From the sequence record NZ_CP069398.1: a stretch of DNA of 64,000 nucleotides. One strand, 5' to 3'. Shown here one piece after another: positions 1-64,000 of this stretch. The DNA comes from a plasmid. How positions within the stretch are numbered: the first letter of the stretch is position 1; each line of letters starts with the position of its first letter. The notes below the pieces were generated by a model. That model ran no database searches, was not told where the DNA came from, and saw only the letters and a program-made list of their open reading frames with translations. A program made the position numbers and the translations under genes.

Positions 1-200
1 AATGGTAAATATATGATATATATGTACTTTATTACTTATAATTCAAATAATATCCAATAATTTAGGTCTTAAATATTGGATATAAAAGGAATGTGGGTTC
101 ATGTAAATCGGAACACAAGTTTGATATCATGAAAAAGAATACAAAAATTCAACAAAAAACTAAAATATATCTAATTTTTAGGTCGTAGGGAGAAATTGAT

Positions 201-1181
201 TTGTTATTTTCAAAACTTATAGATCATTACGCTTTAAATGATTTGCATAAAGACCGAAGCGAGGAGTATCAATACTATATTGATTCTGCTCATATACCAA
301 TAAATATAGATAGAGAAACTTTTTTTGAAGTACCAGCATCACTTTCAGATATTGGATTGAACATAACTTCTAAAGACAAAGGATATAGCATAGGTGAGTT
401 TGGATTTGAAAGTTTGATACCTTCTGGGGATGATCTGAATGACTACGTAAGAGGAGAGGCTTACTTAAATGAATCTGAAAGTAAGCCTAATGTTATTTTT
501 GTACATGGTTGGCGAATGAAAGGATTTGATCGGGTAAAGAAGATTTTTCATAGTTCGATTATGAATAACTTAGGATGGAATATGTACTACTATACGCTTC
601 CTTACCACTTGGAACGTCAGCCAGAGACATCACTTTATAGTGGCGAATTTATGGTTAGTGCCAACATTAATAGGACCGTTGAATCTACTAGACAAGCGAT
701 TGTTGATCTCAGGGCGTTGATCCAATGGATAAAAAATAACAAACAAGGTCCTGTAATTATAATAGGTGTTAGTCTTGGTGGCTTTATCTCAAATTTAGTT
801 GCTACACTTGAGTCAGAAATCGATGCATTAGTTTCTATATTCTATTCTAATCGCCTCAGTTATTCGATATGGAATACGATTCCCGGTAAGTATATAAGAC
901 AGGACTTAGAGGCTCATGGTGTGAATTATAACGATCTAGTTAAATATTGGGAATTAACCGAACCAAATCAAGCTACTCCAAAAATGAATAAAGATAATAT
1001 ACTACTGATTTCTGCTAAACACGATCAATACGTTCACATTCAAGATGCAGATCTGTTATGGGAATCGTGGAGGAAGCCTACACGGTATGTCTACAATTGT
1101 GGGCATGCAGGCATAGTTCTTAAACGAAAAAAAATTGCAAAGGATACCATTTCGTTTCTACAAAATAAGCTAAAGAGGTAA
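201..1181 (+). CDS. alpha/beta-fold hydrolase
   Basis: The 326-aa ORF starts at a TTG preceded by AGGGAG. It contains HGW...GFDR and a nucleophile-elbow GVSLGG (GxSxG) motif. No signal peptide was seen. Confidence 0.6.
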   Translation: MLFSKLIDHYALNDLHKDRSEEYQYYIDSAHIPINIDRETFFEVPASLSDIGLNITSKDKGYSIGEFGFESLIPSGDDLNDYVRGEAYLNESESKPNVIFVHGWRMKGFDRVKKIFHSSIMNNLGWNMYYYTLPYHLERQPETSLYSGEFMVSANINRTVESTRQAIVDLRALIQWIKNNKQGPVIIIGVSLGGFISNLVATLESEIDALVSIFYSNRLSYSIWNTIPGKYIRQDLEAHGVNYNDLVKYWELTEPNQATPKMNKDNILLISAKHDQYVHIQDADLLWESWRKPTRYVYNCGHAGIVLKRKKIAKDTISFLQNKLKR

Positions 1182-1188
1182 TTAACAT

Positions 1189-2583
1189 ATGTTTATGTTT
1201 ATAATGGTGGCTTTACTGTGGTTAATGAGTTCAATTCTTTTTTTTAGAAATCCTCAAAATGAGAAAATTAGATGGGCAAGTGTTATAGGGTTTTGTGGGG
1301 GCTTTGGAGGAATAGGGGCCTTACTAGGAAAAGGGATAGATAGACCAGAGTGGATATTACACTTGGATGGAATATTTACATCAATAGGACACTATTTTAC
1401 TCCATATGGTATGTTGATTTTTGGAATAGTTTATTCAGATCTCATTGGTAATGTCCGAAAGAGAAATATATTAAAGCTACTTTTACTAATTCCGATTTTC
1501 ATTATGTATTCTATGTTTCAAGTATATCCAGAGTTTAGAGTTGATTTTCGTATTTTAGCGATTTGGGTAGCACCATATGTGATAGCAGCTAATATTTTAT
1601 TGATATACTCCGCATGGCGAGAAGATCGTCCAATTATTAAGAGAAGAAAAATACTGACTTGTGTATTTGTAGTTCCGATGTTTACATTTGCACTAACTAC
1701 AAATATTATCTTAGAAGCATTGGGGATTGTGGGCGTATGGCGTTATAATCCTTGGATTATTGTAATCCAATTTCTTGTATTTGTTTACTTTGGAGTTAAG
1801 TATGGAATTCTTGGAGTGCGGATTAGATTTGAAAAAGAAATGCGTGATTCTACAATGAAAGCAGCGCGTTCTGGTACAGCATTGTTCAACCATACAATAA
1901 AAAATGAAATAGCTAAAATTGATTTGTTAGTGAATCAGATCAAAGAACAGATTCCACCTGAAGAAAAGTCAGCTGAAAATCTAGGGTTAGTTTTAAATTC
2001 AACGAATCACGTTTTAGAGCTTTCAAGGCGTATTCAAAGTAAGTTGGATGTTATAGATCTTAAAGAATCTGAATTTTCTCTAACTGAAAGTATCGATTCA
2101 GCAATTAACTTGCTTAAACCTTACTTGAATATGAATCCTGATATTACAATCATTAAGCAGTATGAAGTTGATGCTATAGTCTTTGGTGATACCGAACAAT
2201 TACAAGAAACTTATTTAAATATAATCAAAAATGCCAGTGAGGCAATGAATGGTCAAGGTGTAATTTTAATAAAAGTCTACAAAACTCGAAAGAAGATTCA
2301 TATTGACTTTATAGATGAGGGTAAAGGAATTGGAAAAGATGAGCTTACTCGCGTGTTAGATCCATTTTATTCAACAAAACATAATCAAACAAATTTTGGG
2401 CTTGGCTTAACCTATTGTTACAATGTCCTCAAAAACCATGGTGGCGATATTTTAGTGAAAAGTAAAGTCGAAAAAGGAACAACTTTTACATTAACTTTGC
2501 CTTCCAAGAGAATTATTGAATTTAGGGTAAATGAACAATCTAACTCTAAACTAGTAGGAGAGAATAGCCTATGGACAAAATAA
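1189..2583 (+). CDS. membrane sensor histidine kinase with a polytopic N-terminus
   Basis: The N-terminal ~200 aa carry 5-6 hydrophobic helices and no large extracytoplasmic domain. The H-box region is FNHTIKNEIAKI. The C-terminal GHKL ATPase motifs are NIIKNASEA, DEGKGI and GLGLTYC...GTTFTLTLP. Confidence 0.75.
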   Translation: MFMFIMVALLWLMSSILFFRNPQNEKIRWASVIGFCGGFGGIGALLGKGIDRPEWILHLDGIFTSIGHYFTPYGMLIFGIVYSDLIGNVRKRNILKLLLLIPIFIMYSMFQVYPEFRVDFRILAIWVAPYVIAANILLIYSAWREDRPIIKRRKILTCVFVVPMFTFALTTNIILEALGIVGVWRYNPWIIVIQFLVFVYFGVKYGILGVRIRFEKEMRDSTMKAARSGTALFNHTIKNEIAKIDLLVNQIKEQIPPEEKSAENLGLVLNSTNHVLELSRRIQSKLDVIDLKESEFSLTESIDSAINLLKPYLNMNPDITIIKQYEVDAIVFGDTEQLQETYLNIIKNASEAMNGQGVILIKVYKTRKKIHIDFIDEGKGIGKDELTRVLDPFYSTKHNQTNFGLGLTYCYNVLKNHGGDILVKSKVEKGTTFTLTLPSKRIIEFRVNEQSNSKLVGENSLWTK

Positions 2584-3158
2584 AATTAATGATTGTAGAA
2601 GATGATCCTGTTTGGATGCAGTGTATAAGTGATTATATAGAAAAAGAGAATGATATTATTGTTGTTAAACAAGCTTACAACAAAGAAGAAGCCTTACAAG
2701 TTGATTATAATAATATTGATGTAGTTTTATTGGATTTAACGTTATTAAAAGATGAGGGTGACGAAGAAAACCTAAGTGGTCTTGAAGTCGCTAGGCATTT
2801 ATACAAAAAAGGTTTAAAGAAAACTATTATGCTAACATCTTGGGATGAAAAGGATATTATACTTGAATGCTTTGATACAGGGGTTGTTAATTACTTAACA
2901 AAAACATCTTATAGAGATATCCCTGACGCTATTAGAGAGGCGTTTAGAGGAAAAGTTAGCCTCCATGCCGATGTCACAAATGTATTAGTTGGAGAGTTAA
3001 GGAAAGAAAGAAAAGTAAAGATATTAACACCAACAGAACGTGAAGTTTATACCTTAAGGGAACAAGGATTAAATAAATCACAAATTGCTGACAAATTATA
3101 TAAATCTGTCGAGACAATAAAAAGACAATTAAGAATTATAAAAAGCAAAATGGAGTGA
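2571..3158 (+). CDS. response regulator with REC domain and LuxR/NarL-type HTH
   Basis: The N-terminus has MIVEDD...VVLLDLTL with an acidic pocket and phospho-acceptor Asp. The C-terminus has LTPTEREVYTLREQGLNKSQIADKLYKSVETIKRQL, a LuxR-type HTH. Its start overlaps the kinase stop, suggesting translational coupling. Confidence 0.8.
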   Translation: MDKIKLMIVEDDPVWMQCISDYIEKENDIIVVKQAYNKEEALQVDYNNIDVVLLDLTLLKDEGDEENLSGLEVARHLYKKGLKKTIMLTSWDEKDIILECFDTGVVNYLTKTSYRDIPDAIREAFRGKVSLHADVTNVLVGELRKERKVKILTPTEREVYTLREQGLNKSQIADKLYKSVETIKRQLRIIKSKME

Positions 3159-3331
3159 GAAGTTAGTTTGTAGCTAATTTTTCATTGCATTTTGCTTTTT
3201 TTATGTTTTTGAGAACCACAATCTATAAAAAGAAGGTTGTATATTATACCACACCTATGATTATTTGAGGAGGGGTATTTTTTTGACCCTCCCTTAAAAG
3301 TATTAAGTCCTGTAACATTTAAATTACATAA

Positions 3332-3742
3332 TCAATCATTATTTATTATCGAATTTAGGTGATTGGATAAATGTCTTTTTTGATTAGGGGTTAATTTATT
3401 CAGTGTTCTTAAGAGCGACATATCGTTTATAACAAGAGTTTCTGTTACTTCAATATCTTCAGAAGATAACCTATCTAATATAAGTGCGATGCGTTCATTA
3501 TGAACCTGAGGAACATTTAAATTTTCACTCTGCTCAGAAGGTAATATGTCGTAAAGGGTAATGCCTAATACATCACAGATATTTAGCATTGATTCAAATG
3601 TGCCAAATCTTGTTCCTCGTTCAATAGCACTAATAGTAGTCTGAGAAGTGTTAGATAACTTGCCTAATTCAATGGTGGTCATACCTAGGCTTTTACGATA
3701 CTCTTTAATTTTTGTACCAATATATTTTTTTAGCTCATCCAT
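3332..3742 (-). CDS. XRE-family HTH repressor (cI/ImmR-like element repressor candidate)
   Basis: It has the N-terminal HTH ...LGMTTIELGKLSNTSQTTISAIERG and a C-terminal extension. It is transcribed divergently from a small Cro-like XRE gene. Confidence 0.7.
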   Translation of the reverse strand: MDELKKYIGTKIKEYRKSLGMTTIELGKLSNTSQTTISAIERGTRFGTFESMLNICDVLGITLYDILPSEQSENLNVPQVHNERIALILDRLSSEDIEVTETLVINDMSLLRTLNKLTPNQKRHLSNHLNSIINND

Positions 3743-3844
3743 AATTATCTATCTACTTTCCTTAGATTTATTTATTAATTTTATCAAAATAAATAGTTAT
3801 TGTGAAATTAACCGTAAAAATTTAAAATTTTTTGGGTAAAAAAT

Positions 3845-3873
3845 GTTTACAACTTATTCGATAAAGAATATAA
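3845..3873 (+). promoter_or_regulatory. sigma-A-like promoter for the Cro-like gene
   Basis: TTTACA and TATAAT are separated by a 17-nt spacer in the divergent intergenic region. The site lies 14 nt upstream of the CDS. Confidence 0.45.
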
Positions 3874-3886
3874 TGTAATCAAGGAG

Positions 3887-4102
3887 GTGCTGGAAATAAA
3901 GACCATAAAAGAAAAGAGGTTGGAGAAAAAGTGGAGTCAAACCTATCTAGCTCAATTGTCGGGAGTCCCGCAACCTACTATTTCTCAAATCGAAAATGGG
4001 ACTCGTCAATATCCAACGTTTGAAAATATGAAGAAGATCGCAGAGGCATTGGATCTTAAGTTAGAAGATATTTTCTTACCAAGTCACAAGGATATGAACT
4101 AA
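3887..4102 (+). CDS. small XRE-family HTH protein (Cro-like)
   Basis: The 71-aa product has the HTH WSQTYLAQLSGVPQPTISQIENG. The GTG start is uncertain because the RBS AAGGAGG abuts it; an in-frame TTG at 3920 is an alternative. Confidence 0.6.
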   Translation: MLEIKTIKEKRLEKKWSQTYLAQLSGVPQPTISQIENGTRQYPTFENMKKIAEALDLKLEDIFLPSHKDMN

Positions 4103-4133
4103 GTTTTAGAATACTTAACGAGGGGCGATGAAC

Positions 4134-4382
4134 ATGGAAGCACAAAAGCGACTAGCATTCTATGATATATCAGACGCACGGGCGAAAAGTGCCAAAACCT
4201 TTGATGGAAAGTTGTATACGTTAAAAGGAGGGGTAGCTGTAGAAAAAGGAACGGGCGATATCAAACGTGTAGCTGATATTTATTATGAAGTACGTTCAGT
4301 AATGGATCAGGCCCATACCATCGTCGCCAAGCGAAGAAAGAAAGATGAGGAATTGAAGGAAGTTTTACAAAAGACCTGCTAG
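4134..4382 (+). CDS. hypothetical protein
   Basis: An ORF with an ATG at 4134 after GAGGGG. No recognisable motif. Confidence 0.35.
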   Translation: MEAQKRLAFYDISDARAKSAKTFDGKLYTLKGGVAVEKGTGDIKRVADIYYEVRSVMDQAHTIVAKRRKKDEELKEVLQKTC

Positions 4383-4395
4383 TTCTTAGATGCAG

Positions 4396-4834
4396 CATAC
4401 AAGCGATTTTGAAACGTGCCGAGAGCACGAGAAGTGGTACCTTGATAATCTTATATTGCGTGCCTCCCCTAAACGGATCACAAGGGGGTTAAGGTATACG
4501 ATAACGAAAAGGTTCGATGAGTGCGTCCTAAAACTCATCGGTGATCTAGCACCAAAACAGTGACGGTGTATCCATGATCTGTGAAGAGTGATGGCGTGAG
4601 GGTAACTCCGAAGAAGCGACAACACTCTAATCGGTAGATACACGAGGTTCTTCGTACATGCCGAAAACGTTGTGCATTATTGGGCTTAGTGAAAACTATG
4701 CATGCCAATATAGGGTTTTCCCTTCCAGCCAGAAACGGGTATATATTTCCTTTCATAGCCTTGAAAAGACAGAGATGATCGTTAAACATATGGTAAAATA
4801 TTACTTTCGGTAGGTTTCAGAATCGCTTGTTATG
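4396..4834. other. structured non-coding segment bracketed by ~20-bp imperfect inverted repeats (MITE or ncRNA candidate)
   Basis: The segment has elevated GC and no plausible ORF. It contains many local hairpins, for example GATGAGT-N10-ACTCATC. CATACAAGCGATTTTGAAAC at 4396-4415 is inverted relative to GTTTCAGAATCGCTTGTTATG at 4814-4834 (about 19/21 matches). Confidence 0.4.
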
Positions 4835-4858
4835 TCTGAATATTAAGAACAAAGGAGA

Positions 4859-5329
4859 ATGGTTATGAAAAACAAAAAATGGTTAATTTCTGCGGTTGCA
4901 GGAATCGTTGTGGCTCTAGGAATAGGCGCAGCGTTTGTCTCTTCCTACAATTCAAGTGAAGTGAAAGGAAATGGTGAACTAGAAGAATTAAGTCCTCTTC
5001 AAATGAAGAAATTTATGAAAGAAGATGGCACAGGATTTGTTCTCTATTCTTTCAATGCAAACAAACGAGAAGTAAATATGAATGAGGTAAAAAAAGCTTT
5101 AAAGGAAAATGAAGTTGATGGTAAAGAGTTAGATAGTAATCATCCTCAATACGATCACACAAAAAATCAAATGGACTATGGTTTAAGTCAGGATGGGGAA
5201 ACACTTGCTGTTTATAAGGAAGGAAAGTTAAAACAACAGATTGATTTAGATGAGTATGACTCATCCCAGTTAGAAACAGAACTTTCTCATTTTATTGAAA
5301 CATCCAAAGAACTGTATTTCGAAGAATAA
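4859..5329 (+). CDS. membrane-anchored hypothetical protein
   Basis: N-terminal signal anchor KKWLISAVAGIVVALGIGAAFV followed by a charged domain. Confidence 0.5.
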   Translation: MVMKNKKWLISAVAGIVVALGIGAAFVSSYNSSEVKGNGELEELSPLQMKKFMKEDGTGFVLYSFNANKREVNMNEVKKALKENEVDGKELDSNHPQYDHTKNQMDYGLSQDGETLAVYKEGKLKQQIDLDEYDSSQLETELSHFIETSKELYFEE

Positions 5330-5357
5330 GAGATTTGCTTTGAAAGGTGGTGGTATC

Positions 5358-5606
5358 TTGACGATCTCCCAAAAGGAATTAAAGAAATCAAAAGATCTTG
5401 TGGAAAAGTTGTTGAAAGTGAATGGAAACAAATACAACGACTGGTTACATCAACAACACCAACAGTTTATTGAAGAAAATCAGGATTTAATTCTTCAAGC
5501 ATTAAGCGCCTTTACAGGTGAAGAAGAGGAGGAGGAGAAAAGCGAACCAAAAGTAGCTGAACCAGTTCCTGTAAGACCACAAAGCATTCCAGTAACGCAA
5601 AACTAA
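5358..5606 (+). CDS. hypothetical protein
   Basis: The TTG start at 5358 follows AAAGGTGGTG. An acidic stretch EEEEEEK is followed by a Pro-rich C-terminus. Confidence 0.4.
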   Translation: MTISQKELKKSKDLVEKLLKVNGNKYNDWLHQQHQQFIEENQDLILQALSAFTGEEEEEEKSEPKVAEPVPVRPQSIPVTQN

Positions 5607-5627
5607 TGAAAAAGAGGAGTGAAATAC

Positions 5628-5933
5628 ATGTTAGATTTATTAAATAGCGTGGATGTGACGCAGTTAACTTCGCATTTAACCCTTGGGGCGGCTGATGGCA
5701 TGAATGGCCTCATCGAAAGTGGAAAGTCTATTATCAAGTGGATGCAGCGTATTGCAATGGTTGCCGCAGCTCTTGCCTTTTGTGTAGGAGGCTATCACTT
5801 AATTTTAGGTGGAGAACGAGGTCGTCATAAATGTATCGCATGGTTTGTTGGTGGCGCAGTTGGGTTAGTAGTTGTAATGGGTGCTTATGCATTAGCCGAA
5901 GGTGTAAATACAAATATCCGATTCGGAAGCTAA
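5628..5933 (+). CDS. small two-TM membrane protein (possible VirB2/TrbC-like T4SS component)
   Basis: The ATG at 5628 lies 8 nt after GAGGAG. Two hydrophobic helices occupy the C-terminal half. The gene sits at the head of the transfer-gene block. Confidence 0.35.
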   Translation: MLDLLNSVDVTQLTSHLTLGAADGMNGLIESGKSIIKWMQRIAMVAAALAFCVGGYHLILGGERGRHKCIAWFVGGAVGLVVVMGAYALAEGVNTNIRFGS

Positions 5934-6000
5934 GAAAGCTATACAGTTGATTGTATAGCTTTTTTCTATGCTCATTTTTAGACGAAAGGAATGGAGAAAC

Positions 6001-7125
6001 ATGCTATCTGTCATGTTTATAAAAAGTGAGGCAAAAGAGTTAAAGCCATTTCAAAAGTTATCGATTCCAGAAGCATGCGAGATAACAGAAACAGTAGAAA
6101 CACAGTATCAACGTACTAGAAAAAAGACTCATGCGGATTTTTTCATCCTTGATGAAGAGGATCATGAGGTATATGCAGGGACGTTATCCATTGGATCAGG
6201 TCTTGCTCGTCATGTAGTCGATCATATCAAGAAAAAGTTAGACAGTTTAAAAATGGACGATATACAGGAAGCTCGAAAGAGAAGTTTTCTTGAACAATTG
6301 GAAAAGGAAGTACCGGACCATCTGAAAATAACAGATGGTTCGTTTTCTTTAGAGGAAGAAACAGAGGATCATGTGCAAACGAGTCAAACACCTGTCCTTT
6401 TTACTCGTAATCGAAGGTTGATTTATGGAGGGGGGATTTTATCCCTTCTTATCCTTTCAGCAACATGTTTTTCAACAGTGGCTACTTCCCAAGATCGAGC
6501 TGAAACCATTCAAGATTTACAAAAGCAAGTCAAACTAGAACAAAAAATAACAGGAACTTATGAAAGAGCGCTCTTAGGGGATTCAAAAGGAGCTTTAAAA
6601 CGACTTTCTTCTATTGATGAACAAAGCCTTACGAAAGAACAAAAAAACGTTTATATGAGCCTTCTCGTCGATCAAAAAAAGTATAAAGAAGCTGTTCAGC
6701 TTCAGGGAAACCATCCAGAAGTAGTGGAAAGCATGATTTCAAAGAAGGGAGATGTCAATGCGTTAAAAGAGTTTCAACAAACGTTTCCTTCTCCAAATGG
6801 AGCATTTGATCTTGCCTATCACGAACAACGATGGGAAGATATGATGCGTCAATCAGGAGTGGAAATGACTGATAAACGTTATGAAATGAAGGCTTATGGA
6901 TACTTGAAGCTTGATAAAGTAAAGGAGGCCAAAGAGGAGGCAGCTCATATCCATAACCAAGACTTGAATCAAAAAATAGAAGCCTATGAGAAAACAAAGA
7001 AGGAGGTAGAAGAGACGAAAAAACAAGTGGAGGAGGAAAAGAAGAAAGATCCAAAAGATGAAAAGAAACTACAATCTTTAACGGATCAGCAGAAGAAACA
7101 AGAAGAACTCCTAAAAAATCTATAA
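6001..7125 (+). CDS. membrane-anchored coiled-coil protein, hypothetical (transfer region)
   Basis: One TM helix, ILSLLILSATCFSTVATS, and a Lys/Glu-rich coiled-coil C-terminus. Confidence 0.45.
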   Translation: MLSVMFIKSEAKELKPFQKLSIPEACEITETVETQYQRTRKKTHADFFILDEEDHEVYAGTLSIGSGLARHVVDHIKKKLDSLKMDDIQEARKRSFLEQLEKEVPDHLKITDGSFSLEEETEDHVQTSQTPVLFTRNRRLIYGGGILSLLILSATCFSTVATSQDRAETIQDLQKQVKLEQKITGTYERALLGDSKGALKRLSSIDEQSLTKEQKNVYMSLLVDQKKYKEAVQLQGNHPEVVESMISKKGDVNALKEFQQTFPSPNGAFDLAYHEQRWEDMMRQSGVEMTDKRYEMKAYGYLKLDKVKEAKEEAAHIHNQDLNQKIEAYEKTKKEVEETKKQVEEEKKKDPKDEKKLQSLTDQQKKQEELLKNL

Positions 7126-7140
7126 GAAAGGATGAACAGA

Positions 7141-7650
7141 ATGTATACACAAACGAAAGTGAAAAACCAGAAGCAAGCCTTTGTCGTAGGGGTTGAGTAC
7201 TATGAAGAAGACTTATTTTTGGAAATCGAATTAGGCAGCTTTTACACAACACAACTCCATGCCCAACGTATTGCGAACAGTGTTCATAATGTCATTCTTT
7301 TAGAAAATCAGATTGTTATTATCTTTAAAAATGCCGATTCAATCAGTCTTACAGATGATTTTCTGAAATATGCGTTCAAGTTTCGATTATGCACGAAACC
7401 AACGATGCCACCTCTTGATATCTCCAAGCTCACTCAACAAGAAAAAGACGACTTAGTTTGTAATGAAGCCTATATGGTGACAGAAGAGGATATGAAAGAG
7501 GTACAATGGAATATTAACACGGCTTTTCGTTACCTTCAGTATAAGTATGAGGCAAGAGATCGAACCTTCTTTTCCCTTTCATCAAGTGCCTATTATGTCA
7601 TTCCTACTTCTGAAGAGATTGACCAGGAGGGAATGAGAAATGCAACCTAA
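7141..7650 (+). CDS. hypothetical protein
   Basis: ORF with an RBS. No recognisable motifs. Confidence 0.4.
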   Translation: MYTQTKVKNQKQAFVVGVEYYEEDLFLEIELGSFYTTQLHAQRIANSVHNVILLENQIVIIFKNADSISLTDDFLKYAFKFRLCTKPTMPPLDISKLTQQEKDDLVCNEAYMVTEEDMKEVQWNINTAFRYLQYKYEARDRTFFSLSSSAYYVIPTSEEIDQEGMRNAT

Positions 7651-10222
7651 TAAATCCATCAAATATGTGTTCGCTGAAAAACAAGTACTTATTCCTTTAA
7701 GTGCTTGTTTTTTTGTGTCTATTCTACTCATCTTGAACTTTCTTTTTAACATGATGCTAAACCTTGTTCAAACAACGTTTAGCGATGTATTTGAACCGCA
7801 GCCTTTTCATTTGGACACATCTTTTTTGACAGAGATTCATCTCCAACAGTACTCGCCTTTATATGGAGCGATGTGTTTAGTAGCTGCCTTATTAACAGCA
7901 AAATTCGCTTACAACATTCGATCCAACTTCAAAGATTTAAACCACAATCAAAAAGGGTCGGGGCGCTTTACAACAAGACGTGAACTAAAAAAGCAATATC
8001 GAAAAGTACCTGAAAAAACGACAACGTATCAAGGTGGAGGTGGTGTTCCTGTTTCTCGTATTCAAACCTATGACCTGATTCAAACGTGGAAAGAGTACAA
8101 AGCTTTAAAGGGAATACAGAAGCTTCTCCACACACATCGATTCTTTACGAAGAAAAGCTACATGCTGATTGATGACACACCCGTTAATAATTTGATCATT
8201 GGGATTACACGATCAGGGAAAGGGGAAACGTTTGTTTTTCCAACGATTGATATCTACTCACGAGCTGAAAAACAACCTTCCCTAGTCTGCAATGATCCTA
8301 AGGGGGAGCTGCTCGCAGCTTCTAAAAATACACTAGAGGAAAGAGGGTATCATGTTGAAGTTCTAAACTTACTCAACCCATTAGAATCAATGAGTTATAA
8401 CCTGTTGGAAATGATAAAAGAAACGTATAAAGATGGTGATTACTCAACAGCTCAAGCGTTATGTAATACGTTATCCTATACGCTTTACTACAATCCAAAT
8501 GCGAAAGATCCGTTTTGGCAACAATGTGCCATGAGTTTATGTAACGCTATGATTCTCGCTGTCACAGATAAGTGTATTAAGGAAAAGGAAGAGAATAAAA
8601 TCACGATGTACACGGTGGCGAATATGTTGTCGGAGTTAGGATCGAAAGAGGTTGTCATTAATAAAAAAGGAGATACGCAAAATGCGTTAGATTTGTACTT
8701 TGATGGGCTGCCAACAGAAAGTGTCGCCAAAATGCAGTATGCGACTTCAAATTTCTCAAAAGGCACGACAAGAGGAGGGATCTTCACTCAAACGATGAAT
8801 GGACTATCCATTTTTACATTTGATGAAATCGCAAAAATGACTTCTAAAAACAGTGTCGATTTAAAGCGTGTGGGCTTTGGAAAAACGATAAAAGGAAAAG
8901 CAGCACCTCTTACTCGTTTAGAAATCATCTTTCCAGATGGGCAAACAGAAACGATTAAAACGGATGCCAAAGGGTTATTTGAAGTCAACTTTACAAGTGA
9001 AGTAAAGCAGAATGATGAAATTATATTAACGGAAAAGTTCAATGATAAAATTGTTACTTCATCGAGGCTTGAAACCGTTATATCGATTAATAGGATCACG
9101 AAGGAAACAGGAGCTACGACGTTTACAGTGAAAAGGCAACATCCAAGTATTCATGTAAAGGAAGTGACGTGTTTTACAAAACCTATCTCTATTTTCATGG
9201 TCACACCGGATTATGATTCTAGTAATCACGTTATTGCGTCCATTTTTGTTCGTCAGTTGTATTATATACTTGCCAAAAATGCTTCCTTGGCACGAGGAAA
9301 CAAGTGTCATCGAGAAGTCATTTTTTTACTTGATGAGTTCGGAAATATGCCTGCGATTGAAGGAATGTCCAATATTATCACGGTTTGTTTAGGACGAAAT
9401 ATACGTTTCAACTTAGTGATTCAAGCCTATGCACAATTAAAAAATAAATATGGGGATGATGCTGAAACGATTGAAGGGAACTGTGGGAATACGATTTACA
9501 TCTTAAGCAATAACTATGAAACAGCAAAGACCATTTCGCAAAAATTAGGGGACGGTACCATCAATTCTACCTCTCGAAGTGGGAAAGGGCTATCAACGGA
9601 TAAAAGTAAAACAGAAGGAGTAGATGGAAAGCCTTTATTAACACCCGATGAATTAATGGAACTTAAAGAAGGAGAAAGTGTGGTTGTGCGTGTTGTAAAA
9701 CGTCAAGATAAAGCACGTCAGAGAATTAAAGCACATCCAATTTATAACACTGGAAAAACAGCGTTGAAATACCGTTGGGAATACCTCGGAGAGGACTTTA
9801 ATACGGATCGTTCGATTCTAGATATTGATATTTCGTCTTTACATGAACAAGTCAATCCAAGATCCTTGGTCATTCATAATTTCTTTCCTTTTCAATCACA
9901 AGCTTCATCAGTGGAAATTGAAGAGGAACTAACCGACGATCCGTTTACTTCTCTAACGTATGAGAACTACAAAACTAAGACAGTCAAAGAGTTCTTCGGT
10001 GGAGATAAGAACGTTTCTACTGCTCTAAAAGAACACTTACCAAAAGCGATGAATAAAACGGTGGAAGAGATTGAACAGCAGTCCATGAGTGATTTTGAAG
10101 AGGAATTAACGATGTTAGGAGCTAGCGATCAACTGAATAAAAATGTTCACAAACTTCTTGAAGTGAAAATAACTACCATCATCAAGAAGTTACAACATGA
10201 GATGGAAAAACAAGAAGCTTAA
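7640..10222 (+). CDS. type IV coupling protein (VirD4/TraG/TcpA family ATPase)
   Basis: Two N-terminal TM helices, a GSGRFTT (GSARWA-like) motif, the Walker A GITRSGKGET and the Walker B IFLLDEFGNMPAI. The 860-aa length fits the family. GGAGGG lies 8 nt upstream of the ATG. Confidence 0.8.
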   Translation: MQPNKSIKYVFAEKQVLIPLSACFFVSILLILNFLFNMMLNLVQTTFSDVFEPQPFHLDTSFLTEIHLQQYSPLYGAMCLVAALLTAKFAYNIRSNFKDLNHNQKGSGRFTTRRELKKQYRKVPEKTTTYQGGGGVPVSRIQTYDLIQTWKEYKALKGIQKLLHTHRFFTKKSYMLIDDTPVNNLIIGITRSGKGETFVFPTIDIYSRAEKQPSLVCNDPKGELLAASKNTLEERGYHVEVLNLLNPLESMSYNLLEMIKETYKDGDYSTAQALCNTLSYTLYYNPNAKDPFWQQCAMSLCNAMILAVTDKCIKEKEENKITMYTVANMLSELGSKEVVINKKGDTQNALDLYFDGLPTESVAKMQYATSNFSKGTTRGGIFTQTMNGLSIFTFDEIAKMTSKNSVDLKRVGFGKTIKGKAAPLTRLEIIFPDGQTETIKTDAKGLFEVNFTSEVKQNDEIILTEKFNDKIVTSSRLETVISINRITKETGATTFTVKRQHPSIHVKEVTCFTKPISIFMVTPDYDSSNHVIASIFVRQLYYILAKNASLARGNKCHREVIFLLDEFGNMPAIEGMSNIITVCLGRNIRFNLVIQAYAQLKNKYGDDAETIEGNCGNTIYILSNNYETAKTISQKLGDGTINSTSRSGKGLSTDKSKTEGVDGKPLLTPDELMELKEGESVVVRVVKRQDKARQRIKAHPIYNTGKTALKYRWEYLGEDFNTDRSILDIDISSLHEQVNPRSLVIHNFFPFQSQASSVEIEEELTDDPFTSLTYENYKTKTVKEFFGGDKNVSTALKEHLPKAMNKTVEEIEQQSMSDFEEELTMLGASDQLNKNVHKLLEVKITTIIKKLQHEMEKQEA

Positions 10223-10242
10223 TATCAAAAGGGGGAGAAAGA

Positions 10243-10449
10243 ATGACAAGTATTTCAAAGGAATTAGAGCGTATTTTAGAGGAATATGCACCGATTGTGA
10301 AGGAAGGACATCAGGTGTTAATTGGCTTACTAGATGGCACTATCCACTTGGAAAAAGGGCAGGAAGGAGAAGCACCCGTACAAATACGTGTTTCTCCTCT
10401 GGATGAACGGTTAGAAATAACGGTTGATGCGCTATTTCAAGGCATGTAA
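10243..10449 (+). CDS. small hypothetical protein
   Basis: A 68-aa ORF that follows GGGGGAG. Confidence 0.35.
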   Translation: MTSISKELERILEEYAPIVKEGHQVLIGLLDGTIHLEKGQEGEAPVQIRVSPLDERLEITVDALFQGM

Positions 10450-10472
10450 TGCGTGTATAAGGAGATGAGCAG

Positions 10473-13283
10473 ATGAAGGATGAGGAAATTCTTAAAAAGC
10501 TACGTGAGTTTTCAGAGTACTTAGATGTTGGAAATATCGTCACCTATATGTTACGGAAAGTTGGATGGGCGTGTATTCAACTTCTTTCGTTTCTAGTGGA
10601 TGGATTGGAAGGAATTACAGATAGTATTTTAGGAATTAAGACATTTTTTAATTCACCTGAAATCCAAGATTTTATTACCAAGATTCAACCTTTTTTATAT
10701 GTATTACTGGCTTTTTCCTTTTTGTATATTGGCTACATGTTGATTATTCAGAAGAAAGTCAATCGTGAACAAATTATGATTAACATTTTTATTTCGATGG
10801 CAGTCTTACTTTTATTAAACACAAGTATGTTAAAGGCAGATAAATTCACTGACCAAGCCATTGAAGCTGTTGATTTAAATGAAAAAGGTACCGTAAGTGA
10901 AAAGATAATTAAAAGTAACATAACAGATGTAGCGCAATTCGATCTTACGAAATGGAAAAGTCCCAAATTAAAAGAACCAAATAAAGTGCCACAAAAAAAT
11001 ATTATGATGATTGATATTACGGAAAAAATTGATGATAAGTTTAAAGTAAATAAAAAAGATACTCTATCAGATGAAGGCCAAAAAATACTCACAAATAAAG
11101 CAGATATTACACCTGATGGAAAAGAAGGATTAGTTGAATTGAATAATGGATGGTTTGATTTCTTTCCAGAACTCTATTACCGATGGTCATGGAACTTCTG
11201 GACAATTGCGGTTTCCCTTTTTGTTATAGGGATGACGTTGTTATTTACCTCTATTAAATTAGCAAAGTTGTGCTTTGAGCTAGGATTTAACTCCATTTTA
11301 GCCCAAATTGTTGCGCCTGCCGATGTAGCAGATGGGCAGAAGTTAAAAGCCGTTTTAAAAAATATCCTGAATACATTCCTTGTAACGATTATGATCTTTA
11401 TATCTATGAAGGTCTATTTGATGGGAACCGTCTTTATTAGCGATAAGCTAGAAGGTATTCCATACCTGATCGCATTGATCGCCTTTAGTATTGCTGTTGT
11501 AGATGGGCCTGTAATGTGTGAACGTCTCTTTGGCATCGATGCCGGACTCAAAAGTGGTTGGGGCGCTCTGGCAGGAGGTTTTGCGATGGCAAAAGGACTT
11601 GAAAGTAGTATTGGCATGATGGGCAGAACCTTAAAAGGAGGAGCCAATCTTGCAAAGGGTGTTGGTAATGTAGGAAAAGGTCTTGGTAGTGGTGCTCTTC
11701 AGACAGCAGCAGGAGTTGGAGGGCTTGGAAAAGGATTAGCTACACAAGGAAATAAGGAAAAACAACCAGCATTGCATGAAGAAATGAAAAAGGCAGGAAT
11801 GGCAGGTGAGAAAGGAAACGTTGCTTCTAAAGGTCAAAACGCAGGAAATGAGCAGAAAGCTCAACAACAGGGATTATCCTCTACTGAAAAACAAGAGGGG
11901 GGCAAAAATGCTGAAGGAAATTCTTCAGAAGGAAAAGGATCAGGACAAGGTACATCTCTACAAGATGAAATGCAAGCAGCAGGTGTTTCTACTGATAGTC
12001 AGGGATCAACTTCCTCTGTAGAAGGTGGAAATACATCTCTACATGATGAAATGCAGGCTTCTGGTTATGGTGAAAGTGCAACTGAAGGTACTGGATCTTC
12101 CGTAGAGGGTGGAAGTGCTTCTCTACATGATGAAATGCAGGCTTCTGGCTATAGTGAAGGTGCAACTGAAGGTACTGGATCTTCTGTAGAAGGTGGAAGT
12201 GCTTCTCTACATGATGAAATGCAGGCTTCTGGTCAGAGTGGAAGCACAAATGGAGGCAGCTCTTCTGTAGGAAAGGCAAGTGCTTCTCTACATGACGAAA
12301 TGCAGACTTCTGGTCAGAGTGGAAGCACAAATGAAGGCAGCTCTTCTGTAGGAAAGGCAAGTGCTCCTCTTCATGGTGAAATGCAAGCCTCTGGTCAGAG
12401 TGGAAGCACAAATGGAGGCAGCTCTTCTGTAGGAAAGGCAAGTGCTCCTCTTCATGGTGAAATGCAAGCCTCTGGTCAAAGTGGAAGCACAAATGGAGGT
12501 AGCTCTTCTGTAGGAAAGGCAAGTGCTCCTCTTCATGGTGAAATGCAAGCCTCTGGTCAAAGTGGAAGCACAAATGGAGGTAGCTCTTCTGTAGGGAGTG
12601 CAAGTACGCCTGTTCATGAAGAAATTCAAACTTCCGGTTACGGCGGAAGTACAAGTGAAGGCAGCTCTTCTGTAGGAAGTGTGAGCACGCCCGTTTATGA
12701 AGAAATCCAAACTTCCGGTTACGGTGGAAGTACAAGTGAAGGCAGCTCTTCTGTAGGAAGTGTGAGCACGCCTGTTCATGAAGAAATCCAAACTTCCGGT
12801 TACGGTGGAAGTACAAGTGAAGGTAGCTCTTCTGTAGGAAGTGTGAGTACGCCTGTTCGTGAAGAAATTCAAACTTCCGGTTACGGTGGAAGTACAAGCG
12901 AAGGCGGATCTTCTGTAGAAAGTGTAAGCTACCCTACACCAACAAGAGAACCTTCTGTTTCTATGCCGACAGGGATGGATCAAGCACAAGCACAAGTGGC
13001 AGCTACACAGGAACCTCGACAAGGAAAACAACGGATTGAAAAAGACACAGTTCCTACTTCAACAGACGATATTCCAATGCCAGAACAGAACCGGATAGAA
13101 ACACGCAATATTGCACAAGTGGTAAAAGATAACTTTAAGGGAGGGGTAGGAAAGGTAAAAGAACGTATTGATAATTCGCAAACAATCCATAAAACAAAAC
13201 GTTCTTATCAAATTGGACGAAATACAGGGCGAGATTTACGAAACCTTGGATCAAAGAAACGAAATAAACCAGAAGAGAAGTAA
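10473..13283 (+). CDS. VirB6-like polytopic T4SS channel protein (ConG/TcpH/Orf15-like) with a Gly-rich and tandem-repeat C-terminal extension
   Basis: The first ~430 aa carry at least 6 TM helices. They are followed by a Gly/Lys-rich segment, about 12 tandem ~27-aa S/G/T-rich repeats and a basic tail. Position matches the gene order of Gram-positive (MPF_FA-type) transfer operons. Confidence 0.65.
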   Translation: MKDEEILKKLREFSEYLDVGNIVTYMLRKVGWACIQLLSFLVDGLEGITDSILGIKTFFNSPEIQDFITKIQPFLYVLLAFSFLYIGYMLIIQKKVNREQIMINIFISMAVLLLLNTSMLKADKFTDQAIEAVDLNEKGTVSEKIIKSNITDVAQFDLTKWKSPKLKEPNKVPQKNIMMIDITEKIDDKFKVNKKDTLSDEGQKILTNKADITPDGKEGLVELNNGWFDFFPELYYRWSWNFWTIAVSLFVIGMTLLFTSIKLAKLCFELGFNSILAQIVAPADVADGQKLKAVLKNILNTFLVTIMIFISMKVYLMGTVFISDKLEGIPYLIALIAFSIAVVDGPVMCERLFGIDAGLKSGWGALAGGFAMAKGLESSIGMMGRTLKGGANLAKGVGNVGKGLGSGALQTAAGVGGLGKGLATQGNKEKQPALHEEMKKAGMAGEKGNVASKGQNAGNEQKAQQQGLSSTEKQEGGKNAEGNSSEGKGSGQGTSLQDEMQAAGVSTDSQGSTSSVEGGNTSLHDEMQASGYGESATEGTGSSVEGGSASLHDEMQASGYSEGATEGTGSSVEGGSASLHDEMQASGQSGSTNGGSSSVGKASASLHDEMQTSGQSGSTNEGSSSVGKASAPLHGEMQASGQSGSTNGGSSSVGKASAPLHGEMQASGQSGSTNGGSSSVGKASAPLHGEMQASGQSGSTNGGSSSVGSASTPVHEEIQTSGYGGSTSEGSSSVGSVSTPVYEEIQTSGYGGSTSEGSSSVGSVSTPVHEEIQTSGYGGSTSEGSSSVGSVSTPVREEIQTSGYGGSTSEGGSSVESVSYPTPTREPSVSMPTGMDQAQAQVAATQEPRQGKQRIEKDTVPTSTDDIPMPEQNRIETRNIAQVVKDNFKGGVGKVKERIDNSQTIHKTKRSYQIGRNTGRDLRNLGSKKRNKPEEK
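11950..12935. repeat. 81-bp in-frame tandem repeats (~12 copies, three subfamilies) inside the VirB6-like gene
   Basis: Exact 81-bp periodicity, for example CTTCATGGTGAAATGCAAGCC at 12367, 12448 and 12529. The encoded unit is LH(D/G)EMQASG(Q/Y)SGSTNGGSSSVGKASAP. Long minus-strand ORFs across this region are repeat artefacts. Confidence 0.9.
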
Positions 13284-13322
13284 CAAGCGTTACTTCTCTT
13301 TTTTATGGGAAGGAGAAGAGTC

Positions 13323-13613
13323 ATGGCAAACTATAACATTCCGAAAGAAATCTCTACGGAATTAAAGATTAATAAATCTCTGTATCTCTTTGATTTGTTG
13401 TTCATTATTGGCTTACTTATGGTCACGATGATGTTACGTTTTTTAATTCATCCTACACTTCAAATTCCCTTTTATATCTTCATGGGCATATTTGGAGTAT
13501 TGATGATCGTTAGACCAAGTACGAACCCTAAAAAACGGATGTATGAGGCGTTATTGCTTACATTGGTACGAAAGAAGAGCACGTATTGTGCCATAGATCG
13601 AGATCAAGAATAA
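13323..13613 (+). CDS. VirB3-like small two-TM T4SS protein (TcpE/Orf17/ConD-like candidate)
   Basis: About 96 aa with two TM helices. The ATG at 13323 follows GGAAGGAGAAGAG. It sits immediately upstream of the VirB4 ORFs, as in Gram-positive (MPF_FA-type) systems. Confidence 0.45.
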   Translation: MANYNIPKEISTELKINKSLYLFDLLFIIGLLMVTMMLRFLIHPTLQIPFYIFMGIFGVLMIVRPSTNPKKRMYEALLLTLVRKKSTYCAIDRDQE

Positions 13614-13628
13614 AGGAGGGTATGATAG

Positions 13629-14342
13629 ATGGCATTATTTGATGAAAGAATCCTAGAAAAAGAGAAACCTATTTCAAAAGAAAAAAAGACAAGTAAATCC
13701 CTTCTCTTTGATGAAAAGGAAATGGATAAACGGATCGCTCAAACAAAGAAAAAGAATCCTTTTTCTCTGTTACAAACTCCAAAGGCTGAAAAGGAAAAAA
13801 AGAAAGAGAAACTACCGGAGGTAAAGAAAAGTGTAGCTGACATTATTCCCATCATCGATCAAACAGATAGTGGGTTATTTCAACTAAAAGATGATGGTGG
13901 CTTTTTTGGGATCTGGCAGCTTCAAAGTACAGATATCAATGCCATGCATGACCAAGAGGCAGGACGCAATATTTATACGCTGGCCAAAACGTACCAGGGT
14001 GATAAAGATCCGTTTAAAATTATCTCATTAAACTTGCCTGTTTCGACACAAAAGCAACAACAGTATCTTGAAAAGAAGATTCGAGAGGCAAACAATGCGT
14101 TATCCCTTCGGTTCTTACGAAAGAAATTAAAAGAACTTCAATATTTAGAATGGGGGCGAACCAATCGAGAATACTTTCTTTTTCTATATGGACCGACTGA
14201 ACTTGCTGTAAAAGAGCGAAAAGATCAATTTATGCGAGATGTTCAACTGGCTGTCCCTCTGTTACCTGTTTCGGATGAAAAACAAATTAATCTTCTTTAT
14301 AAACTCTACAATCAAAACGCCAAGCTTGGCAATAAACAATAA
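13629..14342 (+). CDS. VirB4-family ATPase, N-terminal part as a separate ORF
   Basis: A Lys-rich leader is followed by ADIIPIIDQTDSGLFQLKDDGGFFGIWQLQSTDINAM, which resembles the conserved N-terminus of Tn916 Orf16/TcpF/ConE-type VirB4. The ORF ends at a clean TAA 17 nt before the next ATG. Confidence 0.55.
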   Translation: MALFDERILEKEKPISKEKKTSKSLLFDEKEMDKRIAQTKKKNPFSLLQTPKAEKEKKKEKLPEVKKSVADIIPIIDQTDSGLFQLKDDGGFFGIWQLQSTDINAMHDQEAGRNIYTLAKTYQGDKDPFKIISLNLPVSTQKQQQYLEKKIREANNALSLRFLRKKLKELQYLEWGRTNREYFLFLYGPTELAVKERKDQFMRDVQLAVPLLPVSDEKQINLLYKLYNQNAKLGNKQ

Positions 14343-14359
14343 GAAAGGATGATAAAACC

Positions 14360-16294
14360 ATGATAACTTTACCTTTTCGTAAAAAAGAGAAAACACCTCA
14401 AGAGATCAAGCAGAAAAAAGGATATAATCCCTATTTTGTGGCACAGATTCAACCACAAGGGGGCGTGAGCTTTAAAGAAAACCTTGTTCGAAATGGCGAT
14501 GGGTATTCGACGTGTATTCATATTTATGAGTACCCAACGAACGTGAATGATTTTTGGTTGGAACCGATTATGAACATGCCAAATGCCATTACTACCTTAG
14601 ATGTGGTAAGTGATGAGCGTAAACAAGTCGTCGAAGCGATCAATAAAAATATGTCGGAACAAAACGCACGGCATGTGAATGCCAAAGAAAACATTGATCG
14701 TATGGATGCACAAGAACAGTATTTAGATATGAAAGAGTTATACCGTCAAGTCACAAATGGAGAAGTGATCAAAAGGATACACCTTCGCATTTATATTGCA
14801 GAAAAAACGATTCCTGACTTAGAAAAGCGATTAAAAGAAGTCATTCATCACCTTGAAACGCATAACTTCAGAGGATCCATTTTCTTAAATGAACAAGAGT
14901 ATGAGTGGGAATCGTTAGTGACGCACTTTGACATACAAAAGAAGTATCCCAATAAGCGAAAAGGAAAGGAAATCCCCGCATTAGCACTAGCCGGAGGGTT
15001 TCCTTTTCATTTTACTCACTTAGATGATCCATACGGTACGTATCAAGGGACAACTCGTACAGGTGGCAGCGTCATCTTTGATTTGTTTCACAAAGACCAA
15101 CAACGTAAAAGTTATAATGCGGTGTTGATGGGCTTAATGGGCGCAGGTAAATCCACATTTTTAAAGAAAGTCACCACAGATAATGCGATTAAAGGCTATA
15201 AGATTCGAGGATTCGATATTGTAGGAGAGTTTGAAAGTCTCGTCAGAGAATTAGGAGGGAAACAGATTGCCTTAGATGGATCGGAAGGGCAAATTAATCC
15301 TTTACAGGTATTTAAAACACATGAGCACGAAATAAACAGTTTTACGCAGCACCTATCCAAACTAACCGTTTTTTATCGCTTTATTGCACCAGAAGCAAAA
15401 GATGATGAATTAAAAGAGTATGAAAAGCTACTTCGTAAACTCTATATTCAAAAGCAGTTATGGAACGATGAAAAAGGCGCAAGCAGTCACATCACAGGGT
15501 TTTCACCAGAAGCCTATCCAACGTTTAGTGAGTTTCTACACCTCATTCGAAAAGAGTTATATACCGATGAGGAAACAAGAGAACACCATCCGAACTTAGG
15601 AGAGTACCGGAAGCGTAGACTTGAGCTAATCGAGCTGAACATTGAAAACTTGGTTGAAACATACGCTCATTTGTTTGATGGAATTTCTACCATTGAAGAT
15701 TTCAACGATGAACAAGTCGTATTTTTCTCTATCCGTCATTTATCAAAATTAAAAGATGAAATTGCACAAGCACAGCTTTTCAACGTCATGAGTTTATTAT
15801 GGGATGGCATGCTGCAGAATGGAGAACCACAATTGGCAGCCTATACGAAAGGGACATTATCCTTTGAAGATGCCATTCGTTATTTGATTGTCATCGACGA
15901 GGCGCACCACATTGTGAACACGAAAAAGGGCAATGAACATGCCTTAGATTTCTTAACAGAGTTTAGTCGAGAAGCTCGAAAATACTTTGCAGGCTTAATC
16001 TACGCAAGTCATTTAATCAGTGACTTTGTGCCAGATGGTTCTGAACAAACGGCGATTGAAAAAATTAAAAAGCTTTTTGACTTAACACAATATAAATTCA
16101 TCATGCAGCAGGATGATAACAACTTAGACACGATTCAACGAGTGTTTAAAACAGGGATTACGGACAGCGAATTGGCTGAAATTCCGAAGCTGCCAATTGG
16201 GGATGTGCTGCTTTGTATTAAGTCCGTAAAAAACATTTTGTTTCATATTGAAATCGATGAGGAAGAAAAAGTGCTGTACGGTGGAGGTGCATAA
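14360..16294 (+). CDS. VirB4-family T4SS ATPase (ATPase body)
   Basis: Walker A GLMGAGKST and Walker B YLIVIDEAHH. The N-terminal PQGG...GDGY...YP region is typical of Gram-positive VirB4. AAAGGATGA lies ahead of the ATG. Confidence 0.8.
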   Translation: MITLPFRKKEKTPQEIKQKKGYNPYFVAQIQPQGGVSFKENLVRNGDGYSTCIHIYEYPTNVNDFWLEPIMNMPNAITTLDVVSDERKQVVEAINKNMSEQNARHVNAKENIDRMDAQEQYLDMKELYRQVTNGEVIKRIHLRIYIAEKTIPDLEKRLKEVIHHLETHNFRGSIFLNEQEYEWESLVTHFDIQKKYPNKRKGKEIPALALAGGFPFHFTHLDDPYGTYQGTTRTGGSVIFDLFHKDQQRKSYNAVLMGLMGAGKSTFLKKVTTDNAIKGYKIRGFDIVGEFESLVRELGGKQIALDGSEGQINPLQVFKTHEHEINSFTQHLSKLTVFYRFIAPEAKDDELKEYEKLLRKLYIQKQLWNDEKGASSHITGFSPEAYPTFSEFLHLIRKELYTDEETREHHPNLGEYRKRRLELIELNIENLVETYAHLFDGISTIEDFNDEQVVFFSIRHLSKLKDEIAQAQLFNVMSLLWDGMLQNGEPQLAAYTKGTLSFEDAIRYLIVIDEAHHIVNTKKGNEHALDFLTEFSREARKYFAGLIYASHLISDFVPDGSEQTAIEKIKKLFDLTQYKFIMQQDDNNLDTIQRVFKTGITDSELAEIPKLPIGDVLLCIKSVKNILFHIEIDEEEKVLYGGGA

Positions 16295-16297
16295 GCT

Positions 16298-17410
16298 TTG
16301 CATATCGTTTTACAGCTCATTCCAAAGAAATATTTGATTGGAGGCACGTTGATCCTGTTAGGATTATCGGGCCTCTTAATCATGAGTACAATTGTAGCCA
16401 TTACAGGTGAATTTGAAAAAGATAGTCAACAAAATGAGGTAACAGAGATTGAAGGCGGAGGCATTGGTGTAGGAACGGCTAATGTGTCACCAGAGGTCAT
16501 GAAGTATCAACCCTTGCTTGAAAAGTACGCACAAAAACATGGGTTAGATGCTTCGTATGTGCCAATTATGATGGCACTTATGATGCAAGAAAGTGGAGGA
16601 AGAGGCAACGATCCAATGCAAAGCAGTGAGTCTTATTGTGGATCAGTTGGGTGTATTTCTATCCCTGAATTATCGGTCGATAAAGGAGTTTTACATTTTA
16701 AAAGTGTCCTAGAAAAGGCTCATTATGATTTGAAACTTTGCCTTCAGTCGTACAATTTTGGCGGTGGATTTATCAATTATGTCATGAAAAATGGAGGCAA
16801 ATATACACCAGAGCTAGCAATCTCTTTTTCACAATTGCAATATCAAAAGGTAAAGCATACAGGAAATTATCACTGTGTGCGTCCTGAAATGGTTCCTTAT
16901 TCCGCCTGTTATGGCGACGCGAAGTATGTCGATGCGGTACTGAAATATTATACAGGAACGATCACAGCTGACGGAAAACCGGCTGCTCCTGCGAGTGGTG
17001 GAAGTGGCGGTAAATCAGGTGTGAAAGTAATTGACGCAGGCAAAACGTTGATTGGTAAAACACGTTATGTCTTTGGTGGAGGACGATCTCAATCTGATAT
17101 TAACGCAGGACGTTTTGATTGTTCAAGTTTCGTCAGATGGGCATTCGAACAGGTAGGAATGAATGTTGGTCCAATGTCAGGCGTAACAACCGACACACTC
17201 AAAACACAAGGGCAAGCAATCAATCCAAAAGACATGAAGCCTGGGGATGTGGTGTTTTTTGATACCTATAAAATAGACGGTCACGTTGGGATATACGTCG
17301 GCAATAATCAGTTTTTAGGCTGCCAAGGAAAAACAGGTGTAGCCATCGCAAGTATGGCAAAAGGAACGTATTTTGGTGAACGATTCAATGGAAGAGTAAA
17401 ACGATTTTAA
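16298..17410 (+). CDS. bifunctional cell-wall hydrolase (lytic transglycosylase/lysozyme-like plus NlpC/P60 endopeptidase; CwlT-like)
   Basis: The N-terminal signal anchor is followed by the MQESGG motif of lytic transglycosylases. After a Gly/Ser linker, the C-terminus has an NlpC/P60 Cys-His signature (DCSSFVRWAF...GHVGIYVG). Confidence 0.75.
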   Translation: MHIVLQLIPKKYLIGGTLILLGLSGLLIMSTIVAITGEFEKDSQQNEVTEIEGGGIGVGTANVSPEVMKYQPLLEKYAQKHGLDASYVPIMMALMMQESGGRGNDPMQSSESYCGSVGCISIPELSVDKGVLHFKSVLEKAHYDLKLCLQSYNFGGGFINYVMKNGGKYTPELAISFSQLQYQKVKHTGNYHCVRPEMVPYSACYGDAKYVDAVLKYYTGTITADGKPAAPASGGSGGKSGVKVIDAGKTLIGKTRYVFGGGRSQSDINAGRFDCSSFVRWAFEQVGMNVGPMSGVTTDTLKTQGQAINPKDMKPGDVVFFDTYKIDGHVGIYVGNNQFLGCQGKTGVAIASMAKGTYFGERFNGRVKRF

Positions 17411-17479
17411 AAGACCTGCGGTAGTATGTCAACTGAAAAATGAAAGAATGTAAAGTTATCAAAGGGCAATTTACTAAAA

Positions 17480-19050
17480 AAAAGCATCACGAAACTAGAC
17501 CAGTAACGAATGTTATTTACTGGAAATTAATTGAAAGGTAGCGATGACAAGTTTTATGTCATATTTTCACGCCCCTTTCTGGCGTAAAGAGTTGGTGACT
17601 GCGTAGTAGCGCATCCACCAATCGCACGAGTTTTCTTGCGGTTAGAACGAGTGCACGTTTGTGTTGATGTTTTGGTACTTCACTGTACTTTTTCACGTAG
17701 TAATCCCGGTAATCCGGAACTTGCCTTCGTACGGAGTTGGCGGCTTCAACTAAGTAATATCGCAAGTAGTGGTTACCGTTACGTGATAGGGACGTGTCTT
17801 CGGCAGTAAAGCGCCCAGACTGATGCTTTCGCCAGTATAGACCTGCGTATTTCGCTACTTTAGTTTCATCATCAAACCGGTCTATTTGGCCAATTTCAGC
17901 TATGATACCTGCAGCGAATACGGGACCAATTCCAGGGATGGATTCAAGCGTGTGTGTCAATCCAGCCATCAGTTTTTTGATCGCTTTATCAATTTCTTTT
18001 ATCTGCTTTTGGAAGGTGCGAATGACCTCGATCGAGGTCCCTAGTATTACATCCATAGAATCTTCCACTACTTTGTCCAAGCGATAAGAAGATCGCACGG
18101 CTTTCTGAATGGAGGTTGCCACACATTTCGGGTCACCAAATCGGTTTTTCCCTTTCTCTTGAAGGAACGCTGCCAGTTCCTCCAGTGGTAGGTGGGCTAG
18201 TTCTTCCAAGCTGTATTTCTCTAAGAAAAGCTCCATCATTGCGTTACCGAAGACTGAGGAGTCTACTTCTTGAGAGAAAGTATTACACTTATAGCTTAGG
18301 TGTTGAAGAAAATGCTGCTTTTCTTTCGTCATCATACGGATGAGCTGGTAACGGGACCGAGTCAGTTGTTGTAAGGCCACGTATTGGCTTTCTTTGACCA
18401 CTGACATTTGGTTACGTCCAAAACGTAAGTAATCCGCAATGACAAAGGCATCGATTTCATCTGTTTTGTTCATATCCGAATAGCTTTTCTTAAAATTAGC
18501 TATTTGTTTAGGGTTCATGACAAACACCTTGGCACCGAAGACTTTTAAGTCTTCATCATGATGGAGAAACATCGACGGGTGAAAGCTATAGACCGATGTA
18601 GATTCTAAGCCAATCTTTAAGACGTCAATCTCTTGATCGTCTATGCAGTGTAATAAACGTTCTTTAAGCAACGTCGCGCCTGGTAAGTCATTGGTGACGG
18701 TAAAGGCGTTCAGCTTTTCTCCTTCACCATTTAAAATGCATACTTTCATATCAAACGAACTTACATCTAAACCAACAAATAATCTCACGGGAGAGACCTC
18801 CTTTCGATTTAGAATCACTTGGCATTTCCTTGGACGTCTCGAGATATCTCTAGTGTGTACGCCGACCAACAACCTCGTGTATCAGAGCTTCCCTGCATTC
18901 GAAAGCCGCCATAGAGCTACTACCCTCTAGGTTCAAATGACAGGCTGCTCAGCCTGCGAGTAGGGAGTCCCGCGCGTTCACTGAGAAACAGTCTTATATT
19001 GTGGTTAATCCACAGGAGAAAGAAGAATTGTCCCAAATGATCCTATGATC
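17480..19050 (-). mobile_element. IS110-family insertion sequence (boundaries approximate)
   Basis: A transposase gene with an approximately 250-bp GC-richer 5' leader. IS110 elements lack terminal inverted repeats, so the ends are inferred only from compositional change. Confidence 0.6.
17559..18788 (-). CDS. IS110-family transposase
   Basis: The N-terminal VGLDVS...KVCIL motif is DEDD-like. The C-terminus IPGIGPVFAAGIIAEIGQIDRFDDETKVAKYAGL matches the Transposase_20 helix-hairpin-helix region. The likely GTG start at 18788 lies 8 nt after AAAGGAGG. Confidence 0.8.
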   Translation of the reverse strand: MRLFVGLDVSSFDMKVCILNGEGEKLNAFTVTNDLPGATLLKERLLHCIDDQEIDVLKIGLESTSVYSFHPSMFLHHDEDLKVFGAKVFVMNPKQIANFKKSYSDMNKTDEIDAFVIADYLRFGRNQMSVVKESQYVALQQLTRSRYQLIRMMTKEKQHFLQHLSYKCNTFSQEVDSSVFGNAMMELFLEKYSLEELAHLPLEELAAFLQEKGKNRFGDPKCVATSIQKAVRSSYRLDKVVEDSMDVILGTSIEVIRTFQKQIKEIDKAIKKLMAGLTHTLESIPGIGPVFAAGIIAEIGQIDRFDDETKVAKYAGLYWRKHQSGRFTAEDTSLSRNGNHYLRYYLVEAANSVRRQVPDYRDYYVKKYSEVPKHQHKRALVLTARKLVRLVDALLRSHQLFTPERGVKI

Positions 19051-19168
19051 ATTATCTAGAAATATCTTGAGACGTCCAAGTAATATGTTGTTTAATTTAT
19101 TCATTAATATGGAAACAGGTCTTAGCTCTTAAATAAGGCTTAAATATAATATACGAGGAGAAAAGGCG

Positions 19169-19750
19169 ATGAAAAATAAAGCAGCACTACTATTTGGAGC
19201 GCTTGCCGTTGTGGTGGCAGGCGTGACCATTTTCAATATCTACCTTAACCACAATATCTCCAACACAACAGCTTCGAAACAAATTCAAGTCACAAATGAC
19301 AGCTTACAAGAAGAAAATAAAGAGTTAAAAAAACAACTAAGTGAAGTTCGCCCTTCTGCCCAAGAACAACAAAAACGAGATTACTTGAATACGGTTCATC
19401 AATTTATCGATGTGTCTTATCATCGTGAAAAAGAAGGGTTTGAGGAACGAAAGAAGGTTGCAAAATCCATCATGGACAAAGAGCTTTATGAGCAATTTTA
19501 TCCTTCTGAAAAGTTCGTATATGGAGATAGTTACACTTCAGTTCCAAACGATGTACAGCTTTATGTACAACAATACGATGGAGGGCAAGAAGAGGTCGAA
19601 GTCATTGCTGAATTTACGAATCATCTTGTCATAAAAGATGAGAATGTCGACGATCAAACGCATGACATTATTAAAGTTTCTCTACGAAAAGAAGAGAATA
19701 AATGGGTGGTTTATAGTATTGAAGAATTGAAAACAGAAATCATGAAATGA
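19169..19750 (+). CDS. membrane-anchored protein, possible VirB8-like T4SS component
   Basis: An N-terminal TM helix is followed by a ~150-aa soluble domain. The gene lies downstream of the hydrolase, where VirB8-like genes sit in Gram-positive (MPF_FA-type) systems. Confidence 0.35.
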   Translation: MKNKAALLFGALAVVVAGVTIFNIYLNHNISNTTASKQIQVTNDSLQEENKELKKQLSEVRPSAQEQQKRDYLNTVHQFIDVSYHREKEGFEERKKVAKSIMDKELYEQFYPSEKFVYGDSYTSVPNDVQLYVQQYDGGQEEVEVIAEFTNHLVIKDENVDDQTHDIIKVSLRKEENKWVVYSIEELKTEIMK

Positions 19751-19751
19751 G

Positions 19752-20648
19752 GTGGAGCAGATGGCATTTAAGAAGCAATTTGAAGATTATCGATTTAATT
19801 TAAATCGCAATCGGTCATGGAAGTATACAGCAATGTTGATCTTTTTCTTTATCGGTTTTTTATCCTTACTGACATCAAAAATCTATTTAAAAACGGAAGA
19901 TCCTTTGTATCATACCAAAACCTATGAGGCAGTTTCTTCTAACATAACAGGAACCGTAACCATTGAGAATCGTGTGTATCATCCGGCTAATGGCTCACTG
20001 GATATGGTCATCAAAATGGATCAAACAGATGAAGAAGAAGTAAGCTTTGTTGCACAAGAAAAAGCGAATCCAAACATCAAATTACCTGTTCATTTATTGT
20101 ATGAAGATGATGGCTATTATGTGGTAAGAATCAGCGATCTATCTCCAAATTGGGAAGCACTTGCCTTTGATCTCTATCAAGAAAATGAAGAAAAAGAAAC
20201 CGTAAACGTAGATGATGTAACGAGTGATTCAGAAACAGATTCAACAGAGGAAATAGATGCTCATGCGTTAATTACAACGCTCTATTCTGACCAACGAAAA
20301 ACGAAAAGTGAAGAAGGAAAAGGAACAAAAACCAAACAAGAATATGCGCTTTTAGTTAATGAGTTAGAAAAAGATTTTGTCAAAAAGAAAATGAAAAACT
20401 ATGAAAAAGCAATCACAGTAGAGGCCAAACATAAGCACCAAACGCAACAAGAAATGAACGAATTACAACGTGATATGAAGTACCAAGTGAATGAGGAAAA
20501 AGCCGATACGGAATCAAAAATTGCAATGAAAAAGGATGCCATTCAGTCGAGTGATGAAAGCATTCAGCTCTATGAAGATGAACAAAAAAGTTTACAAGAA
20601 AAGCTCCAAAAGTTGAATGAAAAGCAACAGGATTTAGCCATGAAGTGA
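19752..20648 (+). CDS. membrane-anchored coiled-coil protein, hypothetical (transfer region)
   Basis: An N-terminal TM helix and an acidic, coiled-coil C-terminus. The start overlaps the previous stop. Confidence 0.4.
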   Translation: MEQMAFKKQFEDYRFNLNRNRSWKYTAMLIFFFIGFLSLLTSKIYLKTEDPLYHTKTYEAVSSNITGTVTIENRVYHPANGSLDMVIKMDQTDEEEVSFVAQEKANPNIKLPVHLLYEDDGYYVVRISDLSPNWEALAFDLYQENEEKETVNVDDVTSDSETDSTEEIDAHALITTLYSDQRKTKSEEGKGTKTKQEYALLVNELEKDFVKKKMKNYEKAITVEAKHKHQTQQEMNELQRDMKYQVNEEKADTESKIAMKKDAIQSSDESIQLYEDEQKSLQEKLQKLNEKQQDLAMK

Positions 20649-20649
20649 A

Positions 20650-20880
20650 AAAACACAGGGGGACGCAAAGGGGACATGGCTCAAAAACAGGGGGACATAA
20701 AGGGGACATCGGGATTTTAAAAGGGGACGTAAAAGGGACGTACACCCAAAAAAAGGGGACGTAAAGGGGACATTAAGCGACTTTCTTTGATATCACGGTT
20801 TTGCTAGGCTCTGCCTAGCCTATCACACCCTGTGATAGCAAAAACCCCTTATGCTCTTCTCTCTTTTATAGTGGGGAACC
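20650..20880. promoter_or_regulatory. candidate oriT / relaxosome assembly region (iteron array plus palindromes)
   Basis: Eight direct copies of GGGGAC(R)T are spaced 11, 21, 11, 21... bp apart over 20655-20775. Next come the palindromes CTAGGCTCTGCCTAG at 20804-20818 and TATCACACCCTGTGATA at 20821-20837. The region lies directly upstream of the RHH accessory gene and the relaxase. Confidence 0.5.
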
Positions 20881-20907
20881 ACAATTTACAGGAAAGGAAC
20901 GAATGTT

Positions 20908-21165
20908 ATGGATATTCTTTTACGAGATATTGATCCAACTGCCGTAAAAAAAATAGATGAGATTGCAAAAGAAAAAAAGATTTCTCGTCAAGAATTCTTA
21001 AAAGGTCAGGTTGAAACGCTGGCTGTTTTTCAAGAACAAAAAGTTCGTGAAGCAGAACTCGAAAATATCATCTATAAAAATATAAAGATGATGGAAAAAT
21101 GTGCAGTGGCAATTGAAACAATCAATGGATTTATTCGAGATATGACGGGGGAAGATGAGGAATGA
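20908..21165 (+). CDS. small relaxosome accessory protein candidate (ribbon-helix-helix-like)
   Basis: An 85-aa basic/acidic protein immediately upstream of, and overlapping, the relaxase gene. Confidence 0.4.
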   Translation: MDILLRDIDPTAVKKIDEIAKEKKISRQEFLKGQVETLAVFQEQKVREAELENIIYKNIKMMEKCAVAIETINGFIRDMTGEDEE

Positions 21166-22358
21166 GTACGCCTTCTGTTATTCCAGGCGTGGTGTTGAAA
21201 ACAAAATTTGTTACATCCGATAAAAAGGCTTTTCAAGATTATGTTGATTATGTAGATCGTGATGATGCGAAAAAAGAACAGGAAGCCCACGAGAAACTAT
21301 TTACTCTTTATCAAGATTATATGGATAACCCTGATAAGGCATCTTCTTTGTTCACCCACCAATCGAATCAATTGAATGACGAGGAGAAAAAGCAATTAAA
21401 AAAGTTGTTTGAAAAAGCGCAGAAAAATAACAGTATTATGTGGCAAGATGTTATCACATTTCATAATCCTTGGCTCCAAGAAAATGGTTTATACGATGCT
21501 GATACTCATACAGTGGATGAGAAAAAATTAATGGATATTACCCGTCAGTCTATGAAGGAAATGCTTAAAAGGGAAAGGTTAAATGAGTCGGCTGTTTGGT
21601 CAGCTGCCATTCACTACAATACGGGAAACATTCATATTCATATTGCGACAGTAGAACCACAACCTACTCGTGAACGAGGCAAAAGAAAGCCTAAAACGTT
21701 GGATGCGATGAAGTCAACAGTCGTGAATCAAATTTTAAATCGAGGTGAGCAGCACCAGAAAATAAATGAGTTAATTCGAAAGGATATGGTCGGAAAAAAG
21801 AAGCAGGATTCTTCATTAAGGTGGAAGAATCGTGACATTCAACCATTGTTTCTACAAATCTATAATCATCTTCCAGAAGATAAAAGGCAGTGGCAATATA
21901 GTTACCGAACATTAAAACCAATGAAGCCATTTATTGATGTGTTGAGTCAAAAATATATTGAAAAGTATCATCGTAATGAGTACCAACAATTACTTGGAAA
22001 ATTAGATAAGGAAGTAGAGGAATTAAAGAAAGCCTATGGAGAAGGAAAGGTTGATGAGAAACGATATAAGGACTATAAGCAAACGAAAATTGATGATCTT
22101 TATAAGCGAATGGGCAATGCTTTCTTAAAAGAAATGAAAGATTATGATAAGCAGCAGCAACAGATTAAAAGAATGATAGAAAGTAAGAAACAATCAAAAC
22201 GTCCTGCAAGTTTTAACCAAAAGGTCTCTATGCATTTTGCATTAAAAAAGATGGAGCGAGCGTTTAAATCAGAATATGAAAGTTGGAAAAACCAACAACA
22301 TTATGAACGATTACAAAAAGAAATTGAACATAATCGTCAGGAAGAGAGGAGTTATTAA
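21162..22358 (+). CDS. MOBP/MobA-type conjugative relaxase
   Basis: Motif III is HYNTGNIHIHIATV, a 3-His HxDxxxxHxH-type. The N-terminal relaxase domain is followed by a Lys/Glu-rich C-terminus. Confidence 0.7.
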   Translation: MSTPSVIPGVVLKTKFVTSDKKAFQDYVDYVDRDDAKKEQEAHEKLFTLYQDYMDNPDKASSLFTHQSNQLNDEEKKQLKKLFEKAQKNNSIMWQDVITFHNPWLQENGLYDADTHTVDEKKLMDITRQSMKEMLKRERLNESAVWSAAIHYNTGNIHIHIATVEPQPTRERGKRKPKTLDAMKSTVVNQILNRGEQHQKINELIRKDMVGKKKQDSSLRWKNRDIQPLFLQIYNHLPEDKRQWQYSYRTLKPMKPFIDVLSQKYIEKYHRNEYQQLLGKLDKEVEELKKAYGEGKVDEKRYKDYKQTKIDDLYKRMGNAFLKEMKDYDKQQQQIKRMIESKKQSKRPASFNQKVSMHFALKKMERAFKSEYESWKNQQHYERLQKEIEHNRQEERSY

Positions 22359-22793
22359 ATGAATAAACAACGTATGAAATTATCACTGGATGAGGAAACA
22401 AAACAATATATTCAAGCGTATATGGAAGAAAATAATATCGGATTTACGGGTGAAGCTATTGCTCAAATTTGTAAGGAACATAAAGTTGCTAAAAGTAATG
22501 AATGGTCGTTGCAATATATTTCGGAAGTGGTCAGCAATAACTTACATCAGGTTTTAAAAGATGAATTAACAAGGATTCGTCTTGGGGCAAATAGTGCTGA
22601 TAAAAACACACAAATTTTAATTGAATACATGAACGGTCTTTTCTTCCATCACGGTTTTGATGGATTAATGACAACCGATTTACAAGAGTTAGATAGCACA
22701 AAGGTTGCGAAGGAAGCTGTTGAGAAGCGTATTGCGAATCAACGTCAAAAACGGATTGATTGGGAAGAGTCCAAAGGGAAACAACCATCTTAA
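22359..22793 (+). CDS. hypothetical protein
   Basis: A 144-aa ORF tightly linked to the relaxase. Confidence 0.4.
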   Translation: MNKQRMKLSLDEETKQYIQAYMEENNIGFTGEAIAQICKEHKVAKSNEWSLQYISEVVSNNLHQVLKDELTRIRLGANSADKNTQILIEYMNGLFFHHGFDGLMTTDLQELDSTKVAKEAVEKRIANQRQKRIDWEESKGKQPS

Positions 22794-22843
22794 TGATGGT
22801 TTTATATAAATATAGATTTTAAAAATTAAAGGAGGAAGCATTC

Positions 22844-23119
22844 ATGTTTTTTAACAAAGATTTAGTGTTAGCTTCGATTAAAGCTGTAGGAGAGGATCAT
22901 GCCATTGTACAGTATCAAGACAAAGAAATAGAGGTGAATTTAAGTCCAGAAGAAGCGAAGGAGTTTCATCAATATGTGGTGCATCAAGAAAATATGTTGG
23001 TGCCAATGAATATTAAAACACAGAAGCTTTTTGTGGATTTAGAGGAACCTTGGTATGAACAAGAATTAGAAGAGCTTAAGGGGATCTCCTATCAAGAAGA
23101 GGGGGATGAAAATGAGTAA
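22844..23119 (+). CDS. hypothetical acidic protein
   Basis: A 91-aa ORF with AAAGGAGGAAG as RBS. Confidence 0.4.
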   Translation: MFFNKDLVLASIKAVGEDHAIVQYQDKEIEVNLSPEEAKEFHQYVVHQENMLVPMNIKTQKLFVDLEEPWYEQELEELKGISYQEEGDENE

Positions 23120-23798
23120 AACGTATGCGAAAAAATCTGTGGAAGATAAGCGTAAAGAGGTTGAAGAGTTAACGAAAGGGATGGAACAAAAAGTAGAGCA
23201 GCATTTTCATTCTGCCGATGAATTAAAAGACTATTTATCTTTTATGGGTAAGTTTTATCAATACTCCATGTCGAACACAGCTCTTATTCAAGAACAATTC
23301 TTTGGTGCTCAAGCTGTTGGCTCATTTAAGTTTTGGAAAGATAAAGGTTTTTCTGTTAATAAAGGGGAGAAAGGCATTAAGATTCTTGTGCCAAATAAAA
23401 CGGTTCCTAAATTTAAAGATGAAAATGGGAAATTAAAGTCCATTAATAAAGCCACTCCTCAAGAAAAGAAGCTAATTAAAGAGGGGAAAAAAGAAGTCAC
23501 TCAAGGCCGACTGTATTTTTCAGTCGGCCATACGTTTGATATTAGCCAGACGAATGCGAAAGCAAGTGATTTACCTAAGATATTCCCAAATCGTTGGTTA
23601 GAAGGCAACGTGGAGGACTACAAGGCGCTTCATAAAGGAATGGAAGCCATTGCCGAAAAGAATGGTATTTCCATCATTGCTCCTAAAGAAGAACTAGGCA
23701 GCGCAAAAGGCGTGTGTTATCCATTAACGAAGGAGGTTGCGTTAAATCCTCGTAACTCTGAACGTCAAAATGTAAAGACGCTTCTTCACGAAATGACT
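23106..23798 (+). CDS. ArdC-like protein (ssDNA-binding N-domain plus zincin metalloprotease), exon 1
   Basis: The ArdC-N-like motif is YQYSMSNTALIQEQ. The exon ends ...LLHEMT immediately before the intron 5' GTGCG at 23799. It ends in phase 0. Confidence 0.65.
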
Positions 23799-26388
23799 GT
23801 GCGTCCATAAGGATGTGTTTGGGATTGCTGTCGTAGCAAACAGCTGATGTGGTCATAACATCATAAGGTCAAAGACTTATTGATATTCTTAAATATCAAG
23901 ACACTCGTGGTGGGAAACCATCAGGGGGACAATAGCATGTCTATAAAGCCACAAGTTACTGGCGTGTTACAGTACGACTGGATGGCAAGACCAAAGTAAT
24001 AGACAAGGATGAAAGCTATACTGCTTAAATGATAGCCAGAGGGGTTATATCGTGGACCATAGTAAACAACACGTGAAATGCTATGCAAGTGGGGATTTCA
24101 ACGGATGCGTCATACGTTGAAATATGACCTCCCACTGACCAACATCGATAAGATGATAAATGGCGAAAGTCACATCCGATACTATTACAAGCTTCCCTGC
24201 ATAATCTAAATGGAGATTGTCTAAGTCAATAAGCCCTTACGGGCTATGTTCATTGGGAACTGAAAAATTGATATGACAACGGAGTCTTCGTACTAGTTTG
24301 AGATAGGGAAAGCCTATCACGCTAACATCAGATAACGCATGTTAGATCATAGCTGTGAAGCTAGGATGGCGAAGGAAGACAGTTAACTGAATCCAATATT
24401 ATAAGAAGAAGGAGCGAGAGGCTCTATGAGAAATCCTCAAGTGGTATTGGACAATCTAACGAGTAAGTCCAAGGATGAAAACTACAAGTATCAAAGAGTT
24501 TACAGAAACTTATACAATCCTGAGTTTTATCTTATGGCATATGATGAAATCTACCCTAACCCTGGTAACATGACTAAAGGGTCAGATAATAAAACAATCT
24601 ATGGCATGAGTATGAAGAGAATTACTAATATTATTGATTCTCTCAAGGACGAAAAGTATCAACCGACTCCAGTAAGAAGAACCTATATCCGCAAAAAACG
24701 TGGTAATGGCAAAAGGCCACTTGGTATTCCATCATTTGATGACAAACTGTTACAAACTGTAGTCAAATATATTCTGGAAAGTATTTATGAAAGTTCGTTC
24801 AGTAACAAATCCCATGGGTATCGGCCAAACAAAAGCTGTCATACGGCTATTAAGCAAATTGCTGACACATTTAATGGAGTAAAGTGGTTTATAGAAGGAG
24901 ACATAAAGGGCTTCTTTGATAACATAGACCATTCTATTTTAATTGATTTACTTCGCAAAAGAATAAAAGATGAAAAGTTCCTAAGGCTTATTTGGAAATT
25001 TCTTAAAGCAGGATATGTAGAGGACTGGAAATATAATAATTCATACAGTGGTGTGCCTCAAGGAGGGATTATTAGTCCTATCTTATCTAATATTTACCTT
25101 AACGAATTAGATAAATTCATCGAAGAATTCCAACATAAATTCAATAAAGGTAAAAATAAGGCACAAAACCTTGACTACAAAAAACTGCACGCAAAAAGTA
25201 TGCGTCTTAAAAAGAAATTAAAGGACAAAGTCGCTAAAGGAACTCTCAAAGAAGGCGAACGTGAAGAAATTATTGGTTATATCAAAGAAGCGAATAGTAG
25301 AAAAATGAAATTACCTTCAAAAGATCCTATGGATCAAAACTACAGAAGACTGAAATACGTCCGGTATGCGGACGATTGGCTAATTGGCATTATTGGCAGT
25401 AAGGAAGATGCGGTCAGAATCAAAAAAGAACTAACTGAGTTTATCAGGAACAAATTGAAACTTGAACTTTCACAAGAAAAGACACTTATTACAAACGGTA
25501 GGAAGTTTGCTAGATTTCTAGGCTATGACATTGCCATCAGCAGAAATCAACAACCAAAACCGACTTCAAGAACTGCAGGGGAACAAATGAAGGTTCTTTC
25601 ACGTTCTAACTCTGGAACAGTCTCCATTTACATGCCAAAAGAGGCTTGGGTTAGTAAACTTATAGAATATAGGGCTATAAAAATGGAGGGAGCTAACTGG
25701 AAACCAATGCATCGTAGGGTACTGGTCAATAACGATGATTTGGAGATTCTCACTCGTTATAACGCTGAAATTAGGGGCATGTACAACTATTATAGGCTAG
25801 CACTAAATGTAAGTGGACTCAACAAGTTTAAATATTTTATGGAATACAGTTTATACAAAACCTTTGCCAATAAATATAAAACATCTATAAGCAAAATAAA
25901 AAATAAATACTGCATTAACGGAGTCTTTGCGGTTAGATACAAAACGAAGAAGGATCATAGAACTCAATACTTGTATAATGATGGATTTAAACGAAATAAT
26001 TCTATAAAGACAGACCACATTAACACAGACCTGCCTATCAGTAAATTTGACTTTGGTAGAACTAGTCTCATTTCAAGGCTAAAGGCGGAACGATGTGAAT
26101 GGTGCCATAAAGAAAATGTTGAATTAGAAATTCATCATGTAAGAAAATTGAAGGACTTGAAAGGTAAAAAGCTATGGGAAAAAGCAATGATAGCCAGAAA
26201 CCGCAAGACAATAGCACTTTGTGCTTTAGGAAAAGGGAATGACTGTCATCGCAAACTCCATGCTGGACTGTTAGATTGAAGTAAGTTAATGGCGAGCCGT
26301 ATACATGGAGACGTGTACGTACGGTTCTGGGGGGGATGCTTGGGAACCTACCATAGTAATATGGCAAGGCACTGGGTATCTACCCTAC
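23799..26388 (+). mobile_element. group II intron (bacterial, ORF-containing)
   Basis: The 5' end is GTGCG. Domain V, GAGCCGTATACATGGAGACGTGTACGTACGGTTC at ~26294-26327, is a near-perfect match to the group II catalytic-hairpin consensus. An RT/maturase ORF lies in domain IV. Splicing at 23798/26389 restores an in-frame HEMTHAKLH (HExxHxxxH). Confidence 0.8.
24426..26279 (+). CDS. group II intron-encoded reverse transcriptase/maturase with C-terminal HNH endonuclease
   Basis: RT motifs are present, including YADD (VRYADDWLIG). The C-terminus has the maturase X domain and an HNH/Zn endonuclease-like CEWCH...HH...C...C..H region. Confidence 0.9.
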   Translation: MRNPQVVLDNLTSKSKDENYKYQRVYRNLYNPEFYLMAYDEIYPNPGNMTKGSDNKTIYGMSMKRITNIIDSLKDEKYQPTPVRRTYIRKKRGNGKRPLGIPSFDDKLLQTVVKYILESIYESSFSNKSHGYRPNKSCHTAIKQIADTFNGVKWFIEGDIKGFFDNIDHSILIDLLRKRIKDEKFLRLIWKFLKAGYVEDWKYNNSYSGVPQGGIISPILSNIYLNELDKFIEEFQHKFNKGKNKAQNLDYKKLHAKSMRLKKKLKDKVAKGTLKEGEREEIIGYIKEANSRKMKLPSKDPMDQNYRRLKYVRYADDWLIGIIGSKEDAVRIKKELTEFIRNKLKLELSQEKTLITNGRKFARFLGYDIAISRNQQPKPTSRTAGEQMKVLSRSNSGTVSIYMPKEAWVSKLIEYRAIKMEGANWKPMHRRVLVNNDDLEILTRYNAEIRGMYNYYRLALNVSGLNKFKYFMEYSLYKTFANKYKTSISKIKNKYCINGVFAVRYKTKKDHRTQYLYNDGFKRNNSIKTDHINTDLPISKFDFGRTSLISRLKAERCEWCHKENVELEIHHVRKLKDLKGKKLWEKAMIARNRKTIALCALGKGNDCHRKLHAGLLD

Positions 26389-27054
26389 CATGCCAAGTTG
26401 CATACGACTGAATCACGAGCAAACTATACGGATGCGGAAAGAGAATTTCAGGCGGAGATGACAGCCTATACGGTTTCGTCTTATTTTGGCATTGATACGA
26501 GTGAATATTCTCTAGGGTACTTGTCACACTGGACGAAAGGAAAGAGCTTTGAAGATAAAACCAAGCTTTTAAAAGAAGTACATGAAACGTCCGTTGGCTT
26601 TATTGAAACAATAGAAGAAACGTTGGTAAAAGAACGAGAAAAAAACCAGTCACCAGAAAAAAACGATGAAAAACAGCAGCAAGCAGATCCTCTTTCTTCT
26701 CAAAACGTGCATGAGAAAATGAAAGAAGGTTATGAGAACTATAAGCAAAAGCAGCAACAGGAATCGTCACAAAATGTAGATAGTATTTTAGATCGTGTCA
26801 CGGCTGAAGAGAAATATTATTCAACCAAAACACAAGCGATCAAAAATGGATGGATGACAAAAGAAGAAGTCGTGAAACTTGAACATCAGATCGATTCGAA
26901 CGTCACTAAAAACGAGAAGGGAGTCATCAATGGTCAAGTTCAGGAACAATCTCTTACTTTTCAAGAACGTGTTGAAGTGGGTAATCACATGCAATTCCAA
27001 AAACGTACAGGCACCGTCAAAAAGAAAAAAGAAGAACAGGAACTCGAAAGGTAA
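26389..27054 (+). CDS. ArdC-like protein, exon 2 (metalloprotease domain and C-terminal tail)
   Basis: It begins HAKLHTTESRANYTDAEREFQAEMTAYTVSSYFGID. This matches the ArdC-C zincin pattern HExxHxxxH...E....AE. The METCTY start given in the ORF track lies inside intron domains V/VI and is an artefact. Confidence 0.65.
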   Translation, partial: HAKLHTTESRANYTDAEREFQAEMTAYTVSSYFGIDTSEYSLGYLSHWTKGKSFEDKTKLLKEVHETSVGFIETIEETLVKEREKNQSPEKNDEKQQQADPLSSQNVHEKMKEGYENYKQKQQQESSQNVDSILDRVTAEEKYYSTKTQAIKNGWMTKEEVVKLEHQIDSNVTKNEKGVINGQVQEQSLTFQERVEVGNHMQFQKRTGTVKKKKEEQELER

Positions 27055-27145
27055 AGTATAGCAAGAGTATTTGACGGCACATCAGATAAATATTGTGCAA
27101 ACAAAGAATAGCAAAAAGACGATGCCAATCACCGTCTCAATAGAA

Positions 27146-27301
27146 CTAGTTTTTGTTTCCAGTGAACTTATTTTTAAAATAAAGGTAATCAACCTTGTGT
27201 TTAGTGGCCATCAACTGTGATGCAAGTATTGCTGTATAAACTGTTGTTAATAGTATTGAAAGAATTCCAATACCAACTAACGGGTTATTTTTATTACCCA
27301 A
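27146..27301 (-). CDS. small hydrophobic peptide (51 aa) with strong RBS (type I toxin or small membrane protein candidate)
   Basis: Minus-strand AAGGAGGGGG is followed 5 nt later by TTG. The product is MGNKNNPLVGIGILSILLTTVYTAILASQLMATKHKVDYLYFKNKFTGNKN, with a single TM helix. It lies in an otherwise empty 430-bp gap. Confidence 0.3.
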   Translation of the reverse strand: MGNKNNPLVGIGILSILLTTVYTAILASQLMATKHKVDYLYFKNKFTGNKN

Positions 27302-27409
27302 GTTTTCCCCCTCCTTGTTCATAATTCGTAGATAAGGATATTTTCTGTAAAGAGATCAATTTTATACTGGAAAAATGAAGTGATTTGAACCTAACAAAAT
27401 TAAATTTAA

Positions 27410-27445
27410 AAAGCAGAGCTGGTTAATTCCTCTGCTTTTTCTTTT
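27410..27445. terminator. rho-independent terminator-like hairpin (bidirectional)
   Basis: AAGCAGAG..CTCTGCTT stem followed by TTTTTCTTTT. Confidence 0.5.
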
Positions 27446-27495
27446 ATAAATAATCCTTTCTTTCACATTTAAAACCAAATTAATTGGAGGAATAT

Positions 27496-28530
27496 ATGAT
27501 GAAAAAAATTACGTCTCTTTCAAATGGCCAATTTAAAACGTTTATTTCCGATAAACGAGAACTCAAGAAGTTTATGAAACACCCACAAAATGAAAAGATC
27601 GAGGCAGGTTGGGCAAATATCAGTGGTGAACAGCTGCAAGACATTCCTTCTGGTGCTGTTTACTTAACACAATCAGCTATAGGGGAAGAAAAACCGCAGG
27701 TTTTGTTTGTTTCCACCGATGAAAGAGGGCAAAAACAAGCCTATGAAAGTGAAGCAACACTTGATTTTTTAAAGAGTCATGATGTGAACCCTGTTTTAGA
27801 GAAAGGTCGAGAAACGCAGCTCAAAACGAGCTATATTACGTTTTTACAGGCTCATGATAAAGAGAAACCTCAAGATATTGATAGCATGTTAGCCCGTGTG
27901 AATGCAGAAAACGATTATGTCATGTTGAAATCAAGTGCCTTAAAGGAAAAGCAGTTCACCTCTGACCAATTGAAAGGTATGGAGAATGAGCTTTCTCATC
28001 AGTTTCAAGCACGTAAACAGACACAAGAAAAGGACCGATATCAAGAAGATTACAAACAAGAAGTACTAGAAGTTATGCAGCAGCCTAGCGAAGAAACACA
28101 GTATAAGCAGCTATTTAAACAAAGCTTGTTAGCCCAATTAGGCATATCAGATGAAAAAGATTCTTCTAAAGGAGTGAAAAAGGAAGCTGAATCAGAAAAG
28201 ACTCCTGTCGAAAAGCAGCTCAAGCAAGAAACACCTCAAGAGAAAGAGCAGCGTTTGGCCAAAATGAAGGAGTTTGAACAAAAGCATTCCTTTGATAAGG
28301 TGTACAAATTGAAAAAAGAAGTGCTGCAGGAATTAAAAGAGCTCAATTTGACTGATTCTCAACGTGAGAAATTAACCAAGCTTGAAAAGGCTTTAGACAC
28401 GGAGAAAAAGGATCATGACAAGCAGAAAAAAGAAGAGAAATCACAGAATGGATTTACGAAGTTTTTTGCACGGAATAGTGGAGCAAATTCTTCGAGAAAA
28501 CAGAAAGAGACACAAGAAATGGAACGTTAA
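27496..28530 (+). CDS. hypothetical coiled-coil protein
   Basis: GGAGG precedes the ATG at 27496. The C-terminal half is Lys/Glu/Gln-rich. Confidence 0.45.
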   Translation: MMKKITSLSNGQFKTFISDKRELKKFMKHPQNEKIEAGWANISGEQLQDIPSGAVYLTQSAIGEEKPQVLFVSTDERGQKQAYESEATLDFLKSHDVNPVLEKGRETQLKTSYITFLQAHDKEKPQDIDSMLARVNAENDYVMLKSSALKEKQFTSDQLKGMENELSHQFQARKQTQEKDRYQEDYKQEVLEVMQQPSEETQYKQLFKQSLLAQLGISDEKDSSKGVKKEAESEKTPVEKQLKQETPQEKEQRLAKMKEFEQKHSFDKVYKLKKEVLQELKELNLTDSQREKLTKLEKALDTEKKDHDKQKKEEKSQNGFTKFFARNSGANSSRKQKETQEMER

Positions 28531-28644
28531 AAAAAGCAAAAGTTTAGACGGAATGGGAGGGCTGAAAAGCTCTCCTTTTTCATATCGTGGAGTGAAGGAG
28601 GGATTTAGGTGGGAGAACGAAAATACGTCAAGGAGGAGGAGGTT

Positions 28645-29598
28645 ATGAAAGCCAGAGATATTGATTTGTTGTCGTATCTGGAAGCCAAAGGCGAAATCTT
28701 TGTAAAAGAAGGAAAGTACTATCGTCATACGGAACATGATAGCTTACTCATCAAAGGAAATATGTACGCTTGGAACAGCCGGAATGAAACAGGATATGGA
28801 GCGATCAGTTTCGCTCGAATGTATTATGGAATGTCATTTCCACAAGCCGTATTAGATATTAATAAAGGTGATTATAAAGAGCTTTCTCAGTCACATGAAC
28901 AACCGTCGGTTTCACTATCAAAAGAGCCTTTTCGCTATCCAAAAGAGTTAGAAGTAAAGGATCAAAGCAAAATAAAGGACTATCTCATAAAAGAACGTAA
29001 AATAGATTCTCGGTTAGTTGACTGGCTCCTTCAAAAAGATTTAATCGCCCAGGACAAACGGAACAATGTGGTGTTTAAATGGCGTGAACATGGAGGTAAA
29101 GGAAAGGTAATTGGGGCAGATCGGCAAGGTACAGCTTCGATAAAAAATAAACGAGGTTCTTTTAAACAAGTCTTACCGAACGATAACCCACATACAGGCT
29201 TTTCAGTTGATGTTGGTCGTCCAAATAATATTTATTTCTTTGAAAGCCCCATTGATCTTCTTTCTTATTGGAGTATACAGGAAAATAAATTGCAGAATAC
29301 GCGCCTTATTAGTATGAATGGCTTAAAACCTAAAACTGTTGCCCAATCTTATATCGAAGCTCGAAGAGAAGGCTTAGGCATTAAAGAAATGGTGCTAGCT
29401 GTCGATAATGACCAAGGAGGAAAAGAATTTATTGACAAAATGAACCAAATCGTTAATGCTGATTTAATAAGAGCAGATATTCCAAAGGGAGCGAAAGACT
29501 GGAACGATCAATTAAAGAAGAATGGAAAAAGCATTCAACCTGTGGCATCACGTCTCCGAAATAAACAAACAGAACAGGAGCTTTCAATGAATGGATAA
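28645..29598 (+). CDS. DUF3991-Toprim conjugative primase-like protein
   Basis: The N-terminus, YYRHTEHDSLLIKGNMYAWNSR...ISFARMYYGMSF, resembles DUF3991. The C-terminal Toprim has FFESPIDLLS (the Glu) and AVDNDQGG (DxD). AGGAGGAGGAGG is the RBS. Confidence 0.65.
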   Translation: MKARDIDLLSYLEAKGEIFVKEGKYYRHTEHDSLLIKGNMYAWNSRNETGYGAISFARMYYGMSFPQAVLDINKGDYKELSQSHEQPSVSLSKEPFRYPKELEVKDQSKIKDYLIKERKIDSRLVDWLLQKDLIAQDKRNNVVFKWREHGGKGKVIGADRQGTASIKNKRGSFKQVLPNDNPHTGFSVDVGRPNNIYFFESPIDLLSYWSIQENKLQNTRLISMNGLKPKTVAQSYIEARREGLGIKEMVLAVDNDQGGKEFIDKMNQIVNADLIRADIPKGAKDWNDQLKKNGKSIQPVASRLRNKQTEQELSMNG

Positions 29599-30256
29599 AG
29601 TGTTTCAAAGTGTATTTTATCTTTTTCTTATCATCATTCTATTTAAGCTTTCTCAATTTGCTTACCGTGTCATTCGTGAACGGAAGTATATGAAAGAGCT
29701 AGCCCAATCAGGTATGCCCTATATTGATAAAATGGATGGTTATCAGTTCGAAATTTATCTAAAAGCACTTTTTCAGCAATTAGGTTACAAAACTCAAGTG
29801 ACGCAAAAGTCTGGTGATTTTGGGGCTGACTTGGTGATGGAAGGCAAGGATAAGATTGTGATTCAGGCCAAACGATATGGAGTTAAAAACCGGGTGAGTC
29901 TTTCTGCTGTACAAGAAGTTTATGGAGCAAAAGCGTATTATAAAGCGAATCAAGCTTGGGTCGTGACCAATAGTTATTTTACGAAACAGGCTAAAGAGTT
30001 AGCAGCTGCATGTGATGTAACGTTAGTGGATCGTGCGGATCTTCAAAAGTTTATTAATGAAGTCAAACCTGTCTTTAAGGCACGGGAAATCTTTGAAAAT
30101 ATCACACCAGAACCTCGTAAGTGTCCGAAATGTGGGCAAGATCTAGTCGTACGAGATGGGAATGGCACTCGCTTTTTTGGTTGTTCCTCTTTCCCTTCTT
30201 GTCGTCATACAGAGAAAATTAATAAGGAAGTAAGTAAAAGCAGACCTTCAGTATAG
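29591..30256 (+). CDS. membrane-anchored Mrr-cat restriction endonuclease-like protein with C-terminal C4 zinc ribbon
   Basis: An N-terminal TM helix, then GDFGADLV...IQAKRY (the Mrr_cat/PD-(D/E)xK core), then CPKCG...GCSSFPSCRH (a topoisomerase-type zinc ribbon). Confidence 0.6.
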   Translation: MDKVFQSVFYLFLIIILFKLSQFAYRVIRERKYMKELAQSGMPYIDKMDGYQFEIYLKALFQQLGYKTQVTQKSGDFGADLVMEGKDKIVIQAKRYGVKNRVSLSAVQEVYGAKAYYKANQAWVVTNSYFTKQAKELAAACDVTLVDRADLQKFINEVKPVFKAREIFENITPEPRKCPKCGQDLVVRDGNGTRFFGCSSFPSCRHTEKINKEVSKSRPSV

Positions 30257-30272
30257 TAAGGTCTGTTTTTTC
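30241..30272 (+). terminator. rho-independent terminator
   Basis: CAGACCTT..AAGGTCTG stem followed by TTTTTTC, overlapping the stop codon. Confidence 0.65.
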
Positions 30273-30606
30273 TTGCTCTAAAAAGGAGCCGATGTTATAA
30301 GTTCATATACTGGTCTTAATTGATCGGTGAAGGGATATTTTTTATGTATAACTCATTAGATTCATCACATAATATCAGTGTAATGGTATTGTTCTCTCTG
30401 CAAAGGGATTCAATCACACTTACCCTACTTAAATCTTCCTTCTAACTAACTGATTGAGTGGGGTTCTTTTTTAGGTGTATTTTTAAGACACTGATACTTG
30501 CATCAAATGTACTTACGCAAAACAAACGTTAATTGCGATAGAGAATGTTTCTTTACATGTCAAAATCATCAATGAAATAGGCTTTTGTTCATAAATTATT
30601 GTTACG

Positions 30607-30650
30607 AAAAACACCTTCAAATAAAGAAGGTGTTTTTTCTGTTTTATATA
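30607..30650. terminator. terminator-like hairpin upstream of the ldt gene
   Basis: AAACACCTTC-AAATAAA-GAAGGTGTTT followed by TTTCTGTTTT. Confidence 0.4.
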
Positions 30651-30678
30651 CAAATGATAAAAAGAGGAGTGTTTGAGA

Positions 30679-31238
30679 TGAAGAATCTATTCATTAAATT
30701 AGTCACTGTTTTTATATTATTGATGGCTACACTATATGGAATGCCGGTAGGGGAAACGGAAGCTGCCAATAAAGCATCTAATCAAGACTTCATTATTATT
30801 AACAAAAAATATAACAAGCTTGCATATTTTCATAACGGTTATATTGAAATCGTTGATCCAGTAGCAACGGGTAAAACATGGGAGAAAACACCTGTTGGAT
30901 TTTTTAAAGTGGTGAACAAGATTAAAAATCGCCCTTATTATACAGGACATATTCCCGGGGGAGATCCTCGTAATCCATTAGGAAAGCGTTGGTTAGGATT
31001 AAATGCAGGCGGTACGAATGGTGATACATACGGCATTCACGGAAATAATAATGAAAGCAGCATTGGAAAATACGTGAGTCACGGATGTGTCAGAATGCAT
31101 AATACAGATGTGGAGAAGCTTTATGAGAAAGTTGAAGTTGACACACCGGTTGTGATTACGTATTCCTATAAGAGCTTTATTGATCTCACTAAGATTTATG
31201 GATATACGTTTAAAGGCTACAAGTTAAAAAATAACTAA
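30679..31238 (+). CDS. secreted L,D-transpeptidase (YkuD domain)
   Basis: A signal peptide and the catalytic SHGCVRM motif. The ATG follows AAAGAGGAG. Confidence 0.75.
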
Positions 31239-31341
31239 TGATTAGGCAGCATTCCGTTATTACGGGATGCTGTTTTTTCTTTGTCTTCTTTCCATATAGC
31301 CCTTATCATAGAAATAGATGAAAAATATGGTGGAGGGGGAT

Positions 31342-31566
31342 ATGGTTATGCGAGCAAAAATAGAAAAGGCTAAACATGTGGTAATGTTTAGAGCTACAGG
31401 AGAGTTTTATGCGCATGAGGTCAATCAAGATAAAATAAGAATGGGTTTCTTTGTCTGTCCTTCATGTGAAGTCACAGTACATTATAAACACGATCATTTC
31501 TTTTCCCGTGAACATACACGAAATTGTATCTATGTGAAAGAACAATTTAAGAAAAAAGCCTACTAG
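31342..31566 (+). CDS. hypothetical small protein
   Basis: The ATG at 31342 follows GGAGGGGG. A CPSC motif is present. Confidence 0.35.
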   Translation: MVMRAKIEKAKHVVMFRATGEFYAHEVNQDKIRMGFFVCPSCEVTVHYKHDHFFSREHTRNCIYVKEQFKKKAY

Positions 31567-31622
31567 GTAAATGAAGATTCAATGGTTTTATATGGAACTA
31601 CGGAGAAAAGGGGGAAAACGAT

Positions 31623-31934
31623 ATGAAAAATCATGTTTATCAAAATGGACGCTTAATTCAAACGAATAAAAAGTTTTCAGCATTGAGGCAAAAGCAGAAA
31701 GAATGGATAACAAACGAATTAAGACAACGCTATATTCGTGCGATTAACTACCCTCACGTCAAATTACACCCTAGGAAACGAGATCAAATTTTAGACGAAG
31801 TTTATGATCTTATTGAGGGAAAAGAAATTTGGATACCTTATGGTGAAGTGAAGAGACACTATTTTAGCAAAATCCCTTCGTTTATTCGTAAGAATAAGAA
31901 AATGATGCAAGAAGAAATAAAAGGTGAATCATAA
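31623..31934 (+). CDS. hypothetical protein
   Basis: A 103-aa basic ORF preceded by AAAGGGGGAAAACG. Confidence 0.4.
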   Translation: MKNHVYQNGRLIQTNKKFSALRQKQKEWITNELRQRYIRAINYPHVKLHPRKRDQILDEVYDLIEGKEIWIPYGEVKRHYFSKIPSFIRKNKKMMQEEIKGES

Positions 31935-32131
31935 GATGGCTAGAGTAGTTATAGAATGGGACTATTTTAAACATTCGACAGCGTTGAGACTACATAAACA
32001 GGCTAAGCTTGTTTTAGTACCATTTATATGATGTAGGAAGGAGCACTTAAGGTTCCTTTGTTGGATTGATAAATCTATTCATAGAAAATCAAATGAAGTA
32101 GAATATTGCAGCAGGAAGGGGAGAATATAAA

Positions 32132-32413
32132 ATGAAATCAACAGGTATTGTACGAAAAGTAGATGAATTAGGTAGAGTTGTTATTCCAGTTGAGCTAAGA
32201 AAGGTTCTTGCTATTAAAGAAAAAGACCCTATCGAGATCTTTGTTGATGGGAATCAAATTATTTTAAAGAAATACATGTCTTATAACGAATGTATAGTAA
32301 CAGGTGACATCACTCCTCAAAATAAGGAATATGCAAAAGGTTTAGTGCTAAGTCCAAGAGGGGCAGAAATTTTAAAGAATGAAATAGAGTTTAAGTTCAA
32401 TATAAAAGCTTAA
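32132..32413 (+). CDS. AbrB/Abh-family transition-state regulator
   Basis: MKSTGIVRKVDELGRVVIPVELRKVL matches the AbrB N-terminal swapped-hairpin DNA-binding domain almost exactly. The C-terminus, QNKEYAKGLVLSPRGAEIL, is more Abh-like than AbrB-like. Confidence 0.85.
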   Translation: MKSTGIVRKVDELGRVVIPVELRKVLAIKEKDPIEIFVDGNQIILKKYMSYNECIVTGDITPQNKEYAKGLVLSPRGAEILKNEIEFKFNIKA

Positions 32414-32517
32414 TTTATTCATGATTTTATAGAGTTGAGGTGATTTTTCAAAGGCTTGAAGCCTTGATAAATCTATAATGTGTAAAATTATGTATAAACG
32501 ATAAATTTTGATGTTAC

Positions 32518-32556
32518 GCCATCCCTTGTCTCCTGAGGGGTGGCGTTTTGTTTTTA
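32518..32556. terminator. rho-independent terminator
   Basis: CGCCATCCC..GGGGTGGCG stem followed by TTTTGTTTTT. Confidence 0.55.
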
Positions 32557-33033
32557 TTTCTTTCCTGCTAAGAGCTTATTTTCCAGCTTATATATCCATT
32601 TATAATATCCTAATACAATAAGTAAAAGTAAAGGATCCATAATGGCTGAATGCCATAGATTCCACCAACCGTATTTAAAGTATCCCCACGGTTCAGGTAA
32701 TAATGTGATGGCTTCATAAAGTAAAATAGCTATCATCCAATAGAAAATATACATAATACGTTTATGAAAGGCTTCTCCAGAAGGATACCAATTTAGAAAC
32801 ATCATATTCACTGGTGGAATCAATACTGTTAATGTAAGAATTTCACGCCACCCATCAATATCTTTAGAAAAGTACCAATAGCCATGATATTTTGTATCAA
32901 TATATAAATCGCCGAGTTGTTGCAAAGCAATTGTAAATGCCCAAATATGTACGGTTTGATTTGCCGTCAATCTTTTATTTGTTTTAAACGCAATAAAGTT
33001 AAACAGAATAATAGCAATAATAAGTCCTATCAT
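32554..33033 (-). CDS. integral membrane protein, hypothetical
   Basis: Four to five TM helices. Rich in Trp and Tyr. Confidence 0.5.
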   Translation of the reverse strand: MIGLIIAIILFNFIAFKTNKRLTANQTVHIWAFTIALQQLGDLYIDTKYHGYWYFSKDIDGWREILTLTVLIPPVNMMFLNWYPSGEAFHKRIMYIFYWMIAILLYEAITLLPEPWGYFKYGWWNLWHSAIMDPLLLLIVLGYYKWIYKLENKLLAGKK

Positions 33034-33749
33034 AAGGTCAATTTTCCTTTTTAACCAAATATACCATATACTGTTAATTAAAGAAAACTGCTAGTTACTT
33101 TATTTCGAATTTATCTTTATCCTGTTCACTCCAAGATCACACTTATCGACAAAAAGACAGTCTAAAAAAGTACACCTTTTTAGACTACAGGAAAATCAAT
33201 AATAATAAGTCTATTTATGTCACTTTAGGAGTTATTTTGCATCTATTTCAAGCGTTATTTTGCACTATAAGTAAATATAAAAAAGAAACCTGTACATATT
33301 TCTCAAACTCAATATTTGTTACAAAACTCGTCCTTTTCTGAACACACCTAGATCCGAGTTAAAAAGGATGTTTTTTCTTGCTATAGACGTTACAAAACTC
33401 TGTTCATTATTCTACGTCCAATAACCTAATAAAATCTATCTTAGGTTACAATGAAATCAAAGGAAAACCGAAATCAATCACCTGACATCCGTTACAACAG
33501 AAGTCGTAGCAGTTGCACGAAACAGCTTAATGATTGGACGTAAATAATGAAGAAACCCAGCTAATCTTTTCATGTGAAGGTAGCCGGGTATTAAAGTTAA
33601 ATGTGCAAAATAACACTTAAAATAAGCGCAATTTATCGGTCAAAGTGACAATCATGCTGAACATTAACGTTGCTCCACAGGGGAATAAAGAGAATATCAA
33701 GAAACGTTTACGTTTTATCAAATACTATATATTTTTAAATAACACAAAA

Positions 33750-33778
33750 AGAGAGGAGTTGTTCCTCTCTTTTCTTTA
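33750..33778. terminator. bidirectional terminator hairpin
   Basis: GAGAGGA-GTTGT-TCCTCTC, flanked by A-runs and T-runs. Confidence 0.55.
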
Positions 33779-33796
33779 CATTCTTATTTATCCAGG

Positions 33797-35458
33797 TTAG
33801 TTATCTAGTTGTTTTCTATTTGATTTAAAGATTAATTTTTTTAATATAGCAGGTTCGTTACCAAATATTAGCTGAACCAAACCTGTTTTCATTGATAATA
33901 ATAAGTATGTGTAAGCACCTATTACACCGCAAATTAAGACAATAAGTACTGATTTAATTCGCAAATCAATATTAAAGAAATTTAAAAAATAGCTTAACAT
34001 TGCTGCAATAGCTCCCATTATTATTACTAATATAAACATGAATATAATTCTTTTTATCGCCACATTATAATTATAGTTCAAATATTTTTTTATCACCCAA
34101 AGGTTATATAATACCGATATTGTATAACCGATGTAAGTAGCGAAGACTGGTCCTAGTTCATGAAATGGATTAACAAGTAAAAAGTTGAAAATTATTTTAA
34201 AAACAATGCCAATACCAAGCCCTACTATAACCAATTTTTGTTTATCTATTCCTTGAAGCATAGCTGCTGTTACAGAGAACATAGCAAATAATAATGCAAC
34301 TGGAGAATACCACTTTAAAATTACACTTCCAATTTCATAAGCATTATGTATCCCGAAAAATGTAATATAGGCTGATTTTGAAAGAACTGAAAGACCTACT
34401 ACAGCAGGCAAAGTTACAAAAAATAGCATTTGGAAAGTTTGAGTTACCTGCTTTTTTAATGGTTCAATCTCCCTGGCGGTATACAATCTAGTGATACTTG
34501 GAATTAAAGATAAGCTTAGTGCTGTTGCCAATGAAACTGGAATTAGTACTAGAGTCTGTGTAAGTCCTAAAACTGAGTTTATAGTTTCTGCCTTTTTAAG
34601 AGTATACCCTATAGACATGTAAAGTTTGTTAACCATAAAAGTATCTATTAACTGATAAAATGGTATAGCTAAACCCACTAATACAAAAGGTATAGCATAA
34701 GCAATTAACTCTTTATACATGCTACCTAGAGGTATATTTTTTCTAACAGTTGATTCATTATATAAATTGTTAATATGACTACGTTGTTTTTTCCAGTAGT
34801 AATAAATCACCACTAAACCCGCTAACGCCCCAGAAAAAGCACCAAAAGTAGCTACACCAGCTGCTACTGATACACTTTTATCTAATAACTTAACTACGAC
34901 GAATCCTCCTAAAAGAATCCATATAATTCTTATGATCTGCTCAATAACTTGTGATACACCTGTTGGTTCCATAGAATTATACCCTTGAAAGAAACCTCTT
35001 GAAATACTTAATATAGGAACAATAATTAAAGCAAAGCTTACTGTTCTCATTACCATAATAACATCACTAATTGAGTTACCGGAGTGATCATCTTTACCAA
35101 TTAAAAAAGAGGCTAATATAGGCGACAAATTATATAAAATTAAAAATGCTAAAAATCCCGTTATAGACATAATAATCATACTGGTTTTCATTAACCTTCT
35201 GCCTGTATGATAATCACCCAATTGATTATATTTAGATACAAATTTTGACACCGCTAAGGGTAAACCAGCAGTTGCTATACTGAGCATAATAGTATAAGGC
35301 CTATATGCATACATATAGAGTGCGAACCCTTGTGTACCTACCAGTGAAGTGAAGGGAATAACATAAATAAATCCTAAAAATTTTGAAATGAATGTTGCCA
35401 TTGTTAAAATTAAAGTGTTCCTCATAAGGCTTGAAGATTTTGATTCCATATATTCCAA
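33797..35458 (-). CDS. MOP-superfamily polysaccharide/oligosaccharide flippase (SpoVB/YtgP-like)
   Basis: A 553-aa protein with about 14 TM helices. The N-terminus LILTMATFISKFLGFIYVIPFTSLVG is typical of the polysaccharide biosynthesis protein family. Confidence 0.65.
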   Translation of the reverse strand: MEYMESKSSSLMRNTLILTMATFISKFLGFIYVIPFTSLVGTQGFALYMYAYRPYTIMLSIATAGLPLAVSKFVSKYNQLGDYHTGRRLMKTSMIIMSITGFLAFLILYNLSPILASFLIGKDDHSGNSISDVIMVMRTVSFALIIVPILSISRGFFQGYNSMEPTGVSQVIEQIIRIIWILLGGFVVVKLLDKSVSVAAGVATFGAFSGALAGLVVIYYYWKKQRSHINNLYNESTVRKNIPLGSMYKELIAYAIPFVLVGLAIPFYQLIDTFMVNKLYMSIGYTLKKAETINSVLGLTQTLVLIPVSLATALSLSLIPSITRLYTAREIEPLKKQVTQTFQMLFFVTLPAVVGLSVLSKSAYITFFGIHNAYEIGSVILKWYSPVALLFAMFSVTAAMLQGIDKQKLVIVGLGIGIVFKIIFNFLLVNPFHELGPVFATYIGYTISVLYNLWVIKKYLNYNYNVAIKRIIFMFILVIIMGAIAAMLSYFLNFFNIDLRIKSVLIVLICGVIGAYTYLLLSMKTGLVQLIFGNEPAILKKLIFKSNRKQLDN

Positions 35459-35633
35459 TCCTAACTTAATAAATTATTGATCATTTCATTAACCTTCTAA
35501 AAAAGTTAAATATTTCAACAAGTTATATTGTACAGATAATTCTTATATTTTTCATCTAAATTTGTAATATCATTATAAAAGACTATTACTATAGAGATAT
35601 CTTAGAATCTTTATAGCAACAGTCTTTTTTTCA

Positions 35634-36168
35634 TTAACTTATCTTAGTATTTTTCACGCTTAAATCTCTAATTAAATCTTGAATTTCGTTATTATCATAA
35701 ATTTTCTTTATCATTCCCTCTTTATCTAACAAGAACAAAGTAGGTACTTCTTTTATTTGATAATTAACCGAGAGGTCGTTCGATCGAATTAAATACATAT
35801 TCTTGTGAGTGACTAAGTTTGATAAATTTTCAAGTTCAGGATTTTCATCAGCTATAACAATTACTCTAATTGAAGGTGGAATCTTATTTTTAATTAATAT
35901 AAAGGTTTCTTTACACATATTACATATATCATCCGCAAAGAATAACAAAGTAAATGAATTATTAAAGTCACTTAATTTAACTAAATTCCCTTCATTATCG
36001 GTTTCTTTAAAAAGTGGAGCTTTCTTTCCAGCTGCCAACAAATTAGAATTTGTTTTTTCGATACGTAGATTTTTAAGGAAATGAGTAATAGATTTTGTGA
36101 GTAGAAATATAAATAAAGTTTGGATTATCACAACAACCCAAAGAATTATATTAGAGTATACTAAAGTA
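35634..36168 (-). pseudogene. TlpA/redoxin-like thiol-disulfide oxidoreductase, severed from its start codon and first 4 codons by the Tn3-family insertion
   Basis: The body encodes a signal anchor, then ...FADDICNMCKE (a CxxC variant) and a thioredoxin fold. The original ATG GGA CAT ACT lies at 49301-49312. Joining the minus strand across the TSD gives MGHTLVYSNIILWVV... in frame, with AAAAGGTG as RBS. At present the frame reads into the IR (MTLFYKYLGRTPT-), so residual expression is possible. Confidence 0.6.
36164..36168. repeat. target-site duplication AAGTA (left copy)
   Basis: Identical 5-mers directly abut the outer ends of both terminal IRs, as is typical for Tn3 family. Confidence 0.8.
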
Positions 36169-36210
36169 GGGGTACGACCGAGGTACTTGTAAAAAAGGGT
36201 CATAGCATGG
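36169..36210 (+). repeat. Tn3-family terminal inverted repeat (left)
   Basis: GGGGTACGACCGAGGTACTTGTAAAAAAGGGTCATAGCATGG. Confidence 0.85.
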
Positions 36211-36582
36211 ATTTTTTTTACATTTACAACCCTTTTTACTCTGTAGGGTAGGGTGGGGTCAGAAAAGTGCGGTTGTTGGTAGGATCCTAATAGGGGTAGT
36301 GTCATTGTCGCTACTCCTATTAAGGAATACTTAAACTAAATCACAAATTAATAAGAAGAAACACATCTTAAAAAATGAGCATTGAACCTTTGCATAATAA
36401 GCAAAAGTCCTTTAAAATTTGTTAGCCGGGTAGAAAATGCTATAATGCTCTTATAAAAAAGAATGGATGCAAAATAGTTTAGGTAAGTTCTAAAACGATT
36501 TCTTTTATTCTTCGACAAACAGGCCAGATTCGTAATTTCTCAAGAGAATAATACAAGTCGCTGTAGGGGTTTTTGTGTTTTT

Positions 36583-37570
36583 TCACTTATGATTACTTTG
36601 ATATACAAGACCTATTTCATCTCTCACTTTATCCAACACTTGTATCGTGGTGTATGAATTTTTATATGAGTTAGTATCAGACTCTGTTTTTCCTCGGTTG
36701 ATTAATTCAATAAATTCTTTCACTTCGTAATACATAGCTGGATGAGATTGGTCGACTGTTAATTGTTCAACCGTGCCGTCAGTGTAGTGAATTTCTACTT
36801 TTTCAGCCGTATGAATCTTATCAATCATGATACTTCCTTTTTCGCCTTGAATTTCGCTTGGTAAATAAGAGTTCGTTATTTTGGAATACATCACAATCGC
36901 ATCTTTATCATCATATTTTAAGATGACGCTACCTTCACCATCCACACCCGAATCAAGCATAATGCCAGTTGCCTTCACTTCTTTTGGTTCACCAAATAAT
37001 GTAATAAGTGGATACAAACAATAGACACCAAGGTCCATTAATGAACCGTTCGCAAACTCTGGATTGAAGGCATTAAGGACAATTCCTTCTTTGTATTTAT
37101 CATAACGAGATGAATACTGACAATAGCTTGCAAAGTATCTACGGATAGGACCAATTTTATGTAAATTATCTTGAATGACCTTGAAGTTTGGAAGTAAGGT
37201 TGATTTCATTGCTTCCATTAATAGGGCGTTATGATCTTTTGCGGCTTGAATCATCCTCGCTACTTCGGTTGCATTAACAGCCAGTGGCTTTTCACATAAC
37301 ACATGTTTGCCATTTTGCAAAAATAAAATAGCTTGTTCTGCGTGATATGAATTGGGAGTAGCCAATGTACACCGCGTCAATTTCTTGACTAACTGCCATT
37401 TCTTTTAGGTTTGTAAATATTTTTGTTACTCCATATTTACTTGCAAATTCTTCTGCTCTACTAATCGTGCGAGAATAAACAGCAGTTAGTTTAAAATCTT
37501 CTACATCATTTGCTGCTTCAAGTAATCTTTCTGTAATCCAATTAGTACCGATTACGCCGAATCGAACCAT
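36583..37570 (-). pseudogene. Gfo/Idh/MocA-family NAD(P)-dependent oxidoreductase, frameshifted
   Basis: Two overlapping ORFs together encode MVRFGVIGTNWI...IDAVYI / ATPNSYHAEQA... An apparent +1 insertion (extra G in TACATTGGCTAC) near 37362 changes the frame. Confidence 0.55.
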
Positions 37571-37928
37571 TTATTCAACCTCATTCCTTTGTTTTATAAA
37601 ACGAAGAGTTTTGTTTACTACACTTATGAAGCGTTTTTCATCGCCAATAGGATTTTATTTTCCCATAAAAAAACTTATATAGACATGGGGCCTACCAGTG
37701 AAATATTGGTGATAACCCAAATAGGGCTCATACTGTGAGTGATGGCTAAATTCTTGGCTGTGCCCCACCCAATAATGATCTCTGATCCGGCCATAGAAGG
37801 GACTGAATCAGAGGCTATTTTTTCTTTCCTGTATGGACTGTGTTATTTGTAATATGCAGTAAAGACCGCAATTCATAAAAGAAATAAATGCGGTCTTTAC
37901 GATGTTTCCATATTTTTTAAAGTGTACT

Positions 37929-38486
37929 CTATTCGAGATTGGCATGTTTGCCGTACATTTTAGTAGAGTCTAAGCCTTTTTTTTCCATAAAACGCAAGAT
38001 CAATGCATCATAAAATAATAACATCGTTTGCTCAAAAAGTGACCCCATTGGTTGTATGGTCTTATATTCACTTTCAGATTGATCTTTCGGTGATCCAGGC
38101 AATTTAATGATAATATCAGCTAATTTTCCAATCGTGGAGTCAGGGGAAATCGTTACAGCTGCGACCGTCCCACCTAAACTTTTTGCTTTTTCAGCGATTG
38201 AAACCAAGGTTTTCGTTTCACCTGAACCTGAACCGATGATCAACAAATCACCTTTTTCTAAATTTGCTGTTACAGTTTCACCGACTACATAAGCATCGAT
38301 CCCCATGTGCATCATTCTCATCACGAAAGATTTGCCCATAAATCCAGATCTGCCCGCACCTGCAACAAAGATTTTTTTGGATTCCAGAATCTTATTAACC
38401 AACTTCTCTGCTTCTTCGTCAGAGATTAAGTCGACTGTCCGACTTAATTCTTGAACGACTTCAGCTAAATATTGAGTAGTTTTCAT
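37929..38486 (-). CDS. hxlB: 6-phospho-3-hexuloisomerase (SIS domain)
   Basis: A 185-aa SIS-domain protein (VAGAGRSGFMGKSFVMR...IIGSGSGET) directly downstream of hxlA, as in the Bacillus hxlAB operon. Confidence 0.8.
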   Translation of the reverse strand: MKTTQYLAEVVQELSRTVDLISDEEAEKLVNKILESKKIFVAGAGRSGFMGKSFVMRMMHMGIDAYVVGETVTANLEKGDLLIIGSGSGETKTLVSIAEKAKSLGGTVAAVTISPDSTIGKLADIIIKLPGSPKDQSESEYKTIQPMGSLFEQTMLLFYDALILRFMEKKGLDSTKMYGKHANLE

Positions 38487-38494
38487 AGTTATAA

Positions 38495-39127
38495 TTAACC
38501 TTGTTTAATTAATTCTTGCATTTTAGCTGCAACTGCTTTTTTATCGTCTTTGCTTGTGATACCGCCACCTACGATGACAAGATCTGGTTGTACTTTAATC
38601 ACATCTGGAAGTGTTTCTAATTTGATTCCGCCTGCAATAGCAGTTTTCGCATTTTTTACAACGCTCTTAATGGTTGCAAGGTCTTCGAAAGAATTTTTTC
38701 CTACAGCTTGAAGGTCATAACCTGTGTGAACGCAGATATAATCTACTCCTAGTTCATCCAGTTCTTTCGCACGACCTTCAATGTCTTTAACTGCGATCAT
38801 ATCAGCAAGGATTTGTTTACCTTGTTTTTTTGCTTCTTCTACAGCACCTTTAATGGACTCGTCTTCAGCTGTACCAAGAATGGTGATGATGTCAGCGCCT
38901 GCTGCAGATGCTTGGCTAACTTCATATCCAGCTGCATCCATGATTTTAAGGTCAGCTAATACAGTTAAGTTAGGGAAGGCAGCTTTCACTTCCTTTACTG
39001 CTTTAAGGCCTTCATTAATCACAACCGGCGTGCCGATTTCTACAACATCTATATGATTTTCTACTTCTTTCACCAATTCAATGGCTCCTGGAATATCTAC
39101 AAGATCTAATGCTAATTGTAATTTCAT
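38495..39127 (-). CDS. hxlA: 3-hexulose-6-phosphate synthase
   Basis: MKLQLALDLVDI...VEIGTPV...VLADLK..DA...GVDYICVHTGYDLQAVG...IAGGIK...VIVGGGI is about 70% identical by eye to B. subtilis HxlA. Confidence 0.85.
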   Translation of the reverse strand: MKLQLALDLVDIPGAIELVKEVENHIDVVEIGTPVVINEGLKAVKEVKAAFPNLTVLADLKIMDAAGYEVSQASAAGADIITILGTAEDESIKGAVEEAKKQGKQILADMIAVKDIEGRAKELDELGVDYICVHTGYDLQAVGKNSFEDLATIKSVVKNAKTAIAGGIKLETLPDVIKVQPDLVIVGGGITSKDDKKAVAAKMQELIKQG

Positions 39128-39331
39128 TTATTACTCGCTCCTTATATAATAGTATAATTGTGCCGTATAGCTTTCTTTTGCACAGTGTTATTGTATCCAA
39201 TTGATAGCTATTTACTAACGGTATGATACTCAGTATACTGGGTATGTTACTAAATTAAAAGTATGCACTTTTTTATCATATAGTAACAAAAAGTATACTA
39301 TGGGACATAATAAGGGTTGGAGGTGAAATGA

Positions 39332-39697
39332 ATGCCGAATCTTGGGGAAAAAGTGTTTAATTGTGAAAAAGAATTGACTCTTTCGATTATTGGTGGAAAA
39401 TGGAAAATGTTGGTATTGTGGCATCTAGGAAAAGAAGGAACCAAACGTTTTGGTGAACTAAAGGCCCTCATGCCGGGTATCACTCAAAGAATGCTTGTTA
39501 ATCAATTGCGCGAACTTGAAGACCATTTGATTGTTCATCGTGAAGTCTATCCTGTCGTTCCACCAAAAGTTGAATACTCACTCACTGAGTATGGAAGAAG
39601 TCTGATGCCTATTCTGGAAGCTATGTATGACTGGGGTAAAGATTATATTGAGAATGTATTGGAAAAAGAAACAGAAAACAAATCGTCTATTCAGTAG
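39332..39697 (+). CDS. hxlR: HxlR-type winged-helix transcriptional activator
   Basis: The HxlR/MarR-like sequence ...[16 protein letters not shown]...[25 protein letters not shown]... lies divergent from hxlAB. Confidence 0.8.
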
Positions 39698-39863
39698 AAA
39701 AAAGAGTTTCTCCTAGGGGTTCGAAAAAGTGTAAAAAAGTTCATATACTAACAAACCACGGTTAGCTATCTTAATAAAGATGCTGTCCGTGTTTTTTTAT
39801 ATCTCTACGTATTTAAAAGGTTGAAAAAACACAACATTTAATAAAAGAATCAGTTACTAAAAA

Positions 39864-39908
39864 GCCAAGGGCAGCGAATCTTGTATAATCGCTGTCCTTG
39901 GCTTTTCA
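39864..39908 (+). terminator. strong rho-independent terminator after hxlR
   Basis: A 14-bp stem, GCCAAGGGCAGCGA..TCGCTGTCCTTGGC, followed by TTTT. Confidence 0.7.
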
Positions 39909-40158
39909 CTCTTGGTATTGGATTCAAGTTTATAGTATTATTTTTAACACTATGTTATACCAATGTATCTATATGTTAATAAAGTGCGTACTTTCAAAAG
40001 TATAACATACGTAATATACTGATTTTGCTCAAGTAATAGCGAGCTTAAAGAATACTACCAAACCTTAAGGGAATACTGCTACAAGCATGGTGAGATGAAG
40101 TGAAACTTCATTTAATAATTTATACATGTTGTTGCTTTTTACGAAAGGAGAGATCCGC

Positions 40159-40323
40159 ATGGAAAGGTTCAAAACTAAGCAGCGAAAAGTTTGTGAAAGA
40201 TGTCTAATCATCACCATAAATAATGAAACCTGTCCAAAATGTGGACATTCTCAATTAAGAGATATCATTATTACCGGACAAGCTGGGAGAAATAAACGAA
40301 ACTTACATCCAAAAGTAGGATAA
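40159..40323 (+). CDS. small zinc-ribbon protein, hypothetical
   Basis: CERC...CPKCGH (four Cys). AAAGGAGAG lies 8 nt upstream of the ATG. Confidence 0.4.
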   Translation: MERFKTKQRKVCERCLIITINNETCPKCGHSQLRDIIITGQAGRNKRNLHPKVG

Positions 40324-40419
40324 CGCAATAGCGAAAATCCTTGTTGTTTTGTAGGGGAAACGAAGAAAATCAGACATTTTTCTATTTGAAAATGCTTTGA
40401 AAAAGTGGAGGAATGAAAA

Positions 40420-41892
40420 GTGGATTCTATGACGTTTGTCTTATTTGGGGCAACTGGGGATTTAGCTAAGCGAAAAATCTACCCTGCCTTGTTTAATTTA
40501 TATTTGAATCAAAAATTACCAGATTCTTTTTTGATCATTGGTGTAGGAATAGACGAAATGTCTGATGTTGATTTTCAAAACCATGTAACAGACTCGCTAT
40601 ACACTTTTTCTAGACACTTGATAAATGATAAATCCGAAAAACAAGAGTTTGTAAAGGCATTTCGTTATTGCCAGTTAGATTTCACGAATGCTGAAGGGTA
40701 TAAGAAGTTAGTTGAAGTCGTTCAACAAAATGAAAAAGACCAGAGTATTGAAGAGAATCGAATGTTTTATCTTTCTGTTGCTCCTGAATTCTTTGATGTA
40801 ATTGCTTTAAACATAAAGGAGAGTGGCTTAGGTTCGACAAAGGGATGGAAACGATTGATTATCGAAAAACCATTTGGGTATGACTTAAAATCTGCTGAAG
40901 ATTTAAACGAAAAATTAAGCAAAGCTTTTGAAGAAGATGAAATTTTCCGGATTGACCATTATCTCGGAAAACCAATGGTTCAAAACCTTGAAGCCTTGGA
41001 ATTTGCCAATCCTGTGCTGCAATCACTTTGGAACAATCGGTTTATTGCCAATGTGCAAATTACGGCTAGTGAAACGGTTGGTGTAGAAGAGAGGGCTGGT
41101 TATTATGACCAAGCAGGCGCTATTCGTGATATGGTTCAAAATCATATGCTACAGCTGTTGATGATGACAGCCATGCATCTCCCAAAACAGATTAGTGCAA
41201 AAGATATCCGTAATGAGAAAAGAAAAGTTATGGAATCTCTGCGACCATTACAGAAAAATACTGTAGGTATCCACGTCGTTCGTGGCCAATATGGATCAGG
41301 TGAAATAAACGGTACACCAGTAGTCAGATACTTAGAAGAACCTGGCGTTGATGCTTCTTCTAAAAACGATACATTCGTCGCTGCTCGTCTATGGATTGAT
41401 AATTCCTTCTGGGACGGGGTCCCATTCTATATCCGGACAGGAAAAAGAATGACGGAAAAATTAACGCGGATTGTGATTGAATTCAAAAACCCATTAAAGA
41501 ATTTGTATACCAATGAAATCCAAAATGCTGAACCCAATCTATTAGTTATTAATGTAAGTCCTAATGAAGGTGTTTCGTTGCAGTTAAATAGTAAAAACCC
41601 GATAAATGGAAAATTAGAACCTATTGTTGTTGATTTTTCAGCGAGTAAAAAAGACGTGCCCGAAGCATATGAACTCTTAATATTTGATGCTCTGCGTGGG
41701 GACTCTACCTTCTTTGCTCATTGGGACGAAGTTGAATTATCTTGGAAATGGGTACAGCCCGTTTTAGAGGCGTTTGAGGAAAATGCCCTTCCACTCCACC
41801 TATATCAAGCCGGTTCGATGGGGCCACAAGCTGCTTCGCAATTATTGGAGGAGGATGGTTTTAAATGGTGGGAAACTAGGGGGGGAGTTTAA
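40420..41892 (+). CDS. zwf: glucose-6-phosphate 1-dehydrogenase
   Basis: The N-terminal NADP-binding motif FGATGDLAKRKIYPAL and the G6PD signature RIDHYLGKPMVQNL. GGAGG lies 9 nt ahead of the GTG start. Confidence 0.9.
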   Translation: MDSMTFVLFGATGDLAKRKIYPALFNLYLNQKLPDSFLIIGVGIDEMSDVDFQNHVTDSLYTFSRHLINDKSEKQEFVKAFRYCQLDFTNAEGYKKLVEVVQQNEKDQSIEENRMFYLSVAPEFFDVIALNIKESGLGSTKGWKRLIIEKPFGYDLKSAEDLNEKLSKAFEEDEIFRIDHYLGKPMVQNLEALEFANPVLQSLWNNRFIANVQITASETVGVEERAGYYDQAGAIRDMVQNHMLQLLMMTAMHLPKQISAKDIRNEKRKVMESLRPLQKNTVGIHVVRGQYGSGEINGTPVVRYLEEPGVDASSKNDTFVAARLWIDNSFWDGVPFYIRTGKRMTEKLTRIVIEFKNPLKNLYTNEIQNAEPNLLVINVSPNEGVSLQLNSKNPINGKLEPIVVDFSASKKDVPEAYELLIFDALRGDSTFFAHWDEVELSWKWVQPVLEAFEENALPLHLYQAGSMGPQAASQLLEEDGFKWWETRGGV

Positions 41893-42090
41893 TCCGCACC
41901 TCCCTGGAAGGCTATTGGTATGAAGAGAGCAAACCGAGGTTGGATTTGACAGATAATTGTTACGCGATTTACCCAAGGAACTTAAAGTATTTGTTGAATC
42001 CTTATGGTTCCATAAGGAGACCATGAAGAACAACAAATGGGTAGCATAATAATACAGGCTATTTTTTGTAATTTAAAGGAGGAAACTCAA

Positions 42091-42984
42091 GTGAAAGTAG
42101 GATTAATTGGATTAGGGAAAATGGGTATGAACTTAGGAAAAAACTTAATTGACAATAAACACCGTGTAATGGCGTTTGATCTAAATACAAATACTATTGA
42201 AGAAATTAAAAAATACGGAGTTGAAGGAGCATCCAGTTTACAAGATCTTGTTCAATCATTAGAAAAGCCACGAGTTGTTTGGATAATGGTCCCACACTCC
42301 GTCGTTGATTCAGTTATTAGTGAAATCACACCATTTCTAAGTGAAGGAGATATCGTCATTGAAGCTGGTAATTCGCATTATAAGGAATCCATTCGTCGTT
42401 ACGAACAGTTGAAGAAAGTTGGAGTGAGCTTTATGGATGCCGGTACTTCTGGGGGGATGGAAGGTGCTCGCTATGGTGCTTGTTATATGATTGGTGGAGA
42501 TCCTGAAGCATGGAGCATTGTCGAGCCGATTTTTAGAGATACAGCTGTAGATAATGGGTATTTATATGCTGGGAAATCTGGTAGTGGCCACTTCTTAAAA
42601 ATGGTCCACAATGGAATAGAATACGGAATGATGGCCGCCATTGGTGAAGGATTCGAAGTCCTGGAAAAAAGCGATTTCGATTTTGACTATGAAAAAGTGG
42701 CACGGGTGTGGAATAACGGTTCTGTCATCCGCTCATGGCTCATGGAATTGACAGAACGCGCATTTTCTAAAGATGCAAAATTAGATGAAATTAAGGGCAT
42801 TATGCATTCTTCTGGGGAAGGGAAATGGACAGTTGAAACCGCTTTGGATCTTCAAACAGCTACCCCTGTTATCGCTATGTCTTTACTAATGCGTTACCGT
42901 TCATTAGACAATGATACATTTACAGGTAAAGTGGTAGCTTCCCTTCGTAATGAATTTGGCGGACATGCTGTGGAAAAATCATAA
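42091..42984 (+). CDS. 6-phosphogluconate dehydrogenase (decarboxylating), short ~300-aa form (YqeC/GndA-like)
   Basis: The GTG start at 42091 follows AAGGAGG. It has the Rossmann fold GLIGLGKMGMNLGKNL plus GGDPEAW and KMVHNGIEYGMMAAIGEGF. Confidence 0.8.
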   Translation: MKVGLIGLGKMGMNLGKNLIDNKHRVMAFDLNTNTIEEIKKYGVEGASSLQDLVQSLEKPRVVWIMVPHSVVDSVISEITPFLSEGDIVIEAGNSHYKESIRRYEQLKKVGVSFMDAGTSGGMEGARYGACYMIGGDPEAWSIVEPIFRDTAVDNGYLYAGKSGSGHFLKMVHNGIEYGMMAAIGEGFEVLEKSDFDFDYEKVARVWNNGSVIRSWLMELTERAFSKDAKLDEIKGIMHSSGEGKWTVETALDLQTATPVIAMSLLMRYRSLDNDTFTGKVVASLRNEFGGHAVEKS

Positions 42985-43094
42985 AGTCATCTGCTGTATA
43001 TGTCTTTCGTTAAAATGAGCCGGAAATTCATTGGATTTTTAGTTTGGTATATCCCAAAAATTGGTAGATTTACTTAAGTCGTTGATAGTGCTAA

Positions 43095-43300
43095 CTATGT
43101 TGATTGAAGCGGAAGGAGCGAGACTCCTCGAAAATGCATTCACATTTTCTCGTGCGGTGCCTATTCACGGATGATGATTCAACGTCCTGCGGGAAAAACA
43201 TGACAAGGGAGACCCCGCAGCCGCACAGCGCCGAGGAGGCTCCCGGCTCGCCCGCGGAAAGCGAGCACCTGGAGCCAACAGACAAGTTTAACAGAGCCAA
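43095..43300. other. GC-rich multi-hairpin intergenic element of unknown function
   Basis: Four local hairpins, GGAGCGAGACTCC, GAAAATG-CATTCA-CATTTTC, CTGCGGG-N20-CCGCAG and GCTCGC-CCGCGGAAA-GCGAGC, sit in an AT-rich context. ORFs across the region on both strands have implausible composition. Confidence 0.35.
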
Positions 43301-43330
43301 AAAAATAAAACAATATTGAGGTGTGACATC

Positions 43331-43822
43331 ATGAACGTATTGGATGCAAAAATCATTAACACACAATATGGTTTAGAAACCTATTTAGACATGGTGAAGA
43401 ATATCGAAGTAAAAGAACTCCATTCTCCATCAGATAATGAGCCCTTTTATGAAATAGTATTAGGGATAGAGTATTTTCTTCTAAGGGACGGAAAATATTA
43501 TGATAGTGAAAGGAATTATTTTCGGATTCAAATGAGCGAAGATTTTAATTCAATCACGTTAAGAGAGACAGATACCGAAAGTTTATTTGCTGTCAAAACC
43601 GAACACGAGAGAGACTCAACTAAGCTACTGGTTGGAGAATGGCTTATAAAAACCAATGCTTTCAAGCAAGTAATAAGTGAACTGATCCAACAAAAGAAAA
43701 TGGAGAATGTTCAAAATGAGGGAGACACTCGAAAAGTATTAGGAACGATAAGATTCTTGGAAATATTACTTGAAATCAAAACAGAAGACATACTAAGTGC
43801 CGATGTAGAGAGGGACCATTGA
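43331..43822 (+). CDS. hypothetical protein
   Basis: The ATG at 43331 lies 7 nt after GAGGTG. A 163-aa acidic product. Confidence 0.45.
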   Translation: MNVLDAKIINTQYGLETYLDMVKNIEVKELHSPSDNEPFYEIVLGIEYFLLRDGKYYDSERNYFRIQMSEDFNSITLRETDTESLFAVKTEHERDSTKLLVGEWLIKTNAFKQVISELIQQKKMENVQNEGDTRKVLGTIRFLEILLEIKTEDILSADVERDH

Positions 43823-44062
43823 GTTTTCTTAATACTAACTGTCTTTTAATGTACGCTATTGATAATTACACGGTCCCACTAAGGATTTTTCAAAATTGAA
43901 AAGGGGGAGTTTAAATGTGTTTTTAAAAACTTCCCTTATATACTGTAGAAAAGGAGAATGCACTAACATGAAACGTTTTACTATGCCGAGAGATCTTTTT
44001 TACGGAGAAGGATCTCCGATTGAAGCAGCTAAGCTAAATTTGATTGAAAGGGGAAGTAATGT

Positions 44063-45400
44063 ATGACTATTTCGTTTGATTACTCCAATGCATTAGCATT
44101 TATGAAAAAGAGTGAAGTAGATAATCTAAGTGAATTTGTAAAAGTGGCTCATAAAATGCTACATGAAAAAACAGGCCCCGGCTCTGATTATCTTGGTTGG
44201 GTCGATTTGCCACTAAACTATGATAAGAGTGAATTTGAAAGAATTAAACAAGCTGCTGAAAGAATCAAGAAACATTCAGACGCAATGGTTGTAATTGGTA
44301 TTGGTGGTTCGTATTTGGGTGCAAGATCAGCTATAGAAGCTTTGTCCCATAGCTTTCATAACCAAATGAACGATAAGACAAAAGTGTATTTTGCCGGTCA
44401 CAATATCAGTTCTACTTATATATCTCATTTATTTGAACTATTAGAGGGGAAAGATATCTCTGTTAACGTCATTTCCAAATCAGGAACAACGACAGAGCCA
44501 GCCCTTGCTTTCCGTATTTTTCGTGACTATATGGAGAAAAAATACGGAAAAGAAGAGGCGAGAAAACGTATTTTTGCCACTACTGATCAGGAAAAAGGCG
44601 TATTAAAAAAGCTCGCGGACAAAGAAGGATATGAAACGTTTGTTATTCCGGATGATGTAGGTGGAAGGTATTCTGTGCTAACAGCAGTTGGTCTCTTACC
44701 AATTGCCGTAGCAGGACTTGATATTGATCATATGATGGAAGGGGCAGCAGCAGCAGCCCGTAAATACAACAATCCTGATTTATTGACAAATGAGAGCTAT
44801 CAGTATGCTGCGGTCCGAAATGTACTCTACAATAAGGGAAAAGCAATTGAAGTGCTTGTTAACTATGAGCCCTCCCTTCACTACGTATCGGAATGGTGGA
44901 AGCAGCTGTTTGGGGAAAGTGAAGGAAAAGATCAAAAGGGGCTATTCCCTGCTTCCGTTGATTTTTCAACGGATTTGCATTCCATGGGGCAATATGTACA
45001 AGAAGGTCGACGAAACCTTTTAGAAACGGTTTTACAGATTAAGAAACCTCGAATTGAAGTGACTATTCAGGAGGATCCAGAAAATATTGATGGATTAAAC
45101 TTCCTGGCAGGTAAGACGATGGATGAAGTCAACAAAAGTGCATTTCAGGGTACCCTTATGGCCCATATAGATGGAGAAGTACCTAATCTCGTGATTGAAC
45201 TGGATGAAATGAATGAATACACTTACGGTGAGATGGTTTACTTTTTTGAGAAGGCATGTGGGATTAGTGGCCATCTATTAGGAGTTAACCCATTTGACCA
45301 GCCTGGAGTCGAAGCATACAAGAAGAATATGTTTGCTTTACTTGACAAACCTGGTTTTGAAGCAGAAAAAGCTACTCTCATGGAGCGTTTATCAAAATAA
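44063..45400 (+). CDS. pgi: glucose-6-phosphate isomerase (Bacillus-type ~450 aa)
   Basis: The N-terminus [16 protein letters not shown]...[17 protein letters not shown] closely matches Bacillus Pgi. The SIS domains are present. Confidence 0.9.
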
Positions 45401-45409
45401 TTATATCTG

Positions 45410-45600
45410 ATTGGTTTTGTATTAATAAAAAGATTGTTACCAAAAACCATATTTTTTGTAACAATATTTATGAGAAATACTGATGCTTGATTTTACTAAT
45501 TTTATAGGTTACCAAAAATAATTACCAAAAGTTTTACCAAATACTTTTACAAAAATGATGTCTCTTGTACAATTAGATTATTAAATTGTGCAGGAGGCTT
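45410..45600. promoter_or_regulatory. res (resolution) site candidate upstream of tnpR
   Basis: TTACCAAAA-type motifs are repeated (TGTTACCAAAAACCA, GGTTACCAAAAATAATTACCAAAAGTTTTACCAAATAC). TGTNACA-like half-sites are consistent with three resolvase binding subsites. Confidence 0.45.
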
Positions 45601-45604
45601 CTTT

Positions 45605-46171
45605 ATGATAATCGGTTATGCTCGAGTTTCGACAGTTGACCAAAATTTAGACCGACAAATTATATTACTTTCTGAGTACGGCTGTGAAAAAATGGTTCAA
45701 GAGAAATTTACTGGGACTACAAAGGATAGAGATGGACTTAACTCATTGCTAGATGTAATAAGGAAAGGTGATACCGTTGTAGTAGAAAGTATTTCACGCT
45801 TAGGGAGAAAAACACTTGATATTCTTTCTATTATTCAGCAATTCGAGGATACTGGTGTAAAGTTCGTTTCTATTAAGGAGAACATGGATACAAGAACATC
45901 AACGGGAAAAGCCATGTTTCAAATGATGTGTGTCATCGCAGAGTTAGAAAGAAATTTAATTGTAGAAAGAGTTAAAGAAGGGTTAGAAGCGAGTAAAAGA
46001 AGAGGAAAAAAACTAGGAAGGCCTAAAGTGGATCAAGGGAAAATTGAAATAGCCTTGAGGATGTATGACAGTAAAGAATACTCGGTAAAAGAAATTGTAG
46101 AAGGTACAGGACTTTCACAGGGATCATTATATCGAGCGATTAATAAAAGAAAACTAGTAGAAGCAAATTAA
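45605..46171 (+). CDS. tnpR: serine recombinase / resolvase
   Basis: MIIGYARVSTVDQNLDRQ... carries the catalytic Ser, and the C-terminus is an HTH. The gene is co-directional with tnpA. Confidence 0.9.
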   Translation: MIIGYARVSTVDQNLDRQIILLSEYGCEKMVQEKFTGTTKDRDGLNSLLDVIRKGDTVVVESISRLGRKTLDILSIIQQFEDTGVKFVSIKENMDTRTSTGKAMFQMMCVIAELERNLIVERVKEGLEASKRRGKKLGRPKVDQGKIEIALRMYDSKEYSVKEIVEGTGLSQGSLYRAINKRKLVEAN

Positions 46172-46242
46172 TAATCTCTTATATTTTTAGGGAATTATGT
46201 GACGGACTAGGGCAGCTACTCTGTCACCACCCCCAACTTAAT

Positions 46243-49209
46243 TTGAATGGAGTTGGTAATTTGGCATCTATAGAACGTACGGCTTATCCAAGATTTAAAA
46301 AACGTCCTACTTCAAAAGAACTTCGTGATGTTTACTCCCCTACACCTGAAGAAAACCAATTTGCGCATAAAGTTGCTAGAGGACCTGTTTCAGTTCTAAG
46401 TCTATTAGTTATGTTAAAGTCTTTCCAACGACTTGGTTACTTTCCTCGACCGAAAGATATTCCTGTAGAGATCATGATTCATATTCGGACCTGTTTGAAT
46501 CTCTCTGCTAGTGTTGAACCGAATTACAATAGTAAATCAATTTACCGACATCAAAAAGCAATTAGAGATTACCTCAATGTACGTCCTTATGGAAAAGAAG
46601 CCTTACATATTGCAACTACTTCAATTTATAAGGCTACACAGGTAATGGACAATCCAGCCGATCTTATCAACGTATCCATTGAAATATTAATAAAAGAAAG
46701 GTGTGAATTACCTGCTTTTAGTACATTAGATCGATTGGCTCGTCGTATAAGAACATTAGTGAATCACCAGTTATTTAATTCAGTATTTTCAAAATTGACT
46801 CCTGAAATTGAGCGAAAATTAGATCAATTACTAGTTACTAAAAATGATAATCGGACTTCTGAATATAACTTATTAAAAGAAATTCCAAAAAGCGCAACAC
46901 TTTCGCATATGAAAGAAATACAAAATAGGTTACTTCTGTTAACTGATTTTATAGAAGAAATTGATAGCTTACTAGAGGATATTCCAAATTTAAAAATTAA
47001 ACACTTCGCTTTAGAAGCAAAAGCGCTTGATGCATCAGAATTAAAAGACTTTAATTTAGCTAAAAGATATATGCTGCTACTTTGTATGATTTATCGCTCA
47101 AAAATTTCAGCTATAGATAGTTTGGTAGAGATGTTTCTCAAAAGAGTCAGAACAATACATAACAAAGGCAAAGAGGAGCTAGAACTTCTTCGAGAAAAAC
47201 ATAGATCAAAAACTGAAAATCTTATATCTGTTTTGGCGGAAGTCTTAAATGCCACAAGTATAAATGAGAACGATACCTTGACTGGTCAGAAAATAAGGGA
47301 GTTATTAGGGAGAAGAGGTGGTATCGACGCATTAAAAGAAGATTGTGAATCAATTTCATCATATAATGGCAATAACTACCTTCCTCTTTTATGGAAGTTC
47401 TATAAAAGCCACAGGAAAACTCTTTTTAGATTGATTAGTATGATTGAAATTAATTCAACCACACAGGATCAATCACTTTTAGAAGCTTTACAATTTTTAC
47501 GTGATAATGAGAACCGAAAAATTGAAAATCTACAAATAGATTTGGATCTTTCATTTGCTAGTGAACAGTGGAAAAAAACGATTTATGTACCTAAAGAAAA
47601 TAACTTAATCCATCGTAAACACCTTGAAATCTGTATTTTTTCCTATCTTGCAAGCGATTTAAAAACGGGAGACCTTTGTGTAAAAGGATCAGAGAATTTT
47701 GCTGATTACCGTGAACAGCTCCTTTCTTGGGATGAGTGTAAACCTATGGTAGATGAATACTGTAAGGAACTTGGCTTTTCTTCAAATTCAGGGGATTTTG
47801 TTCAACAATTAAAGCTCTGGCTAGGAGATACTGCACAAAAAGTAGATTTAAACTACCCTGATAACGGCCAGGTAATCATTAATGAAAATGGAGAACCAAC
47901 GTTGAGAAAAATAATGAGAAAAGAACAACCTCAGACAAGTAAGGCGTTAGAGGTAGTTATTTCTCAACGGTTACCTGAACGAAATGTCTTAGATATTCTT
48001 TGTAATGTAGAACATTGGACAAATTGGACACGGCATTTTGGACCATTATCTGGTTCAGATCCTAAGCTTGAAAATGCAATGGAACGTTATATCATTACTT
48101 CTTTTGGATACGGATGTAATTTAGGACCAACACAGACTTCTAAGCACATGAAAAAAGCAGTAACCCCACACATGATTTCATTTGTAAATCGGCGACATAT
48201 TAATGCATCTAAAATAGACGAAGCTATTCGTAATATTTTAAATCAATACAATCAATTTAGTTTGCCTAGACTATGGGGTGATGGAAAAACGGCTGCTGCA
48301 GATGGAACAAAATTTGATCTCTACGAAGAAAACTTAATCTCTGAATACCACATTCGATACGGAGGTTATGGGGGGATTGCATATCATCATGTTTCAGATA
48401 CTTATATTGCACTCTTTAGTCACTTCATTCCATGTGGAGTTTGGGAAGCAGTTTATATTATTGATGGTTTGCTGAAAAATAAATCAGACATTCAGCCCGA
48501 TACGTTACATGCTGATACGCAAGGTCAATCAACGCCTGTTTTTGCACTTGCACATTTATTGGGGATTAATTTAATGCCTCGTATTCGAAATTGGAAGGAT
48601 TTAAAATTTTACAGGGCTGATAAGGACACAAAATATCACCACATTGATCAGTTGTTTAGTGATACCGTTGACTGGGACCTAATTGAAACACACTGGCAAG
48701 ATCTGCTCCAAGTGGTTCTTTCTATAAAAGCTGGTAAAATATTACCCTCTACACTACTTAGAAAACTAAGTAACTATAGTAGAAAAAACCGATTATATCA
48801 AGCTTTTAGGGAATTAGGAAGGATTGTAAGAACTGTATTTTTGCTTAAATATATTTCTGATATAAAACTAAGAGAGCAAATTGGTGCTAGTACAAACAAA
48901 GTCGAAGCATATAACGGCTTTTCCAAATGGCTATTTTTTGGTGGCGATGGGATCATTTCAGAAAATGATCCAGAAGAACAAGAAAAGCGAATTAAATATA
49001 ATGATTTAGTTGCCAACGCAGTAATATTCCAAAATGTATGTGATATAACACTTATTTTGTGGGAACTTTCTAAAGAAGGCTATGTATTTTCAAAAGAAGA
49101 TATTGTCATGCTTAGCCCTTATCTGACTAGGCATATAAAACGTTTCGGAGACTATATGATCGATTTAGAAAATATTCCACAACCAATCGAGGGAGATATT
49201 CCTGTATAG
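46243..49209 (+). CDS. tnpA: Tn3-family DDE transposase
   Basis: The 988-aa length is typical. It ends about 50 bp inside the right IR. The C-terminal catalytic region includes ...DGTKFD... and ...LHADTQGQS.... Confidence 0.8.
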   Translation: MNGVGNLASIERTAYPRFKKRPTSKELRDVYSPTPEENQFAHKVARGPVSVLSLLVMLKSFQRLGYFPRPKDIPVEIMIHIRTCLNLSASVEPNYNSKSIYRHQKAIRDYLNVRPYGKEALHIATTSIYKATQVMDNPADLINVSIEILIKERCELPAFSTLDRLARRIRTLVNHQLFNSVFSKLTPEIERKLDQLLVTKNDNRTSEYNLLKEIPKSATLSHMKEIQNRLLLLTDFIEEIDSLLEDIPNLKIKHFALEAKALDASELKDFNLAKRYMLLLCMIYRSKISAIDSLVEMFLKRVRTIHNKGKEELELLREKHRSKTENLISVLAEVLNATSINENDTLTGQKIRELLGRRGGIDALKEDCESISSYNGNNYLPLLWKFYKSHRKTLFRLISMIEINSTTQDQSLLEALQFLRDNENRKIENLQIDLDLSFASEQWKKTIYVPKENNLIHRKHLEICIFSYLASDLKTGDLCVKGSENFADYREQLLSWDECKPMVDEYCKELGFSSNSGDFVQQLKLWLGDTAQKVDLNYPDNGQVIINENGEPTLRKIMRKEQPQTSKALEVVISQRLPERNVLDILCNVEHWTNWTRHFGPLSGSDPKLENAMERYIITSFGYGCNLGPTQTSKHMKKAVTPHMISFVNRRHINASKIDEAIRNILNQYNQFSLPRLWGDGKTAAADGTKFDLYEENLISEYHIRYGGYGGIAYHHVSDTYIALFSHFIPCGVWEAVYIIDGLLKNKSDIQPDTLHADTQGQSTPVFALAHLLGINLMPRIRNWKDLKFYRADKDTKYHHIDQLFSDTVDWDLIETHWQDLLQVVLSIKAGKILPSTLLRKLSNYSRKNRLYQAFRELGRIVRTVFLLKYISDIKLREQIGASTNKVEAYNGFSKWLFFGGDGIISENDPEEQEKRIKYNDLVANAVIFQNVCDITLILWELSKEGYVFSKEDIVMLSPYLTRHIKRFGDYMIDLENIPQPIEGDIPV

Positions 49210-49257
49210 TATATAAGAAAGTAAAGAGCAAGAAAGGGTTATAAATGGTAAACAATA

Positions 49258-49299
49258 CCATACTATGACCCTTTTTTACATGTATCTCGGTCGTACCCC
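49258..49299 (-). repeat. Tn3-family terminal inverted repeat (right)
   Basis: The reverse complement, GGGGTACGACCGAGATACATGTAAAAAAGGGTCATAGTATGG, matches the left IR at 39/42. Confidence 0.85.
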
Positions 49300-49304
49300 A
49301 AGTA
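49300..49304. repeat. target-site duplication AAGTA (right copy)
   Basis: Identical to 36164-36168. Confidence 0.8.
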
Positions 49305-49326
49305 TGTCCCATAGCAAACACCTTTT

Positions 49327-49914
49327 CTAATTGTTATTTTTTAAAGACGAGATAATCTTATTAAAGTTTTCTATTATATGAATTAGTTCTCTAATTAGCA
49401 ATAATAAAATAATTATACAAATGGAAATGATTAAATATTGCCATGATTTATATCCAAATGCATAAACAGGGTTATTCGTATTTATTAAAGTATCAATAGA
49501 GAACAATGAATTTTTATTAAATGAAATTAAAAGTGCGGTTATAATGAGAAGAATATTTCTCACAACCAGTTTCCACGATAATTGATGATTCCCTAAAACT
49601 CCTCCACATCCACATGATATTTCTGTACGTCCCCGTAATAAATTTATAGAAATAGCAGTAATATAGACAAATAACAACGAAACTGCGCCTATGATAGCTA
49701 CTATTTCTAAAAGTCCGATTATTAGAAGTATTCCAACGGCTAATTCTGCTATAAAGTCCAATCTTCCAGCTATCTTAGAAAAATTAGAAGGTATTACTTT
49801 ATAATCGCTAATTATTCCAATATGTTTATCAAAATTGTTATATTTTGAAATAGCACTACTTAGAAAGATAAACGCTAAAAATACCCTTAAAAATAATTCT
49901 AATGCTGAGTTCAT
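49327..49914 (-). CDS. MauE/DoxX-like integral membrane protein
   Basis: Four to five TM helices and a CGCGG motif. The gene overlaps the ABC transporter stop by 4 nt (operon). Confidence 0.5.
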   Translation of the reverse strand: MNSALELFLRVFLAFIFLSSAISKYNNFDKHIGIISDYKVIPSNFSKIAGRLDFIAELAVGILLIIGLLEIVAIIGAVSLLFVYITAISINLLRGRTEISCGCGGVLGNHQLSWKLVVRNILLIITALLISFNKNSLFSIDTLINTNNPVYAFGYKSWQYLIISICIIILLLLIRELIHIIENFNKIISSLKNNN

Positions 49915-51725
49915 ACAAGCACCTCTTGAACTTCTTTCTTATCTTGATACCATTGAGCCTGACTATTATACATTTCTGCGTATAGGGCACCTAATTTTAT
50001 TAAATCATCATGAGTTCCTTCCTCAACGATCTGTCCATTTTTTAAAACTAGAATACGATCCGCAAGTTTAGCAGAGGCCATTCTGTGAGAAATAAATAAT
50101 GTCGTTTTATCTTTAGAAAGTTCATTAAACTTGTTATATATATTTAATTCCGTGATAGGGTCTAAAGCTGAAGATGGTTCATCTAATATTAATACCTCAG
50201 CATCCCTAAATAATGCTCTAGATATAGCGATTTTTTGCCATTGTCCACCAGATAAATCCACTCCACTCCCCAAAAAATTCCCTAACAAAGTATCGTATCC
50301 CTTATTAAGCTTATTGATAAAATCATGCGAATCTGCCAATTGAGACGTAGCTAGTATCTTTTCTTTGTTATTTATTTCACCAGTAGAACTTATTGCTATA
50401 TTCTCAAAGGCTTTAAAGTAATATTTCATAAAATCTTGAAAGATGATGGAGAACTTGTTTCTTATGTCATTAGGGTTTATATAATTTGAATCAATATTAT
50501 CATATAAAATTGACCCACTGGTTGGTTTGTACAAACCTGCTAAACACTTAACTAAAGTAGTTTTCCCGGAACCATTCCTACCAACAATGGCGATTTTCTC
50601 CCCTGGTTTAATTGTTAAAGAAATATCTTTCAGAATCTCATTTTCACTATTTAAATATCTGAAAGAAATGTTCTTTAATTCTATACCCTTCTGCAATTTT
50701 TCATGTAAGAGCTGTTGCACTTTTCGATTGTCATTTAATTCATCTTCAGTGTTATAATCTACAAATTTATAATAATCATTAATATATAATGATTTCTCAT
50801 AAATTTGCGCCAAATCAACTGCAATTCCATTAATTGAACTTTGAGTAGTATGGACTGCTTCACCTATTACAACAAACTCCCCAATTTGAATTTTGGTTTT
50901 TTTTATGAGCCATATTATAATGAATGCTGCCCCTCCGTAAAACAAAGCCGATGCTCCATCTAAAGCAATTTTAGATTGATGTTCTTTTTTGGCTAACAAT
51001 AAATTTGCTTTATTATTCTTAATAAATTTTTTAGACCACTTATGTAATAAAAAATCTCTTAAATTAAAAGAACGGATTTCTTTAGAAGCTTCCCGAACTT
51101 TGATCAATTGTGAAATATAATCAGCCTCACGAGCTTCAGGTGTAGTATTGTATAGCAACCAGAAGCGTTTATCTCCAAATTTAGAGTTAATAATAAACAT
51201 AGGTATACATACAACTAAACTAAAGACTACTAAAGACCAATGGATGCTAAATAAGAACCCTAGCATAGAGATTAAAGTAATAAAAGTCCTAAAAATTTGT
51301 ATTACTGACTTAAAAGGAGCCAAGAAAGCATTCCCACTACCATCTAATCTCGATAAATGATTGTAAAAATTATTATCATCAAAATACTCTAAAGGAATAG
51401 AGGAAGCCCTTTTTAATATTTCAGATTCTAAATAATAATTTAAATGCAATTGGAATTTTTTATCTATATAGTCATTAATATTAGTTATAAATGTACTAGC
51501 TAAAGAAATGAATAACTGTAAAATTAACAATGTAATTGGTAAAGAAAAATCATAATCAGAGTGATTGATGCTGTAAGCTAAGGAGTTAACTAGTTCTTTA
51601 GTTATGAATAGTACGAGAACAGGCACAACCCCTAATAAAATATTAGAAAAAACAGAAATAAAAATCCAAGATTTTCCCATGGACCAAATTAATTTAAAAG
51701 CTTTTGTCATGTTAATTATGTTCAA
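49911..51725 (-). CDS. fused ABC exporter (6-TM permease plus ATP-binding domain), bacteriocin/peptide-export type, without C39 peptidase domain
   Basis: Walker A GRNGSGKTT, signature LSGGQWQKIAISRAL and Walker B ILILDEPSSALD. The N-terminal half is a hydrophobic transmembrane domain. Confidence 0.8.
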   Translation of the reverse strand: MNIINMTKAFKLIWSMGKSWIFISVFSNILLGVVPVLVLFITKELVNSLAYSINHSDYDFSLPITLLILQLFISLASTFITNINDYIDKKFQLHLNYYLESEILKRASSIPLEYFDDNNFYNHLSRLDGSGNAFLAPFKSVIQIFRTFITLISMLGFLFSIHWSLVVFSLVVCIPMFIINSKFGDKRFWLLYNTTPEAREADYISQLIKVREASKEIRSFNLRDFLLHKWSKKFIKNNKANLLLAKKEHQSKIALDGASALFYGGAAFIIIWLIKKTKIQIGEFVVIGEAVHTTQSSINGIAVDLAQIYEKSLYINDYYKFVDYNTEDELNDNRKVQQLLHEKLQKGIELKNISFRYLNSENEILKDISLTIKPGEKIAIVGRNGSGKTTLVKCLAGLYKPTSGSILYDNIDSNYINPNDIRNKFSIIFQDFMKYYFKAFENIAISSTGEINNKEKILATSQLADSHDFINKLNKGYDTLLGNFLGSGVDLSGGQWQKIAISRALFRDAEVLILDEPSSALDPITELNIYNKFNELSKDKTTLFISHRMASAKLADRILVLKNGQIVEEGTHDDLIKLGALYAEMYNSQAQWYQDKKEVQEVLV

Positions 51726-51754
51726 TTTAAATCACCTTAGTCTTTACATTTTGT

Positions 51755-52270
51755 TCATTTAGTAAGAAATGAATGTAGCTTTCCTGCTAATGAGGTTACC
51801 ATCTCAATTTTTCCGTCATGATTAATAAAAATAAACGTTGGATATTGAGATATATCTGCTCTGTCCAAAAATTCTTTTGAGTACGGTAATGTTTTCACTG
51901 AGTCTTTATATTGATAAATAAACTCTTTAATTTTATTTTTTTCCTCATCTCTATTTCCAGATGCCACAGACATGACATAGTATTCAGCTTTATATTTATT
52001 TTTATTTTTTAGTAATTGTTCAAGTGCTACATGACAACTTGAACAACTAGTTAAAGAAACCTGTATGATTAACCTTTTGGAAGGAATATTCCAGTTGTGT
52101 GGCATTATTGTTCGAATATCTTCTCCCATCAAAGAGTGTTCTAGTTGTTCTACATTAGCTTCTATATTGGGTAAATAGCTCAATTCTATATTTAATGCTC
52201 GATACTGACAAAAATTAAATATTAATAGTATAAAAAAGCAGACACATATAATGCTTAAAATAATGTTCAT
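51755..52270 (-). CDS. membrane-anchored thioredoxin-like thiol-disulfide oxidoreductase
   Basis: A signal anchor, then LTSCSSCHVA (CxxC), then a thioredoxin fold. Confidence 0.6.
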   Translation of the reverse strand: MNIILSIICVCFFILLIFNFCQYRALNIELSYLPNIEANVEQLEHSLMGEDIRTIMPHNWNIPSKRLIIQVSLTSCSSCHVALEQLLKNKNKYKAEYYVMSVASGNRDEEKNKIKEFIYQYKDSVKTLPYSKEFLDRADISQYPTFIFINHDGKIEMVTSLAGKLHSFLTK

Positions 52271-52447
52271 AAAGACACTTCCTTAAATTTACATAACCTT
52301 GGGAGGTATACAAGGCAAAAAATAAAATGCTTACCTTTTCCTATAATTAAAAATTTAATTATAGGAAGGGAGCATTCTAATCTGTTTTGAATAAGATCCA
52401 GTTAATTAATAACCTTTGTAATTCAAAAGATAAATAGAGTTGCTAAA

Positions 52448-52630
52448 TTAAGAAGAAGATTTACAACAACCAATCTTTTTCTTACTACCGTCACGACAAA
52501 TTTGATATTTCACTGGCGTTGGCTTTAAAATACCAGAACAACTAGTGAAAAATTCGTCCTCACACACCGTTGAACAAAAAGTATCTGCTTGAGTAGTTAC
52601 TCCAAGGCTTTTCATGAACTTTTGTAACAT
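52448..52630 (-). CDS. Cys-rich small secreted peptide precursor (candidate disulfide-rich bacteriocin-like peptide)
   Basis: The 60-aa product is MLQKFMKSLGVTTQADTF-CSTVCEDEFFTSCSGILKPTPVKYQICRDGSKKKIGCCKSSS. Six Cys lie in the C-terminal ~42 aa. AAGGAGG lies 8 nt upstream. It is the first gene of the Trx-ABC-MauE-TlpA operon. Confidence 0.5.
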   Translation of the reverse strand: MLQKFMKSLGVTTQADTFCSTVCEDEFFTSCSGILKPTPVKYQICRDGSKKKIGCCKSSS

Positions 52631-52722
52631 ATGTATAACCTCCTTTTTTTTACATTGTTTATTTTAACCATATTTTTCATATGTGTAAATAGAATTATTA
52701 AAATTTTCCTAAAAAAATGTCT

Positions 52723-52750
52723 ATTATATCTAATTTGAACTTTCTGTTAA
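52723..52750 (-). promoter_or_regulatory. sigma-A-like promoter for the peptide operon
   Basis: On the minus strand, TTAACA and TATAAT are separated by a 16-nt spacer, about 90 nt upstream of the peptide ATG. Confidence 0.4.
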
Positions 52751-52756
52751 TTAATC

Positions 52757-52812
52757 AAGGAGAAGACAGGAACCTTAGAGAAATTCTTTAAGGTTCCTGT
52801 CTTCTCCTTGTA
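52757..52812. terminator. long perfect hairpin (20-bp stem), terminator or insulator between the upstream gene and the peptide operon
   Basis: CAAGGAGAAGACAGGAACCTTA-N12-TAAGGTTCCTGTCTTCTCCTTG. Confidence 0.55.
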
Positions 52813-52832
52813 TTTATCTGACTTAAACCAGC

Positions 52833-53228
52833 TTAGACTTCTTTAAGAAATGGGCTACTAATTATTGTATATCTCCGAGCGAACTTTTTATAAGAAATCT
52901 CTGTATAATGATTTCCTTTTTGAAGAGTAAGAGTTTTATGTTTTAGATCTTTCTCCGTTAGTTTATATCCTTTTTCTTTCATCATACTGATATATGTATC
53001 TAGATGCCCTTTAGGTACTAAGTATAAGATATTATTATCTACATCTGATGTTTCTGCGATCTCCTTCTTATTGAATTCTAACTGATAAATAGCTTTTACA
53101 TTTGCGATTGGCCTATTGTCCCCAAATATAGATTGCCAATTAATAAATATAATTACTAATAAAACAATCATTACTAATATAAACCCAAGAGTAAATTTAA
53201 AAATTCTATACATTAAGACTTCCTCCAA
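52833..53228 (-). CDS. membrane-anchored hypothetical protein (immunity-protein candidate)
   Basis: An N-terminal TM helix. The likely start is the internal Met (MYRIF...). It is adjacent to the peptide operon. Confidence 0.4.
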   Translation of the reverse strand: MEEVLMYRIFKFTLGFILVMIVLLVIIFINWQSIFGDNRPIANVKAIYQLEFNKKEIAETSDVDNNILYLVPKGHLDTYISMMKEKGYKLTEKDLKHKTLTLQKGNHYTEISYKKFARRYTIISSPFLKEV

Positions 53229-53409
53229 ATATAATTTAAATCAATACCTTATTTTACAACAATATCATATTTTATAATTTCTTGGAATTCAAAGAGAGGA
53301 TGTTAAATTATTGAAAATTTCGCAAATAAAAAACAACCTTTATCCTTTTGAATGAACATAGGTTGTTTAAACTTATGAGTTGTTATTTTATAAATCCAAA
53401 TAAATGTAA

Positions 53410-54006
53410 TTAGTAATTGTATAATACTGTTCCTTGCTTTAAAGATACTGTTCCTGAACCAAGGTTGACTAATTTAATTTTGTAAGACTTACCTTTCGGA
53501 AGGATACCATACTTCTCGAAATTAACACTTCTCCAACCAGCACCCTTAGCTGTTACACCTTTTCCGTAGTATTTACCTGCACTATCATAAACTCTAACTT
53601 CAAGGCTCTGCCCCGATGAATTTTCCATATCGATACACGCTAAATTCTTAAAGGTAGTGCCATCTTTTACCCATTTAGATGTTTTAAAAGTATATTTCCC
53701 AAAATCAACCCCAGTATATTTACCGTAAGGGTAGGACTTGCCCGCAGCTTCTATTTGAGCTTCCACCGAAGTTGACATGCTTTGTTTAGATTGTGAATTC
53801 TCCATCAAGGATTTAATAGCATATTCATAGCTTTCAAAATTAATTTCTTGATCTAGTTCATCATTACTTATTTCACTGTCATCAATTTCTTCGCTTCCAT
53901 CAGCGAGGGCAGTATTACTTACACTAAAGAGCGTAGCTGCACTAAAAGCTGTAACAACTAATTTTTTAATAAAACCTGAATTATTCATACCTTCGGTATG
54001 AGTCAT
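53410..54006 (-). CDS. secreted hypothetical protein
   Basis: Signal peptide KKLVVTAFSAATLFSVSNTALA, then an acidic region, then a Gly/Lys/Tyr-rich beta-like domain. The likely start is the internal Met at MNNSGF. Confidence 0.45.
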   Translation of the reverse strand: MTHTEGMNNSGFIKKLVVTAFSAATLFSVSNTALADGSEEIDDSEISNDELDQEINFESYEYAIKSLMENSQSKQSMSTSVEAQIEAAGKSYPYGKYTGVDFGKYTFKTSKWVKDGTTFKNLACIDMENSSGQSLEVRVYDSAGKYYGKGVTAKGAGWRSVNFEKYGILPKGKSYKIKLVNLGSGTVSLKQGTVLYNY

Positions 54007-54099
54007 GATTTAGTCGAAAATTAATTACTTTTCTATTCTTTTGAAAAATAATTGATCATCCCAATGTTTAAAAGCAGTGTTTCTAAAATTAGTTTCTTA

Positions 54100-55560
54100 A
54101 CATGGCTGTTTTTAGACAGACTACTCCCTTGAAATAAAAATTGCTTTTTAAATTAAACCAATAAGTTCGTTATTCTATCTTCAATTTATGAATTCGGCTA
54201 AGCACTTTCCAAAAGAATTCTTGATAAACGAAACTTGAAGATAATTTAAAGTAAAGGGATCGCCCTGACTTTACCAATTTACTAGCCACTTTAATGATCC
54301 TAGTACGTATGGTCTCTATTTGCATGTTCTTTTGTTCTTTTGGAAAGGAAAGGGTCCGCAGCCAATTTGTTAAGTTATAGGCTAGAAGACTTACCAACAT
54401 CTTTACTTCATTCACTTGGAATGCGTGGCTATTCATTCTATCTAAATTGAACCCATTTTTGGCTTCTTTGATGTAGTTCTCCATCGTCCCCCTTTTTTGA
54501 TAAGCAAGGACGATGTCCTTTGTAGAAAAGGCATCTACTAAATTGGTTACAAAGAACGAATGGATAAAAAACAGTTCATTCGCTGGGCGTACAGATTTAA
54601 CAATTACTTTTCTTGGTTTGGCCCATGATTTCGCTTGATAAATAGTTTCTTCAAAGTAGCATTCAGTTTTTGTAACATCAGATGGCATTGATGAAGGATG
54701 GAGTTCTTCTGCAATCCTCTGTAGATTAGCATTAGATTTTAGGCGGATGACAAAGTAAACCGATTCTTTGTCGCACAAATCATATAATGCAGGAACAGCA
54801 AAGCCACTGTCTCCACGAACAAACAATGTAGTCGCTGGGAATTTATCATTATAATGTTCAATCAGTGGTTGTATGAATTCTACTACACCAGTAGAGGTAT
54901 ACACATTTCCAGGACGTAGTTTAGCTTTAAGAAAATCGCCTGTTACGCCATCAAAGGCAACTAATGGATGGAAACCAACCGTTCCATAATGGGAATTAAA
55001 AGCCGCCTCTTCTTGATTGCCATAGGTGTCTGAATGAGTAGAATCCAGGTCAAAGATGAGTGCTTTCGGGAGTCCTTGGGACTCTCTGAATTTATGTACT
55101 TTATCCAGTAGTTCTTGATTGGCATGTTCCAATTGTAGGATTGACTGTTGATCAAACCGTCTAAAAAAACGGGATAAACTTGGCTGGGAAGCTAACGCAT
55201 CTGTTCCAAGAACTTGGGTAAACACCGGATCTTGTGTTAATTGATCTGCAGCGTCATCTTCAGAATACCCGGCAATTAGTTGATAAATCTTTTGCCGAAG
55301 TAAATTTTCATTTGAATGAATAAAGTAAGCCCTTGTGTCTTTCAAACTTAGATGGGTAGCTAAGGTCTTTGAAAAACCGAGTTTTTCATCGAATTCTCGA
55401 AAGATGAATTCACCTGTATCAGAGGAAAGAGAACCTCCATCATTTGATACTTTAATCTTACGATTGAAATTTAGAGTTAATTGCGGTAAAGTAGCCATTA
55501 AAAGAATCCTTTCTGATGGTTATTTCGTGGGTGTTTTAACCTTATCAGAAATGGATTCTT
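54100..55560 (-). mobile_element. IS4-superfamily (IS1380-like) insertion sequence, boundaries not resolved
   Basis: A single DDE transposase gene with short AT-rich flanks. No convincing terminal IRs could be aligned by eye. Confidence 0.4.
54170..55498 (-). CDS. DDE transposase, IS4 superfamily (IS1380-family-like)
   Basis: The 442-aa product has FDLDSTHSDTYGNQE...HYGTVGFHPL...VRGDSGF..., the DDE pattern seen in IS1380/IS4-type transposases. Confidence 0.6.
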   Translation of the reverse strand: MATLPQLTLNFNRKIKVSNDGGSLSSDTGEFIFREFDEKLGFSKTLATHLSLKDTRAYFIHSNENLLRQKIYQLIAGYSEDDAADQLTQDPVFTQVLGTDALASQPSLSRFFRRFDQQSILQLEHANQELLDKVHKFRESQGLPKALIFDLDSTHSDTYGNQEEAAFNSHYGTVGFHPLVAFDGVTGDFLKAKLRPGNVYTSTGVVEFIQPLIEHYNDKFPATTLFVRGDSGFAVPALYDLCDKESVYFVIRLKSNANLQRIAEELHPSSMPSDVTKTECYFEETIYQAKSWAKPRKVIVKSVRPANELFFIHSFFVTNLVDAFSTKDIVLAYQKRGTMENYIKEAKNGFNLDRMNSHAFQVNEVKMLVSLLAYNLTNWLRTLSFPKEQKNMQIETIRTRIIKVASKLVKSGRSLYFKLSSSFVYQEFFWKVLSRIHKLKIE

Positions 55561-56146
55561 TTTTCATTTATTTCGTGCATATTCAAATTCAAAAAAAGTG
55601 TATGAAATAAGTCATATCAGCCTATTTTAGAAAAACTATGAATAATTCAGGTAAAAGATTTTTTCACCATAAAGATTAACCTCTCTCCATACTATAAATT
55701 GGTAATTTATAAAACAACAGCTTGAATAGTAATATAATAATCATATTTTGTCAAATTTTTTAAAAAATAGAAATAAAATAATTATAATTAAATAGTTTTC
55801 AAAGCACGAATACTTTCTTTATATTCAATTTCCAATAATTGTTTATTTTTTAGACTAAAATATATAAATGGAGCGATCTGCATCAACTGCGGTCAGGAAA
55901 TTTGGACGATTGGCAGTGCAGTCGCTTATCAGGGATGTTTTTCGTGTTTAACTGGGGAGGCGGATTCCTCGGAAGACTATGAGATCGATGAGGTGTGTTG
56001 GTCATAGATTAAAAAATACCTGTTTGGGCTCCAAATAATAATAAAAAAATACCCTAAAGGAGTTAATTGAAGAAATTTCTATGCTTAGGCAAGATTTATA
56101 AATACATTAATTAAAGCCTGCTTATCGCTACGTTGAAATTGTCTAA

Positions 56147-56180
56147 CCCCCATCATACTACTGTATGACGGGGGTTTTTT
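56147..56180 (+). terminator. rho-independent terminator
   Basis: CCCCCATCAT..ATGACGGGGG stem followed by TTTTTT. Confidence 0.55.
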
Positions 56181-56312
56181 GTCTACTACAGTGCAACGCT
56201 GAAGAGTTATTCTTCAATCAAAAACACATGACGTATTCCATTAGCATCTAACGATTACCTACTGCGGTACATTTTCTTTTTTATTTCTAGAAGTAAACAG
56301 GCAATCTTGCTG

Positions 56313-56335
56313 CTTTAGATACATAGTATCTAAAG
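56313..56335. promoter_or_regulatory. perfect 10-bp-arm palindrome (operator or recombination site candidate)
   Basis: CTTTAGATAC-ATA-GTATCTAAAG upstream of the FtsK/Rep module. Confidence 0.35.
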
Positions 56336-56519
56336 AATCACTACTTCACTCATTAATCAGTATCTATTTGTTTAATGTTACCGCATTAATACAAGCTTTA
56401 TACGCCTAGGGAAGCCCTTCATGGAATCTGTAAGGGAGCTGAGCCGAAGAGGCGAAGGAAGCGACCGGATGTCTTGAGCTTACATAATCCATACATGAAA
56501 GGCGAAAAAAATAAAAAGA

Positions 56520-56837
56520 ATGAAAGTAGGTACCAACATGAGAAAAACACAATGGTTTAGCTTTCGAAACCTCTTTCATAAACCTTCTTTAACATCCTCA
56601 ATGAAACCTCGTCCTGTTAATGCTTATTCATTTGTTCCTTTCAGTCCATTCGTGATGCTTGATCCTACCATTCTCACCATAGGAGGCATTGTCTTAGCAG
56701 TAGCATTAATCGAATGGTTATTAGATCGATGGGGTGTGATGGATCTTGCCGATCAGTTTGAAAAAGTGATGCGCTTTATCTTGCCAGTCACCTTTTATGG
56801 AGCCTTATTTTACTTCTTTGCCACATTTATGTTTTAA
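56520..56837 (+). CDS. small membrane protein, hypothetical
   Basis: Two TM helices. Immediately upstream of the FtsK-like gene. Confidence 0.4.
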   Translation: MKVGTNMRKTQWFSFRNLFHKPSLTSSMKPRPVNAYSFVPFSPFVMLDPTILTIGGIVLAVALIEWLLDRWGVMDLADQFEKVMRFILPVTFYGALFYFFATFMF

Positions 56838-56848
56838 GGGGGATTTCG

Positions 56849-57982
56849 ATGTTTGAGAAACTAAAATTACGTGGCCAATTGATTAAAGCGTTTCGCACGG
56901 CAGAAATTTATCGAGTCATCAAGCGTGGAGACCGTACCTCGTATCAATTTCCAAAGATCCATCAGATTGATCATCAGCACACCTACACTCGGTATGCTTT
57001 TTCATTACTTAATGGCATTGATCCTGAACTCTTAAACAAAAAAAGATGGGCGTTACGGCAAGTATTAGGTAGCAACATTGAAGTGAATGGCAGCTTAAAG
57101 AATTTTAGTATTACCGTTCATCATAAGGGCTTGCCTAAGATGCTCGAATACAAATATGAAGCCATTCATGCTCACATTGAGAAAATGGAGCTTCCAGTAT
57201 GTATTGGTCAAGATATCTATGGAAACCCCGTTTCATGGGATTTTGCGGATTTAGAAACGTTACTGATTTCTGGCGAAATCGGTGCAGGAAAAAGTAGTCT
57301 CATGCGTGTCATCCTCACAACGTGGGTAAAGTACACCTCACCTTCCGATTTACGATTAGTGTTAGTGGATCTCAAAAGAGCTGATTTAGGCTTATTTCAT
57401 GGCATTGAACATGTGGATGCGCTTTGTTTTGAAGCGAAAGACATGCGAAAGCCTTTTGCCTTATTACGGTCTGAAATGTATCGACGAGGAGATTTATTGT
57501 TAGAGCATGGTGTGACGCATATTAGCCGGCTTCCTTTTAAGCTGCCTCGGATTGTCGTCGTTTTAGACGAGATGAGCATCATTAAGCGAGAAACGGAGCT
57601 TGTAGAGATGGTGCAGCAATTTGCAACTCAAGGTCGTGCGTTAGGCGTTCATACGATTATTGCGATGCAGCGTCCTGATGCTGATTTGTTGAACTCAGCA
57701 CTAAAGGCGAATTTACGTGTAAGGATCTCTGGAAGGCAAGCAGATGCCACCAATGCGAAAGTAGCCGGAGTGATCGGAGCAGAAGAAATCGATGCAGCAG
57801 CCAGGGGACGTATGAAAATTAAAATAGACGACGTTAAAGAGTTTCAAGCCTATTTCTTGGATGAAGGAGCTTGTAAGGAAATACTTTCACCATATAAAAC
57901 ACGGGTGAAAGATTCTGAGCCACAAATAGAGGTTGTGTCACAGCCTCTATTTGGATTATTAGAGAAGGAGGAACAACGATGA
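56849..57982 (+). CDS. FtsK/SpoIIIE-family DNA-translocase ATPase (Tn916 Orf21 / TraB-like)
   Basis: Walker A GEIGAGKSS, Walker B IVVVLDEM and the family motif HTIIAMQRP. Confidence 0.7.
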   Translation: MFEKLKLRGQLIKAFRTAEIYRVIKRGDRTSYQFPKIHQIDHQHTYTRYAFSLLNGIDPELLNKKRWALRQVLGSNIEVNGSLKNFSITVHHKGLPKMLEYKYEAIHAHIEKMELPVCIGQDIYGNPVSWDFADLETLLISGEIGAGKSSLMRVILTTWVKYTSPSDLRLVLVDLKRADLGLFHGIEHVDALCFEAKDMRKPFALLRSEMYRRGDLLLEHGVTHISRLPFKLPRIVVVLDEMSIIKRETELVEMVQQFATQGRALGVHTIIAMQRPDADLLNSALKANLRVRISGRQADATNAKVAGVIGAEEIDAAARGRMKIKIDDVKEFQAYFLDEGACKEILSPYKTRVKDSEPQIEVVSQPLFGLLEKEEQR

Positions 57983-58674
57983 GTTTTCGGTTATCTCAAC
58001 GTGATAAAGACATCATTGGGTTTATCAATCAGTTTCGAGCTGTGGATCGAGACTCATTAGTTGAACGGTTCTTTAAACAGCTTAAATCGCCTGTAAATGC
58101 GTGTAATAGCGTCATGGTACGTTTATACCGGTTAGGGCTTATCGAACGCACACAGCAGTATTCTCCAACGGTCTATTTGCCTGTAGATGCCAAGATTAAA
58201 AAGAACTCGCAAAAAATACTCCATTTCCTTTCAATTCTAGATGTCTATAAGCAAATGAGTTCGTATAGTACGCCTAAGAATGTCATTGTGGAAGATAAGC
58301 CGACTGGACGTAAAGGAGGCATTGAGCCAGATCTTTTTTGTATCTTTAAAGGATCTCCCTTCTGGATTGAAATTCAACGAAATCAGTATTCAGAACAAAA
58401 GATGGAACAAAAGATCAAGTTATATGAGGAGTTTCTCTTTTCTGACGAATGGAAAACGTTGCATTGGCAGCCAGAAGATCGAGCAGCTGTTTTTCCTTCC
58501 GTTATTCTTATTACACCTGTTCGGTATGCTGTTTCCTCAGATCACATCCGAATTATACAAGTGGCAAGCATACATGAACTCATGGAAAAATATAAGAGTC
58601 CTACTAAGCAGCAAAGAGGGGCAAAAACAAAGGTAAGCCCTTCTTCTGGAGAAATTAAAATCAATCTAACATAA
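57979..58674 (+). CDS. replication-relaxation family protein candidate (winged-helix)
   Basis: Overlaps the FtsK-like stop. The N-terminal wHTH, LSQRDKDIIGFINQFRAVDRDSLVERF, resembles replication-relaxation domain proteins that accompany FtsK-like genes on small integrative elements. Confidence 0.4.
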   Translation: MSFRLSQRDKDIIGFINQFRAVDRDSLVERFFKQLKSPVNACNSVMVRLYRLGLIERTQQYSPTVYLPVDAKIKKNSQKILHFLSILDVYKQMSSYSTPKNVIVEDKPTGRKGGIEPDLFCIFKGSPFWIEIQRNQYSEQKMEQKIKLYEEFLFSDEWKTLHWQPEDRAAVFPSVILITPVRYAVSSDHIRIIQVASIHELMEKYKSPTKQQRGAKTKVSPSSGEIKINLT

Positions 58675-58678
58675 ATAA

Positions 58679-58702
58679 GCACATCTGTTGGATGTGCTTT
58701 TT
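58679..58702. terminator. bidirectional terminator hairpin
   Basis: GCACATC-TGTTG-GATGTGC followed by TTTTT. Confidence 0.5.
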
Positions 58703-58934
58703 AAATATCAAAAAAATCTTCTGCTTTTGCATTGGGGTCAATCTTTCGTATTACCTTCATGATTTTTCCTATCGTTCTTGTTGTAGGTGAACGATCATTA
58801 CTGTTTGCTAAATCTCCTATTGTATTTCTCCCTAATCCTGACTGTCTTACAAGCCATTCTTGGTCTATTTTATGCTTATCTAAAAATTTCCCTAGCTTGC
58901 TACGCTTTTTTCTAGAACCGAACAAGGTTTTCAC
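58701..58934 (-). CDS. small HTH DNA-binding protein (XRE-like)
   Basis: QEWLVRQSGLGRNTIGDLANS is an HTH, and the N-terminus is basic. Confidence 0.5.
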   Translation of the reverse strand: MKTLFGSRKKRSKLGKFLDKHKIDQEWLVRQSGLGRNTIGDLANSNDRSPTTRTIGKIMKVIRKIDPNAKAEDFFDI

Positions 58935-59340
58935 GCTCCAATACTTTTTATGTTCTAGTTATGACCAGTTTCACTAAAAATAAACCCCTATATATAGGGA
59001 ATACCGGACAAGCAGCGCTCATATCATTTATTAAGACTTCATTTTAAAACATCAAGAATAGAGTCGAAAAAGTGTCTTTTTAACGTTGGAAGGAAATTAA
59101 AAGTCTAAAAATCCAAGAAGCGCGTGTAGACCAACAGTACGGTATCATTCTGTGTATCATACATATATAGATAGCCTTTTCAGATTACTAAGTTAGACCG
59201 AAATCAAATTATAAGATGTTTGCTGGCGTCAAATTGAATAATGTCGATATTTTTGTCATAAACATATAGCATGAATACAGCTAAGACCGCCTTATACACT
59301 AATACATAATGGGCGGTCTTTGTTGTAGGTATGCACAAAT

Positions 59341-59394
59341 AATAACTGACTTAAAAGGCATACGTTTTAAAACGTATGCCTTTTAAGTCAGTTA
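59341..59394. repeat. 54-bp perfect palindrome (27-bp arms, no spacer)
   Basis: ATAACTGACTTAAAAGGCATACGTTTT|AAAACGTATGCCTTTTAAGTCAGTTAT. It is not followed by a U-run on either strand. Confidence 0.8.
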
Positions 59395-59573
59395 TTACAA
59401 GAATAAGATTGAAGAAAAAATACCATAGATTATGCAAATGGGGTTCGTCAAAAGTTATTTTATCAAAAAATGTGAAAACACTAAATATGGAAATATAATC
59501 AATTGAATGGTTTTATTTGGAATTAACTAGGAATTTAGTTTTGATTATAGATGGTGGTGGGAGATCCCGTTAT

Positions 59574-60377
59574 TTATTGAAGTGAAGCAATAGCTACCGA
59601 TAACACAACTAATAAATCAAATACTGCGTGTTCCGTATAGGTAGCAAATAAGTTCTTGGTTTTTGCATACAAAAGAATTTTAATCATACTAGGTAGCCCA
59701 ATGACAAGTAAGCACTGAATTACATTGAAGTCGTAAGATGATAAATGACTTAAACCAAATACTAAGCATGCGAATAGACCAGAGAAGATAAAAGATGTAT
59801 AGTATGCTGGTTTTTTTTGTTTAGTGAAAATAGATAACATCAAAAAGAAAGCTGAAAAGAATAAGAATTCTTCACCAAAAAGGGAAACTAGAAAGGCAAA
59901 CATATGTTTAAATGAAAGATTAACTATTCCTGCATTTGTTGCTGTATCAATCTGCAATACAGCATTAACAAAAGTAACTGAAGCCCAAGAAACAATTATA
60001 GAAACGCCAGCAACTTTTACAGATACTAATAACTGTTTGATATTCATTTTTCTTAGATAAATGAAAAATTTATCTTTAAATAGTAAATAAAACAATGCTA
60101 ATTGTGGCAACGTATAGACAATTGCAGTGCAAGAAGATTGTAAGACTTCATTGCTCTTAAAAAGTAATAAAGACCAGTTACTAAATACATTTTCTATATA
60201 GAGAAGCATCCATGAAACTGAAAACAAAAACTGAATCAAATACTTATATGTAGGTGTGTATTTGACATTAACGAATGACAACACAATGTTGTTAAAAAGT
60301 TCTTGCTTGTTTCGTTCAATACGTTCTTTGTCTGTCTCCTTGTCTTTTTTTTGCTTAGAAGAAATTACAATGCTCAT
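59574..60377 (-). CDS. CPBP-family intramembrane metalloprotease (CAAX protease / Abi bacteriocin-immunity-like)
   Basis: Motifs EEFLF (EExxxR-like), FGLSHL (FxxxH) and HAVFDLL (HxxxD) on a polytopic membrane protein. The ATG for MSIVIS follows GAAGGGAGAG. Confidence 0.65.
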   Translation of the reverse strand: MSIVISSKQKKDKETDKERIERNKQELFNNIVLSFVNVKYTPTYKYLIQFLFSVSWMLLYIENVFSNWSLLLFKSNEVLQSSCTAIVYTLPQLALFYLLFKDKFFIYLRKMNIKQLLVSVKVAGVSIIVSWASVTFVNAVLQIDTATNAGIVNLSFKHMFAFLVSLFGEEFLFFSAFFLMLSIFTKQKKPAYYTSFIFSGLFACLVFGLSHLSSYDFNVIQCLLVIGLPSMIKILLYAKTKNLFATYTEHAVFDLLVVLSVAIASLQ

Positions 60378-60467
60378 AAATAACTCTCCCTTCACGTGTT
60401 ATTATATATAGAATAACATTGCCAAAAAAACATTTGTATACTTTTTCCAATAACCTTAAAGGTTTAT

Positions 60468-60737
60468 TTGAACAGGCTTAAGCCTGTTTGTATATTTAAT
60501 GGGGGTGTTGAAATAAAGATTATCTTTATTGGTTTCATATGTAGTCTTTGCTTAGCATTAGCATGGGAAAGCTTTCGTAAAATGGTTTTCACCGTACATC
60601 AATTAGAATCGATAGACCTGCATACAGATAAAAAACTAGCGCGAATTTTAAAGAGAAAAATCAACATGTACCGTTTTTTTTATTCATTTATAGGTGTAAT
60701 TGTAATTTTGATTTTATTTTCTGCATTCGGTCCCTAA
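60468..60737 (+). CDS. small membrane protein, hypothetical
   Basis: Two TM helices in an 89-aa product. Confidence 0.35.
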   Translation: MNRLKPVCIFNGGVEIKIIFIGFICSLCLALAWESFRKMVFTVHQLESIDLHTDKKLARILKRKINMYRFFYSFIGVIVILILFSAFGP

Positions 60738-60860
60738 AGAGACTTTTTAAATTGCATCGAATGAAGAGTTATACGTAAAATAAAAGTTAATTTCGTCAGA
60801 GAGCGTTTCTCAGTCAAAAAAAGAAGTACCAAATTAGTTGGTCACTTCTTTTTCTACATA

Positions 60861-63302
60861 TTATGAATTTATGTTTTGTTTAATCTTATTCAATATATCT
60901 TTTTGAGTATTCGTTATTTTTGGTGTTTCATCTTCTACTGTTTTCTCCAAAGTTGCTACAACTTGTTGTTTTTCAGTTGCCGCAGCGACTTGTTGATTTT
61001 GAAAATGTACAATAGCTTCATTAACAATTTCTCGATTTTTCTTTTGTTGCTCCATTTTCTTTTCTTCTTCTGCCTTTATACGCTGCTGCTCTTTTTCCTC
61101 TTCCAATTCCTTTTTACGTTGTTCCATACTAGCTATTTGCAGTTCTTCGTACTGCTTCACTTTTTCATCAAACAAGGCTTTTGCGTCTGCGTCTGTAGAT
61201 AGTTCATAGTCCTGCAAATCTATTTTATATTTCTCTGTTAACGCTACTTTGTTTTCATCTAGAAAGTACTTATATTGATAAGCTTTATTTAGTCGTATAG
61301 GGTTAGTATTATCTGTAACTAATAAAGCTTCATCTTTTGGTAATGATTTTACTTCTGTTGGGTCTAATAAAGGACGTTTCACTACGCTTGTAGACTCACT
61401 GCTTGAACTTCCAGTATTGGACGTATTTTTGGATTTAGATACGGCTTCTACTGTCGTAGAACCTAGCAGGTTACTAAATAATTCTTGTGTTGCTTTATCT
61501 GATGCTTTTAATAAAAGCTTAGCAGAACAATTGGCCAGAAAACTATCCGTTTCCTTCGGATAAGTTTTTTCAATTTGAGTGATATTTTGTAGGATTGGAA
61601 CTACCGATATACCGTAGCCTCGACACGTACTTAAAAATGTAGTGAAATCTGGTAGTTTAGAAATGTTTGCAAATTCATCTAAAATAAATTGTACAGGTAC
61701 ATATAACTCTTTCTTTTGCGTTTCCCTTGCCACCATTTTTAACTCTCGGAATAGCTGCCTAATGAATAAACTTACTAACGATGCAAATGATTTATCATCC
61801 TCATCAATAATTAGATATAGAGCTACCTTTTTACGTCCTATATTTCCTAATAAAAAATCACTGCTGCTTGTTAATCTGCGTACTGCGTTTGATGCAAAAT
61901 CTGATACAGTTGTAAGTAATGAAATGATAATCCCTGCACGTGTTTTACCAATCGATTTTTTATAACCTAATTCATATTGTTCTCGGGCAGGGTGATTAAA
62001 GCTGAGTCGCCCAAACATGGCATCTAAAGCCGACTGTTCTTCCTCTTTGTTGAAAGTATCTTCAAACTCACGCAAGAAGTTCAAAATCCCCCCTAGATTA
62101 CGGTCTTGAGGTTCAAATTCATATACTGCATAGAGAATTAAGGCTTTTAATAATGCTAATTGAGCGTTAATCCACACATTGGACTGGGACATATCATTTT
62201 TACTTGAAACTATGGCATGGGCTACAGTTGATGCATCAGTTTCTTTTCTAACATAGTCCAGAGGATTCCAACAGTTAGATGACCACATATCTAGAAAATT
62301 CATCACAATGACTTGATAACCTTGCTTTTCTTTAATACGCGCCGTATTAACAAATACCTCACCTTTTGGATCTGTTACAACTACACTTGATTGAGTTTGG
62401 AACATAACATTCCCCATTACAAAACCTTGAGTTTTCTTTCCACCTGAGCCCCCAACAACTATTACATTACGATTACCTAATTCTGAATCAAATGTTTGAA
62501 TGACAGGTGAAGAATCTTTTATGCCAAATATAGTTCCTGATTGGGGATATAGCTCTTTAAATTTCTTTTTTTGCAGTTCTGTATAGTAATCCATACTAAA
62601 AGGAATATAAGAAACCATTTCTTCTTCTGATAAATCTTGAAGGTTATATGAATACGATTCGTTCCCCTTATTGACTGTTAGCATTTTTTTCTCAGAAAGC
62701 TGCAACTCATATTTTAGAAATTCATCCCGTCTTTCTGGTTTTATTCTTTCGGCTGCATCTTCTATTTTCTTTACACGAGACATTTCAAACCGTTTTAACC
62801 TTGATAAGTTGTCTTTAATTGAAGTAACAATTTCTTGGTCAACCTCGGCTTCACCGTTCAATATCTTTTTGTACTCTTCGTCAACTTCCTTTTGAATATT
62901 AAAACTTGCTTCAATATCAGCAACCAGTTGTTTACTTGGCATTTTTTTAGCGAAGTAACTTAAGTCAAATGCTTCTTTGATTGTTGCCCATCTTGATGTA
63001 CCATGCACACCCACATGATGGGCGGCTTTATACCCTTTTTGACTGCTTCCAGATGCACGAAGCATTACAAAAATGATTCCTAGTAGTAACAGAGGTTGAG
63101 CGATTTTAAAGGGAACTTGCTCCCATGCGGATGGGAGCAAGTCAATAGGCGATTGAGCAAAGTTTAAAGCTACATTAATTACTTCTTGAGGTTGTTTAAT
63201 AACGACGGGGACAGTAGCGAATACAACAGCTAAAACATAGTCTACTATAAGTGCTAAAACGAATAGAAAAGTAAATATTCCGGCTTTAGGCAAAACAATC
63301 AC
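60861..63302 (-). CDS. second type IV coupling protein (VirD4/TraG family)
   Basis: Two N-terminal TM helices, GTSRWAT (GSARWA-like), Walker A VVGGSGGKKT, Walker B FILDEFANI and a coiled-coil acidic C-terminal tail. Confidence 0.75.
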   Translation of the reverse strand: MIVLPKAGIFTFLFVLALIVDYVLAVVFATVPVVIKQPQEVINVALNFAQSPIDLLPSAWEQVPFKIAQPLLLLGIIFVMLRASGSSQKGYKAAHHVGVHGTSRWATIKEAFDLSYFAKKMPSKQLVADIEASFNIQKEVDEEYKKILNGEAEVDQEIVTSIKDNLSRLKRFEMSRVKKIEDAAERIKPERRDEFLKYELQLSEKKMLTVNKGNESYSYNLQDLSEEEMVSYIPFSMDYYTELQKKKFKELYPQSGTIFGIKDSSPVIQTFDSELGNRNVIVVGGSGGKKTQGFVMGNVMFQTQSSVVVTDPKGEVFVNTARIKEKQGYQVIVMNFLDMWSSNCWNPLDYVRKETDASTVAHAIVSSKNDMSQSNVWINAQLALLKALILYAVYEFEPQDRNLGGILNFLREFEDTFNKEEEQSALDAMFGRLSFNHPAREQYELGYKKSIGKTRAGIIISLLTTVSDFASNAVRRLTSSSDFLLGNIGRKKVALYLIIDEDDKSFASLVSLFIRQLFRELKMVARETQKKELYVPVQFILDEFANISKLPDFTTFLSTCRGYGISVVPILQNITQIEKTYPKETDSFLANCSAKLLLKASDKATQELFSNLLGSTTVEAVSKSKNTSNTGSSSSESTSVVKRPLLDPTEVKSLPKDEALLVTDNTNPIRLNKAYQYKYFLDENKVALTEKYKIDLQDYELSTDADAKALFDEKVKQYEELQIASMEQRKKELEEEKEQQRIKAEEEKKMEQQKKNREIVNEAIVHFQNQQVAAATEKQQVVATLEKTVEDETPKITNTQKDILNKIKQNINS

Positions 63303-63311
63303 GCTCCTTAA

Positions 63312-63998
63312 TTATGCTTTGTTAATGTTTTCAATCTCTTTTTGAATAGACTCAATTTCTTTTTTCTTTTGGTCATCATCTTTTTCCTTATCGGATTTAA
63401 TGAGATCGATTTGTTTGTTTTTCGCTTGAATCATAAGACTTTTATCGTTCAAACCTTTAGCAAGGTCAAATGCCTCTTTTGCTTTATTTGTATTAATATA
63501 AGAACTAGCAAGCATCCCCTTTTGTCTATCGTCAGGTTTAATTTTATCTTTCAATTCAATTACTTTATTAAAATCTCTATTAATATAAGCCTGCTCAAAC
63601 TGCACTAATGGCGAGTCTGATTTCCAATTCTTCAATCCTTCATCATTATGAGCAACTAAGTATTTAACAACGTCTTCTTCAGAAGACATTTTAGCTGCTT
63701 CAGCATAATTTCCAATACCTATATAACCCTGCTGTAATAATGACTTTTCTTCGGCATTTAGCTGCTTCTTAGTACTTAACAACTTAACTAATTCATCATT
63801 TTGTCCCTTATATTGTAATCGATAAGCCTGTAATATTTCATTTGACTGTTTTAAATCGTTTTGATTAGTTGTTGCGGCTACTGTTGAAGCTTCTGAAGGG
63901 GCATAGATTGATTTCCCTAAAGCAAATGATCCTCCAGATAAACCAATCGCTAAAACAATTGCACCGCCAATCGTTAAGAGCTTATTTGGTTGTGGCAT
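63312..63998 (-). CDS. secreted/membrane-anchored coiled-coil protein, hypothetical (start may lie beyond the window)
   Basis: N-terminal signal anchor LLTIGGAIVLAIGLSGGSFALG. Co-directional and tightly linked with the coupling-protein gene. Confidence 0.45.
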   Translation of the reverse strand: MPQPNKLLTIGGAIVLAIGLSGGSFALGKSIYAPSEASTVAATTNQNDLKQSNEILQAYRLQYKGQNDELVKLLSTKKQLNAEEKSLLQQGYIGIGNYAEAAKMSSEEDVVKYLVAHNDEGLKNWKSDSPLVQFEQAYINRDFNKVIELKDKIKPDDRQKGMLASSYINTNKAKEAFDLAKGLNDKSLMIQAKNKQIDLIKSDKEKDDDQKKKEIESIQKEIENINKA

Positions 63999-64000
63999 AG

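Follow-up and report, generated by a model that had tools for sequence, protein, structure and literature searches.

A putative MOB_L-type origin of transfer on a Priestia megaterium plasmid, with phased GGGAC iterons that may serve as an address tag read by an Aux2 homologue

The relaxosome locus and its genes

A stretch of 64,000 nucleotides of a plasmid (record NZ_CP069398.1; referred to as the window) was analyzed. It contains an array of short direct repeats which is followed on the same strand by two palindromes, a conserved core and three genes. The closest plasmids are from Priestia, and upstream of the locus they encode VirD4, VirB4, a cell-wall hydrolase and a protein of the pLS20_p028 family. 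The features are:

20654 to 20775, + strand: iteron array of four 32-bp units; every unit holds a pair of direct AAAGGGGACRT half-sites spaced by 11 bp; proposed binding array of the Aux2 homologue
20789 to 20795, + strand: ossA-type site GATATCA (left arm); proposed distal site of the 85-aa RHH protein
20799 to 20843, + strand: branched hairpin (three-way junction); outer stem 20799-20802 with 20840-20843, hairpins 1 and 2 inside
20834 to 20840, + strand: ossB-type site GATAGCA (right arm, hairpin 2); proposed proximal site of the 85-aa RHH protein
20845 to 20858, + strand: oriT core CCCCTTATGCTCTT; putative site of recognition and nicking by the relaxase, whose gene starts 317 bp further on
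20908 to 21165, + strand: aux1/smpO homologue (by homology), encoding the 85-aa RHH relaxosome accessory protein
21162 to 22358, + strand: MOB_L (MobP2) relaxase (Pfam MobL PF18555, E 6e-115; NCBIfam MobP2 NF041498, E 1.5e-119)
22359 to 22793, + strand: aux2 homologue, encoding a TraM-like accessory protein of 144 aa (RHH predicted at the N-terminus, tetramerisation domain at the C-terminus); proposed iteron reader

The 85-aa ORF and the relaxase gene behind it are located as given in a preliminary description of this DNA. The relaxase shares 39% identity with RelLS20 (E 1e-95). Its previous assignment to MOBP is acceptable as a broad class, and MOBP is also the MOB-suite type of the relaxase in the plasmid that matches best (96% DNA identity); more specifically, it belongs to the MOB_L/MOB_MG family. 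The 85-aa protein fits the Aux1/SmpO profile and is 23% identical to Aux1 of pLS20 (E 8e-4), and SmpO45 of pWBG731 matches the Aux1 profile with an E value of 6e-16. The 85-aa protein also hits the RHH VapB model NF050181 (E 6e-10, below the cut-off of this model), and its homologue in pPmC-142-10 matches Pfam RHH_1.

The second accessory gene, which follows the relaxase gene, and the core CCCCTTATGCTCTT were both absent from the preliminary description. The product of this gene is 30% identical to pLS20 Aux2 (E 6e-11) and matches PDB 7NUV (Aux2pLS20) over residues 16-141, with E values of 2.6e-6 (single sequence) and 3.3e-11 (profile search); Pfam and NCBIfam gave no match. An RHH fold is predicted for its N-terminus: in the AF2 monomer model (mean pLDDT 65, approximately 85 at residues 11-40), residues 1-11 are extended and helices are formed by residues 12-25 and from residue 30 onward. 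A Foldseek comparison of this model with the PDB yielded no significant match, and the top-ranked entries were RHH proteins (NikR, ParD, VapB and MatP). Alignment of the Aux2 and Aux1 profiles by hhalign revealed no relationship. Since a scan of positions 20300-21300 found neither promoters nor terminators, we make no claim about an operator or autoregulation.

We consider it likely, with a probability of roughly 0.7, that the non-coding positions 20649-20907 of the window constitute the origin of transfer (oriT) of a pLS20-like conjugation module of the MOB_L/MOB_MG family on a Priestia megaterium plasmid, and that this oriT comprises three modules on the + strand. Judged from the sequence, the locus joins an already described Gram-positive oriT family, MOB_L (= MOB_MG, the "MobP2" of NCBI), to which pLS20 of B. 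subtilis and pWBG749 of S. aureus belong; named members with a MOB_L/MOB_MG-type oriT are pWBG749, pLS20, pHTbeta, pMG2200 and pGL5. An oriT with accessory-protein repeats and hairpins 5’ of the relaxosome genes had already been proposed, and the region is indeed homologous in position and sequence to the experimentally defined oriTs of pLS20 and the pWBG749 family. As a whole, the former interpretation stands as far as the oriT is concerned, while its assignments of the iteron reader and of the nick and its view of the repeats as unusual need correction. Computed in this work were the sequence architecture and its conservation, the homology of the three proteins, the compensatory changes in the hairpin, and the way in which each of the two RHH proteins varies together with the sites proposed for it.

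Branched hairpin and core

The two palindromes of the preliminary description are real and slightly longer than given there. Hairpin 1 has the sequence GCTAGGC-tct-GCCTAGC (20803-20819) and hairpin 2 the sequence CTATCACA-ccc-TGTGATAG (20820-20838); the third TATCAC copy was found at 20791-20796. When 52 sequences were compared, 82% of the pairing cells were paired vs 70% in shuffles, and double-sided changes, which occur in all three helices, numbered 106 vs 30.5 in shuffles, a value reached by none of 500 shuffles. In the alignment, the outer stem TTTT/AAAA is replaced by AAAA/TTTT in pLS20-like loci. The palindromes form the branched hairpin of this oriT family, as supported by the compensatory changes, and an equal branched structure was predicted by O’Brien 2015 (PMC4652767). 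Stem mismatches, counted for the functional strand, comprised 16 G-T vs 32 A-C, with many of the A-C cases arising from a misaligned column.

The core CCCCTTATGCTCTT is present as a single exact copy in the window and is exactly conserved in the pLS20 oriT. With up to 2 mismatches it was found on the + strand upstream of the MobL gene in approximately 62 of 72 loci from many genera; in the S. epidermidis and Mammaliicoccus loci L087 and L088 it is absent at up to 1 mismatch, so that these loci were of no use for judging AR-Aux2 co-variation in staphylococci. It contains the published 11-nt core CTTATGCTCTT of the pWBG749 family, where nic was delimited genetically to CCTTATGCTCTTACGG (PMC4652767). 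A literature search with the 11-mer returned O’Brien 2015 as the sole relevant match, and one with the 14-mer returned no match.

This core is the probable relaxase recognition and nick region; the position and strand of the nick are inferred. The idea of a nic-site hairpin needs correction: the palindromes are part of the branched hairpin, and nicking is likely to take place in the conserved core, 6 nt further downstream. The MobL relaxase would bind and nick at the branched hairpin together with the invariant core. The published pLS20 nick counts against our explanation, since it was assigned to the opposite strand, 40 nt further downstream than the core and in a GC-rich segment (PMC5313138), which has no counterpart in the window. 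With a family-wide core 40 nt from the published position, our data suggest that the nick site of pLS20 deserves re-examination.

Proposed binding sites of the 85-aa protein

The hairpin region contains two short sites for which binding data exist in related plasmids. GATATCA and GATAGCA are identical to ossA49 and ossB49 of pWBG749, and both are bound by SmpO, the RHH factor of this plasmid (PMC8136818). GATATCA aligns with the Aux1 site TGGTACCA of pLS20 (site from PMC5675868), while GATAGCA is at frame position 249, as is ossB45 in pWBG731. In the window, the two sites would be bound by the 85-aa protein, the homologue of Aux1 and SmpO.

In line with such a role, residue 4 of Aux1 varies together with the arms. 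It is K or R in all 48 loci with CCC/GGG arms and hydrophobic in all 10 loci with ATC arms, so that the rule holds in 58 of 58 classifiable loci. This residue aligns with residue 7 of SmpO, where the change F7K switches specificity (PMC8136818). Moreover, the arms and the N-terminus of Aux1 are all that distinguishes locus L011 from the window. A Mantel test of arm similarity against Aux1 left a correlation of 0.13 after control for the relaxase, and the categorical residue-4 rule was used in its place.

The iteron array

Eight repeats with spacings of 11, 21, 11, 21, 11, 21 and 11 bp in four 32-bp units had been noted before, and recomputing the positions gave the same result: GGGAC cores start at 20660, 20671, 20692, 20703, 20724, 20735, 20756 and 20767 (span 20660-20771). 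The consensus of the eight copies is gaAAAGGGGACgTaa. GGGAC is invariant, and it is followed by G or A (4 copies each) and then by T in 7 of 8 copies; GGGGAC is present in 7 of 8, the copy at 20735 having GGGAC only. With 31 occurrences of GGGAC on the + strand of the window, approximately 0.04 are expected per 112 bp, and a chance cluster of eight has a Poisson P(>=8) of about 2e-16, or about 3e-10 after crude correction for windows and 5-mers. No other array of this kind exists in the window. All copies indeed lie on one face of the helix, with a phase drift of only 69 degrees over 107 bp at 10.5 bp per turn. A tract of three to seven A residues, variable in length, precedes every core in helical phase.

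The repeat family is not unusual, as had been thought, but one of at least 10 sequence families carried by a shared 11/21/32-bp scaffold at a fixed distance from the core in related plasmids, among them the AR repeats of pWBG731 with their 32-bp period. The same geometry, with the last half-site approximately 78 nt 5’ of the core, recurs with other motifs in dozens of relatives, and the third TGTGCAT of pLS20 falls at the equal frame position. The GGGAC iterons correspond to the accessory repeats AR1-AR3 of pWBG749 and to the TGTGCAT repeats of pLS20; the accessory repeats of the staphylococcal OTSep and OT408 are different. Mobilisation of pWBG749 requires the core and at least one accessory repeat (PMC4652767). 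The only repeat that is essential there is the one closest to the core, which counts against our explanation.

A vegetative replication origin or a ParR/parC-type partition centromere, for both of which helically phased direct repeats bound by Rep or by RHH-type ParR are typical, is hardly credible here and was rejected on context. The array is embedded in a conjugation operon, with a transfer gene on one side and the relaxosome genes on the other, where an iteron-type origin should have a rep gene, DnaA boxes and an A+T-rich unwinding element. Around the homologous locus of the closest plasmid, approximately 26 kb contain no annotated rep or par gene. Position and period match the accessory repeats, of which at least the core-proximal one is needed for pWBG749 mobilisation (PMC4652767), and the array and the oriT core occur together on plasmids whose replicons differ.

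Which protein reads the iterons?

The iterons look like an exchangeable address tag that would be read by the Aux2 homologue encoded just after the relaxase gene. The window and locus L002 are 0.9-1.0 identical, with three exceptions: identity drops to 0.40-0.46 in the iterons and to 0.56-0.78 in the N-terminus of Aux2, and one gene is inserted. More generally, the 48 N-terminal residues of Aux2 are exchanged as a block on near-identical C-termini, and iteron similarity correlates best with this N-terminus (r 0.66, and 0.52 with the relaxase controlled). These correlations were drawn from related sequences, and their P values overstate independence.

A possible residue code emerges from the loci. 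K at residue 7 of Aux2 would go with GGGAC; T, M or V with T(C/T)AACA; Q with GTGAGT; and N with CACAT/GACAC. In Aux1 the corresponding code is K or R at residue 4 for GGG arms and a hydrophobic residue for ATC arms. The iteron class of L093 (RRTISL, GTTAACA/GTCAACA) was predicted from the Aux2 strand type before the locus was retrieved, and the prediction held; the array unit to match this Aux2 type would be GTTAACAgtagGTCAACA. For L091 (RRMISL) the prediction held more loosely, in that the half-sites are of the TCAACA type, while regularity of the array was not part of the match. New classes predicted for L089/90 and L094 were not borne out; these loci fit the residue-7 reading made afterwards.

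One exception has to be mentioned. In L012 the downstream Aux2 has a GGGAC-type strand (RMKLSL), yet the iterons are of the GTTMACA type, and this locus fits reading by Aux2 only if an extra Aux2-like paralogue (RRMVSF) recognizes the iterons there. An extra paralogue (RRKISF) is also encoded in L002 and L093, which makes the iteron reader ambiguous at such loci.

We infer direct contact of Aux2 with the GGGAC half-sites and the binding stoichiometry. The TraM-like Aux2 homologue (22359-22793) would most likely be bound by the iterons with one RHH dimer per half-site, and AAAGGGGACGT is a candidate DNA target for a dimer of its N-domain. Once bound, these proteins would be aligned along a single face of the A-tract-rich segment and would help relaxosome assembly.

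Alternatively, the array could mainly be intrinsically curved DNA with phased A-tracts, or could bind a host factor or the C-terminal domain of the relaxase, the match with Aux2 being a by-product of linked recombination. We consider this unlikely. The phased A-tract before each GGGAC would fit such a role, and a static bend was described for the pLS20 oriT (PMC5313138), but the part of the repeat that is invariant is GGGAC, while the lengths of the A-tracts vary. Chance co-exchange is possible over the 1.6 kb between the iterons and Aux2. However, the relaxase in between is 0.8-1.0 identical in the window and L002, so that two separate patches were exchanged and not one block. Furthermore, lineages that are separate but agree in the DNA-facing residues also agree in the motif (GTGAGT for RMQITL as well as for RRQVTM; T(C/T)AACA for T, M or V at residue 7), and Aux2 of pLS20 binds the repeat-bearing 5’ half of its oriT in EMSA (PMC5675868).

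The preliminary description had implied that the iterons bind the 85-aa RHH protein encoded just downstream, which would leave the Aux2 homologue without a role at the iterons. The 85-aa gene adjoins the array, phased repeats are often bound by RHH proteins, and in L002 the loss of the GGGAC iterons coincides with a stop codon in the 85-aa gene. We nevertheless regard this assignment as very unlikely. L093 has an intact 85-aa gene with the same Aux1 N-terminus as the window (MDILLRDID...) and unrelated, GTTAACA-type iterons, while L011 combines the iterons of the window with a different Aux1 strand (MEIKIRYID), and L015 and L016 share a common Aux1 and differ in iteron family. With the relaxase controlled, the correlation of the iterons with Aux1 falls to 0.08 for its N-terminal and 0.01 for its C-terminal part. 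Finally, the sites of the homologue SmpO, GATATCA and GATAGCA, are located elsewhere in the oriT (PMC8136818), and these, not the iterons, are most likely bound by the 85-aa protein.

Returning to the proposed reading of the array by Aux2, both protein-site pairs can be joined in one model, to which we give even chances. The MOB_L oriT would be a two-key address system in which Aux1/SmpO reads the two arms by the core and Aux2 the 32-bp-phased iterons. Both keys would be swapped by recombination as cassettes of protein domain plus site on near-identical backbones, specificity would come largely from one strand residue per protein, and the combination would set which of the many orphan oriT copies a conjugative plasmid can mobilise from Priestia and Bacillus plasmids in the same cell. 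Such orphan copies are present on pBM500 and pBM700.

Significance

MobL relaxases are encoded in 1393 PLSDB plasmid records, most commonly from Enterococcus, Bacillus, Listeria, Staphylococcus and Clostridium, and much of the plasmid mobility in S. aureus is accounted for by non-conjugative plasmids that carry copies of this type of oriT (PMC4652767). The pLS20 papers (PMC5313138, PMC5675868, PMC8829557) and the pWBG749 papers (PMC4652767, PMC8136818) do not refer to each other. Our comparison shows that the two literatures describe one architecture, and the window provides a single template for finding such origins. Binding of Aux2 to TGTGCAT is only a proposal in the former papers, and a binding protein of the accessory repeats is not named in the latter. 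The pairing of Aux2 with the iterons would be a testable addition to a known oriT family. If Aux2 indeed reads the repeats, mobilisation groups in multi-plasmid strains of Priestia and the B. cereus group could become predictable from sequence.

Comparison with known systems

Short, helically phased direct repeats which bind plasmid-encoded multimers are also known from the Rep iterons of theta replicons and from parC, where ParR is an RHH protein. Unlike these, the array in the window has no adjacent rep or par gene; its neighbours are hairpins and an oriT core, to which it is linked within a transfer operon.

The F-like TraM-sbmA/TraY system (Wong 2011, PMC3159463) resembles the proposed Aux2-iteron pair in mechanism only. 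An RHH is joined to a helical tetramerisation domain in TraM, several short motifs approximately one helical turn apart lie 5’ of nic, an RHH swap changes plasmid specificity, and Aux2pLS20 was described as a TraM analogue (PMC8829557). A spacing of 11 bp was reported to suit one tetramer (PMC3159463). In contrast, there is no detectable sequence similarity and no GANTC in the window, where the motif is GGGAC at 11/21 bp with all half-sites on one face, whereas in sbmA GANTC is repeated approximately every 12 bp and staggered TraM tetramers take alternate motifs and occupy opposite faces. In addition, and unlike for F-like TraM, relaxase binding was not seen for Aux2pLS20.

Much closer is pLS20 (PMC5313138, PMC5675868, PMC8829557), which shares with the window the relaxase family (39% identity), Aux1 and Aux2 homologues, the identical 14-nt core preceded by two adjacent hairpins, direct repeats in the 5’ half, the last of which is equally far from the core, and an Aux1 site in the position of GATATCA. 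It differs in that its three TGTGCAT repeats are irregular (21 and 55 bp apart) when compared to the regular eight of the window, in that aux2 precedes the relaxase gene instead of following it, and in its published nick beside a GC-rich inverted repeat, which is missing from the window.

The pWBG749 family (PMC4652767, PMC8136818) has a relaxase of only about 37% identity to that of the window. Its member pWBG731 has three units with inverted half-sites approximately 13 bp apart, in contrast to four units with direct half-sites 11 bp apart, and its ossA and ossB are separated by 65 bp instead of 45 bp. The order of the parts is the same: accessory repeats with a 32-bp period, ossA, a branched hairpin whose core-proximal hairpin carries ossB in its right arm, and the core CTTATGCTCTT are followed by the RHH gene, the relaxase gene and an Aux2-like gene. 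The sites in the window are exactly those of OT49, GATATCA and GATAGCA, and the specificity-switch residue (SmpO 7, Aux1 4) follows the same rule in both.

Iteron array and gene context

Eight copies of GGGAC lie in the non-coding gap that separates a 298-aa ORF (19752-20648) from an 85-aa ORF (20908-21165). Their spacings of 11/21/11/21/11/21/11 bp make up four 32-bp units with two direct half-sites each. The iteron consensus reads AAAGGGGAC(G/A)T; GGGAC never varies, and an A3-A7 tract precedes every core. Over the 107 bp of iterons the phase drifts by 69 degrees, for a helical repeat of 10.5 bp. The background frequency of GGGAC would give about 0.04 copies in a span as long as the array (Poisson P ~2e-16). 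Motif positions and an inverted-repeat search bore out every particular of the repeats, spacings and palindromes in the preliminary description, which is of a real and well described feature.

Features of the region
20660, 20671, 20692, 20703, 20724, 20735, 20756, 20767, + strand: GGGAC cores of the iterons
20789-20796, + strand: GATATCAC, 3' of the iterons
20803-20819, + strand: hairpin GCTAGGC-tct-GCCTAGC (inverted repeat)
20820-20838, + strand: hairpin CTATCACA-ccc-TGTGATAG (inverted repeat)
Between second hairpin and core, + strand: five A's
20845-20858, + strand: core CCCCTTATGCTCTT (sequence match)
20908-21165, + strand: 85-aa Aux1, distant Aux1 homologue
21162-22358, + strand: relaxase; Pfam MobL (E 6e-115), NCBIfam MobP2, 39% identity to RelLS20 of pLS20
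22359-22793, + strand: 144-aa Aux2, homologue of pLS20 Aux2, of which PDB 7NUV is the solved C-terminal domain (E 2.6e-6 alone, 3.3e-11 as profile)

The window belongs to a large Priestia megaterium plasmid whose closest match is pMLY91_4 (96% identity). Genes for pLS20-like type IV secretion (VirD4, a pLS20_p028-family protein, VirB4 and a cell-wall hydrolase) lie 5' of the predicted oriT. The order oriT-aux1-rel-aux2 differs from oriT-aux1-aux2-rel in pLS20. A scan of the intergenic region found neither a sigma-70-type promoter nor an intrinsic terminator.

An IS110-family transposase gene (PF01548, PF02371; 17559-18872, - strand) separates the cell-wall hydrolase gene (16298-17410) from a 193-aa gene, while the two adjoin in the related loci L002-L004. 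A group II intron (~23811-26388; ORF 24426-26279 with RT, maturase and HNH domains; Rfam RF00029 match at 26292-26388) sits 3' of a truncated ArdC-like ORF (23106-23810), whose counterpart in L093 is an uninterrupted 745-aa ArdC-N and peptidase M78 protein. Further copies of such introns are found in the hydrolase genes of L001 and L005. In the transfer region, ORF 10473-13283 (936 aa) contains an 81-bp tandem unit, repeated 10.9 times at 90% identity (12037-12922), which encodes 27-aa repeats.

Hairpins and conserved core

In a distant BLAST search, ~20788-20859 was conserved at 80-90% on many plasmids, but the iterons were not. Among them are plasmids of 6-9 kb from B. thuringiensis, B. pumilus and B. 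anthracis, as well as one of Paenibacillus and one of Clostridium. An exact copy of the core CCCCTTATGCTCTT is present in the pLS20 oriT (27741-27754), which was defined experimentally, and there too two adjacent hairpins lie 5' of the core. A relaxase-alignment scan with one genome per species gave 72 loci. In ~62 of them the core (<=2 mismatches) lies 300-1560 bp 5' of the relaxase gene, on its coding strand; these loci belong to Priestia, the B. cereus group, Halobacillus, Thalassobacillus, Listeria, Lysinibacillus, Clostridium, Paraclostridium and Lacticaseibacillus.

A three-way junction, in which an outer TTTT/AAAA stem encloses the two hairpins, was evaluated on an alignment of 52 distinct cores. 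Pairing was found in 82% of cells versus 70% in shuffles, and double-sided changes numbered 106 versus 30.5, a value reached by 0/500 shuffles; the covariation score was 0.30 versus 0.09-0.23 for slid controls. Symmetric changes would also be expected if dimeric proteins read the inverted repeats. However, such reading hardly accounts for the outer stem, whose arms are 37 nt apart and which is reversed to AAAA/TTTT in pLS20-like loci. G-T versus A-C stem mismatches (16 versus 32, many A-C from a misaligned column) did not tell the two strands apart.

The window has 3 core matches at <=2 mismatches versus 0.41 expected. One, CCCCTTAAGCTCTT (1 mismatch; 23070-23083, - strand), lies inverted 2.2 kb 3' of the oriT core, inside ORF 22844-23119, and is also carried by L004 and L011. 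It encodes EELKG and may be of chance origin; an inverted second relaxase site could bear on termination or recombination.

Iteron families on a common scaffold

In relatives the geometry is kept: pairs at 11 bp, units at 32 bp and the last half-site ~78 nt 5' of the core. Despite this, the motif differs between relatives. Thus the repeat family, first regarded as unusual, represents one of the sequence families that share this scaffold, and this kind of oriT is already known.

Iteron motifs in related loci
GGGAC: Priestia, some B. cereus-group loci
CAACA: L014, L016, L017, L018
GTGTACCTTGA: L015, L019, L053
GTGAGTGAGTC: L022, L024, L025, L028, L060
GTGAGTACTCAC: L021, L023, L029, L054
GTTAACAgtagGTTCACA: L002, L012
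GACAC: L052
GCCTAT: L055
GGGACA/TGTCCC, both orientations: L073 (Lacticaseibacillus)
CGGTAAAGTgtaTTTACCG, five copies at 32 bp: L080 (Clostridiales)

In pLS20 the third TGTGCAT shares its frame position with the last half-site of relatives. Hybrid arrays lie ~185 to 78 nt 5' of the core in L003, L051, L089 and L090, with two GGGAC pairs around a ~60-bp centre that lacks GGGAC but holds GGGTCAAT and AATCAACC. All four loci encode two Aux2-like proteins.

Aux1 and the arms of hairpin 1

The preliminary description implied that the 85-aa protein binds the iterons. This is unlikely, since iterons follow Aux2 and not Aux1: L015 and L016 have Aux1 in common and different iterons, the window and L011 the reverse, and L093, with GTTAACA/GTCAACA iterons, has an intact Aux1 with an N-terminus identical to the window's. 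When 65 loci were classified by the arms around hairpin 1 (7 had arms of neither type), Aux1 residue 4 was K/R with CCC/GGG arms in 48/48 and hydrophobic with (T)ATC arms in 10/10. Both arm classes occur inside Priestia, the B. cereus group (L020 versus the rest) and Clostridium (L009 versus L062).

In the pWBG749 family, oriT and the relaxase gene flank the gene for the RHH factor SmpO, which binds two sites, ossA and ossB (Yui Eto et al. 2021, PMC8136818). The sites read GATATCA and GATAGCA in OT49 and TGGGGTCA in OT45, and a single F7K change switches specificity (PMC8136818). Aux1 residue 4 aligns with SmpO residue 7, so the arm rule matches the F7K result. The window sites (GATATCA, 20789-20795; GATAGCA, 20834-20840) are identical to those of OT49. 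Because of the residue-4 rule, and because the window and L011 (0.96-1.0 identity over 3.5 kb) differ only at 20750-20950, covering arms and Aux1 N-terminus, GATATCA/GATAGCA is best assigned as the predicted target of the 85-aa protein. In the P. flexa plasmid L002, aux1 (2849-3106) has an in-frame stop at codon 28 and the two sites are intact.

Aux2 as putative reader of the iterons

The iteron motif follows a predicted Aux2 strand.

Aux2 strand and iteron motif
RMKL[SA][LI]: GGGAC
RRVFSI: CAACA
RRVLKL: GTGTACC
RMQITL and RRQVTM (outward residues R, Q, T in both): GTGAGT

The window and L002 share 0.9-1.0 identity except in three places: the iterons (0.40-0.46), a gene inserted at 21165 and the Aux2 N-terminus (22335-22480, 0.56-0.78).

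Correlation (r) with iteron similarity in 26 loci, then r controlling for relaxase; permutation P values overstate independence, as the sequences are related
Aux2 N-terminus: 0.66; 0.52
Aux2 C-terminus: 0.53; 0.28
Aux1 N-terminus: 0.45; 0.08
Aux1 C-terminus: 0.45; 0.01

Among database homologues, distinct 48-residue Aux2 N-terminal types occur on C-termini nearly identical to the window's. In a forward test, four types were picked and their loci fetched; the GTTMACA class was predicted for the types of L093 and L091, and new classes for the others. L093 (RRTISL) has GTTAACA/GTCAACA units, as predicted. L091 (RRMISL) has TCAACA-type half-sites near the predicted class, as scored on half-sites alone. 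The new classes were ruled out by GGGAC pairs in L089/L090 (K at position 7) and GGTCAACA/GTCGACA pairs in L094 (M at position 7), which are consistent with a residue-7 rule derived after the test.

L012 is an exception: its iterons are of GTTMACA type but its downstream Aux2 strand of GGGAC type, and it fits only if its iterons are read by an additional Aux2-like paralogue (RRMVSF) encoded between aux1 and rel. Since L002 and L093 also carry such a paralogue (RRKISF), the reading paralogue is ambiguous wherever the extra one is present, which complicates assigning iteron readers. The extra gene between aux1 and the relaxase gene is found in many Priestia relatives (L002 3103-3456, L003 3081-3458, L012, L051, L089-L091, L093) and is missing in the window (insertion point ~21165). 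Its 116-125-aa product has an Aux2-like N-terminus and a short, dissimilar C-terminus.

For the Aux2 N-terminus the RHH fold is a prediction only, from an AF2 monomer that shows an extended segment and then two helices, with pLDDT ~85 at residues 11-40. Foldseek with this model gave no significant match; NikR, ParD, VapB and MatP topped the list. Homology makes Aux2 a TraM-like tetramer (PMC8829557), its pLS20 counterpart shifts the 5' half of oriT, which bears the repeats (PMC5675868), and in pED208 TraM an 11-bp spacing places two RHH dimers of one tetramer on two motifs of one face (PMC3159463). These properties suggest one tetramer per 32-bp unit, a stoichiometry reached by analogy. Four tetramers in presumed direct contact with the iterons would line one face of the A-tract-rich segment, beside Aux1 on its two sites, with the relaxase on hairpin and core; Aux2 might also link to the coupling protein. 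Comparative evidence points to an Aux2/TraM-like reader of the accessory repeats, which would give the family two independent, exchangeable specificity modules.

Orphan and relaxase-less copies

The P. megaterium QM B1551 plasmids pBM700 (L083), L084 (29 kb) and pBM500 (L085), typed as non-mobilizable, each carry two orphan oriT copies. The cores lie on opposite strands, ~1.9 kb apart in pBM700, in the same arrangement in pBM500, and ~0.7 kb apart in L084. Iterons, arms, hairpins and core are all present in each copy; aux1 is seemingly truncated or disrupted in the copies examined. One L084 copy has a further iteron family, GTCGCCA. Staphylococcal plasmids are without same-strand oriT pairs (O'Brien 2015, PMC4652767).

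The small plasmids pPmC-142-10 (L006, 7.8 kb; core 2451-2464, Aux1-like RHH gene 2523-2786), pPZZ84 (L007, with AGTGAT repeats of its own) and pBMB8291 (L008) have the hairpin and core module without a MobL relaxase and are candidates for mobilisation by a relaxase in trans. A contig labelled Sphingomonas sp. PsM26 (an alphaproteobacterium; L031) encodes part of a relaxase with 96% identity to that of the window, which probably reflects contamination of the assembly by a Priestia plasmid.

Relation to pLS20 and the pWBG749 family

The same oriT design was reported for the S. aureus pWBG749 family, pMG2200, pHTbeta, pGL5 and B. thuringiensis pMC189 (O'Brien et al. 2015, PMC4652767). There, an 11-nt core CTTATGCTCTT has a branched ssDNA hairpin (IR1-IR3) on its 5' side, and of the upstream repeats AR1-AR3 at least the core-proximal one is needed for mobilisation (PMC4652767). 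As the pLS20 relaxase paper assigns pHTbeta and pGL5 to MOB_L, MOB_L and MOB_MG are one family. That paper mentions neither pWBG749 nor MOB_MG, no searchable paper contains both 'pWBG749' and 'Aux2', and the searched passages of the pLS20 papers mention neither the CCCCTTATGCTCTT core nor the pWBG749 work.

In pWBG731, SmpO matches the Aux1 profile (E 6e-16) and a 128-aa gene 3' of the relaxase gene the Aux2 profile (E 3e-14); the AR half-sites GTGTCAC are spaced at 32 bp, and ossB shares its frame position with GATAGCA of the window. The published nick positions of the two systems differ. In pWBG749 the nick was narrowed genetically to CCTTATGCTCTTACGG, within the core (PMC4652767). The published pLS20 nick lies 40 nt 3' of the core on the template strand, after 27794, beside a GC-rich repeat (PMC5313138); the window has no counterpart of this repeat.

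The core, the hairpins and the Aux1, Aux2 and MobL homologies shared with pLS20 and the pWBG749 family support the original reading of the region as a predicted origin of transfer. New here, besides the comparative evidence on Aux2, are the strict 11/21/32-bp scaffold at a constant distance from the core, and the bringing together of the pLS20 and pWBG749 descriptions as one design.

Follow-up and report, generated by a model that had tools for sequence, protein, structure and literature searches.

On a conjugative plasmid of Priestia megaterium, the ArdC-like gene located directly downstream of the MobP2/MobL relaxase gene is interrupted within the codons of its HExxH motif by a group II intron. 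This intron is very probably an active mobile element of the LtrA type that retrohomed into the HExxH coding sequence, and its splicing would restore the ArdC-like protein. The window analyzed here is a 64-kb stretch of the plasmid, and the features of the interrupted gene are listed in Table 1.

Table 1 Features of the interrupted ArdC-like gene and of its predicted intron (coordinates of the window)
Feature	Position	Strand	Description
Exon 1, ArdC-like gene	23106-23798	+	693 nt, 231 codons, phase 0
IBS2	23786-23791	+	UCACGA, positions -13 to -8
IBS1	23793-23798	+	AUGACU, positions -6 to -1; variable 'xx' codons Met230-Thr231
Group II intron, probably IIA-like (LtrA-type IEP)	23799-26388	+	2,590 nt, GUGCG...CUAC
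EBS2	24050-24055	+	UCGUGG, intron 252-257; 6/6 pairs with IBS2
delta and EBS1	24105-24113	+	delta AUG 24105-24107; EBS1 CGUCAU 24108-24113
Intron-encoded protein (IEP)	24426-26279	+	617 aa; RT, maturase X and HNH/En; identical to GenBank QSF36003.1
Domain V	26294-26327	+	34-nt hairpin, AGC triad
Spurious ORF	26305-27054	+	domain V into exon 2; deposited as 'hypothetical protein' QSF36004.1
Domain VI	26329-26388	+	bulged branch-point A at 26382, 7 nt from the 3' splice site
delta'	26389-26391	+	His232 codon CAT, first of exon 2
Exon 2	26389-27054	+	221 codons and stop

Exon 1 ends with CTT CTT CAC GAA ATG ACT (...LLHEMT), and the intron start and the phase proposed for it in the first-pass annotation both hold, the 5' end GTGCG fitting the consensus GUGYG and the 3' end ...CUAC fitting the AY expected after domain VI. 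Rfam model RF00029 matches positions 26292-26388 of the + strand with 63 bits (gathering score 40, E 5e-10); the match covers the full model (1-77), bears out the location of domain V that had been read from the sequence, ends exactly at the 3' splice site and is the sole Rfam match in the whole window. Folding of the ORF-less intron gave the domain V hairpin, a domain VI with A26382 bulged in the minimum free energy structure, and EBS1 in a hairpin loop. Exon 2 begins with CAT GCC AAG TTG CAT, and removal of the intron joins ...LLHEMT to HAKLH... in a single ORF, ...LLHEMT/HAKLHTTESRANYTDAEREFQAEM..., with the intron site lying between codons 4 and 5 of the HExxH motif (HEMT/H, residues 228-232). 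The end of the Rfam match, the joined ORF and alleles lacking the intron all agree with the earlier proposal that splicing at 26388/26389 recreates HEMTHAKLH.

These intron-less alleles, found on other P. megaterium plasmids and 88-97% identical at the nucleotide level, are contiguous exactly across 23798/26389 (uninterrupted junctions at 3678/3679 in L002 and 6688/6689 in L001), so that the comparison proposed by the first-pass annotation confirmed the insertion point to the base. In PLSDB 57 plasmid records contain the exons without an intron, and none contains this intron. The intron-less protein homologues are 450 aa long, reach 95% identity and keep H228, E229, H232 and H236 invariant. 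The reading in which the flanking ORFs are unrelated and the HExxH motif arises by accident can be regarded as refuted by the full-length homologues with their invariant HE..H and by the intron-less alleles, whose colinearity over the junction excludes a chance reconstruction.

The IEP is the complete three-domain protein described in the first-pass annotation, matching the profiles RVT_1 (122 bits), Intron_maturas2 (52 bits) and an AI2M-like HNH domain (75 bits). Its residues 5-600 align with LtrA (5g2x) with an E value of 2e-154, and YADD is conserved, whereas the next-best reverse transcriptases of the PDB score 1e-41 or weaker. The ORF is intact and retains all catalytic motifs. We regard the intron as a bona fide mobile group II element of the LtrA/Ll.LtrB type that is probably active, and from its sequence we infer splicing in vivo and current mobility.

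Counted from the ATG at 23106, the conceptual spliced product has 452 aa and not the 453 aa originally given; the ATG at 23112, which yields 450 aa, is probably the conserved start, because the homologues begin with MSK... and measure 450 aa. Exon 1 encodes an ArdcN ssDNA-binding domain and the first half of a zincin domain, and exon 2 supplies H236, the Glu helix EREFQAEM and a C-terminal tail. The ArdcN domain (PF08401, DUF1738) is recognized in residues 19-115 of the spliced protein with 40.3 bits against a cut-off of 22.6. For the C-terminal domain the best Pfam match is Peptidase_M78/ImmA-IrrE (34.2 bits), and PF18818 (MPTase-PolyVal, the C-domain of ArdC) reaches 16.5 bits, below its cut-off of 27.5. 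An hhalign comparison with canonical ArdC spans both domains with 75% probability and E 2.5e-5. The designation ArdC-like thus stood on its N-terminal domain and on hhalign, but the ArdC-C signature claimed with it did not pass the Pfam threshold; judged by these comparisons, the C-domain is homologous to that of canonical ArdC, although of another subfamily. When the ArdC-like protein was compared with the PDB by sequence and by profile, nothing matched at E ≤ 1, so that Pfam and hhalign are what tie it to ArdC. No NCBIfam model matched the host protein, and an AlphaFold2 prediction of the spliced form from a 14-sequence alignment (mean pLDDT 56, pTM 0.37) was too poor for a fold search.

In the alignments the host protein has the gluzincin layout of an HExxH helix and a downstream Glu helix, in which E248, E250 and E254 of EREFQAEM are invariant and E250-F-Q-A is aligned by hhalign to E-L-V-A of canonical ArdC. 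The metal ligands of R388 ArdC are two His residues and a Glu on the next helix (PMC7213743), and this Glu aligns with E250/E254. The zinc motif had been described as HExxHxxxH; its last His, H236, is indeed invariant, but a Glu of EREFQAEM is more likely than H236 to be the third ligand.

The complementarities between intron and exons suggest how such a site would be chosen. IBS2 overlies the His228-Glu229 codons (CAC GAA, 23787-23792), and the EBS2/IBS2 pairing covaries in relatives (U:A to G:C at -8 in L037, G.U to A-U at -10 in L033; for L037, with its short Rfam match and uncertain 3' boundary, the 5'-exon pairings alone were used). We discarded CGUGAA (intron 274-279) as a candidate EBS2 since it mispairs in L016, L021 and L004, whereas UCGUGG pairs in all copies and covaries. 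Delta and EBS1 occupy the 11-nt loop of a hairpin with the stem UUUCAACG/CGUUGAAA. Within domain I only EBS1 is a hypervariable patch, and in each copy it complements the IBS1 of that copy: across 11 copies 59 of 66 positions pair, against 39.6±3.9 after permutation, and none of 100,000 permutations reached 59. Further hexamers that are complementary at 5-6 positions (intron 53, 245, 370, 426 and 485) were dropped, being invariant though the exons of the copies differ. In the window copy five of the six EBS1/IBS1 positions pair, with a C.U mismatch at -1 (G.A in L003) that could lower the efficiency of the 5' splice site.

On the 3' side, all copies allow G24107, directly 5' of EBS1, to pair with C+1, and the whole delta AUG pairs with CAU in ArdC sites; target positions +1 and +2 never vary, so covariation is impossible here. 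A delta-delta' pairing adjoining EBS1 is a trait of group IIA introns, while EBS3-IBS3 characterizes IIB. The position of delta and the best match of the IEP to LtrA are the basis on which the intron is classified as probably IIA-like (ML). Over 11-12 sites the invariant target positions are A-21, C-20, T-14, C-12, A-11, G-9, C+1 and A+2. At up to 3 mismatches no second, unoccupied homing site was found in the window.

The same lineage of introns occupies the identical HExx/H site in M78-type ArdC-like genes (L003, L016-19, L020, L023 and L035/36), in canonical ArdC genes with ArdcN and MPTase-PolyVal domains (L033 and L005; 114 bits) and in a gene for an SprT-like zincin (L027; 39 bits); it is also found in unrelated genes. 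Intron copies are 89-95% identical where the exons are 56-80% identical (94.6% against ~80% for L016, 89.6% against 56-61% for L020), and this higher conservation of the introns points to their horizontal spread. More distant relatives, with IEPs of ~55-58% identity (L028-L031), are inserted at unrelated sites, suggesting that HExxH targeting is confined to a clade with at least ~60% IEP identity. Both exons stay open and in frame throughout the full intron-bearing alleles examined, which is moderate evidence for selection after insertion, because much of the exon divergence is older than the insertion. The association of intron and gene is not always maintained, as the copy in L023 lies in a decayed gene remnant.

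In the scheme that we favor, the ArdC-like gene would be transcribed along with the mob genes; between it and the relaxase gene no promoter- or terminator-like signals above chance were found. The IEP, translated from domain IV, would bind the intron and promote lariat splicing, ligating 23798 to 26389 and restoring HEMT-H in a full-length protein. Unspliced RNA would yield a fragment of 234 aa containing ArdcN only (ORF 23106-23810), since its reading frame meets a stop three codons into the intron. Base pairing would guide the excised RNP to alleles without the intron: EBS2 (UCGUGG), which is constant, would pair with CAYGA of the His-Glu codons, the constant delta with CAU of the second His codon and the fast-evolving 6-nt EBS1 with the two variable codons, and the IEP would probably read A-21/C-20, part of a Thr codon that is conserved. 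With a catalytic motif unable to change as its target, the lineage would have spread horizontally, apart from an occasional ectopic hop, into ArdC-like alleles that have diverged, into canonical ArdC genes and into the gene of at least one SprT-like zincin.

It is unlikely that the insertion is instead dead, the ArdC-like gene being a pseudogene without splicing that makes at most the ArdcN fragment. Such a state would suit the mismatch at -1, the decayed remnant in L023 and the GenBank annotation, which leaves the exons unjoined and calls a spurious ORF. Loss of the C-domain might even be tolerated, as anti-restriction by R388 ArdC does not require its protease activity (PMC7213743); for the same reason the first-pass claim that production of the protein depends on splicing applies to the full-length form but not necessarily to all of its function. 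A dead insertion is, however, hard to reconcile with the intact IEP, the retained consensus of domains V and VI, an EBS1 that follows IBS1 in 11 copies, and exons that stay open and in frame here and in all other full alleles.

Lower still we place the probability of an adaptive regulator, in which splicing would gate production of the ArdC-like protein, for example in time with conjugative transfer or establishment in the recipient. The plasmid does carry a pLS20-type T4SS and has the gene in its mob region, on plasmids of the pLS20 family ardC is among the establishment genes and under tight regulation (PMC8708921), and splicing of Ll.LtrB responds to conditions and affects conjugation (PMC7293003, PMC6003770). 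Yet most alleles are intron-less, the intron, which spreads horizontally, is far younger than the hosts it occupies, its lineage also resides in unrelated genes, and the documented effect of Ll.LtrB-type introns is mainly to depress host-gene expression (PMC6003770). Together these points suit a selfish element better than a regulator, and the idea of the first-pass annotation that intron activity during conjugation could be coupled to expression of ArdC is purely speculative.

Beyond this plasmid, we lean towards the view that a Bacillales clade of LtrA-type introns has specialized on zincin HExxH coding sequences by retuning EBS1 to the two free codons. Natural retargeting would then move the intron between ArdC subfamilies without DNA similarity, even into an SprT-like protease gene, and as a side effect two products could arise, an ArdcN-only ssDNA-binding fragment from unspliced RNA and a full zincin fusion after splicing. 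In practical terms, public annotation renders the ArdC-like gene on these plasmids as two pieces, a truncated ORF and a spurious 'hypothetical protein', so that anti-restriction genes split in this way will be undercounted or given a wrong size when Priestia and Bacillus plasmids are surveyed. The system is a clear natural example of a retroelement that homes to a catalytic motif, and its sequence data show one short guide (EBS1) co-evolving with the codons that vary, the remaining guides being tied to those that do not. [quoted passage not shown]

The kind of element is well known. Its closest parallels are Ll.LtrB of the Lactococcus lactis pRS01/sex factor, inserted in the relaxase gene ltrB, and the relative Ef.PcfG, which are introns of the same type. 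As in Ll.LtrB, the IEP aligns with LtrA end to end (RT, X, HNH), EBS1, EBS2 and probably delta recognize the target in the manner of group IIA introns (PMC3898094), the occupied gene lies in the transfer region of a conjugative element of Gram-positive bacteria and is predicted to need splicing for its full-length product, and horizontal spread is accompanied by adaptation to new homing sites (PMC5072309). Unlike in Ll.LtrB, the host is an ArdC-like ssDNA-binding/zincin gene and not a relaxase gene, the adaptation lies in EBS1 over many alleles and not in the IEP, and the IEP, known here from sequence, is moderately similar to LtrA in conserved blocks without similarity at the DNA level. B.th.I1 and B.th.I2 of Bacillus thuringiensis pAW63 likewise interrupt conserved domains of genes on a Bacillus conjugative plasmid, with insertion points set by uninterrupted homologues, but their hosts are other tra-region genes (Tn916 ORF14-like and VirD4-like) on another plasmid family (PMC1196294). 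The host protein shares with R388/pSa ArdC an ArdcN domain above the Pfam threshold and an alignable HExxH helix with the following Glu helix, and with R388 ArdC also a MOBP-type plasmid and a nearby TOPRIM gene, as noted for DUF1738 proteins (PMC7213743); it differs in a C-domain assigned by Pfam to Peptidase_M78 and not MPTase-PolyVal, in an extra C-terminal tail of ~150 aa and in an anti-restriction role that is putative. Our literature searches turned up no account of group II introns that interrupt ardC or lie within HExxH motifs, and what appears new is the repeated occurrence of one lineage at HExx/H across ArdC-like, canonical ArdC and SprT-like genes. A precedent for its choice of target is given by B.th.I3, M.a.I5, UA.I3 and P.l.I2, related introns of different organisms with a shared site specificity, whose IBS2/IBS1 are codons of an invariant catalytic motif (PMC2504315); they belong to a different intron lineage, and their homing site in RT genes is formed by the codons of the YADD active site (RYADD), in place of the zincin HExxH targeted here.

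The ArdC-like gene is split by a group II intron of 2,590 nt, whose parts are listed in the first table. Its proposed start was read directly as GTGCG following the phase-0 end of exon 1, and the domain V reported in the first-pass annotation lies within the RF00029 match, the sole hit to any Rfam family in the whole 64-kb window, which stops precisely at the proposed 3′ splice site. The intron-encoded protein (IEP) carries the RT, maturase and HNH domains ascribed to it and aligned end to end with LtrA, the IEP of Ll.LtrB (PDB 5g2x; E 2e-154); the alignment takes in YADD as well as the cysteines and histidines of HNH.

Elements of the intron and its flanking exons (window coordinates; IBS, exon targets of the intron guide elements EBS)
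Feature	Position	Strand	Description
Exon 1	23106-23798	+	phase 0, ends ...CTT CTT CAC GAA ATG ACT
IBS1	23793-23798		AUGACU, complementary to EBS1
Intron 5′ end	23799	+	GTGCG
EBS2	24050-24055		UCGUGG, 6/6 pairs with UCACGA at -13 to -8
EBS1	24108-24113		CGUCAU, in 11-nt loop, 5/6 complementary to IBS1
Intron ORF	24426-26279		617 aa; RVT_1, Intron_maturas2, AI2M-like HNH
Domains V/VI	26292-26388	+	RF00029, full model, 63 bits (gathering score 40)
Domain V	26294-26327	+	RF00029 match
Exon 2	26389-27054	+	starts CAT GCC AAG TTG CAT

The exons joined at the predicted junction 23798|26389 (...GAAATGACT|CATGCCAAG) form an open frame of 452 codons, ...NVKTLLHEMT|HAKLHTTESRANYTDAEREFQAEM...; the frame is as had been proposed, its length of 453 aa is not, and the starts of homologues match the second ATG (23112), giving a 450-aa product. 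Megablast with 23106-27054 matched 57 PLSDB plasmid records, almost all from Priestia or Bacillus, each at one place of ~1,357 bp and with the two exons only (~34% of the query). In P. megaterium pNCT2_1 (L002) 23121-23798 corresponds to 3001-3678 and 26389-27054 to 3679-4344, the exons abutting to the base, and in plasmid CP137804 (L001) they are likewise contiguous, which confirms the insertion point on intron-less alleles. A protein search yielded intron-less 450-aa homologues (identity up to 95%) named ArdC-like ssDNA-binding protein or ImmA/IrrE metallopeptidase, and H228, E229, H232, A233, L235 and H236 are invariant in an alignment of 14 sequences. The possibility that two unrelated genes flank the intron is refuted by the contiguous alleles together with these homologues and their invariant H228, E229 and H232.

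Related IEPs were traced to their own contigs, with the 3′ intron ends set by Rfam. The same intron lineage occupies the identical HExx|H position (bar, insertion point) in ArdC-like, canonical ArdC and SprT-like genes, including four further M78-type ArdC-like alleles, and three copies lie elsewhere, in genes where the site is a look-alike at the nucleotide level; more distant relatives (~55-58% IEP identity) lie at unrelated sites. Between the window and L016 the introns are 94.6% and the exons ~80% identical, and between the window and L020 the values are 89.6% and 56-61%; introns so much more alike than their host exons indicate horizontal spread among pre-existing, diverged alleles.

Insertion sites of the intron lineage in other records
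Locus	Host gene	Site
L003	M78-type ArdC-like	HEIT|H
L016-19	M78-type ArdC-like	HELG|H
L020 (Bacillus pseudomycoides)	M78-type ArdC-like	HELA|H
L035/36	M78-type ArdC-like, LPD25 tail	HELA|H
L023	decayed chromosomal remnant of M78-type ArdC-like gene	HELA|H
L033 (Bacillus salipaludis)	canonical ArdC, ArdcN + MPTase-PolyVal 114 bits	FHEMI|HSTGH
L005 (Paenibacillus)	canonical ArdC, ArdcN + MPTase-PolyVal 114 bits	FHELI|HSTGH
L027	SprT-like zincin, PF10263 39 bits	MHEMV|H
L021/22	DUF8208 tra gene adjoining VirD4	look-alike
L004	PNPOx gene, another reading frame	look-alike
L037	another gene	look-alike

The ORF-less intron RNA (positions 1-600 plus 2482-2590) folded with the domain V hairpin and with a domain VI whose A26382, 7 nt short of the 3′ end, is bulged; a further hairpin, UUUCAACG/CGUUGAAA, closes the 11-nt loop GAUGCGUCAUA. 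Just 5′ of EBS1 stands an AUG (candidate delta) that could pair with CAU at +1 to +3 of the 3′ exon, and together with EBS1 and EBS2 it would fit group IIA target recognition (PMC3898094). Among 11 distinct copies EBS1 and IBS1 pair at 59 of 66 positions, a value reached in none of 100,000 permutations of EBS1/IBS1 among copies (39.6±3.9 pairs), and EBS1, matching its own IBS1, is the only hypervariable patch of a domain I otherwise 86-95% conserved. EBS2 is constant save where the target differs (U:A to G:C at -8 in L037, G.U to A-U at -10 in L033). A-21, C-20, T-14, C-12, A-11, G-9, C+1 and A+2 are invariant across target sites; A-21 and C-20 are presumably read by the IEP, since they fall outside the paired region and within the region contacted by LtrA (PMC3898094).

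The homing site would be the codon string of the immutable catalytic motif HExxH, and splicing would restore HEMT-H and the full-length ArdC-like protein. A C.U mismatch at -1 of EBS1/IBS1 could mean that the window copy does not splice, which we consider improbable given the intact IEP, the consensus catalytic domains, the maintained EBS/IBS complementarity and the exons, open and in frame in every full intron-bearing allele; the same features indirectly suggest that splicing works. Regulatory coupling of ArdC-like expression to conjugation through the intron found no support: the intron is missing from most ArdC-like alleles, is younger than its hosts and belongs to a lineage present in unrelated genes too, and the model intron Ll.LtrB lowers both the expression of its host gene and conjugation (PMC6003770). 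The intron is best read as a selfish retroelement that is probably active.

In the spliced protein residues 19-115 match ArdcN (PF08401, 40.3 bits); its zincin domain is best matched by Peptidase_M78 (34.2 bits) and falls short of the threshold of MPTase-PolyVal (16.5 against 27.5), by which Pfam represents the C-domain of ArdC. Both domains align with those of a canonical ArdC when profiles are compared (hhalign E 2.5e-5), TLLHEMTHAKLH being paired with TLFHEMIHSTGH and EREFQAEM with KEELVAEM. R388 ArdC, whose anti-restriction does not need protease activity, binds metal through H201, H205 and E229, the last of which lies on the 'glutamate helix' that comes next (PMC7213743); by homology E250 or E254 is more likely to be the third ligand here than the invariant H236. 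The ArdC-like protein has a tail (...QNVDSILDRVTAEEKYY...; C-terminal third, encoded at ~27000-27054 and upstream) that is similar to residues 97-170 encoded by the neighbouring downstream ORF, 27484-28530 (BLASTP E 2e-08), and both products end in ...QE[LM]ER, which is kept in homologues; the common tail could represent a module shared by the two proteins or else a signal for transfer.

The gene is preceded by a MobP2/MobL relaxase gene (385-400 bits) and two small ORFs, with a pLS20-type T4SS (VirD4-like, VirB4 and pLS20_p028 genes) upstream, and its downstream neighbour is annotated as DUF3991/TOPRIM in syntenic plasmids. Between the relaxase and ArdC-like genes no signal resembling a promoter or a terminator exceeded the chance level, so the two are likely to be co-transcribed. 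An exact protein match places the IEP (QSF36003.1) on a 188-kb plasmid contig of P. megaterium, where ORF 26305-27054, which starts within domain V and continues into exon 2, is QSF36004.1 ('hypothetical protein ICR95_25475'); the protein collection lacks the exact product of the exon-1 ORF 23106-23810, and the annotation does not include the spliced gene. Elsewhere in the window, a 13.1-kb segment (~36169-49299) matches P. megaterium plasmid CP069401 at 100% identity and Paenibacillus urinalis plasmids at ~99.9-100%; its Tn3-family transposase, hxlA, zwf, gnd and glucose-6-phosphate isomerase genes, with hxlB annotated on another plasmid that matches, from B. subtilis, suggest a recently spread transposon-borne ribulose-monophosphate/pentose-phosphate module.

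Other group II introns occur on these plasmids. In the sister plasmid pNCT2_1 of P. megaterium NCT-2 a second, unrelated one (318-3000; Rfam 58 bits; IEP of 599 aa, sharing only 30% identity with the window IEP across the RT domain) follows codon 3 of the same gene (MSK|TYAKK; window equivalent 23120|23121), so two intron classes have entered the ArdC-like gene independently of each other. The L003 contig, labelled 'Sphingomonas sp. PsM26' and probably Priestia plasmid DNA, carries besides its HExxH intron another (120-204, Rfam 58.6 bits), whose end lies immediately before the HIHI codons in the gene for the MobP2/MobL relaxase (window equivalent 21630|21631 inside 21162-22358), recalling Ll.LtrB in ltrB. 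In the related plasmids H53 (NZ_CP009921.1) and H57 (CP095861.1) the T4SS region homologous to window 1-23100 contains 'reverse transcriptase/maturase' or ltrA genes, and in this Priestia/Bacillus plasmid family group II introns appear to be frequent all along the transfer region.

Group II introns are well known in transfer genes of Gram-positive plasmids. Full-text literature searches turned up none described for ardC or for an HExxH motif. In its location the window intron is like Ll.LtrB in ltrB, Ef.PcfG (PMC5072309) and B.th.I1 and B.th.I2 of pAW63 (PMC1196294), and homing into active-site codons is already known for the RT YADD motif (PMC2504315); what is modestly new is a whole intron clade that seems specialised on the HExxH of ArdC-family genes, with natural retuning of EBS1.

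Follow-up and report, generated by a model that had tools for sequence, protein, structure and literature searches.

How does a set of sugar-phosphate enzymes come to lie between transposon-like ends on a Priestia-type plasmid, and what could it accomplish there? In the 64-kb stretch of DNA that was analysed (hereafter the window), an earlier note had described a Tn3-family transposon whose cargo is a formaldehyde-oxidation pathway. In this report, we found that positions 36169-49299 (13,131 bp; Table 1) very probably constitute an intact, autonomous and recently active Tn3-family unit transposon, with a formaldehyde-inducible regulon as its cargo.

Table 1. Features of the element and its target gene, in window coordinates
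Feature	Position	Strand	Basis or remark
TlpA-like redoxin (target gene), body severed from first four codons	35634-36168	-	alignment to NZ_CP071467.1
Target-site duplication, left copy, AAGTA	36164-36168	.	read directly; equals 49300-49304
Left inverted repeat (IRL), 42 bp, GGGG tip, GGGGTACGACCGAGGTACTTGTAAAAAAGGGTCATAGCATGG	36169-36210	+	read directly; preceded by ...ACTA AAGTA
Gfo/Idh/MocA-family oxidoreductase, pseudogene in the window copy	36583-37570	-	PF01408, PF22725, PF02894 across two frames
hxlB, 6-phospho-3-hexuloisomerase	37929-38486	-	TIGR03127, 261 bits (cut-off 160)
[quoted passage not shown]
Putative operator/promoter box upstream of hxlAB, TATACT -10-like hexamer	39231-39283	-	likeness to second box
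Core palindrome of hxlAB box, AAAGTGCATACTTT	39258-39271		minus-strand reading
hxlR, MarR/DUF24-type formaldehyde-sensing activator (by sequence)	39332-39697	+	PF01638, 133 bits (cut-off 20.8)
Hairpin after hxlR, probable terminator, AAAAGCCAAGGGCAGCG...CGCTGTCCTTGGCTTTT	39862-39906	+	inverted repeat read directly
Second putative box, before 54-aa ORF and zwf	39969-40021	+	core AAAGTGCGTACTTT at 39981-39994
54-aa zinc-ribbon-like ORF (CERC...CPKC), first of zwf operon	40159-40323	+	translation
zwf, glucose-6-phosphate dehydrogenase	40420-41892	+	TIGR00871, 581 bits (cut-off 401)
gnd, short-form (297 aa) decarboxylating 6-phosphogluconate dehydrogenase, NAD+-type family	42091-42984	+	TIGR00872, 478 bits (cut-off 297)
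163-aa conserved protein	43331-43822	+	no family match
pgi, glucose-6-phosphate isomerase	44063-45400	+	NF010697, 734 bits (cut-off 443)
res region	45436-45560	+	repeats upstream of tnpR
res site I, palindromic, GTTACCAAAAA-CCATA-TTTTTTGTAAC	45436-45462	+	sequence repeats
Further GTTACCAAAA-like repeats (half-sites) of res	45508-45560	+	sequence repeats
tnpR, serine resolvase	45605-46171	+	PF00239, 148 bits (cut-off 23.3)
tnpA, Tn3-family DDE transposase, 982 aa	46261-49209	+	NF033527, 738.5 bits (cut-off 500)
Right inverted repeat (IRR), 42 bp, GGGG tip, GGGGTACGACCGAGATACATGTAAAAAAGGGTCATAGTATGG	49258-49299	-	reverse complement of left end; then AAGTA
Target-site duplication, right copy, AAGTA	49300-49304	.	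read directly

The boundaries of the element can be read directly and are as the earlier note had them: the inverted repeats (IRs) start with GGGG, match at 39 of 42 positions, and are abutted by a perfect AAGTA repeat. Tn3-family IRs were taken to be about 38-48 bp long with a GGGG start. The likeness between the ends reaches 67 nt at 87% (on the left to 36235, on the right from 49233), and a degenerate form of the IR pattern occurs exactly twice in the window and in none of 100 shuffles. The insertion has split a redoxin gene, the first four codons of which (MGHT, with the ATG at 49310-49312) now lie across the element from the gene body. In plasmid NZ_CP071467.1 of P. megaterium H2, the site is empty; the MauE/DoxX and redoxin genes are contiguous there, and the alignment has a single copy of the target 5-mer (AGAGTA in place of the AAAGTA context). 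Deletion of the element and one AAGTA in silico restores both the colinearity with that plasmid and the reading frame of the redoxin gene.

The gene calls confirm the co-directional order res-tnpR-tnpA. TnpA covers positions 2-951 of the 954 in profile NF033527, has PF13700 and PF01526 on record, and is present as the exact protein in 35 blocks of public assemblies. The comparison with Tn3-family references that had been proposed gave a divided result: membership of the family stands (NF033527), but closeness to the elements of Tn4430, B. anthracis and Enterococcus does not (about 24-25% identity). The protein matches the structure of the Tn4430 transposase (7QD4) at E=1e-74. Against the best B. 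anthracis and Enterococcus faecium plasmid matches, and against copies annotated as TnAs1 or TnAs3, it shows about 24-26% identity; against unnamed Xanthomonas, Sinorhizobium and Dolichospermum elements, it shows 40-53%. Further, Tn4430 resolves with a tyrosine recombinase, whereas the element described here has a serine resolvase. That resolvase, TnpR, matches the structures of the Gin invertase and of the gamma-delta and Tn3 resolvases; its PF02796 (HTH_7) score of 23.0 bits is just below the cut-off of 23.8. From what is known of the family, TnpA would act on the 42-bp GGGG ends and make 5-bp target duplications, and TnpR would resolve cointegrates by acting at the res region that precedes tnpR. 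Together, res and TnpR form a predicted cointegrate-resolution module.

Natural recombinants bear on this module. Their junctions coincide with the AT in the middle of res site I (45449-45450): a copy of the cargo on a B. subtilis plasmid ends there, and right-hand modules in Paenibacillus begin there. A res-tnpR-tnpA-IRR module on B. cereus pJ7_2 diverges just left of site I, and no left IR was found in the 27.9 kb around it. These junctions at the centre of site I provide what appears to be a natural map of where the resolvase cuts. In the B. subtilis and Paenibacillus recombinants, a search for a complete site I found none, one half only being kept; the partner halves are unlike the GTTACCAAAAA half-site, and a classical res x res exchange is therefore not proven for those events.

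The mobility of the element is evident from its distribution. The IR-to-IR unit is found at 98-100% identity in plasmids and chromosomes of Priestia, Paenibacillus, Niallia, Robertmurraya, Bacillus and others, and the match is identical (query 6-13136) in P. megaterium pPmC-129-4 and two Paenibacillus urinalis plasmids. Chromosomal copies are present in CP088245.1 (100% identical), CP118101.1, CP040367.1, CM126253.1 and CP154845.1. Ten insertions have both ends, each with its own matched 5-bp duplication (AAGTA in the window; TCTTT, TAACT, TTTAA, GAATT, TAAGG, GATGT, ATATT, AGCAT and AATAT elsewhere); two flanking 5-mers would match by chance once in 1024 for each pair. At least 17 distinct flanks were seen for the transposon, and the same IRL is present in the genomes of nine further species. 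The IR-bounded unit that the earlier note had proposed to seek at other loci, with different duplications, thus exists in several genera. Because the identical unit lies at unrelated sites, replicons and genera with different duplications, zwf, gnd and pgi travel as cargo, as had been claimed, and are not vertically inherited housekeeping genes. Among the hosts are Priestia megaterium and Paenibacillus urinalis strains from human blood and clinical sources. Insertions at different sites were also observed in a plasmid and a chromosome record whose accession numbers are adjacent but which need not come from one strain; for replicative (cointegrate) transposition and target immunity, this is at most an indirect hint. 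Our literature search, which did not extend to the ISfinder and TnCentral registries, found no description or naming of the transposon. This mobile, presumed detoxification module is thus real and recently spreading, and it has apparently not yet been described as such.

All gene calls were verified against curated Pfam and NCBIfam profiles. The claim of a complete set for cyclic ribulose-monophosphate (RuMP) oxidation holds for HxlR, HxlA, HxlB, Zwf, the short Gnd and Pgi, all of which score above curated cut-offs, but not for 6-phosphogluconolactonase: a comparison of the cargo ORFs with Pfam and NCBIfam gave no match to a lactonase family. This step can run spontaneously or by means of a host enzyme, and the cycle can still work. 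With no lactonase encoded, it would rely on one or the other. In the public assembly collection, 335 blocks contain the exact HxlB protein. The short Gnd, whose start codon was placed according to the RefSeq annotation of an identical copy, matches the solved short-form enzymes 4E21 and 8IHE. Both small ORFs attributed to the cargo were located. The 54-aa ORF is annotated as hypothetical in NZ_CP069401.1, and in P. megaterium ATCC 14581 and Cytobacillus plasmids the corresponding position is occupied by homologues (41-52% identity). For the 163-aa protein, the PDB offers no structural relative. The Gfo/Idh/MocA gene is frameshifted in the window, as had been noted, by one extra base at about 37364 (GTAGCCAATG, compared with GTAGCAATG in intact copies). 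However, the lesion is limited to the sub-lineage of the window, and intact copies in other elements encode 328 aa.

The regulatory region suggests that these genes act together. HxlR, divergent from hxlAB, aligns with the B. subtilis HxlR structure 7BZD (E=7.6e-56) over residues 3-109, and its residues 9-15, FNCEKEL, are identical to those of 7BZD and include Cys11 and Lys13. This is the HxlR peptide characterised in PMC7835342; in related members of the DUF24 family, the conserved Cys11 senses electrophiles and oxidants (PMC7835342). Two putative operator/promoter boxes, about 77% identical over 53 nt, have the same orientation relative to their downstream genes; the second contains a -35-like TTCAAA and a -10-like TATACT (40015-40020). 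A generic promoter and terminator scan showed no enrichment over shuffles, and was used only to place hexamers inside the conserved box. The box core is kept with at most one mismatch in four diverged Bacillaceae plasmids, and the palindrome AAAGTGCRTACTTT, a putative HxlR operator, adjoins a -35/-10-like pair in front of both operons in five replicons. S. aureus pWBG746 lacks the Bacillaceae core upstream of its hxlA. Judging from its sequence, the hairpin after hxlR is probably a terminator that separates hxlR from the promoter of the zwf operon; an Rfam scan of 35500-50000 gave two sub-threshold chance matches (one, spurious, on this hairpin) and no riboswitch. Because the conserved box stands in front of hxlAB as well as of the zwf operon, the arrangement argues for one formaldehyde regulon. 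The shared box and the conserved sensor residues strengthen the reading of the cargo as an HxlR-controlled RuMP formaldehyde-oxidation module.

We propose the following course of events. The cargo was apparently picked up from a Bacillaceae gene island located on a plasmid; where the cluster occurs outside the transposon, an FdhA-like Zn-dehydrogenase and an Fe-alcohol dehydrogenase border it. HxlR would sense formaldehyde by Cys11-Lys13 cross-linking and activate the two promoters that share the operator box, one driving hxlA-hxlB and the other the small ORF-zwf-gnd-orf163-pgi. HxlA would condense formaldehyde with ribulose-5-phosphate, HxlB would isomerise the product to fructose-6-phosphate, and Pgi would convert this to glucose-6-phosphate. 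Zwf would then oxidise glucose-6-phosphate to 6-phosphogluconolactone, and, after its hydrolysis, the short NAD-type Gnd would decarboxylate 6-phosphogluconate to ribulose-5-phosphate. Each turn would thus convert one formaldehyde to CO2, yield two NAD(P)H and regenerate the acceptor, as in the cyclic dissimilatory RuMP pathway, the logic of which is reviewed in PMC8879981. Fructose-6-phosphate could equally drain into glycolysis, which would amount to assimilation or linear detoxification and not to cycling. The anatomy and mobility of the element, the identities of its genes, the sensor residues and the shared box are shown here; we infer the enzyme fluxes, the induction and a resistance phenotype of the element along these lines.

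Could the IRs and AAGTA copies instead have arisen by chance, or be relics, around a gene cluster that is native to this part of the plasmid? We find this hardly credible and have rejected it: the shuffles speak against coincidence, and the empty site in NZ_CP071467.1 against a native cluster, as do the identical units that end exactly at the IR tips in unrelated contexts with ten different matched duplications. That zwf, gnd and pgi are the host's only copies is contradicted by their near-identity across genera and by P. flexa strain 1-2-1, which has other copies: the element is in its chromosome (CP040367.1) and a diverged non-transposon cluster is on its plasmid CP040366.1. The window itself shows a plasmid segment only. 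As to function, zwf, gnd and pgi encode ordinary enzymes of central metabolism, regulators of the HxlR family (DUF24) sense other electrophiles too (PMC7835342), and the authors who described an analogous S. hominis plasmid cluster assigned it no function (PMC9782665). The three genes might mainly boost the oxidative pentose-phosphate pathway, supplying NAD(P)H and pentose phosphate under general oxidative or electrophile stress, with hxlAB alone handling formaldehyde and the two gene sets being unrelated passengers. We consider this improbable, given that the same box stands before both operons in five diverged replicons and that zwf-gnd-pgi stays together with hxlAB and hxlR in Bacillaceae plasmids as well as on a distant chromosome. 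Further, HxlR keeps the formaldehyde-specific pair of Cys11 and Lys13, and the FdhA-like and Fe-alcohol dehydrogenases linked to the cluster in ancestral islands point to C1/aldehyde metabolism.

Another possibility is that the module is assimilatory, a portable entry into methylotrophy in which formaldehyde from methanol or methylated compounds is built into biomass, and Zwf, Gnd and Pgi serve only to replenish ribulose-5-phosphate. Plasmid-dependent methylotrophy does occur in Bacillus methanolicus, and in related non-transposon clusters pgi is followed by an Fe-type alcohol dehydrogenase and hxlB has a Zn-dehydrogenase as its neighbour. However, the Fe-dehydrogenase of these relatives falls far under every curated cut-off, that for methanol dehydrogenase included, and the transposon has neither an alcohol or methanol dehydrogenase nor the rearrangement genes pfk, fba, tkt, glpX and rpe. 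What it encodes is exactly the oxidative branch, in which the fixed carbon is lost as CO2, and we therefore deem an assimilatory role very improbable. Fructose-6-phosphate could equally drain into glycolysis, which would amount to assimilation or linear detoxification and not to cycling.

The preferred reading, a transposable dissimilatory RuMP cycle, has several implications. The near-identical copies across genera, clinical isolates among them, make a role in biocide tolerance worth testing. A tentative, and on present evidence doubtful, extension is that a self-contained, formaldehyde-inducible burning cassette is spreading among Bacillales genera as transmissible tolerance to formaldehyde and formaldehyde-releasing biocides, perhaps with partial C1 oxidation in hosts that have a suitable alcohol dehydrogenase, and that the 163-aa protein is a new accessory of the cycle, such as a lactonase replacement or an enzyme organiser. 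Synthetic methylotrophy is held back by the toxicity of formaldehyde, and a natural, compact dissimilation cassette under HxlR control, with its own sensor and promoters, may also serve engineering.

Several known systems share parts of this design. The hxlR-hxlAB locus of B. subtilis is chromosomal and depends on the housekeeping pgi, zwf and gnd. It has the same divergent arrangement, the identical Cys11-x-Lys13 sensor, and HxlA and HxlB above equivalog cut-offs, whereas in the element a dedicated zwf-gnd-pgi operon lies behind a second putative operator box and the whole unit is mobile. Bacillus methanolicus is discussed in PMC8879981, where RuMP methylotrophs (B. methanolicus MGA3 and Methylobacillus flagellatus KT) are described as running a cycle of Hps, Phi, Pgi, G6PDH and 6PGDH. 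The reaction set is the same, with ribulose-5-phosphate regenerated and CO2 and reducing power yielded; however, in those organisms the genes belong to the host's methylotrophy apparatus, whereas here they form a 13-kb transposon in non-methylotroph genera, with neither lactonase nor methanol dehydrogenase.

Among mobile systems, the S. hominis plasmids pShoR14-1 and pFDAARGOS_136-1 carry an IS257-flanked seven-gene cluster (hxlA, hxlB, pgi, gndA, zwf and others) whose function was called unknown (PMC9782665). It shares the functional gene set, the accessory replicon and a transposon-like structure, and chromosomal housekeeping copies are also present (PMC9782665), but its structure is a composite one, built on IS257 and lacking direct repeats, and the HxlA of the element is only about 59-61% identical to that of staphylococcal plasmids. 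The reading proposed here would account for 'housekeeping' zwf, gnd and pgi on accessory replicons, a puzzle stated in that paper (PMC9782665). The Aeromonas salmonicida plasmid pAsaXII has an IR-flanked frmAB-type module for thiol-dependent formaldehyde resistance, with which a fourfold higher MIC of formaldehyde was measured (PMC5736529). It too is a mobile formaldehyde-detoxification determinant between IRs, but it uses linear, glutathione-dependent oxidation, has no transposase on the element, and resides in a Gram-negative host. With Tn3-family unit transposons of the Tn21/Tn501 type, our element shares a DDE transposase of about 1000 aa that passes the NF033527 cut-off, IRs of about 40 bp with GGGG tips, the duplication of 5 bp at A+T-rich targets, a serine resolvase with res upstream of tnpR, and modular exchange at res. 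It differs from the named references in its distant transposase and from its relatives in its load: the passengers discussed for this family are mostly genes for antibiotic or metal resistance, toxins or aromatic catabolism, whereas here a regulated cycle of central sugar-phosphate metabolism travels as one 13-kb unit.

The ends of the element can be read directly in the window, and they are exactly as the earlier note had claimed: terminal inverted repeats (IRs) that match at 39 of 42 positions, with AAGTA at both outer ends. Similarity between the arms runs on to 67 nt at 87%, and a degenerate pattern written to cover both arms has two hits in the window and none in 100 dinucleotide-preserving shuffles. 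The element proper occupies 36169-49299 (13,131 bp), and the flanks are Priestia-type plasmid DNA. An empty site exists on the P. megaterium H2 plasmid NZ_CP071467.1, where a MauE/DoxX gene is followed by 14 bp and then a redoxin gene. Joining the window up to 36168 with that from 49305 onward (one AAGTA kept) yields an ungapped alignment with this plasmid across the junction at 78% identity. Further, the same join rebuilds a redoxin ORF that starts MGHTLVYSN; the element was therefore inserted after codon 4 of this gene. The TlpA-like redoxin gene is severed from its start codon by the insertion, and it belongs to a host-plasmid cluster of MauE/DoxX, redoxin and ABC-transporter genes (this region is at window 35634-36168 and 49305-51725). 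Elsewhere in the window, local G+C peaks at 0.475, against about 0.35 in other parts, at 12001-13000, within a 936-aa ORF (10473-13283).

The earlier note had named two ways in which the transposon reading could fail: the IRs and the duplication might be coincidental, with the gene cluster native to this site, or zwf, gnd and pgi might be the host's sole housekeeping copies. Both are excluded by the empty site, by matches elsewhere that run from IR tip to IR tip and by the wider spread of the unit; the first founders on the empty site and on an identical unit at other flanks, and the second is contradicted by the recurrence of the IR-bounded unit across species and flanks. In a megablast search with 36164-49304, P. 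megaterium pPmC-129-4 and two Paenibacillus urinalis plasmids gave matches of 99.9-100% identity whose limits coincide precisely with the IR tips (query 6-13136); the duplications around them are TCTTT and TAACT. A scan for the IR pattern, with one genome per species, found it in nine more species, including Niallia hominis, Robertmurraya kyonggiensis, Robertmurraya sp. 2P01SA (chromosome), Bacillus yapensis, B. massiliglaciei, Bacillus sp. B1-b2, Paenibacillus provencensis and Paenibacillus sp. Marseille-Q4541; the transposon sequence is at least 99.5% identical in all but one of the nine. The element has at least 17 distinct flanks, among them the chromosomes CP088245.1 (100.000% identity over 13,039 bp), CP118101.1, CP040367.1 and CM126253.1. 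In a public assembly collection, the exact TnpA is present in 35 blocks and the exact HxlB in 335. The earlier note had proposed looking for the unit at other loci with different 5-bp duplications, and it was found there: both ends are available for ten insertions, every one flanked by a matched, different 5-mer (AAGTA, TCTTT, TAACT, TTTAA, GAATT, TAAGG, GATGT, ATATT, AGCAT and AATAT; 80% A+T when pooled). The spread of this element is well documented.

Gene identities were established by profile searches scored against curated cut-offs, which all of the named cargo and transposition genes exceed (see the table). The cargo is unusual and coherent. The earlier note had called its cyclic RuMP pathway complete; the Hxl, Pgi, Zwf and Gnd enzymes are indeed present, but no ORF of the element matched a 6-phosphogluconolactonase in the profile searches, and "complete" is thus a slight overstatement. 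Hydrolysis of 6-phosphogluconolactone can be spontaneous or carried out by a host enzyme. In the chemistry we propose, HxlA would add formaldehyde to ribulose-5-phosphate to give hexulose-6-phosphate, which HxlB would convert to fructose-6-phosphate and Pgi to glucose-6-phosphate. Zwf would then form 6-phosphogluconolactone and, once the lactone is opened by one of those two routes to 6-phosphogluconate, Gnd would return ribulose-5-phosphate and CO2, with two NAD(P)H gained per turn. This would constitute the cyclic dissimilatory RuMP pathway (reviewed in PMC8879981). The gene identities, their linkage, the sensor residues of HxlR and the box shared by the two operons are shown directly; fluxes through the cycle, its induction and a formaldehyde tolerance phenotype are predictions.

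Features of the element and of comparison stretches (L-numbers; coordinates count within each stretch). Scores are in bits.
Feature	Coordinates	Strand	Profile	Score vs cut-off	Remark
Left target-site duplication AAGTA	36164-36168				adjoins left IR; read directly
Left terminal IR	36169-36210				GGGGTACGACCGAGGTACTTGTAAAAAAGGGTCATAGCATGG; read directly
Gfo/Idh/MocA oxidoreductase	36583-37570	-			split over two frames
hxlB	37929-38486	-	TIGR03127	261 vs 160
hxlA	38495-39127	-	TIGR03128	289 vs 200
hxlR	39332-39697	+	PF01638	133 vs 20.8
Small ORF, 54 aa	40159-40323				CxxC...CxxC
zwf	40420-41892	+	TIGR00871	581 vs 401
gnd, short NAD-type	42091-42984	+	TIGR00872	478 vs 297
orf163, 163 aa	43331-43822				without family match
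pgi	44063-45400	+	NF010697	734 vs 443
res site I, 27-bp palindrome	45436-45462				GTTACCAAAAA-CCATA-TTTTTTGTAAC; upstream of tnpR
Further repeats	45508-45560				GTTACCAAAA-like; upstream of tnpR
tnpR	45605-46171	+	PF00239	148 vs 23.3
tnpA	46261-49209	+	NF033527	738 vs 500
Right terminal IR	ends 49299				reverse complement GGGGTACGACCGAGATACATGTAAAAAAGGGTCATAGTATGG; read directly
Right AAGTA duplication	49300-49304				directly after right IR
Right-end duplicate region, R. kyonggiensis	L012 6158-8000; L013 1-1398
Right-end duplicate region, B. yapensis	L016 3091-6331
orf163 homologue, distant chromosome	L030 8001-8495
Dehydrogenases flanking P. flexa/Cytobacillus clusters	L026 1012-2160, 9301-10467; L027 4639-5787, 12275-13441

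HxlR of the element aligns with that of B. subtilis (PDB 7BZD) at E=7.6e-56, and the FNCEKEL segment is identical between the two. In this segment, formaldehyde cross-links Cys11 and Lys13 and thereby activates DNA binding (PMC7835342). The element has two copies of a 53-nt stretch, one before hxlA (39231-39283) and one before the small ORF and zwf (39969-40021); they are about 77% identical and are oriented alike with respect to the genes that follow them. Four other, diverged Bacillaceae plasmids (L004, L026, L027 and L028) have the core of this predicted operator/promoter box, ACTATAT-N7-AAAGTGCRTACTTT-N19-TATACT, before both hxlA and zwf with 0-1 mismatch; the hxlA genes of S. aureus pWBG746 and of a Leuconostoc plasmid are not preceded by it. 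Between hxlR and the second promoter lies a hairpin (39862-39906). Both the hxlAB and zwf operons would thus be under the control of HxlR and formaldehyde.

The res site has served as a point of module exchange. The B. subtilis SRCM102749 plasmid NZ_CP028214.1 carries the cargo at 98% identity, without transposon ends, and the homology runs only as far as 45450. Two Paenibacillus genomes match the right-hand module from about 45443-45449 onward. In three independent recombinant elements (L004 ~14241, L017 ~5605 and L018 ~1981), homology breaks off at the central AT (45449-45450) of site I. Serine resolvases cut with a 2-bp stagger, which would leave junctions at just this position. The breakpoints thus mark, in natural recombinants, the site at which the resolvase crosses over, and show that modules were exchanged at it. 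Because the partner halves of the site are non-canonical, we only infer the mechanism of these events. The res-tnpR-tnpA-right IR module also sits, 99.9% identical, in the conjugative B. cereus plasmid pJ7_2 (L005 12001-15879), where it diverges just left of the palindrome. Neither cargo nor left IR was found within the 27.9 kb read, and this module may be a remnant with a single end or a relative that carries another load.

Copies of the element fall into two lineages. Those of lineage A, which includes the window, are at least 99.7% identical to each other and carry the frameshift in the Gfo/Idh/MocA gene, reading GTAGCCAATG in place of GTAGCAATG. The frameshift noted earlier is real in the window, but lineage B (about 98-98.7% identical) encodes an intact protein of 328 aa, so the frameshift arose secondarily and does not characterize the element. 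Variants that are larger or interrupted occur in P. provencensis contig 9 (L010/L017; IRs 25.8 kb apart) and on the Robertmurraya sp. 2P01SA chromosome (L021/L023; 28.2 kb), with matched duplications, GAATT and GATGT. Two assemblies (L034 and L036, 3548-9911) have a second Tn3-family element nested between pgi and res; its transposase gene is split, and it also carries a resolvase gene, an NmrA-like gene and a gene for an HxlR-family regulator. In R. kyonggiensis and B. yapensis, the region just beyond the right IR contains an FdhA-like dehydrogenase gene, a second, different resolvase gene and a 586-bp duplicate of the right end that includes a further IR. The 5-bp duplication in R. kyonggiensis pairs the left IR with the outer IR, giving a 16.4-kb composite.

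The orf163 protein is modeled confidently (pLDDT 93.3), with a beta-sheet domain and, after it, a helical bundle; comparison of this predicted fold with the PDB gave no match. None of the named carriers of its 51 homologues is from outside Bacillaceae. One homologue (48% identical) adjoins rpiA-zwf-gnd-tal-pgi and hxlR on a 4.55-Mb chromosome, and another adjoins rpiB and sugar-phosphate genes. The linkage of orf163 to pentose-phosphate genes is real.

Relatives of the cargo that are about 81-83% identical, arranged as hxlB-hxlA/hxlR-zwf(-gnd-pgi) and without transposon ends, occur on plasmids of P. flexa, P. megaterium and Cytobacillus oceanisediminis; within the stretches read, the full zwf-gnd-pgi operon is annotated only in P. 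flexa. The P. flexa and Cytobacillus clusters are bracketed by an FdhA-like Zn-dehydrogenase beside hxlB and an Fe-type alcohol dehydrogenase at the other end. On the B. subtilis plasmid, a member of this Zn-dehydrogenase family follows pgi (L004 14920-16068). The Zn-dehydrogenase is matched best by glutathione-independent formaldehyde dehydrogenase, under the curated cut-off. These arrangements suggest that the transposon took only the RuMP part of an ancestral island for alcohol/aldehyde oxidation. In PLSDB, hxlA is present on 153 plasmids, 103 of them from Staphylococcus, and a Leuconostoc plasmid carries hxlR-hxlA-hxlB-pgi. On S. aureus pWBG746 (L024), hxlA is paired not with hxlB but with an HxlR-like regulator and a DJ-1/PfpI-type protein.

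Within the library searched, no paper was found that gives a description of or name for the element; its sequences are already in public databases, where each gene has an automatic annotation. Plasmids of S. hominis carry hxlA, hxlB, pgi, gndA and zwf in a cluster flanked by IS257, the function of which was deemed unknown by the authors who reported it. The element shows all testable defining features of the Tn3 family, and its res-tnpR-tnpA organization is of the Tn21/Tn501 type, as first proposed. Its transposase is distant from the reference transposases compared here: it matches that of Tn4430 at E=1e-74, and shares 24-26% identity with its best B. anthracis and E. faecium plasmid matches and likewise with copies annotated as TnAs1/TnAs3.

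Follow-up and report, generated by a model that had tools for sequence, protein, structure and literature searches.

A Tn3-family transposon interrupts the redoxin gene of a cysteine-rich-peptide operon on a Priestia plasmid

We analysed a 64,000-nucleotide stretch of the Priestia plasmid NZ_CP069398.1 (hereafter the window), which carries a 13,131-bp transposon (36169–49299, plus strand) and, on both sides of it, the parts of a cysteine-rich-peptide operon. The transposon is bounded by 42-bp terminal inverted repeats that begin GGGGTACGACCGAG... and are identical at 39 of 42 positions. IR-L (36169–36210, plus strand) opens with GGGGTACGACCGAGGTACTTGTAAAAAAGGGTCATAGCATGG at 36169, and its inverted counterpart in IR-R (49258–49299, minus strand) terminates at 49299. 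Copies of a 5-bp target-site duplication, AAGTA, adjoin the left end (36164–36168) and the right end (49300–49304). The serine resolvase gene tnpR (45605–46171, plus strand; Pfam Resolvase PF00239, 147.6 bits) adjoins tnpA (46243–49209, plus strand), which encodes a transposase of 988 residues that matches NF033527 with 738.5 bits (cut-off 500) and DDE_Tnp_Tn3 with 502 bits (PF01526, E = 1e-150). A Tn3-type DDE transposase, GGGG-starting inverted repeats and a 5-bp target duplication mark the Tn3 family, and we conclude that 36169–49299 is a Tn3-family transposon placed by ordinary Tn3-type transposition. Its GC content is 36.4%, compared with 29.5–29.7% in the flanks. The element resembles the Tn3/Tn917/Tn1546 type in its transposase of about 1,000 residues with a DDE_Tnp_Tn3 domain, its GGGG-starting repeats of about 40 bp, the adjacent serine resolvase, the AT-rich 5-bp target duplications and the siting of its passenger genes, with the resolvase on one side of them and a transposon end on the other. 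It differs in what it carries, namely formaldehyde/RuMP and oxidative pentose-phosphate genes rather than resistance or toxin genes.

The cargo gene closest to IR-L is a GFO/IDH/MocA oxidoreductase gene (36583–37570, minus strand), frameshifted into two ORFs that each cover one half of the Pfam domain; the direction of transcription of this pseudogene is toward the redoxin gene. The annotation of identical transposon copies places hxlB at 37929–38486 and hxlA at 38495–39127, both on the minus strand and pointing toward IR-L. The rest of the cargo (an HxlR regulator gene, zwf, gnd, a hypothetical gene and pgi) occupies 39332–45400 on the plus strand. Together, hxlA, hxlB, the HxlR gene, zwf, gnd and pgi make up the gene set for a cyclic RuMP route that oxidises formaldehyde. 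A literature search returned no paper on a Tn3-family element with hexulose or formaldehyde cargo, and found no name or description for this one.

The transposon recurs in other plasmids with its inverted-repeat ends unchanged. It is 100.0% identical in the Priestia megaterium plasmid NZ_CP069401.1 and in NZ_CP118105.1, and two Paenibacillus urinalis plasmids carry it at 99.9–100.0% identity; the duplications TCTTT and TAACT flank copies in these P. megaterium and P. urinalis plasmids. The Priestia and Paenibacillus plasmids with the 100% identical transposon come from human clinical isolates. In NZ_CP069401.1 (P. megaterium CDC 2008724129), the identical transposon interrupts a polysaccharide-biosynthesis gene. 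A scan of GTDB species representatives matched the inverted repeat exactly in about nine Bacillales species, with 17 stretches in total, and the paired flanks at these other matches have common 5-bp duplications. The duplications at other copies are TCTTT, TAACT, TAAGG, GAATT, TTTAA, GATGT and ATATT. Judged on the reconstructed insertion sites, the transposon showed no preference for the 5′ ends of genes, as the duplications lie at nucleotides 9, 101, 167 and 545 of ORFs or between genes. The tnpR–tnpA–IR-R module (window 45400–49299; transposon positions 9254–13131) is 99.9% identical in AP023016.1 and NZ_AP022938.1, two Bacillus cereus plasmids in which it occurs without the RuMP cargo. Its occurrence there suggests that passenger genes are swapped as modules between these transposons. 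The transposon appears to be an active, widespread Bacillales element that carries a full gene set for formaldehyde dissimilation across genera.

To the right of the transposon lies most of the peptide operon, all of it on the minus strand. Its first gene encodes a 60-residue peptide with six cysteines (52448–52630). It is followed by genes for a second thioredoxin-like protein of 171 residues with a CSSC motif (51755–52270), an ABC exporter in which permease and ATPase are fused and a peptidase domain is absent (49911–51725) and a MauE-family membrane protein (49327–49914), the last two overlapping by 4 bp. The MauE assignment rests on a Pfam MauE match (PF07291, 88.8 bits; cut-off 27) and a CGCGG (CXC) motif that is invariant in four homologues. 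The body of the redoxin gene lies on the far side of the transposon (35634–36168, minus strand). The best promoter-like site of the operon, TTAACA-16-TATAAT (52723–52750, minus strand), is a consensus match only; it precedes the peptide gene. A terminator-like hairpin followed by UUUUAU (35577–35628, minus strand; −23.7 kcal/mol, z = −4.0) comes directly after the redoxin stop codon. Because this site and this hairpin frame the unit, we take the redoxin gene to be its last gene. A perfect palindrome with a 20-bp stem (window 52760–52806) lies between an upstream gene for a 131-residue protein and the promoter of the peptide operon, and probably serves as an insulator or as a terminator for both directions.

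The gene order peptide, thioredoxin-like protein, ABC exporter, MauE, redoxin is kept in divergent relatives. The P. megaterium H2 plasmid NZ_CP071467.1 has the same five genes in the same order at 81% nucleotide identity, the orthologous operon of L007 has an intact redoxin gene of 180 codons 14 nt after mauE, and more distant Logan contigs show the order again with peptides that are 45–51% identical. The five-gene cassette (window 49327–52630; L007, L026, L027 and L029) is conserved as a unit and is extremely rare. Its peptides have the motif F-C...C...C...Y-x-[IV]-C-R-D-G-S-K...[IL]-x-C-C and form a tiny family: a search of 1.84 billion proteins gave three to four genuine members, and two further hits, P0005 and P0007, were set aside as long repeat proteins. 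A literature search that combined MauE with bacteriocins matched only unrelated papers. A known peptide operon with dedicated disulfide enzymes is the sublancin operon, sunA-sunT-bdbA-sunS-bdbB, in which the gene for a small cysteine-containing peptide is likewise transcribed together with genes for an exporter of the ABC type, for a thioredoxin-like protein and for a membrane protein that generates disulfides. The operon described here differs from it in that the membrane enzyme belongs to the MauE family and not to the DsbB family, a glycosyltransferase is missing and the exporter lacks a peptidase domain.

The intact redoxin has 180 residues, with an N-terminal hydrophobic anchor followed by a thioredoxin-fold domain with a CNMC motif. 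It matches Pfam AhpC-TSA (PF00578) with 32 bits (cut-off 26) and falls just below the cut-off of PF08534 (26.1 against 26.6), and its profile matches the ResA structures 1st9 and 2h1b at E = 1e-3 and 3hcz at 2e-7. The best NCBIfam match is MauD (TIGR02661), at 42.9 bits against an equivalog cut-off of 188.6; the ResA subfamily model NF002854 gives 39.1 bits against 170. On these profile scores, the protein is a predicted membrane-anchored CxxC oxidoreductase, for which TlpA-like is acceptable as a class name, and an equivalog of neither MauD nor ResA; its likeness to MauD lies in architecture and neighbourhood only. Four of its homologues have 180 residues and two more distant ones have 179 and 175. 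A start of the form M-x-[NH]-[TS]-L-x-YSN is kept in all those aligned (five to six sequences), relatives at 45–50% identity included, and the CNMC motif corresponds to an invariant C-N-x-C. No relatives of the redoxin were found in the scan of 185,579 species-representative genomes in GTDB.

A 2026 preprint shows MauE to be a functional substitute for DsbB with a CXC active site, and proposes a DsbA-like role for MauD (bioRxiv 10.64898/2026.03.05.709764). As in the mau cluster, a MauE with a CGC motif is encoded directly before a thioredoxin-fold CxxC protein with a hydrophobic N-terminal anchor. Unlike there, no other mau genes are present, the host of the plasmid belongs to the Bacillota, the MauD score is far below the cut-off and the presumptive substrate is a 60-residue, six-cysteine peptide encoded together with an ABC exporter. 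The redoxin shares with ResA, StoA and TlpA a membrane-anchored thioredoxin fold of the AhpC-TSA/Redoxin type with a CxxC motif, but it lacks the basic n-region of ResA, and its partner is MauE and not CcdA or the genes of cytochrome c maturation. Because the preprint presents MauE as DsbB-like and MauD as a proposed DsbA-like protein, the disrupted redoxin would, by inference, be the thiol-oxidase partner of MauE for the peptide.

The transposon lies within this gene. The part on its left runs from codon 4 (Thr) to the stop codon and contains the whole N-terminal anchor and the thioredoxin fold with CNMC, such that the only native residues lost are Met-Gly-His and everything from Thr4 on is retained. 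The native start is orphaned on the other side of the transposon (49301–49326, minus strand), where a AAAAGGTG Shine–Dalgarno sequence is followed by a 6-nt spacer and ATG GGA CAT ACT. Removal of 36169–49304 fuses ATG GGA CAT ACT to TTA GTA TAC... and restores an ORF of 180 codons that begins MGHTLVYSNIILWVV... (MGHTLVYSN...). An identical protein, P0001, is on record (100% identity, 100% coverage). The AAGTA duplication corresponds to nucleotides 9–13 of the coding sequence and so spans codon 4 together with one base on either side, the third of codon 3 and the first of codon 5.

Two public assemblies contain this exact protein and the uninterrupted locus, in which the native start region joins the gene without a break. 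The first, the 8,324-bp contig L001 from run SRR30256273, is 99.96% identical to the window: positions 802–5476 correspond to window 53974–49300 and positions 5472–8324 to window 36168–33316, the two segments overlapping by five bases that form a single AAGTA. The second, contig L025 from run SRR36462770, is slightly more diverged (98.9–99.7% identity) and reads ACT CTA at the site. The filled site was also found elsewhere. Contigs L002 and L031 from run SRR12978823 are both 100% identical to the window and end 30 bp inside IR-R and 30 bp inside IR-L, respectively. Because both junctions thus occur in an independent run, the filled site is no assembly chimera. The original prediction, made from the sequence of the window, was that the transposon landed 4 codons into the redoxin gene and that its removal restores an intact ORF. 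The inverted repeats, the duplication, the empty-site and junction contigs, the protein on record, the other copies of the element with their different duplications and the conserved orthologues bear it out on both points. The gap after the mauE stop codon, given there as 23 bp, has to be corrected to 14 nt (stop codon 49329–49327 to the ATG at 49312). We consider the insertion and the reconstruction proven, and the locus a standard Tn3-family insertion allele. As a textbook event, it is unusually completely documented, by a filled site, two empty sites and sister copies.

The redoxin segment shows zero substitutions relative to L001; the left arm differs at one position only, window 33321, which is well away from the gene. 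Since the gene body is unchanged relative to this empty-site relative and transposon copies are 100% identical in two genera, the insertion event is, judged by these identities, recent. The intact redoxin coding sequence therefore says nothing about selection.

We next consider what the insertion would mean for the gene. On entering the redoxin gene at nucleotides 9–13 and duplicating AAGTA, the transposon severed it from its Shine–Dalgarno sequence and its start codon, from the operon promoter and from its close position 14 nt after mauE. The promoter-like site lies 3.4 kb from the native redoxin start, whereas its distance to the in-frame ATG at 36305, discussed below, has grown to 16.4 kb. 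That the last gene of the operon has been parted from its promoter, as originally predicted, holds: it is 13.1 kb further from the operon than in the original layout seen at the empty sites. Cut off in this way from Shine–Dalgarno sequence, start codon, mauE spacing and operon promoter, the redoxin gene is most probably silent or expressed very weakly. The native start would now produce a 61-residue junk peptide: a by-product ORF, MGHTWGTTEIHVKKGH... (49127–49312, minus strand), runs from the native ATG through IR-R, antisense to the 3′ end of tnpA. Transcription of the peptide operon would also yield RNA antisense to tnpA. The P. megaterium plasmid NZ_CP069401.1 (L004) has a counterpart of this ORF at 15143–15271, a RefSeq-annotated 42-residue remnant that reads into IR-R. 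Any residual redoxin expression would require read-through from same-strand cargo genes together with initiation at ATG 36305, not at the ATG in the inverted repeat.

By analogy with MauE/DsbB and MauD/DsbA, the peptide would form its disulfides less well once the redoxin is lost, unless the other thioredoxin-like protein takes its place. That proviso is the core of an alternative that we regard as rather unlikely, namely that the insertion has no phenotype, whether or not the gene is expressed, because the 171-residue CSSC protein, or housekeeping oxidoreductases of the Bdb type, supply the activity to MauE and the peptide. The second thioredoxin-like gene does lie within the same cassette. 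The sublancin operon of B. subtilis offers a precedent, as its thioredoxin-like protein BdbA is dispensable and it is the membrane partner BdbB that matters. Both thioredoxin-like genes are, however, kept together in every cassette found, down to 45% identity, and this co-retention argues for non-redundant roles.

The gene could also escape silencing if a reading frame left the transposon and continued into it. Terminal repeats are known to permit this kind of crossing: lacZ fusions of Tn3-HoHo1 are made through the open Tn3 inverted repeat, and ISEcp1 supplies an outward promoter. On the minus strand, IR-L reads ATG ACC CTT TTT TAC AAG TAC CTC GGT CGT ACC CC, free of stop codons and in the frame of the redoxin gene. 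The original prediction that CCATGCTATGACC supplies two ATGs thus holds for the open frame through IR-L and for one ATG of the pair. The second (36201–36203, minus strand) is in frame and would start a fusion of 189 residues, MTLFYKYLGRTP-TLVYSN..., whereas the first, at 36208, is out of frame and reads ATG CTA TGA. Measured as duplex energy with the 3′ end of 16S rRNA, ATG 36203 lacks a Shine–Dalgarno sequence (−0.4 kcal/mol), and it sits in the 3′ arm of a predicted hairpin (−14.4 kcal/mol, z = −3.0). A further in-frame ATG upstream (36303–36305, minus strand), missed by the earlier prediction, is preceded by AGGAG-N8 and starts an ORF of 223 codons (35634–36305). Its Shine–Dalgarno energy of −6.8 kcal/mol is within about the top 9% of ATGs on the minus strand; the native redoxin start has −8.5 kcal/mol and the other operon genes −9.5 to −13.4 kcal/mol. 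It too lies within a predicted hairpin (36275–36330, minus strand; −15.4 kcal/mol, z = −4.2), whose stem contains the Shine–Dalgarno sequence and whose loop contains the ATG. This hairpin, AAUAGGAGUAG-N11-CUACCCCUAUU, lies about 100–130 nt inside IR-L and matches no Rfam family.

We searched the region for signals that would start or stop transcription toward the redoxin gene. No outward promoter was detected for the ATG of the inverted repeat, and the minus strand from hxlA to the redoxin gene (39800–35400) showed no terminator-like site. Several strong hairpins without U-tracts are present between hxlB and IR-L on the same strand. An Rfam scan of 33000–56500 gave no RNA family, and none in particular in the 414 bp of non-coding sequence that separate IR-L from the cargo gene closest to it. 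Read-out transcription from the minus-strand hxlA, hxlB and GFO/IDH/MocA genes into the redoxin gene is possible on this gene arrangement. An exact-sequence look-up found neither the 223-residue nor the 189-residue fusion ORF, a result of little information, since contigs assembled from short reads stop 30 bp into the inverted repeats.

We regard it as unlikely that such a fusion is expressed and functional. On this alternative, transcripts from the formaldehyde-inducible hxlAB genes, the GFO/IDH/MocA pseudogene or both would cross IR-L, and translation from ATG 36305 (223 residues) or ATG 36203 (189 residues) would give a protein whose cytoplasmic N terminus is extended and whose anchor and CxxC domain are intact. 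The open frame is in register, and every residue from Thr4 on is kept, the anchor included, so the product could work. AGGAG-N8 before ATG 36305 (−6.8 kcal/mol) and the lack of a terminator-like site on the minus strand in 39800–35400 also favour it, as does a neighbouring IS1380-family insertion that presents a parallel in-frame case. The body of the redoxin gene is undecayed, but recency, as seen in the 100% identical transposon copies, explains this equally well. The ATG in the inverted repeat has no Shine–Dalgarno sequence (−0.4 kcal/mol), both candidate starts lie within predicted hairpins with z-scores of −3 to −4, and several strong hairpins lie between hxlB and IR-L, all of which speaks against it. 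An exit in register carries little weight in itself. The two remaining outward frames of IR-L have a stop or no start, so one of three has a start and no stop, and an in-frame exit is expected in about one third of cases by chance; other insertions of the transposon show no preference for gene 5′ ends. The in-frame start codon at the end of the transposon looks like chance, a fixed property of the inverted repeat that happens to be in register, with no adaptation. The original prediction that an MTLFYKYLGRTPT- fusion could be expressed from read-out transcription therefore stands as far as the open ORF is concerned and is weak at its start, which has no ribosome-binding site and lies in a predicted hairpin. 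If any fusion is made, the start signals make the 223-residue form likelier than the 189-residue form. The similarity to Tn3-HoHo1 is that of a stop-free terminal repeat that gives a translational fusion with the interrupted gene when the insertion is in the right register. The case differs from Tn3-HoHo1 and ISEcp1 in that the frame leads outward from the element into the interrupted gene, with neither an outward promoter nor a usable ribosome-binding site detected for the inverted-repeat ATG.

A stronger version would have the redoxin gene rewired, with formaldehyde-inducible read-through from hxlAB driving a functional 223-residue MauD-like protein and thereby coupling peptide maturation to formaldehyde stress; on the same sequence features, we consider this quite improbable. 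Finally, we give practically no credence to the view that there was no insertion, with the gene starting naturally in inverted-repeat-like sequence or the junctions being an assembly chimera: we found no point in its support, two contigs contain the empty site, both junctions occur in an independent run, other duplications bound the same element elsewhere, and a native start at the inverted-repeat ATG is ruled out because redoxin homologues, divergent ones included, all start M-x-[NH]-[TS]-L-x-Y-S-N. The reading that we prefer is thus a redoxin gene that is most likely silent or nearly so. Near-identical plasmids with and without an intact MauD-like gene beside MauE form a natural allele pair, which permits a direct test of the MauD-like protein as a DsbA-like partner of MauE in a Gram-positive bacterium.

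A second mobile element lies upstream of the peptide operon. This IS1380-family insertion sequence (window 53975–55651, 1,677 bp; DDE_Tnp_1_4, 534 bits) is missing from L001. It has perfect 15-bp inverted repeats (CCTGAATTATTCATA) and a TTTTA duplication, and is inserted 5–6 codons into a gene for a 192-residue signal-peptide protein. The promoter-like site of that gene (55754–55726, minus strand) now reads into the insertion sequence in the orientation of its transposase. The end of the element leaves in-frame ATGs, giving an ORF of 198 codons (53410–54006, MTHTEGMNNSG-FIKK...). Two elements in one 8-kb locus have each entered a gene within its first few codons, in both cases in frame, which we note as a coincidence. 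It could hint at selection for insertions that preserve function; the wider reading, that insertions of this kind persist here because the ends of the elements supply replacement starts, is again quite improbable.
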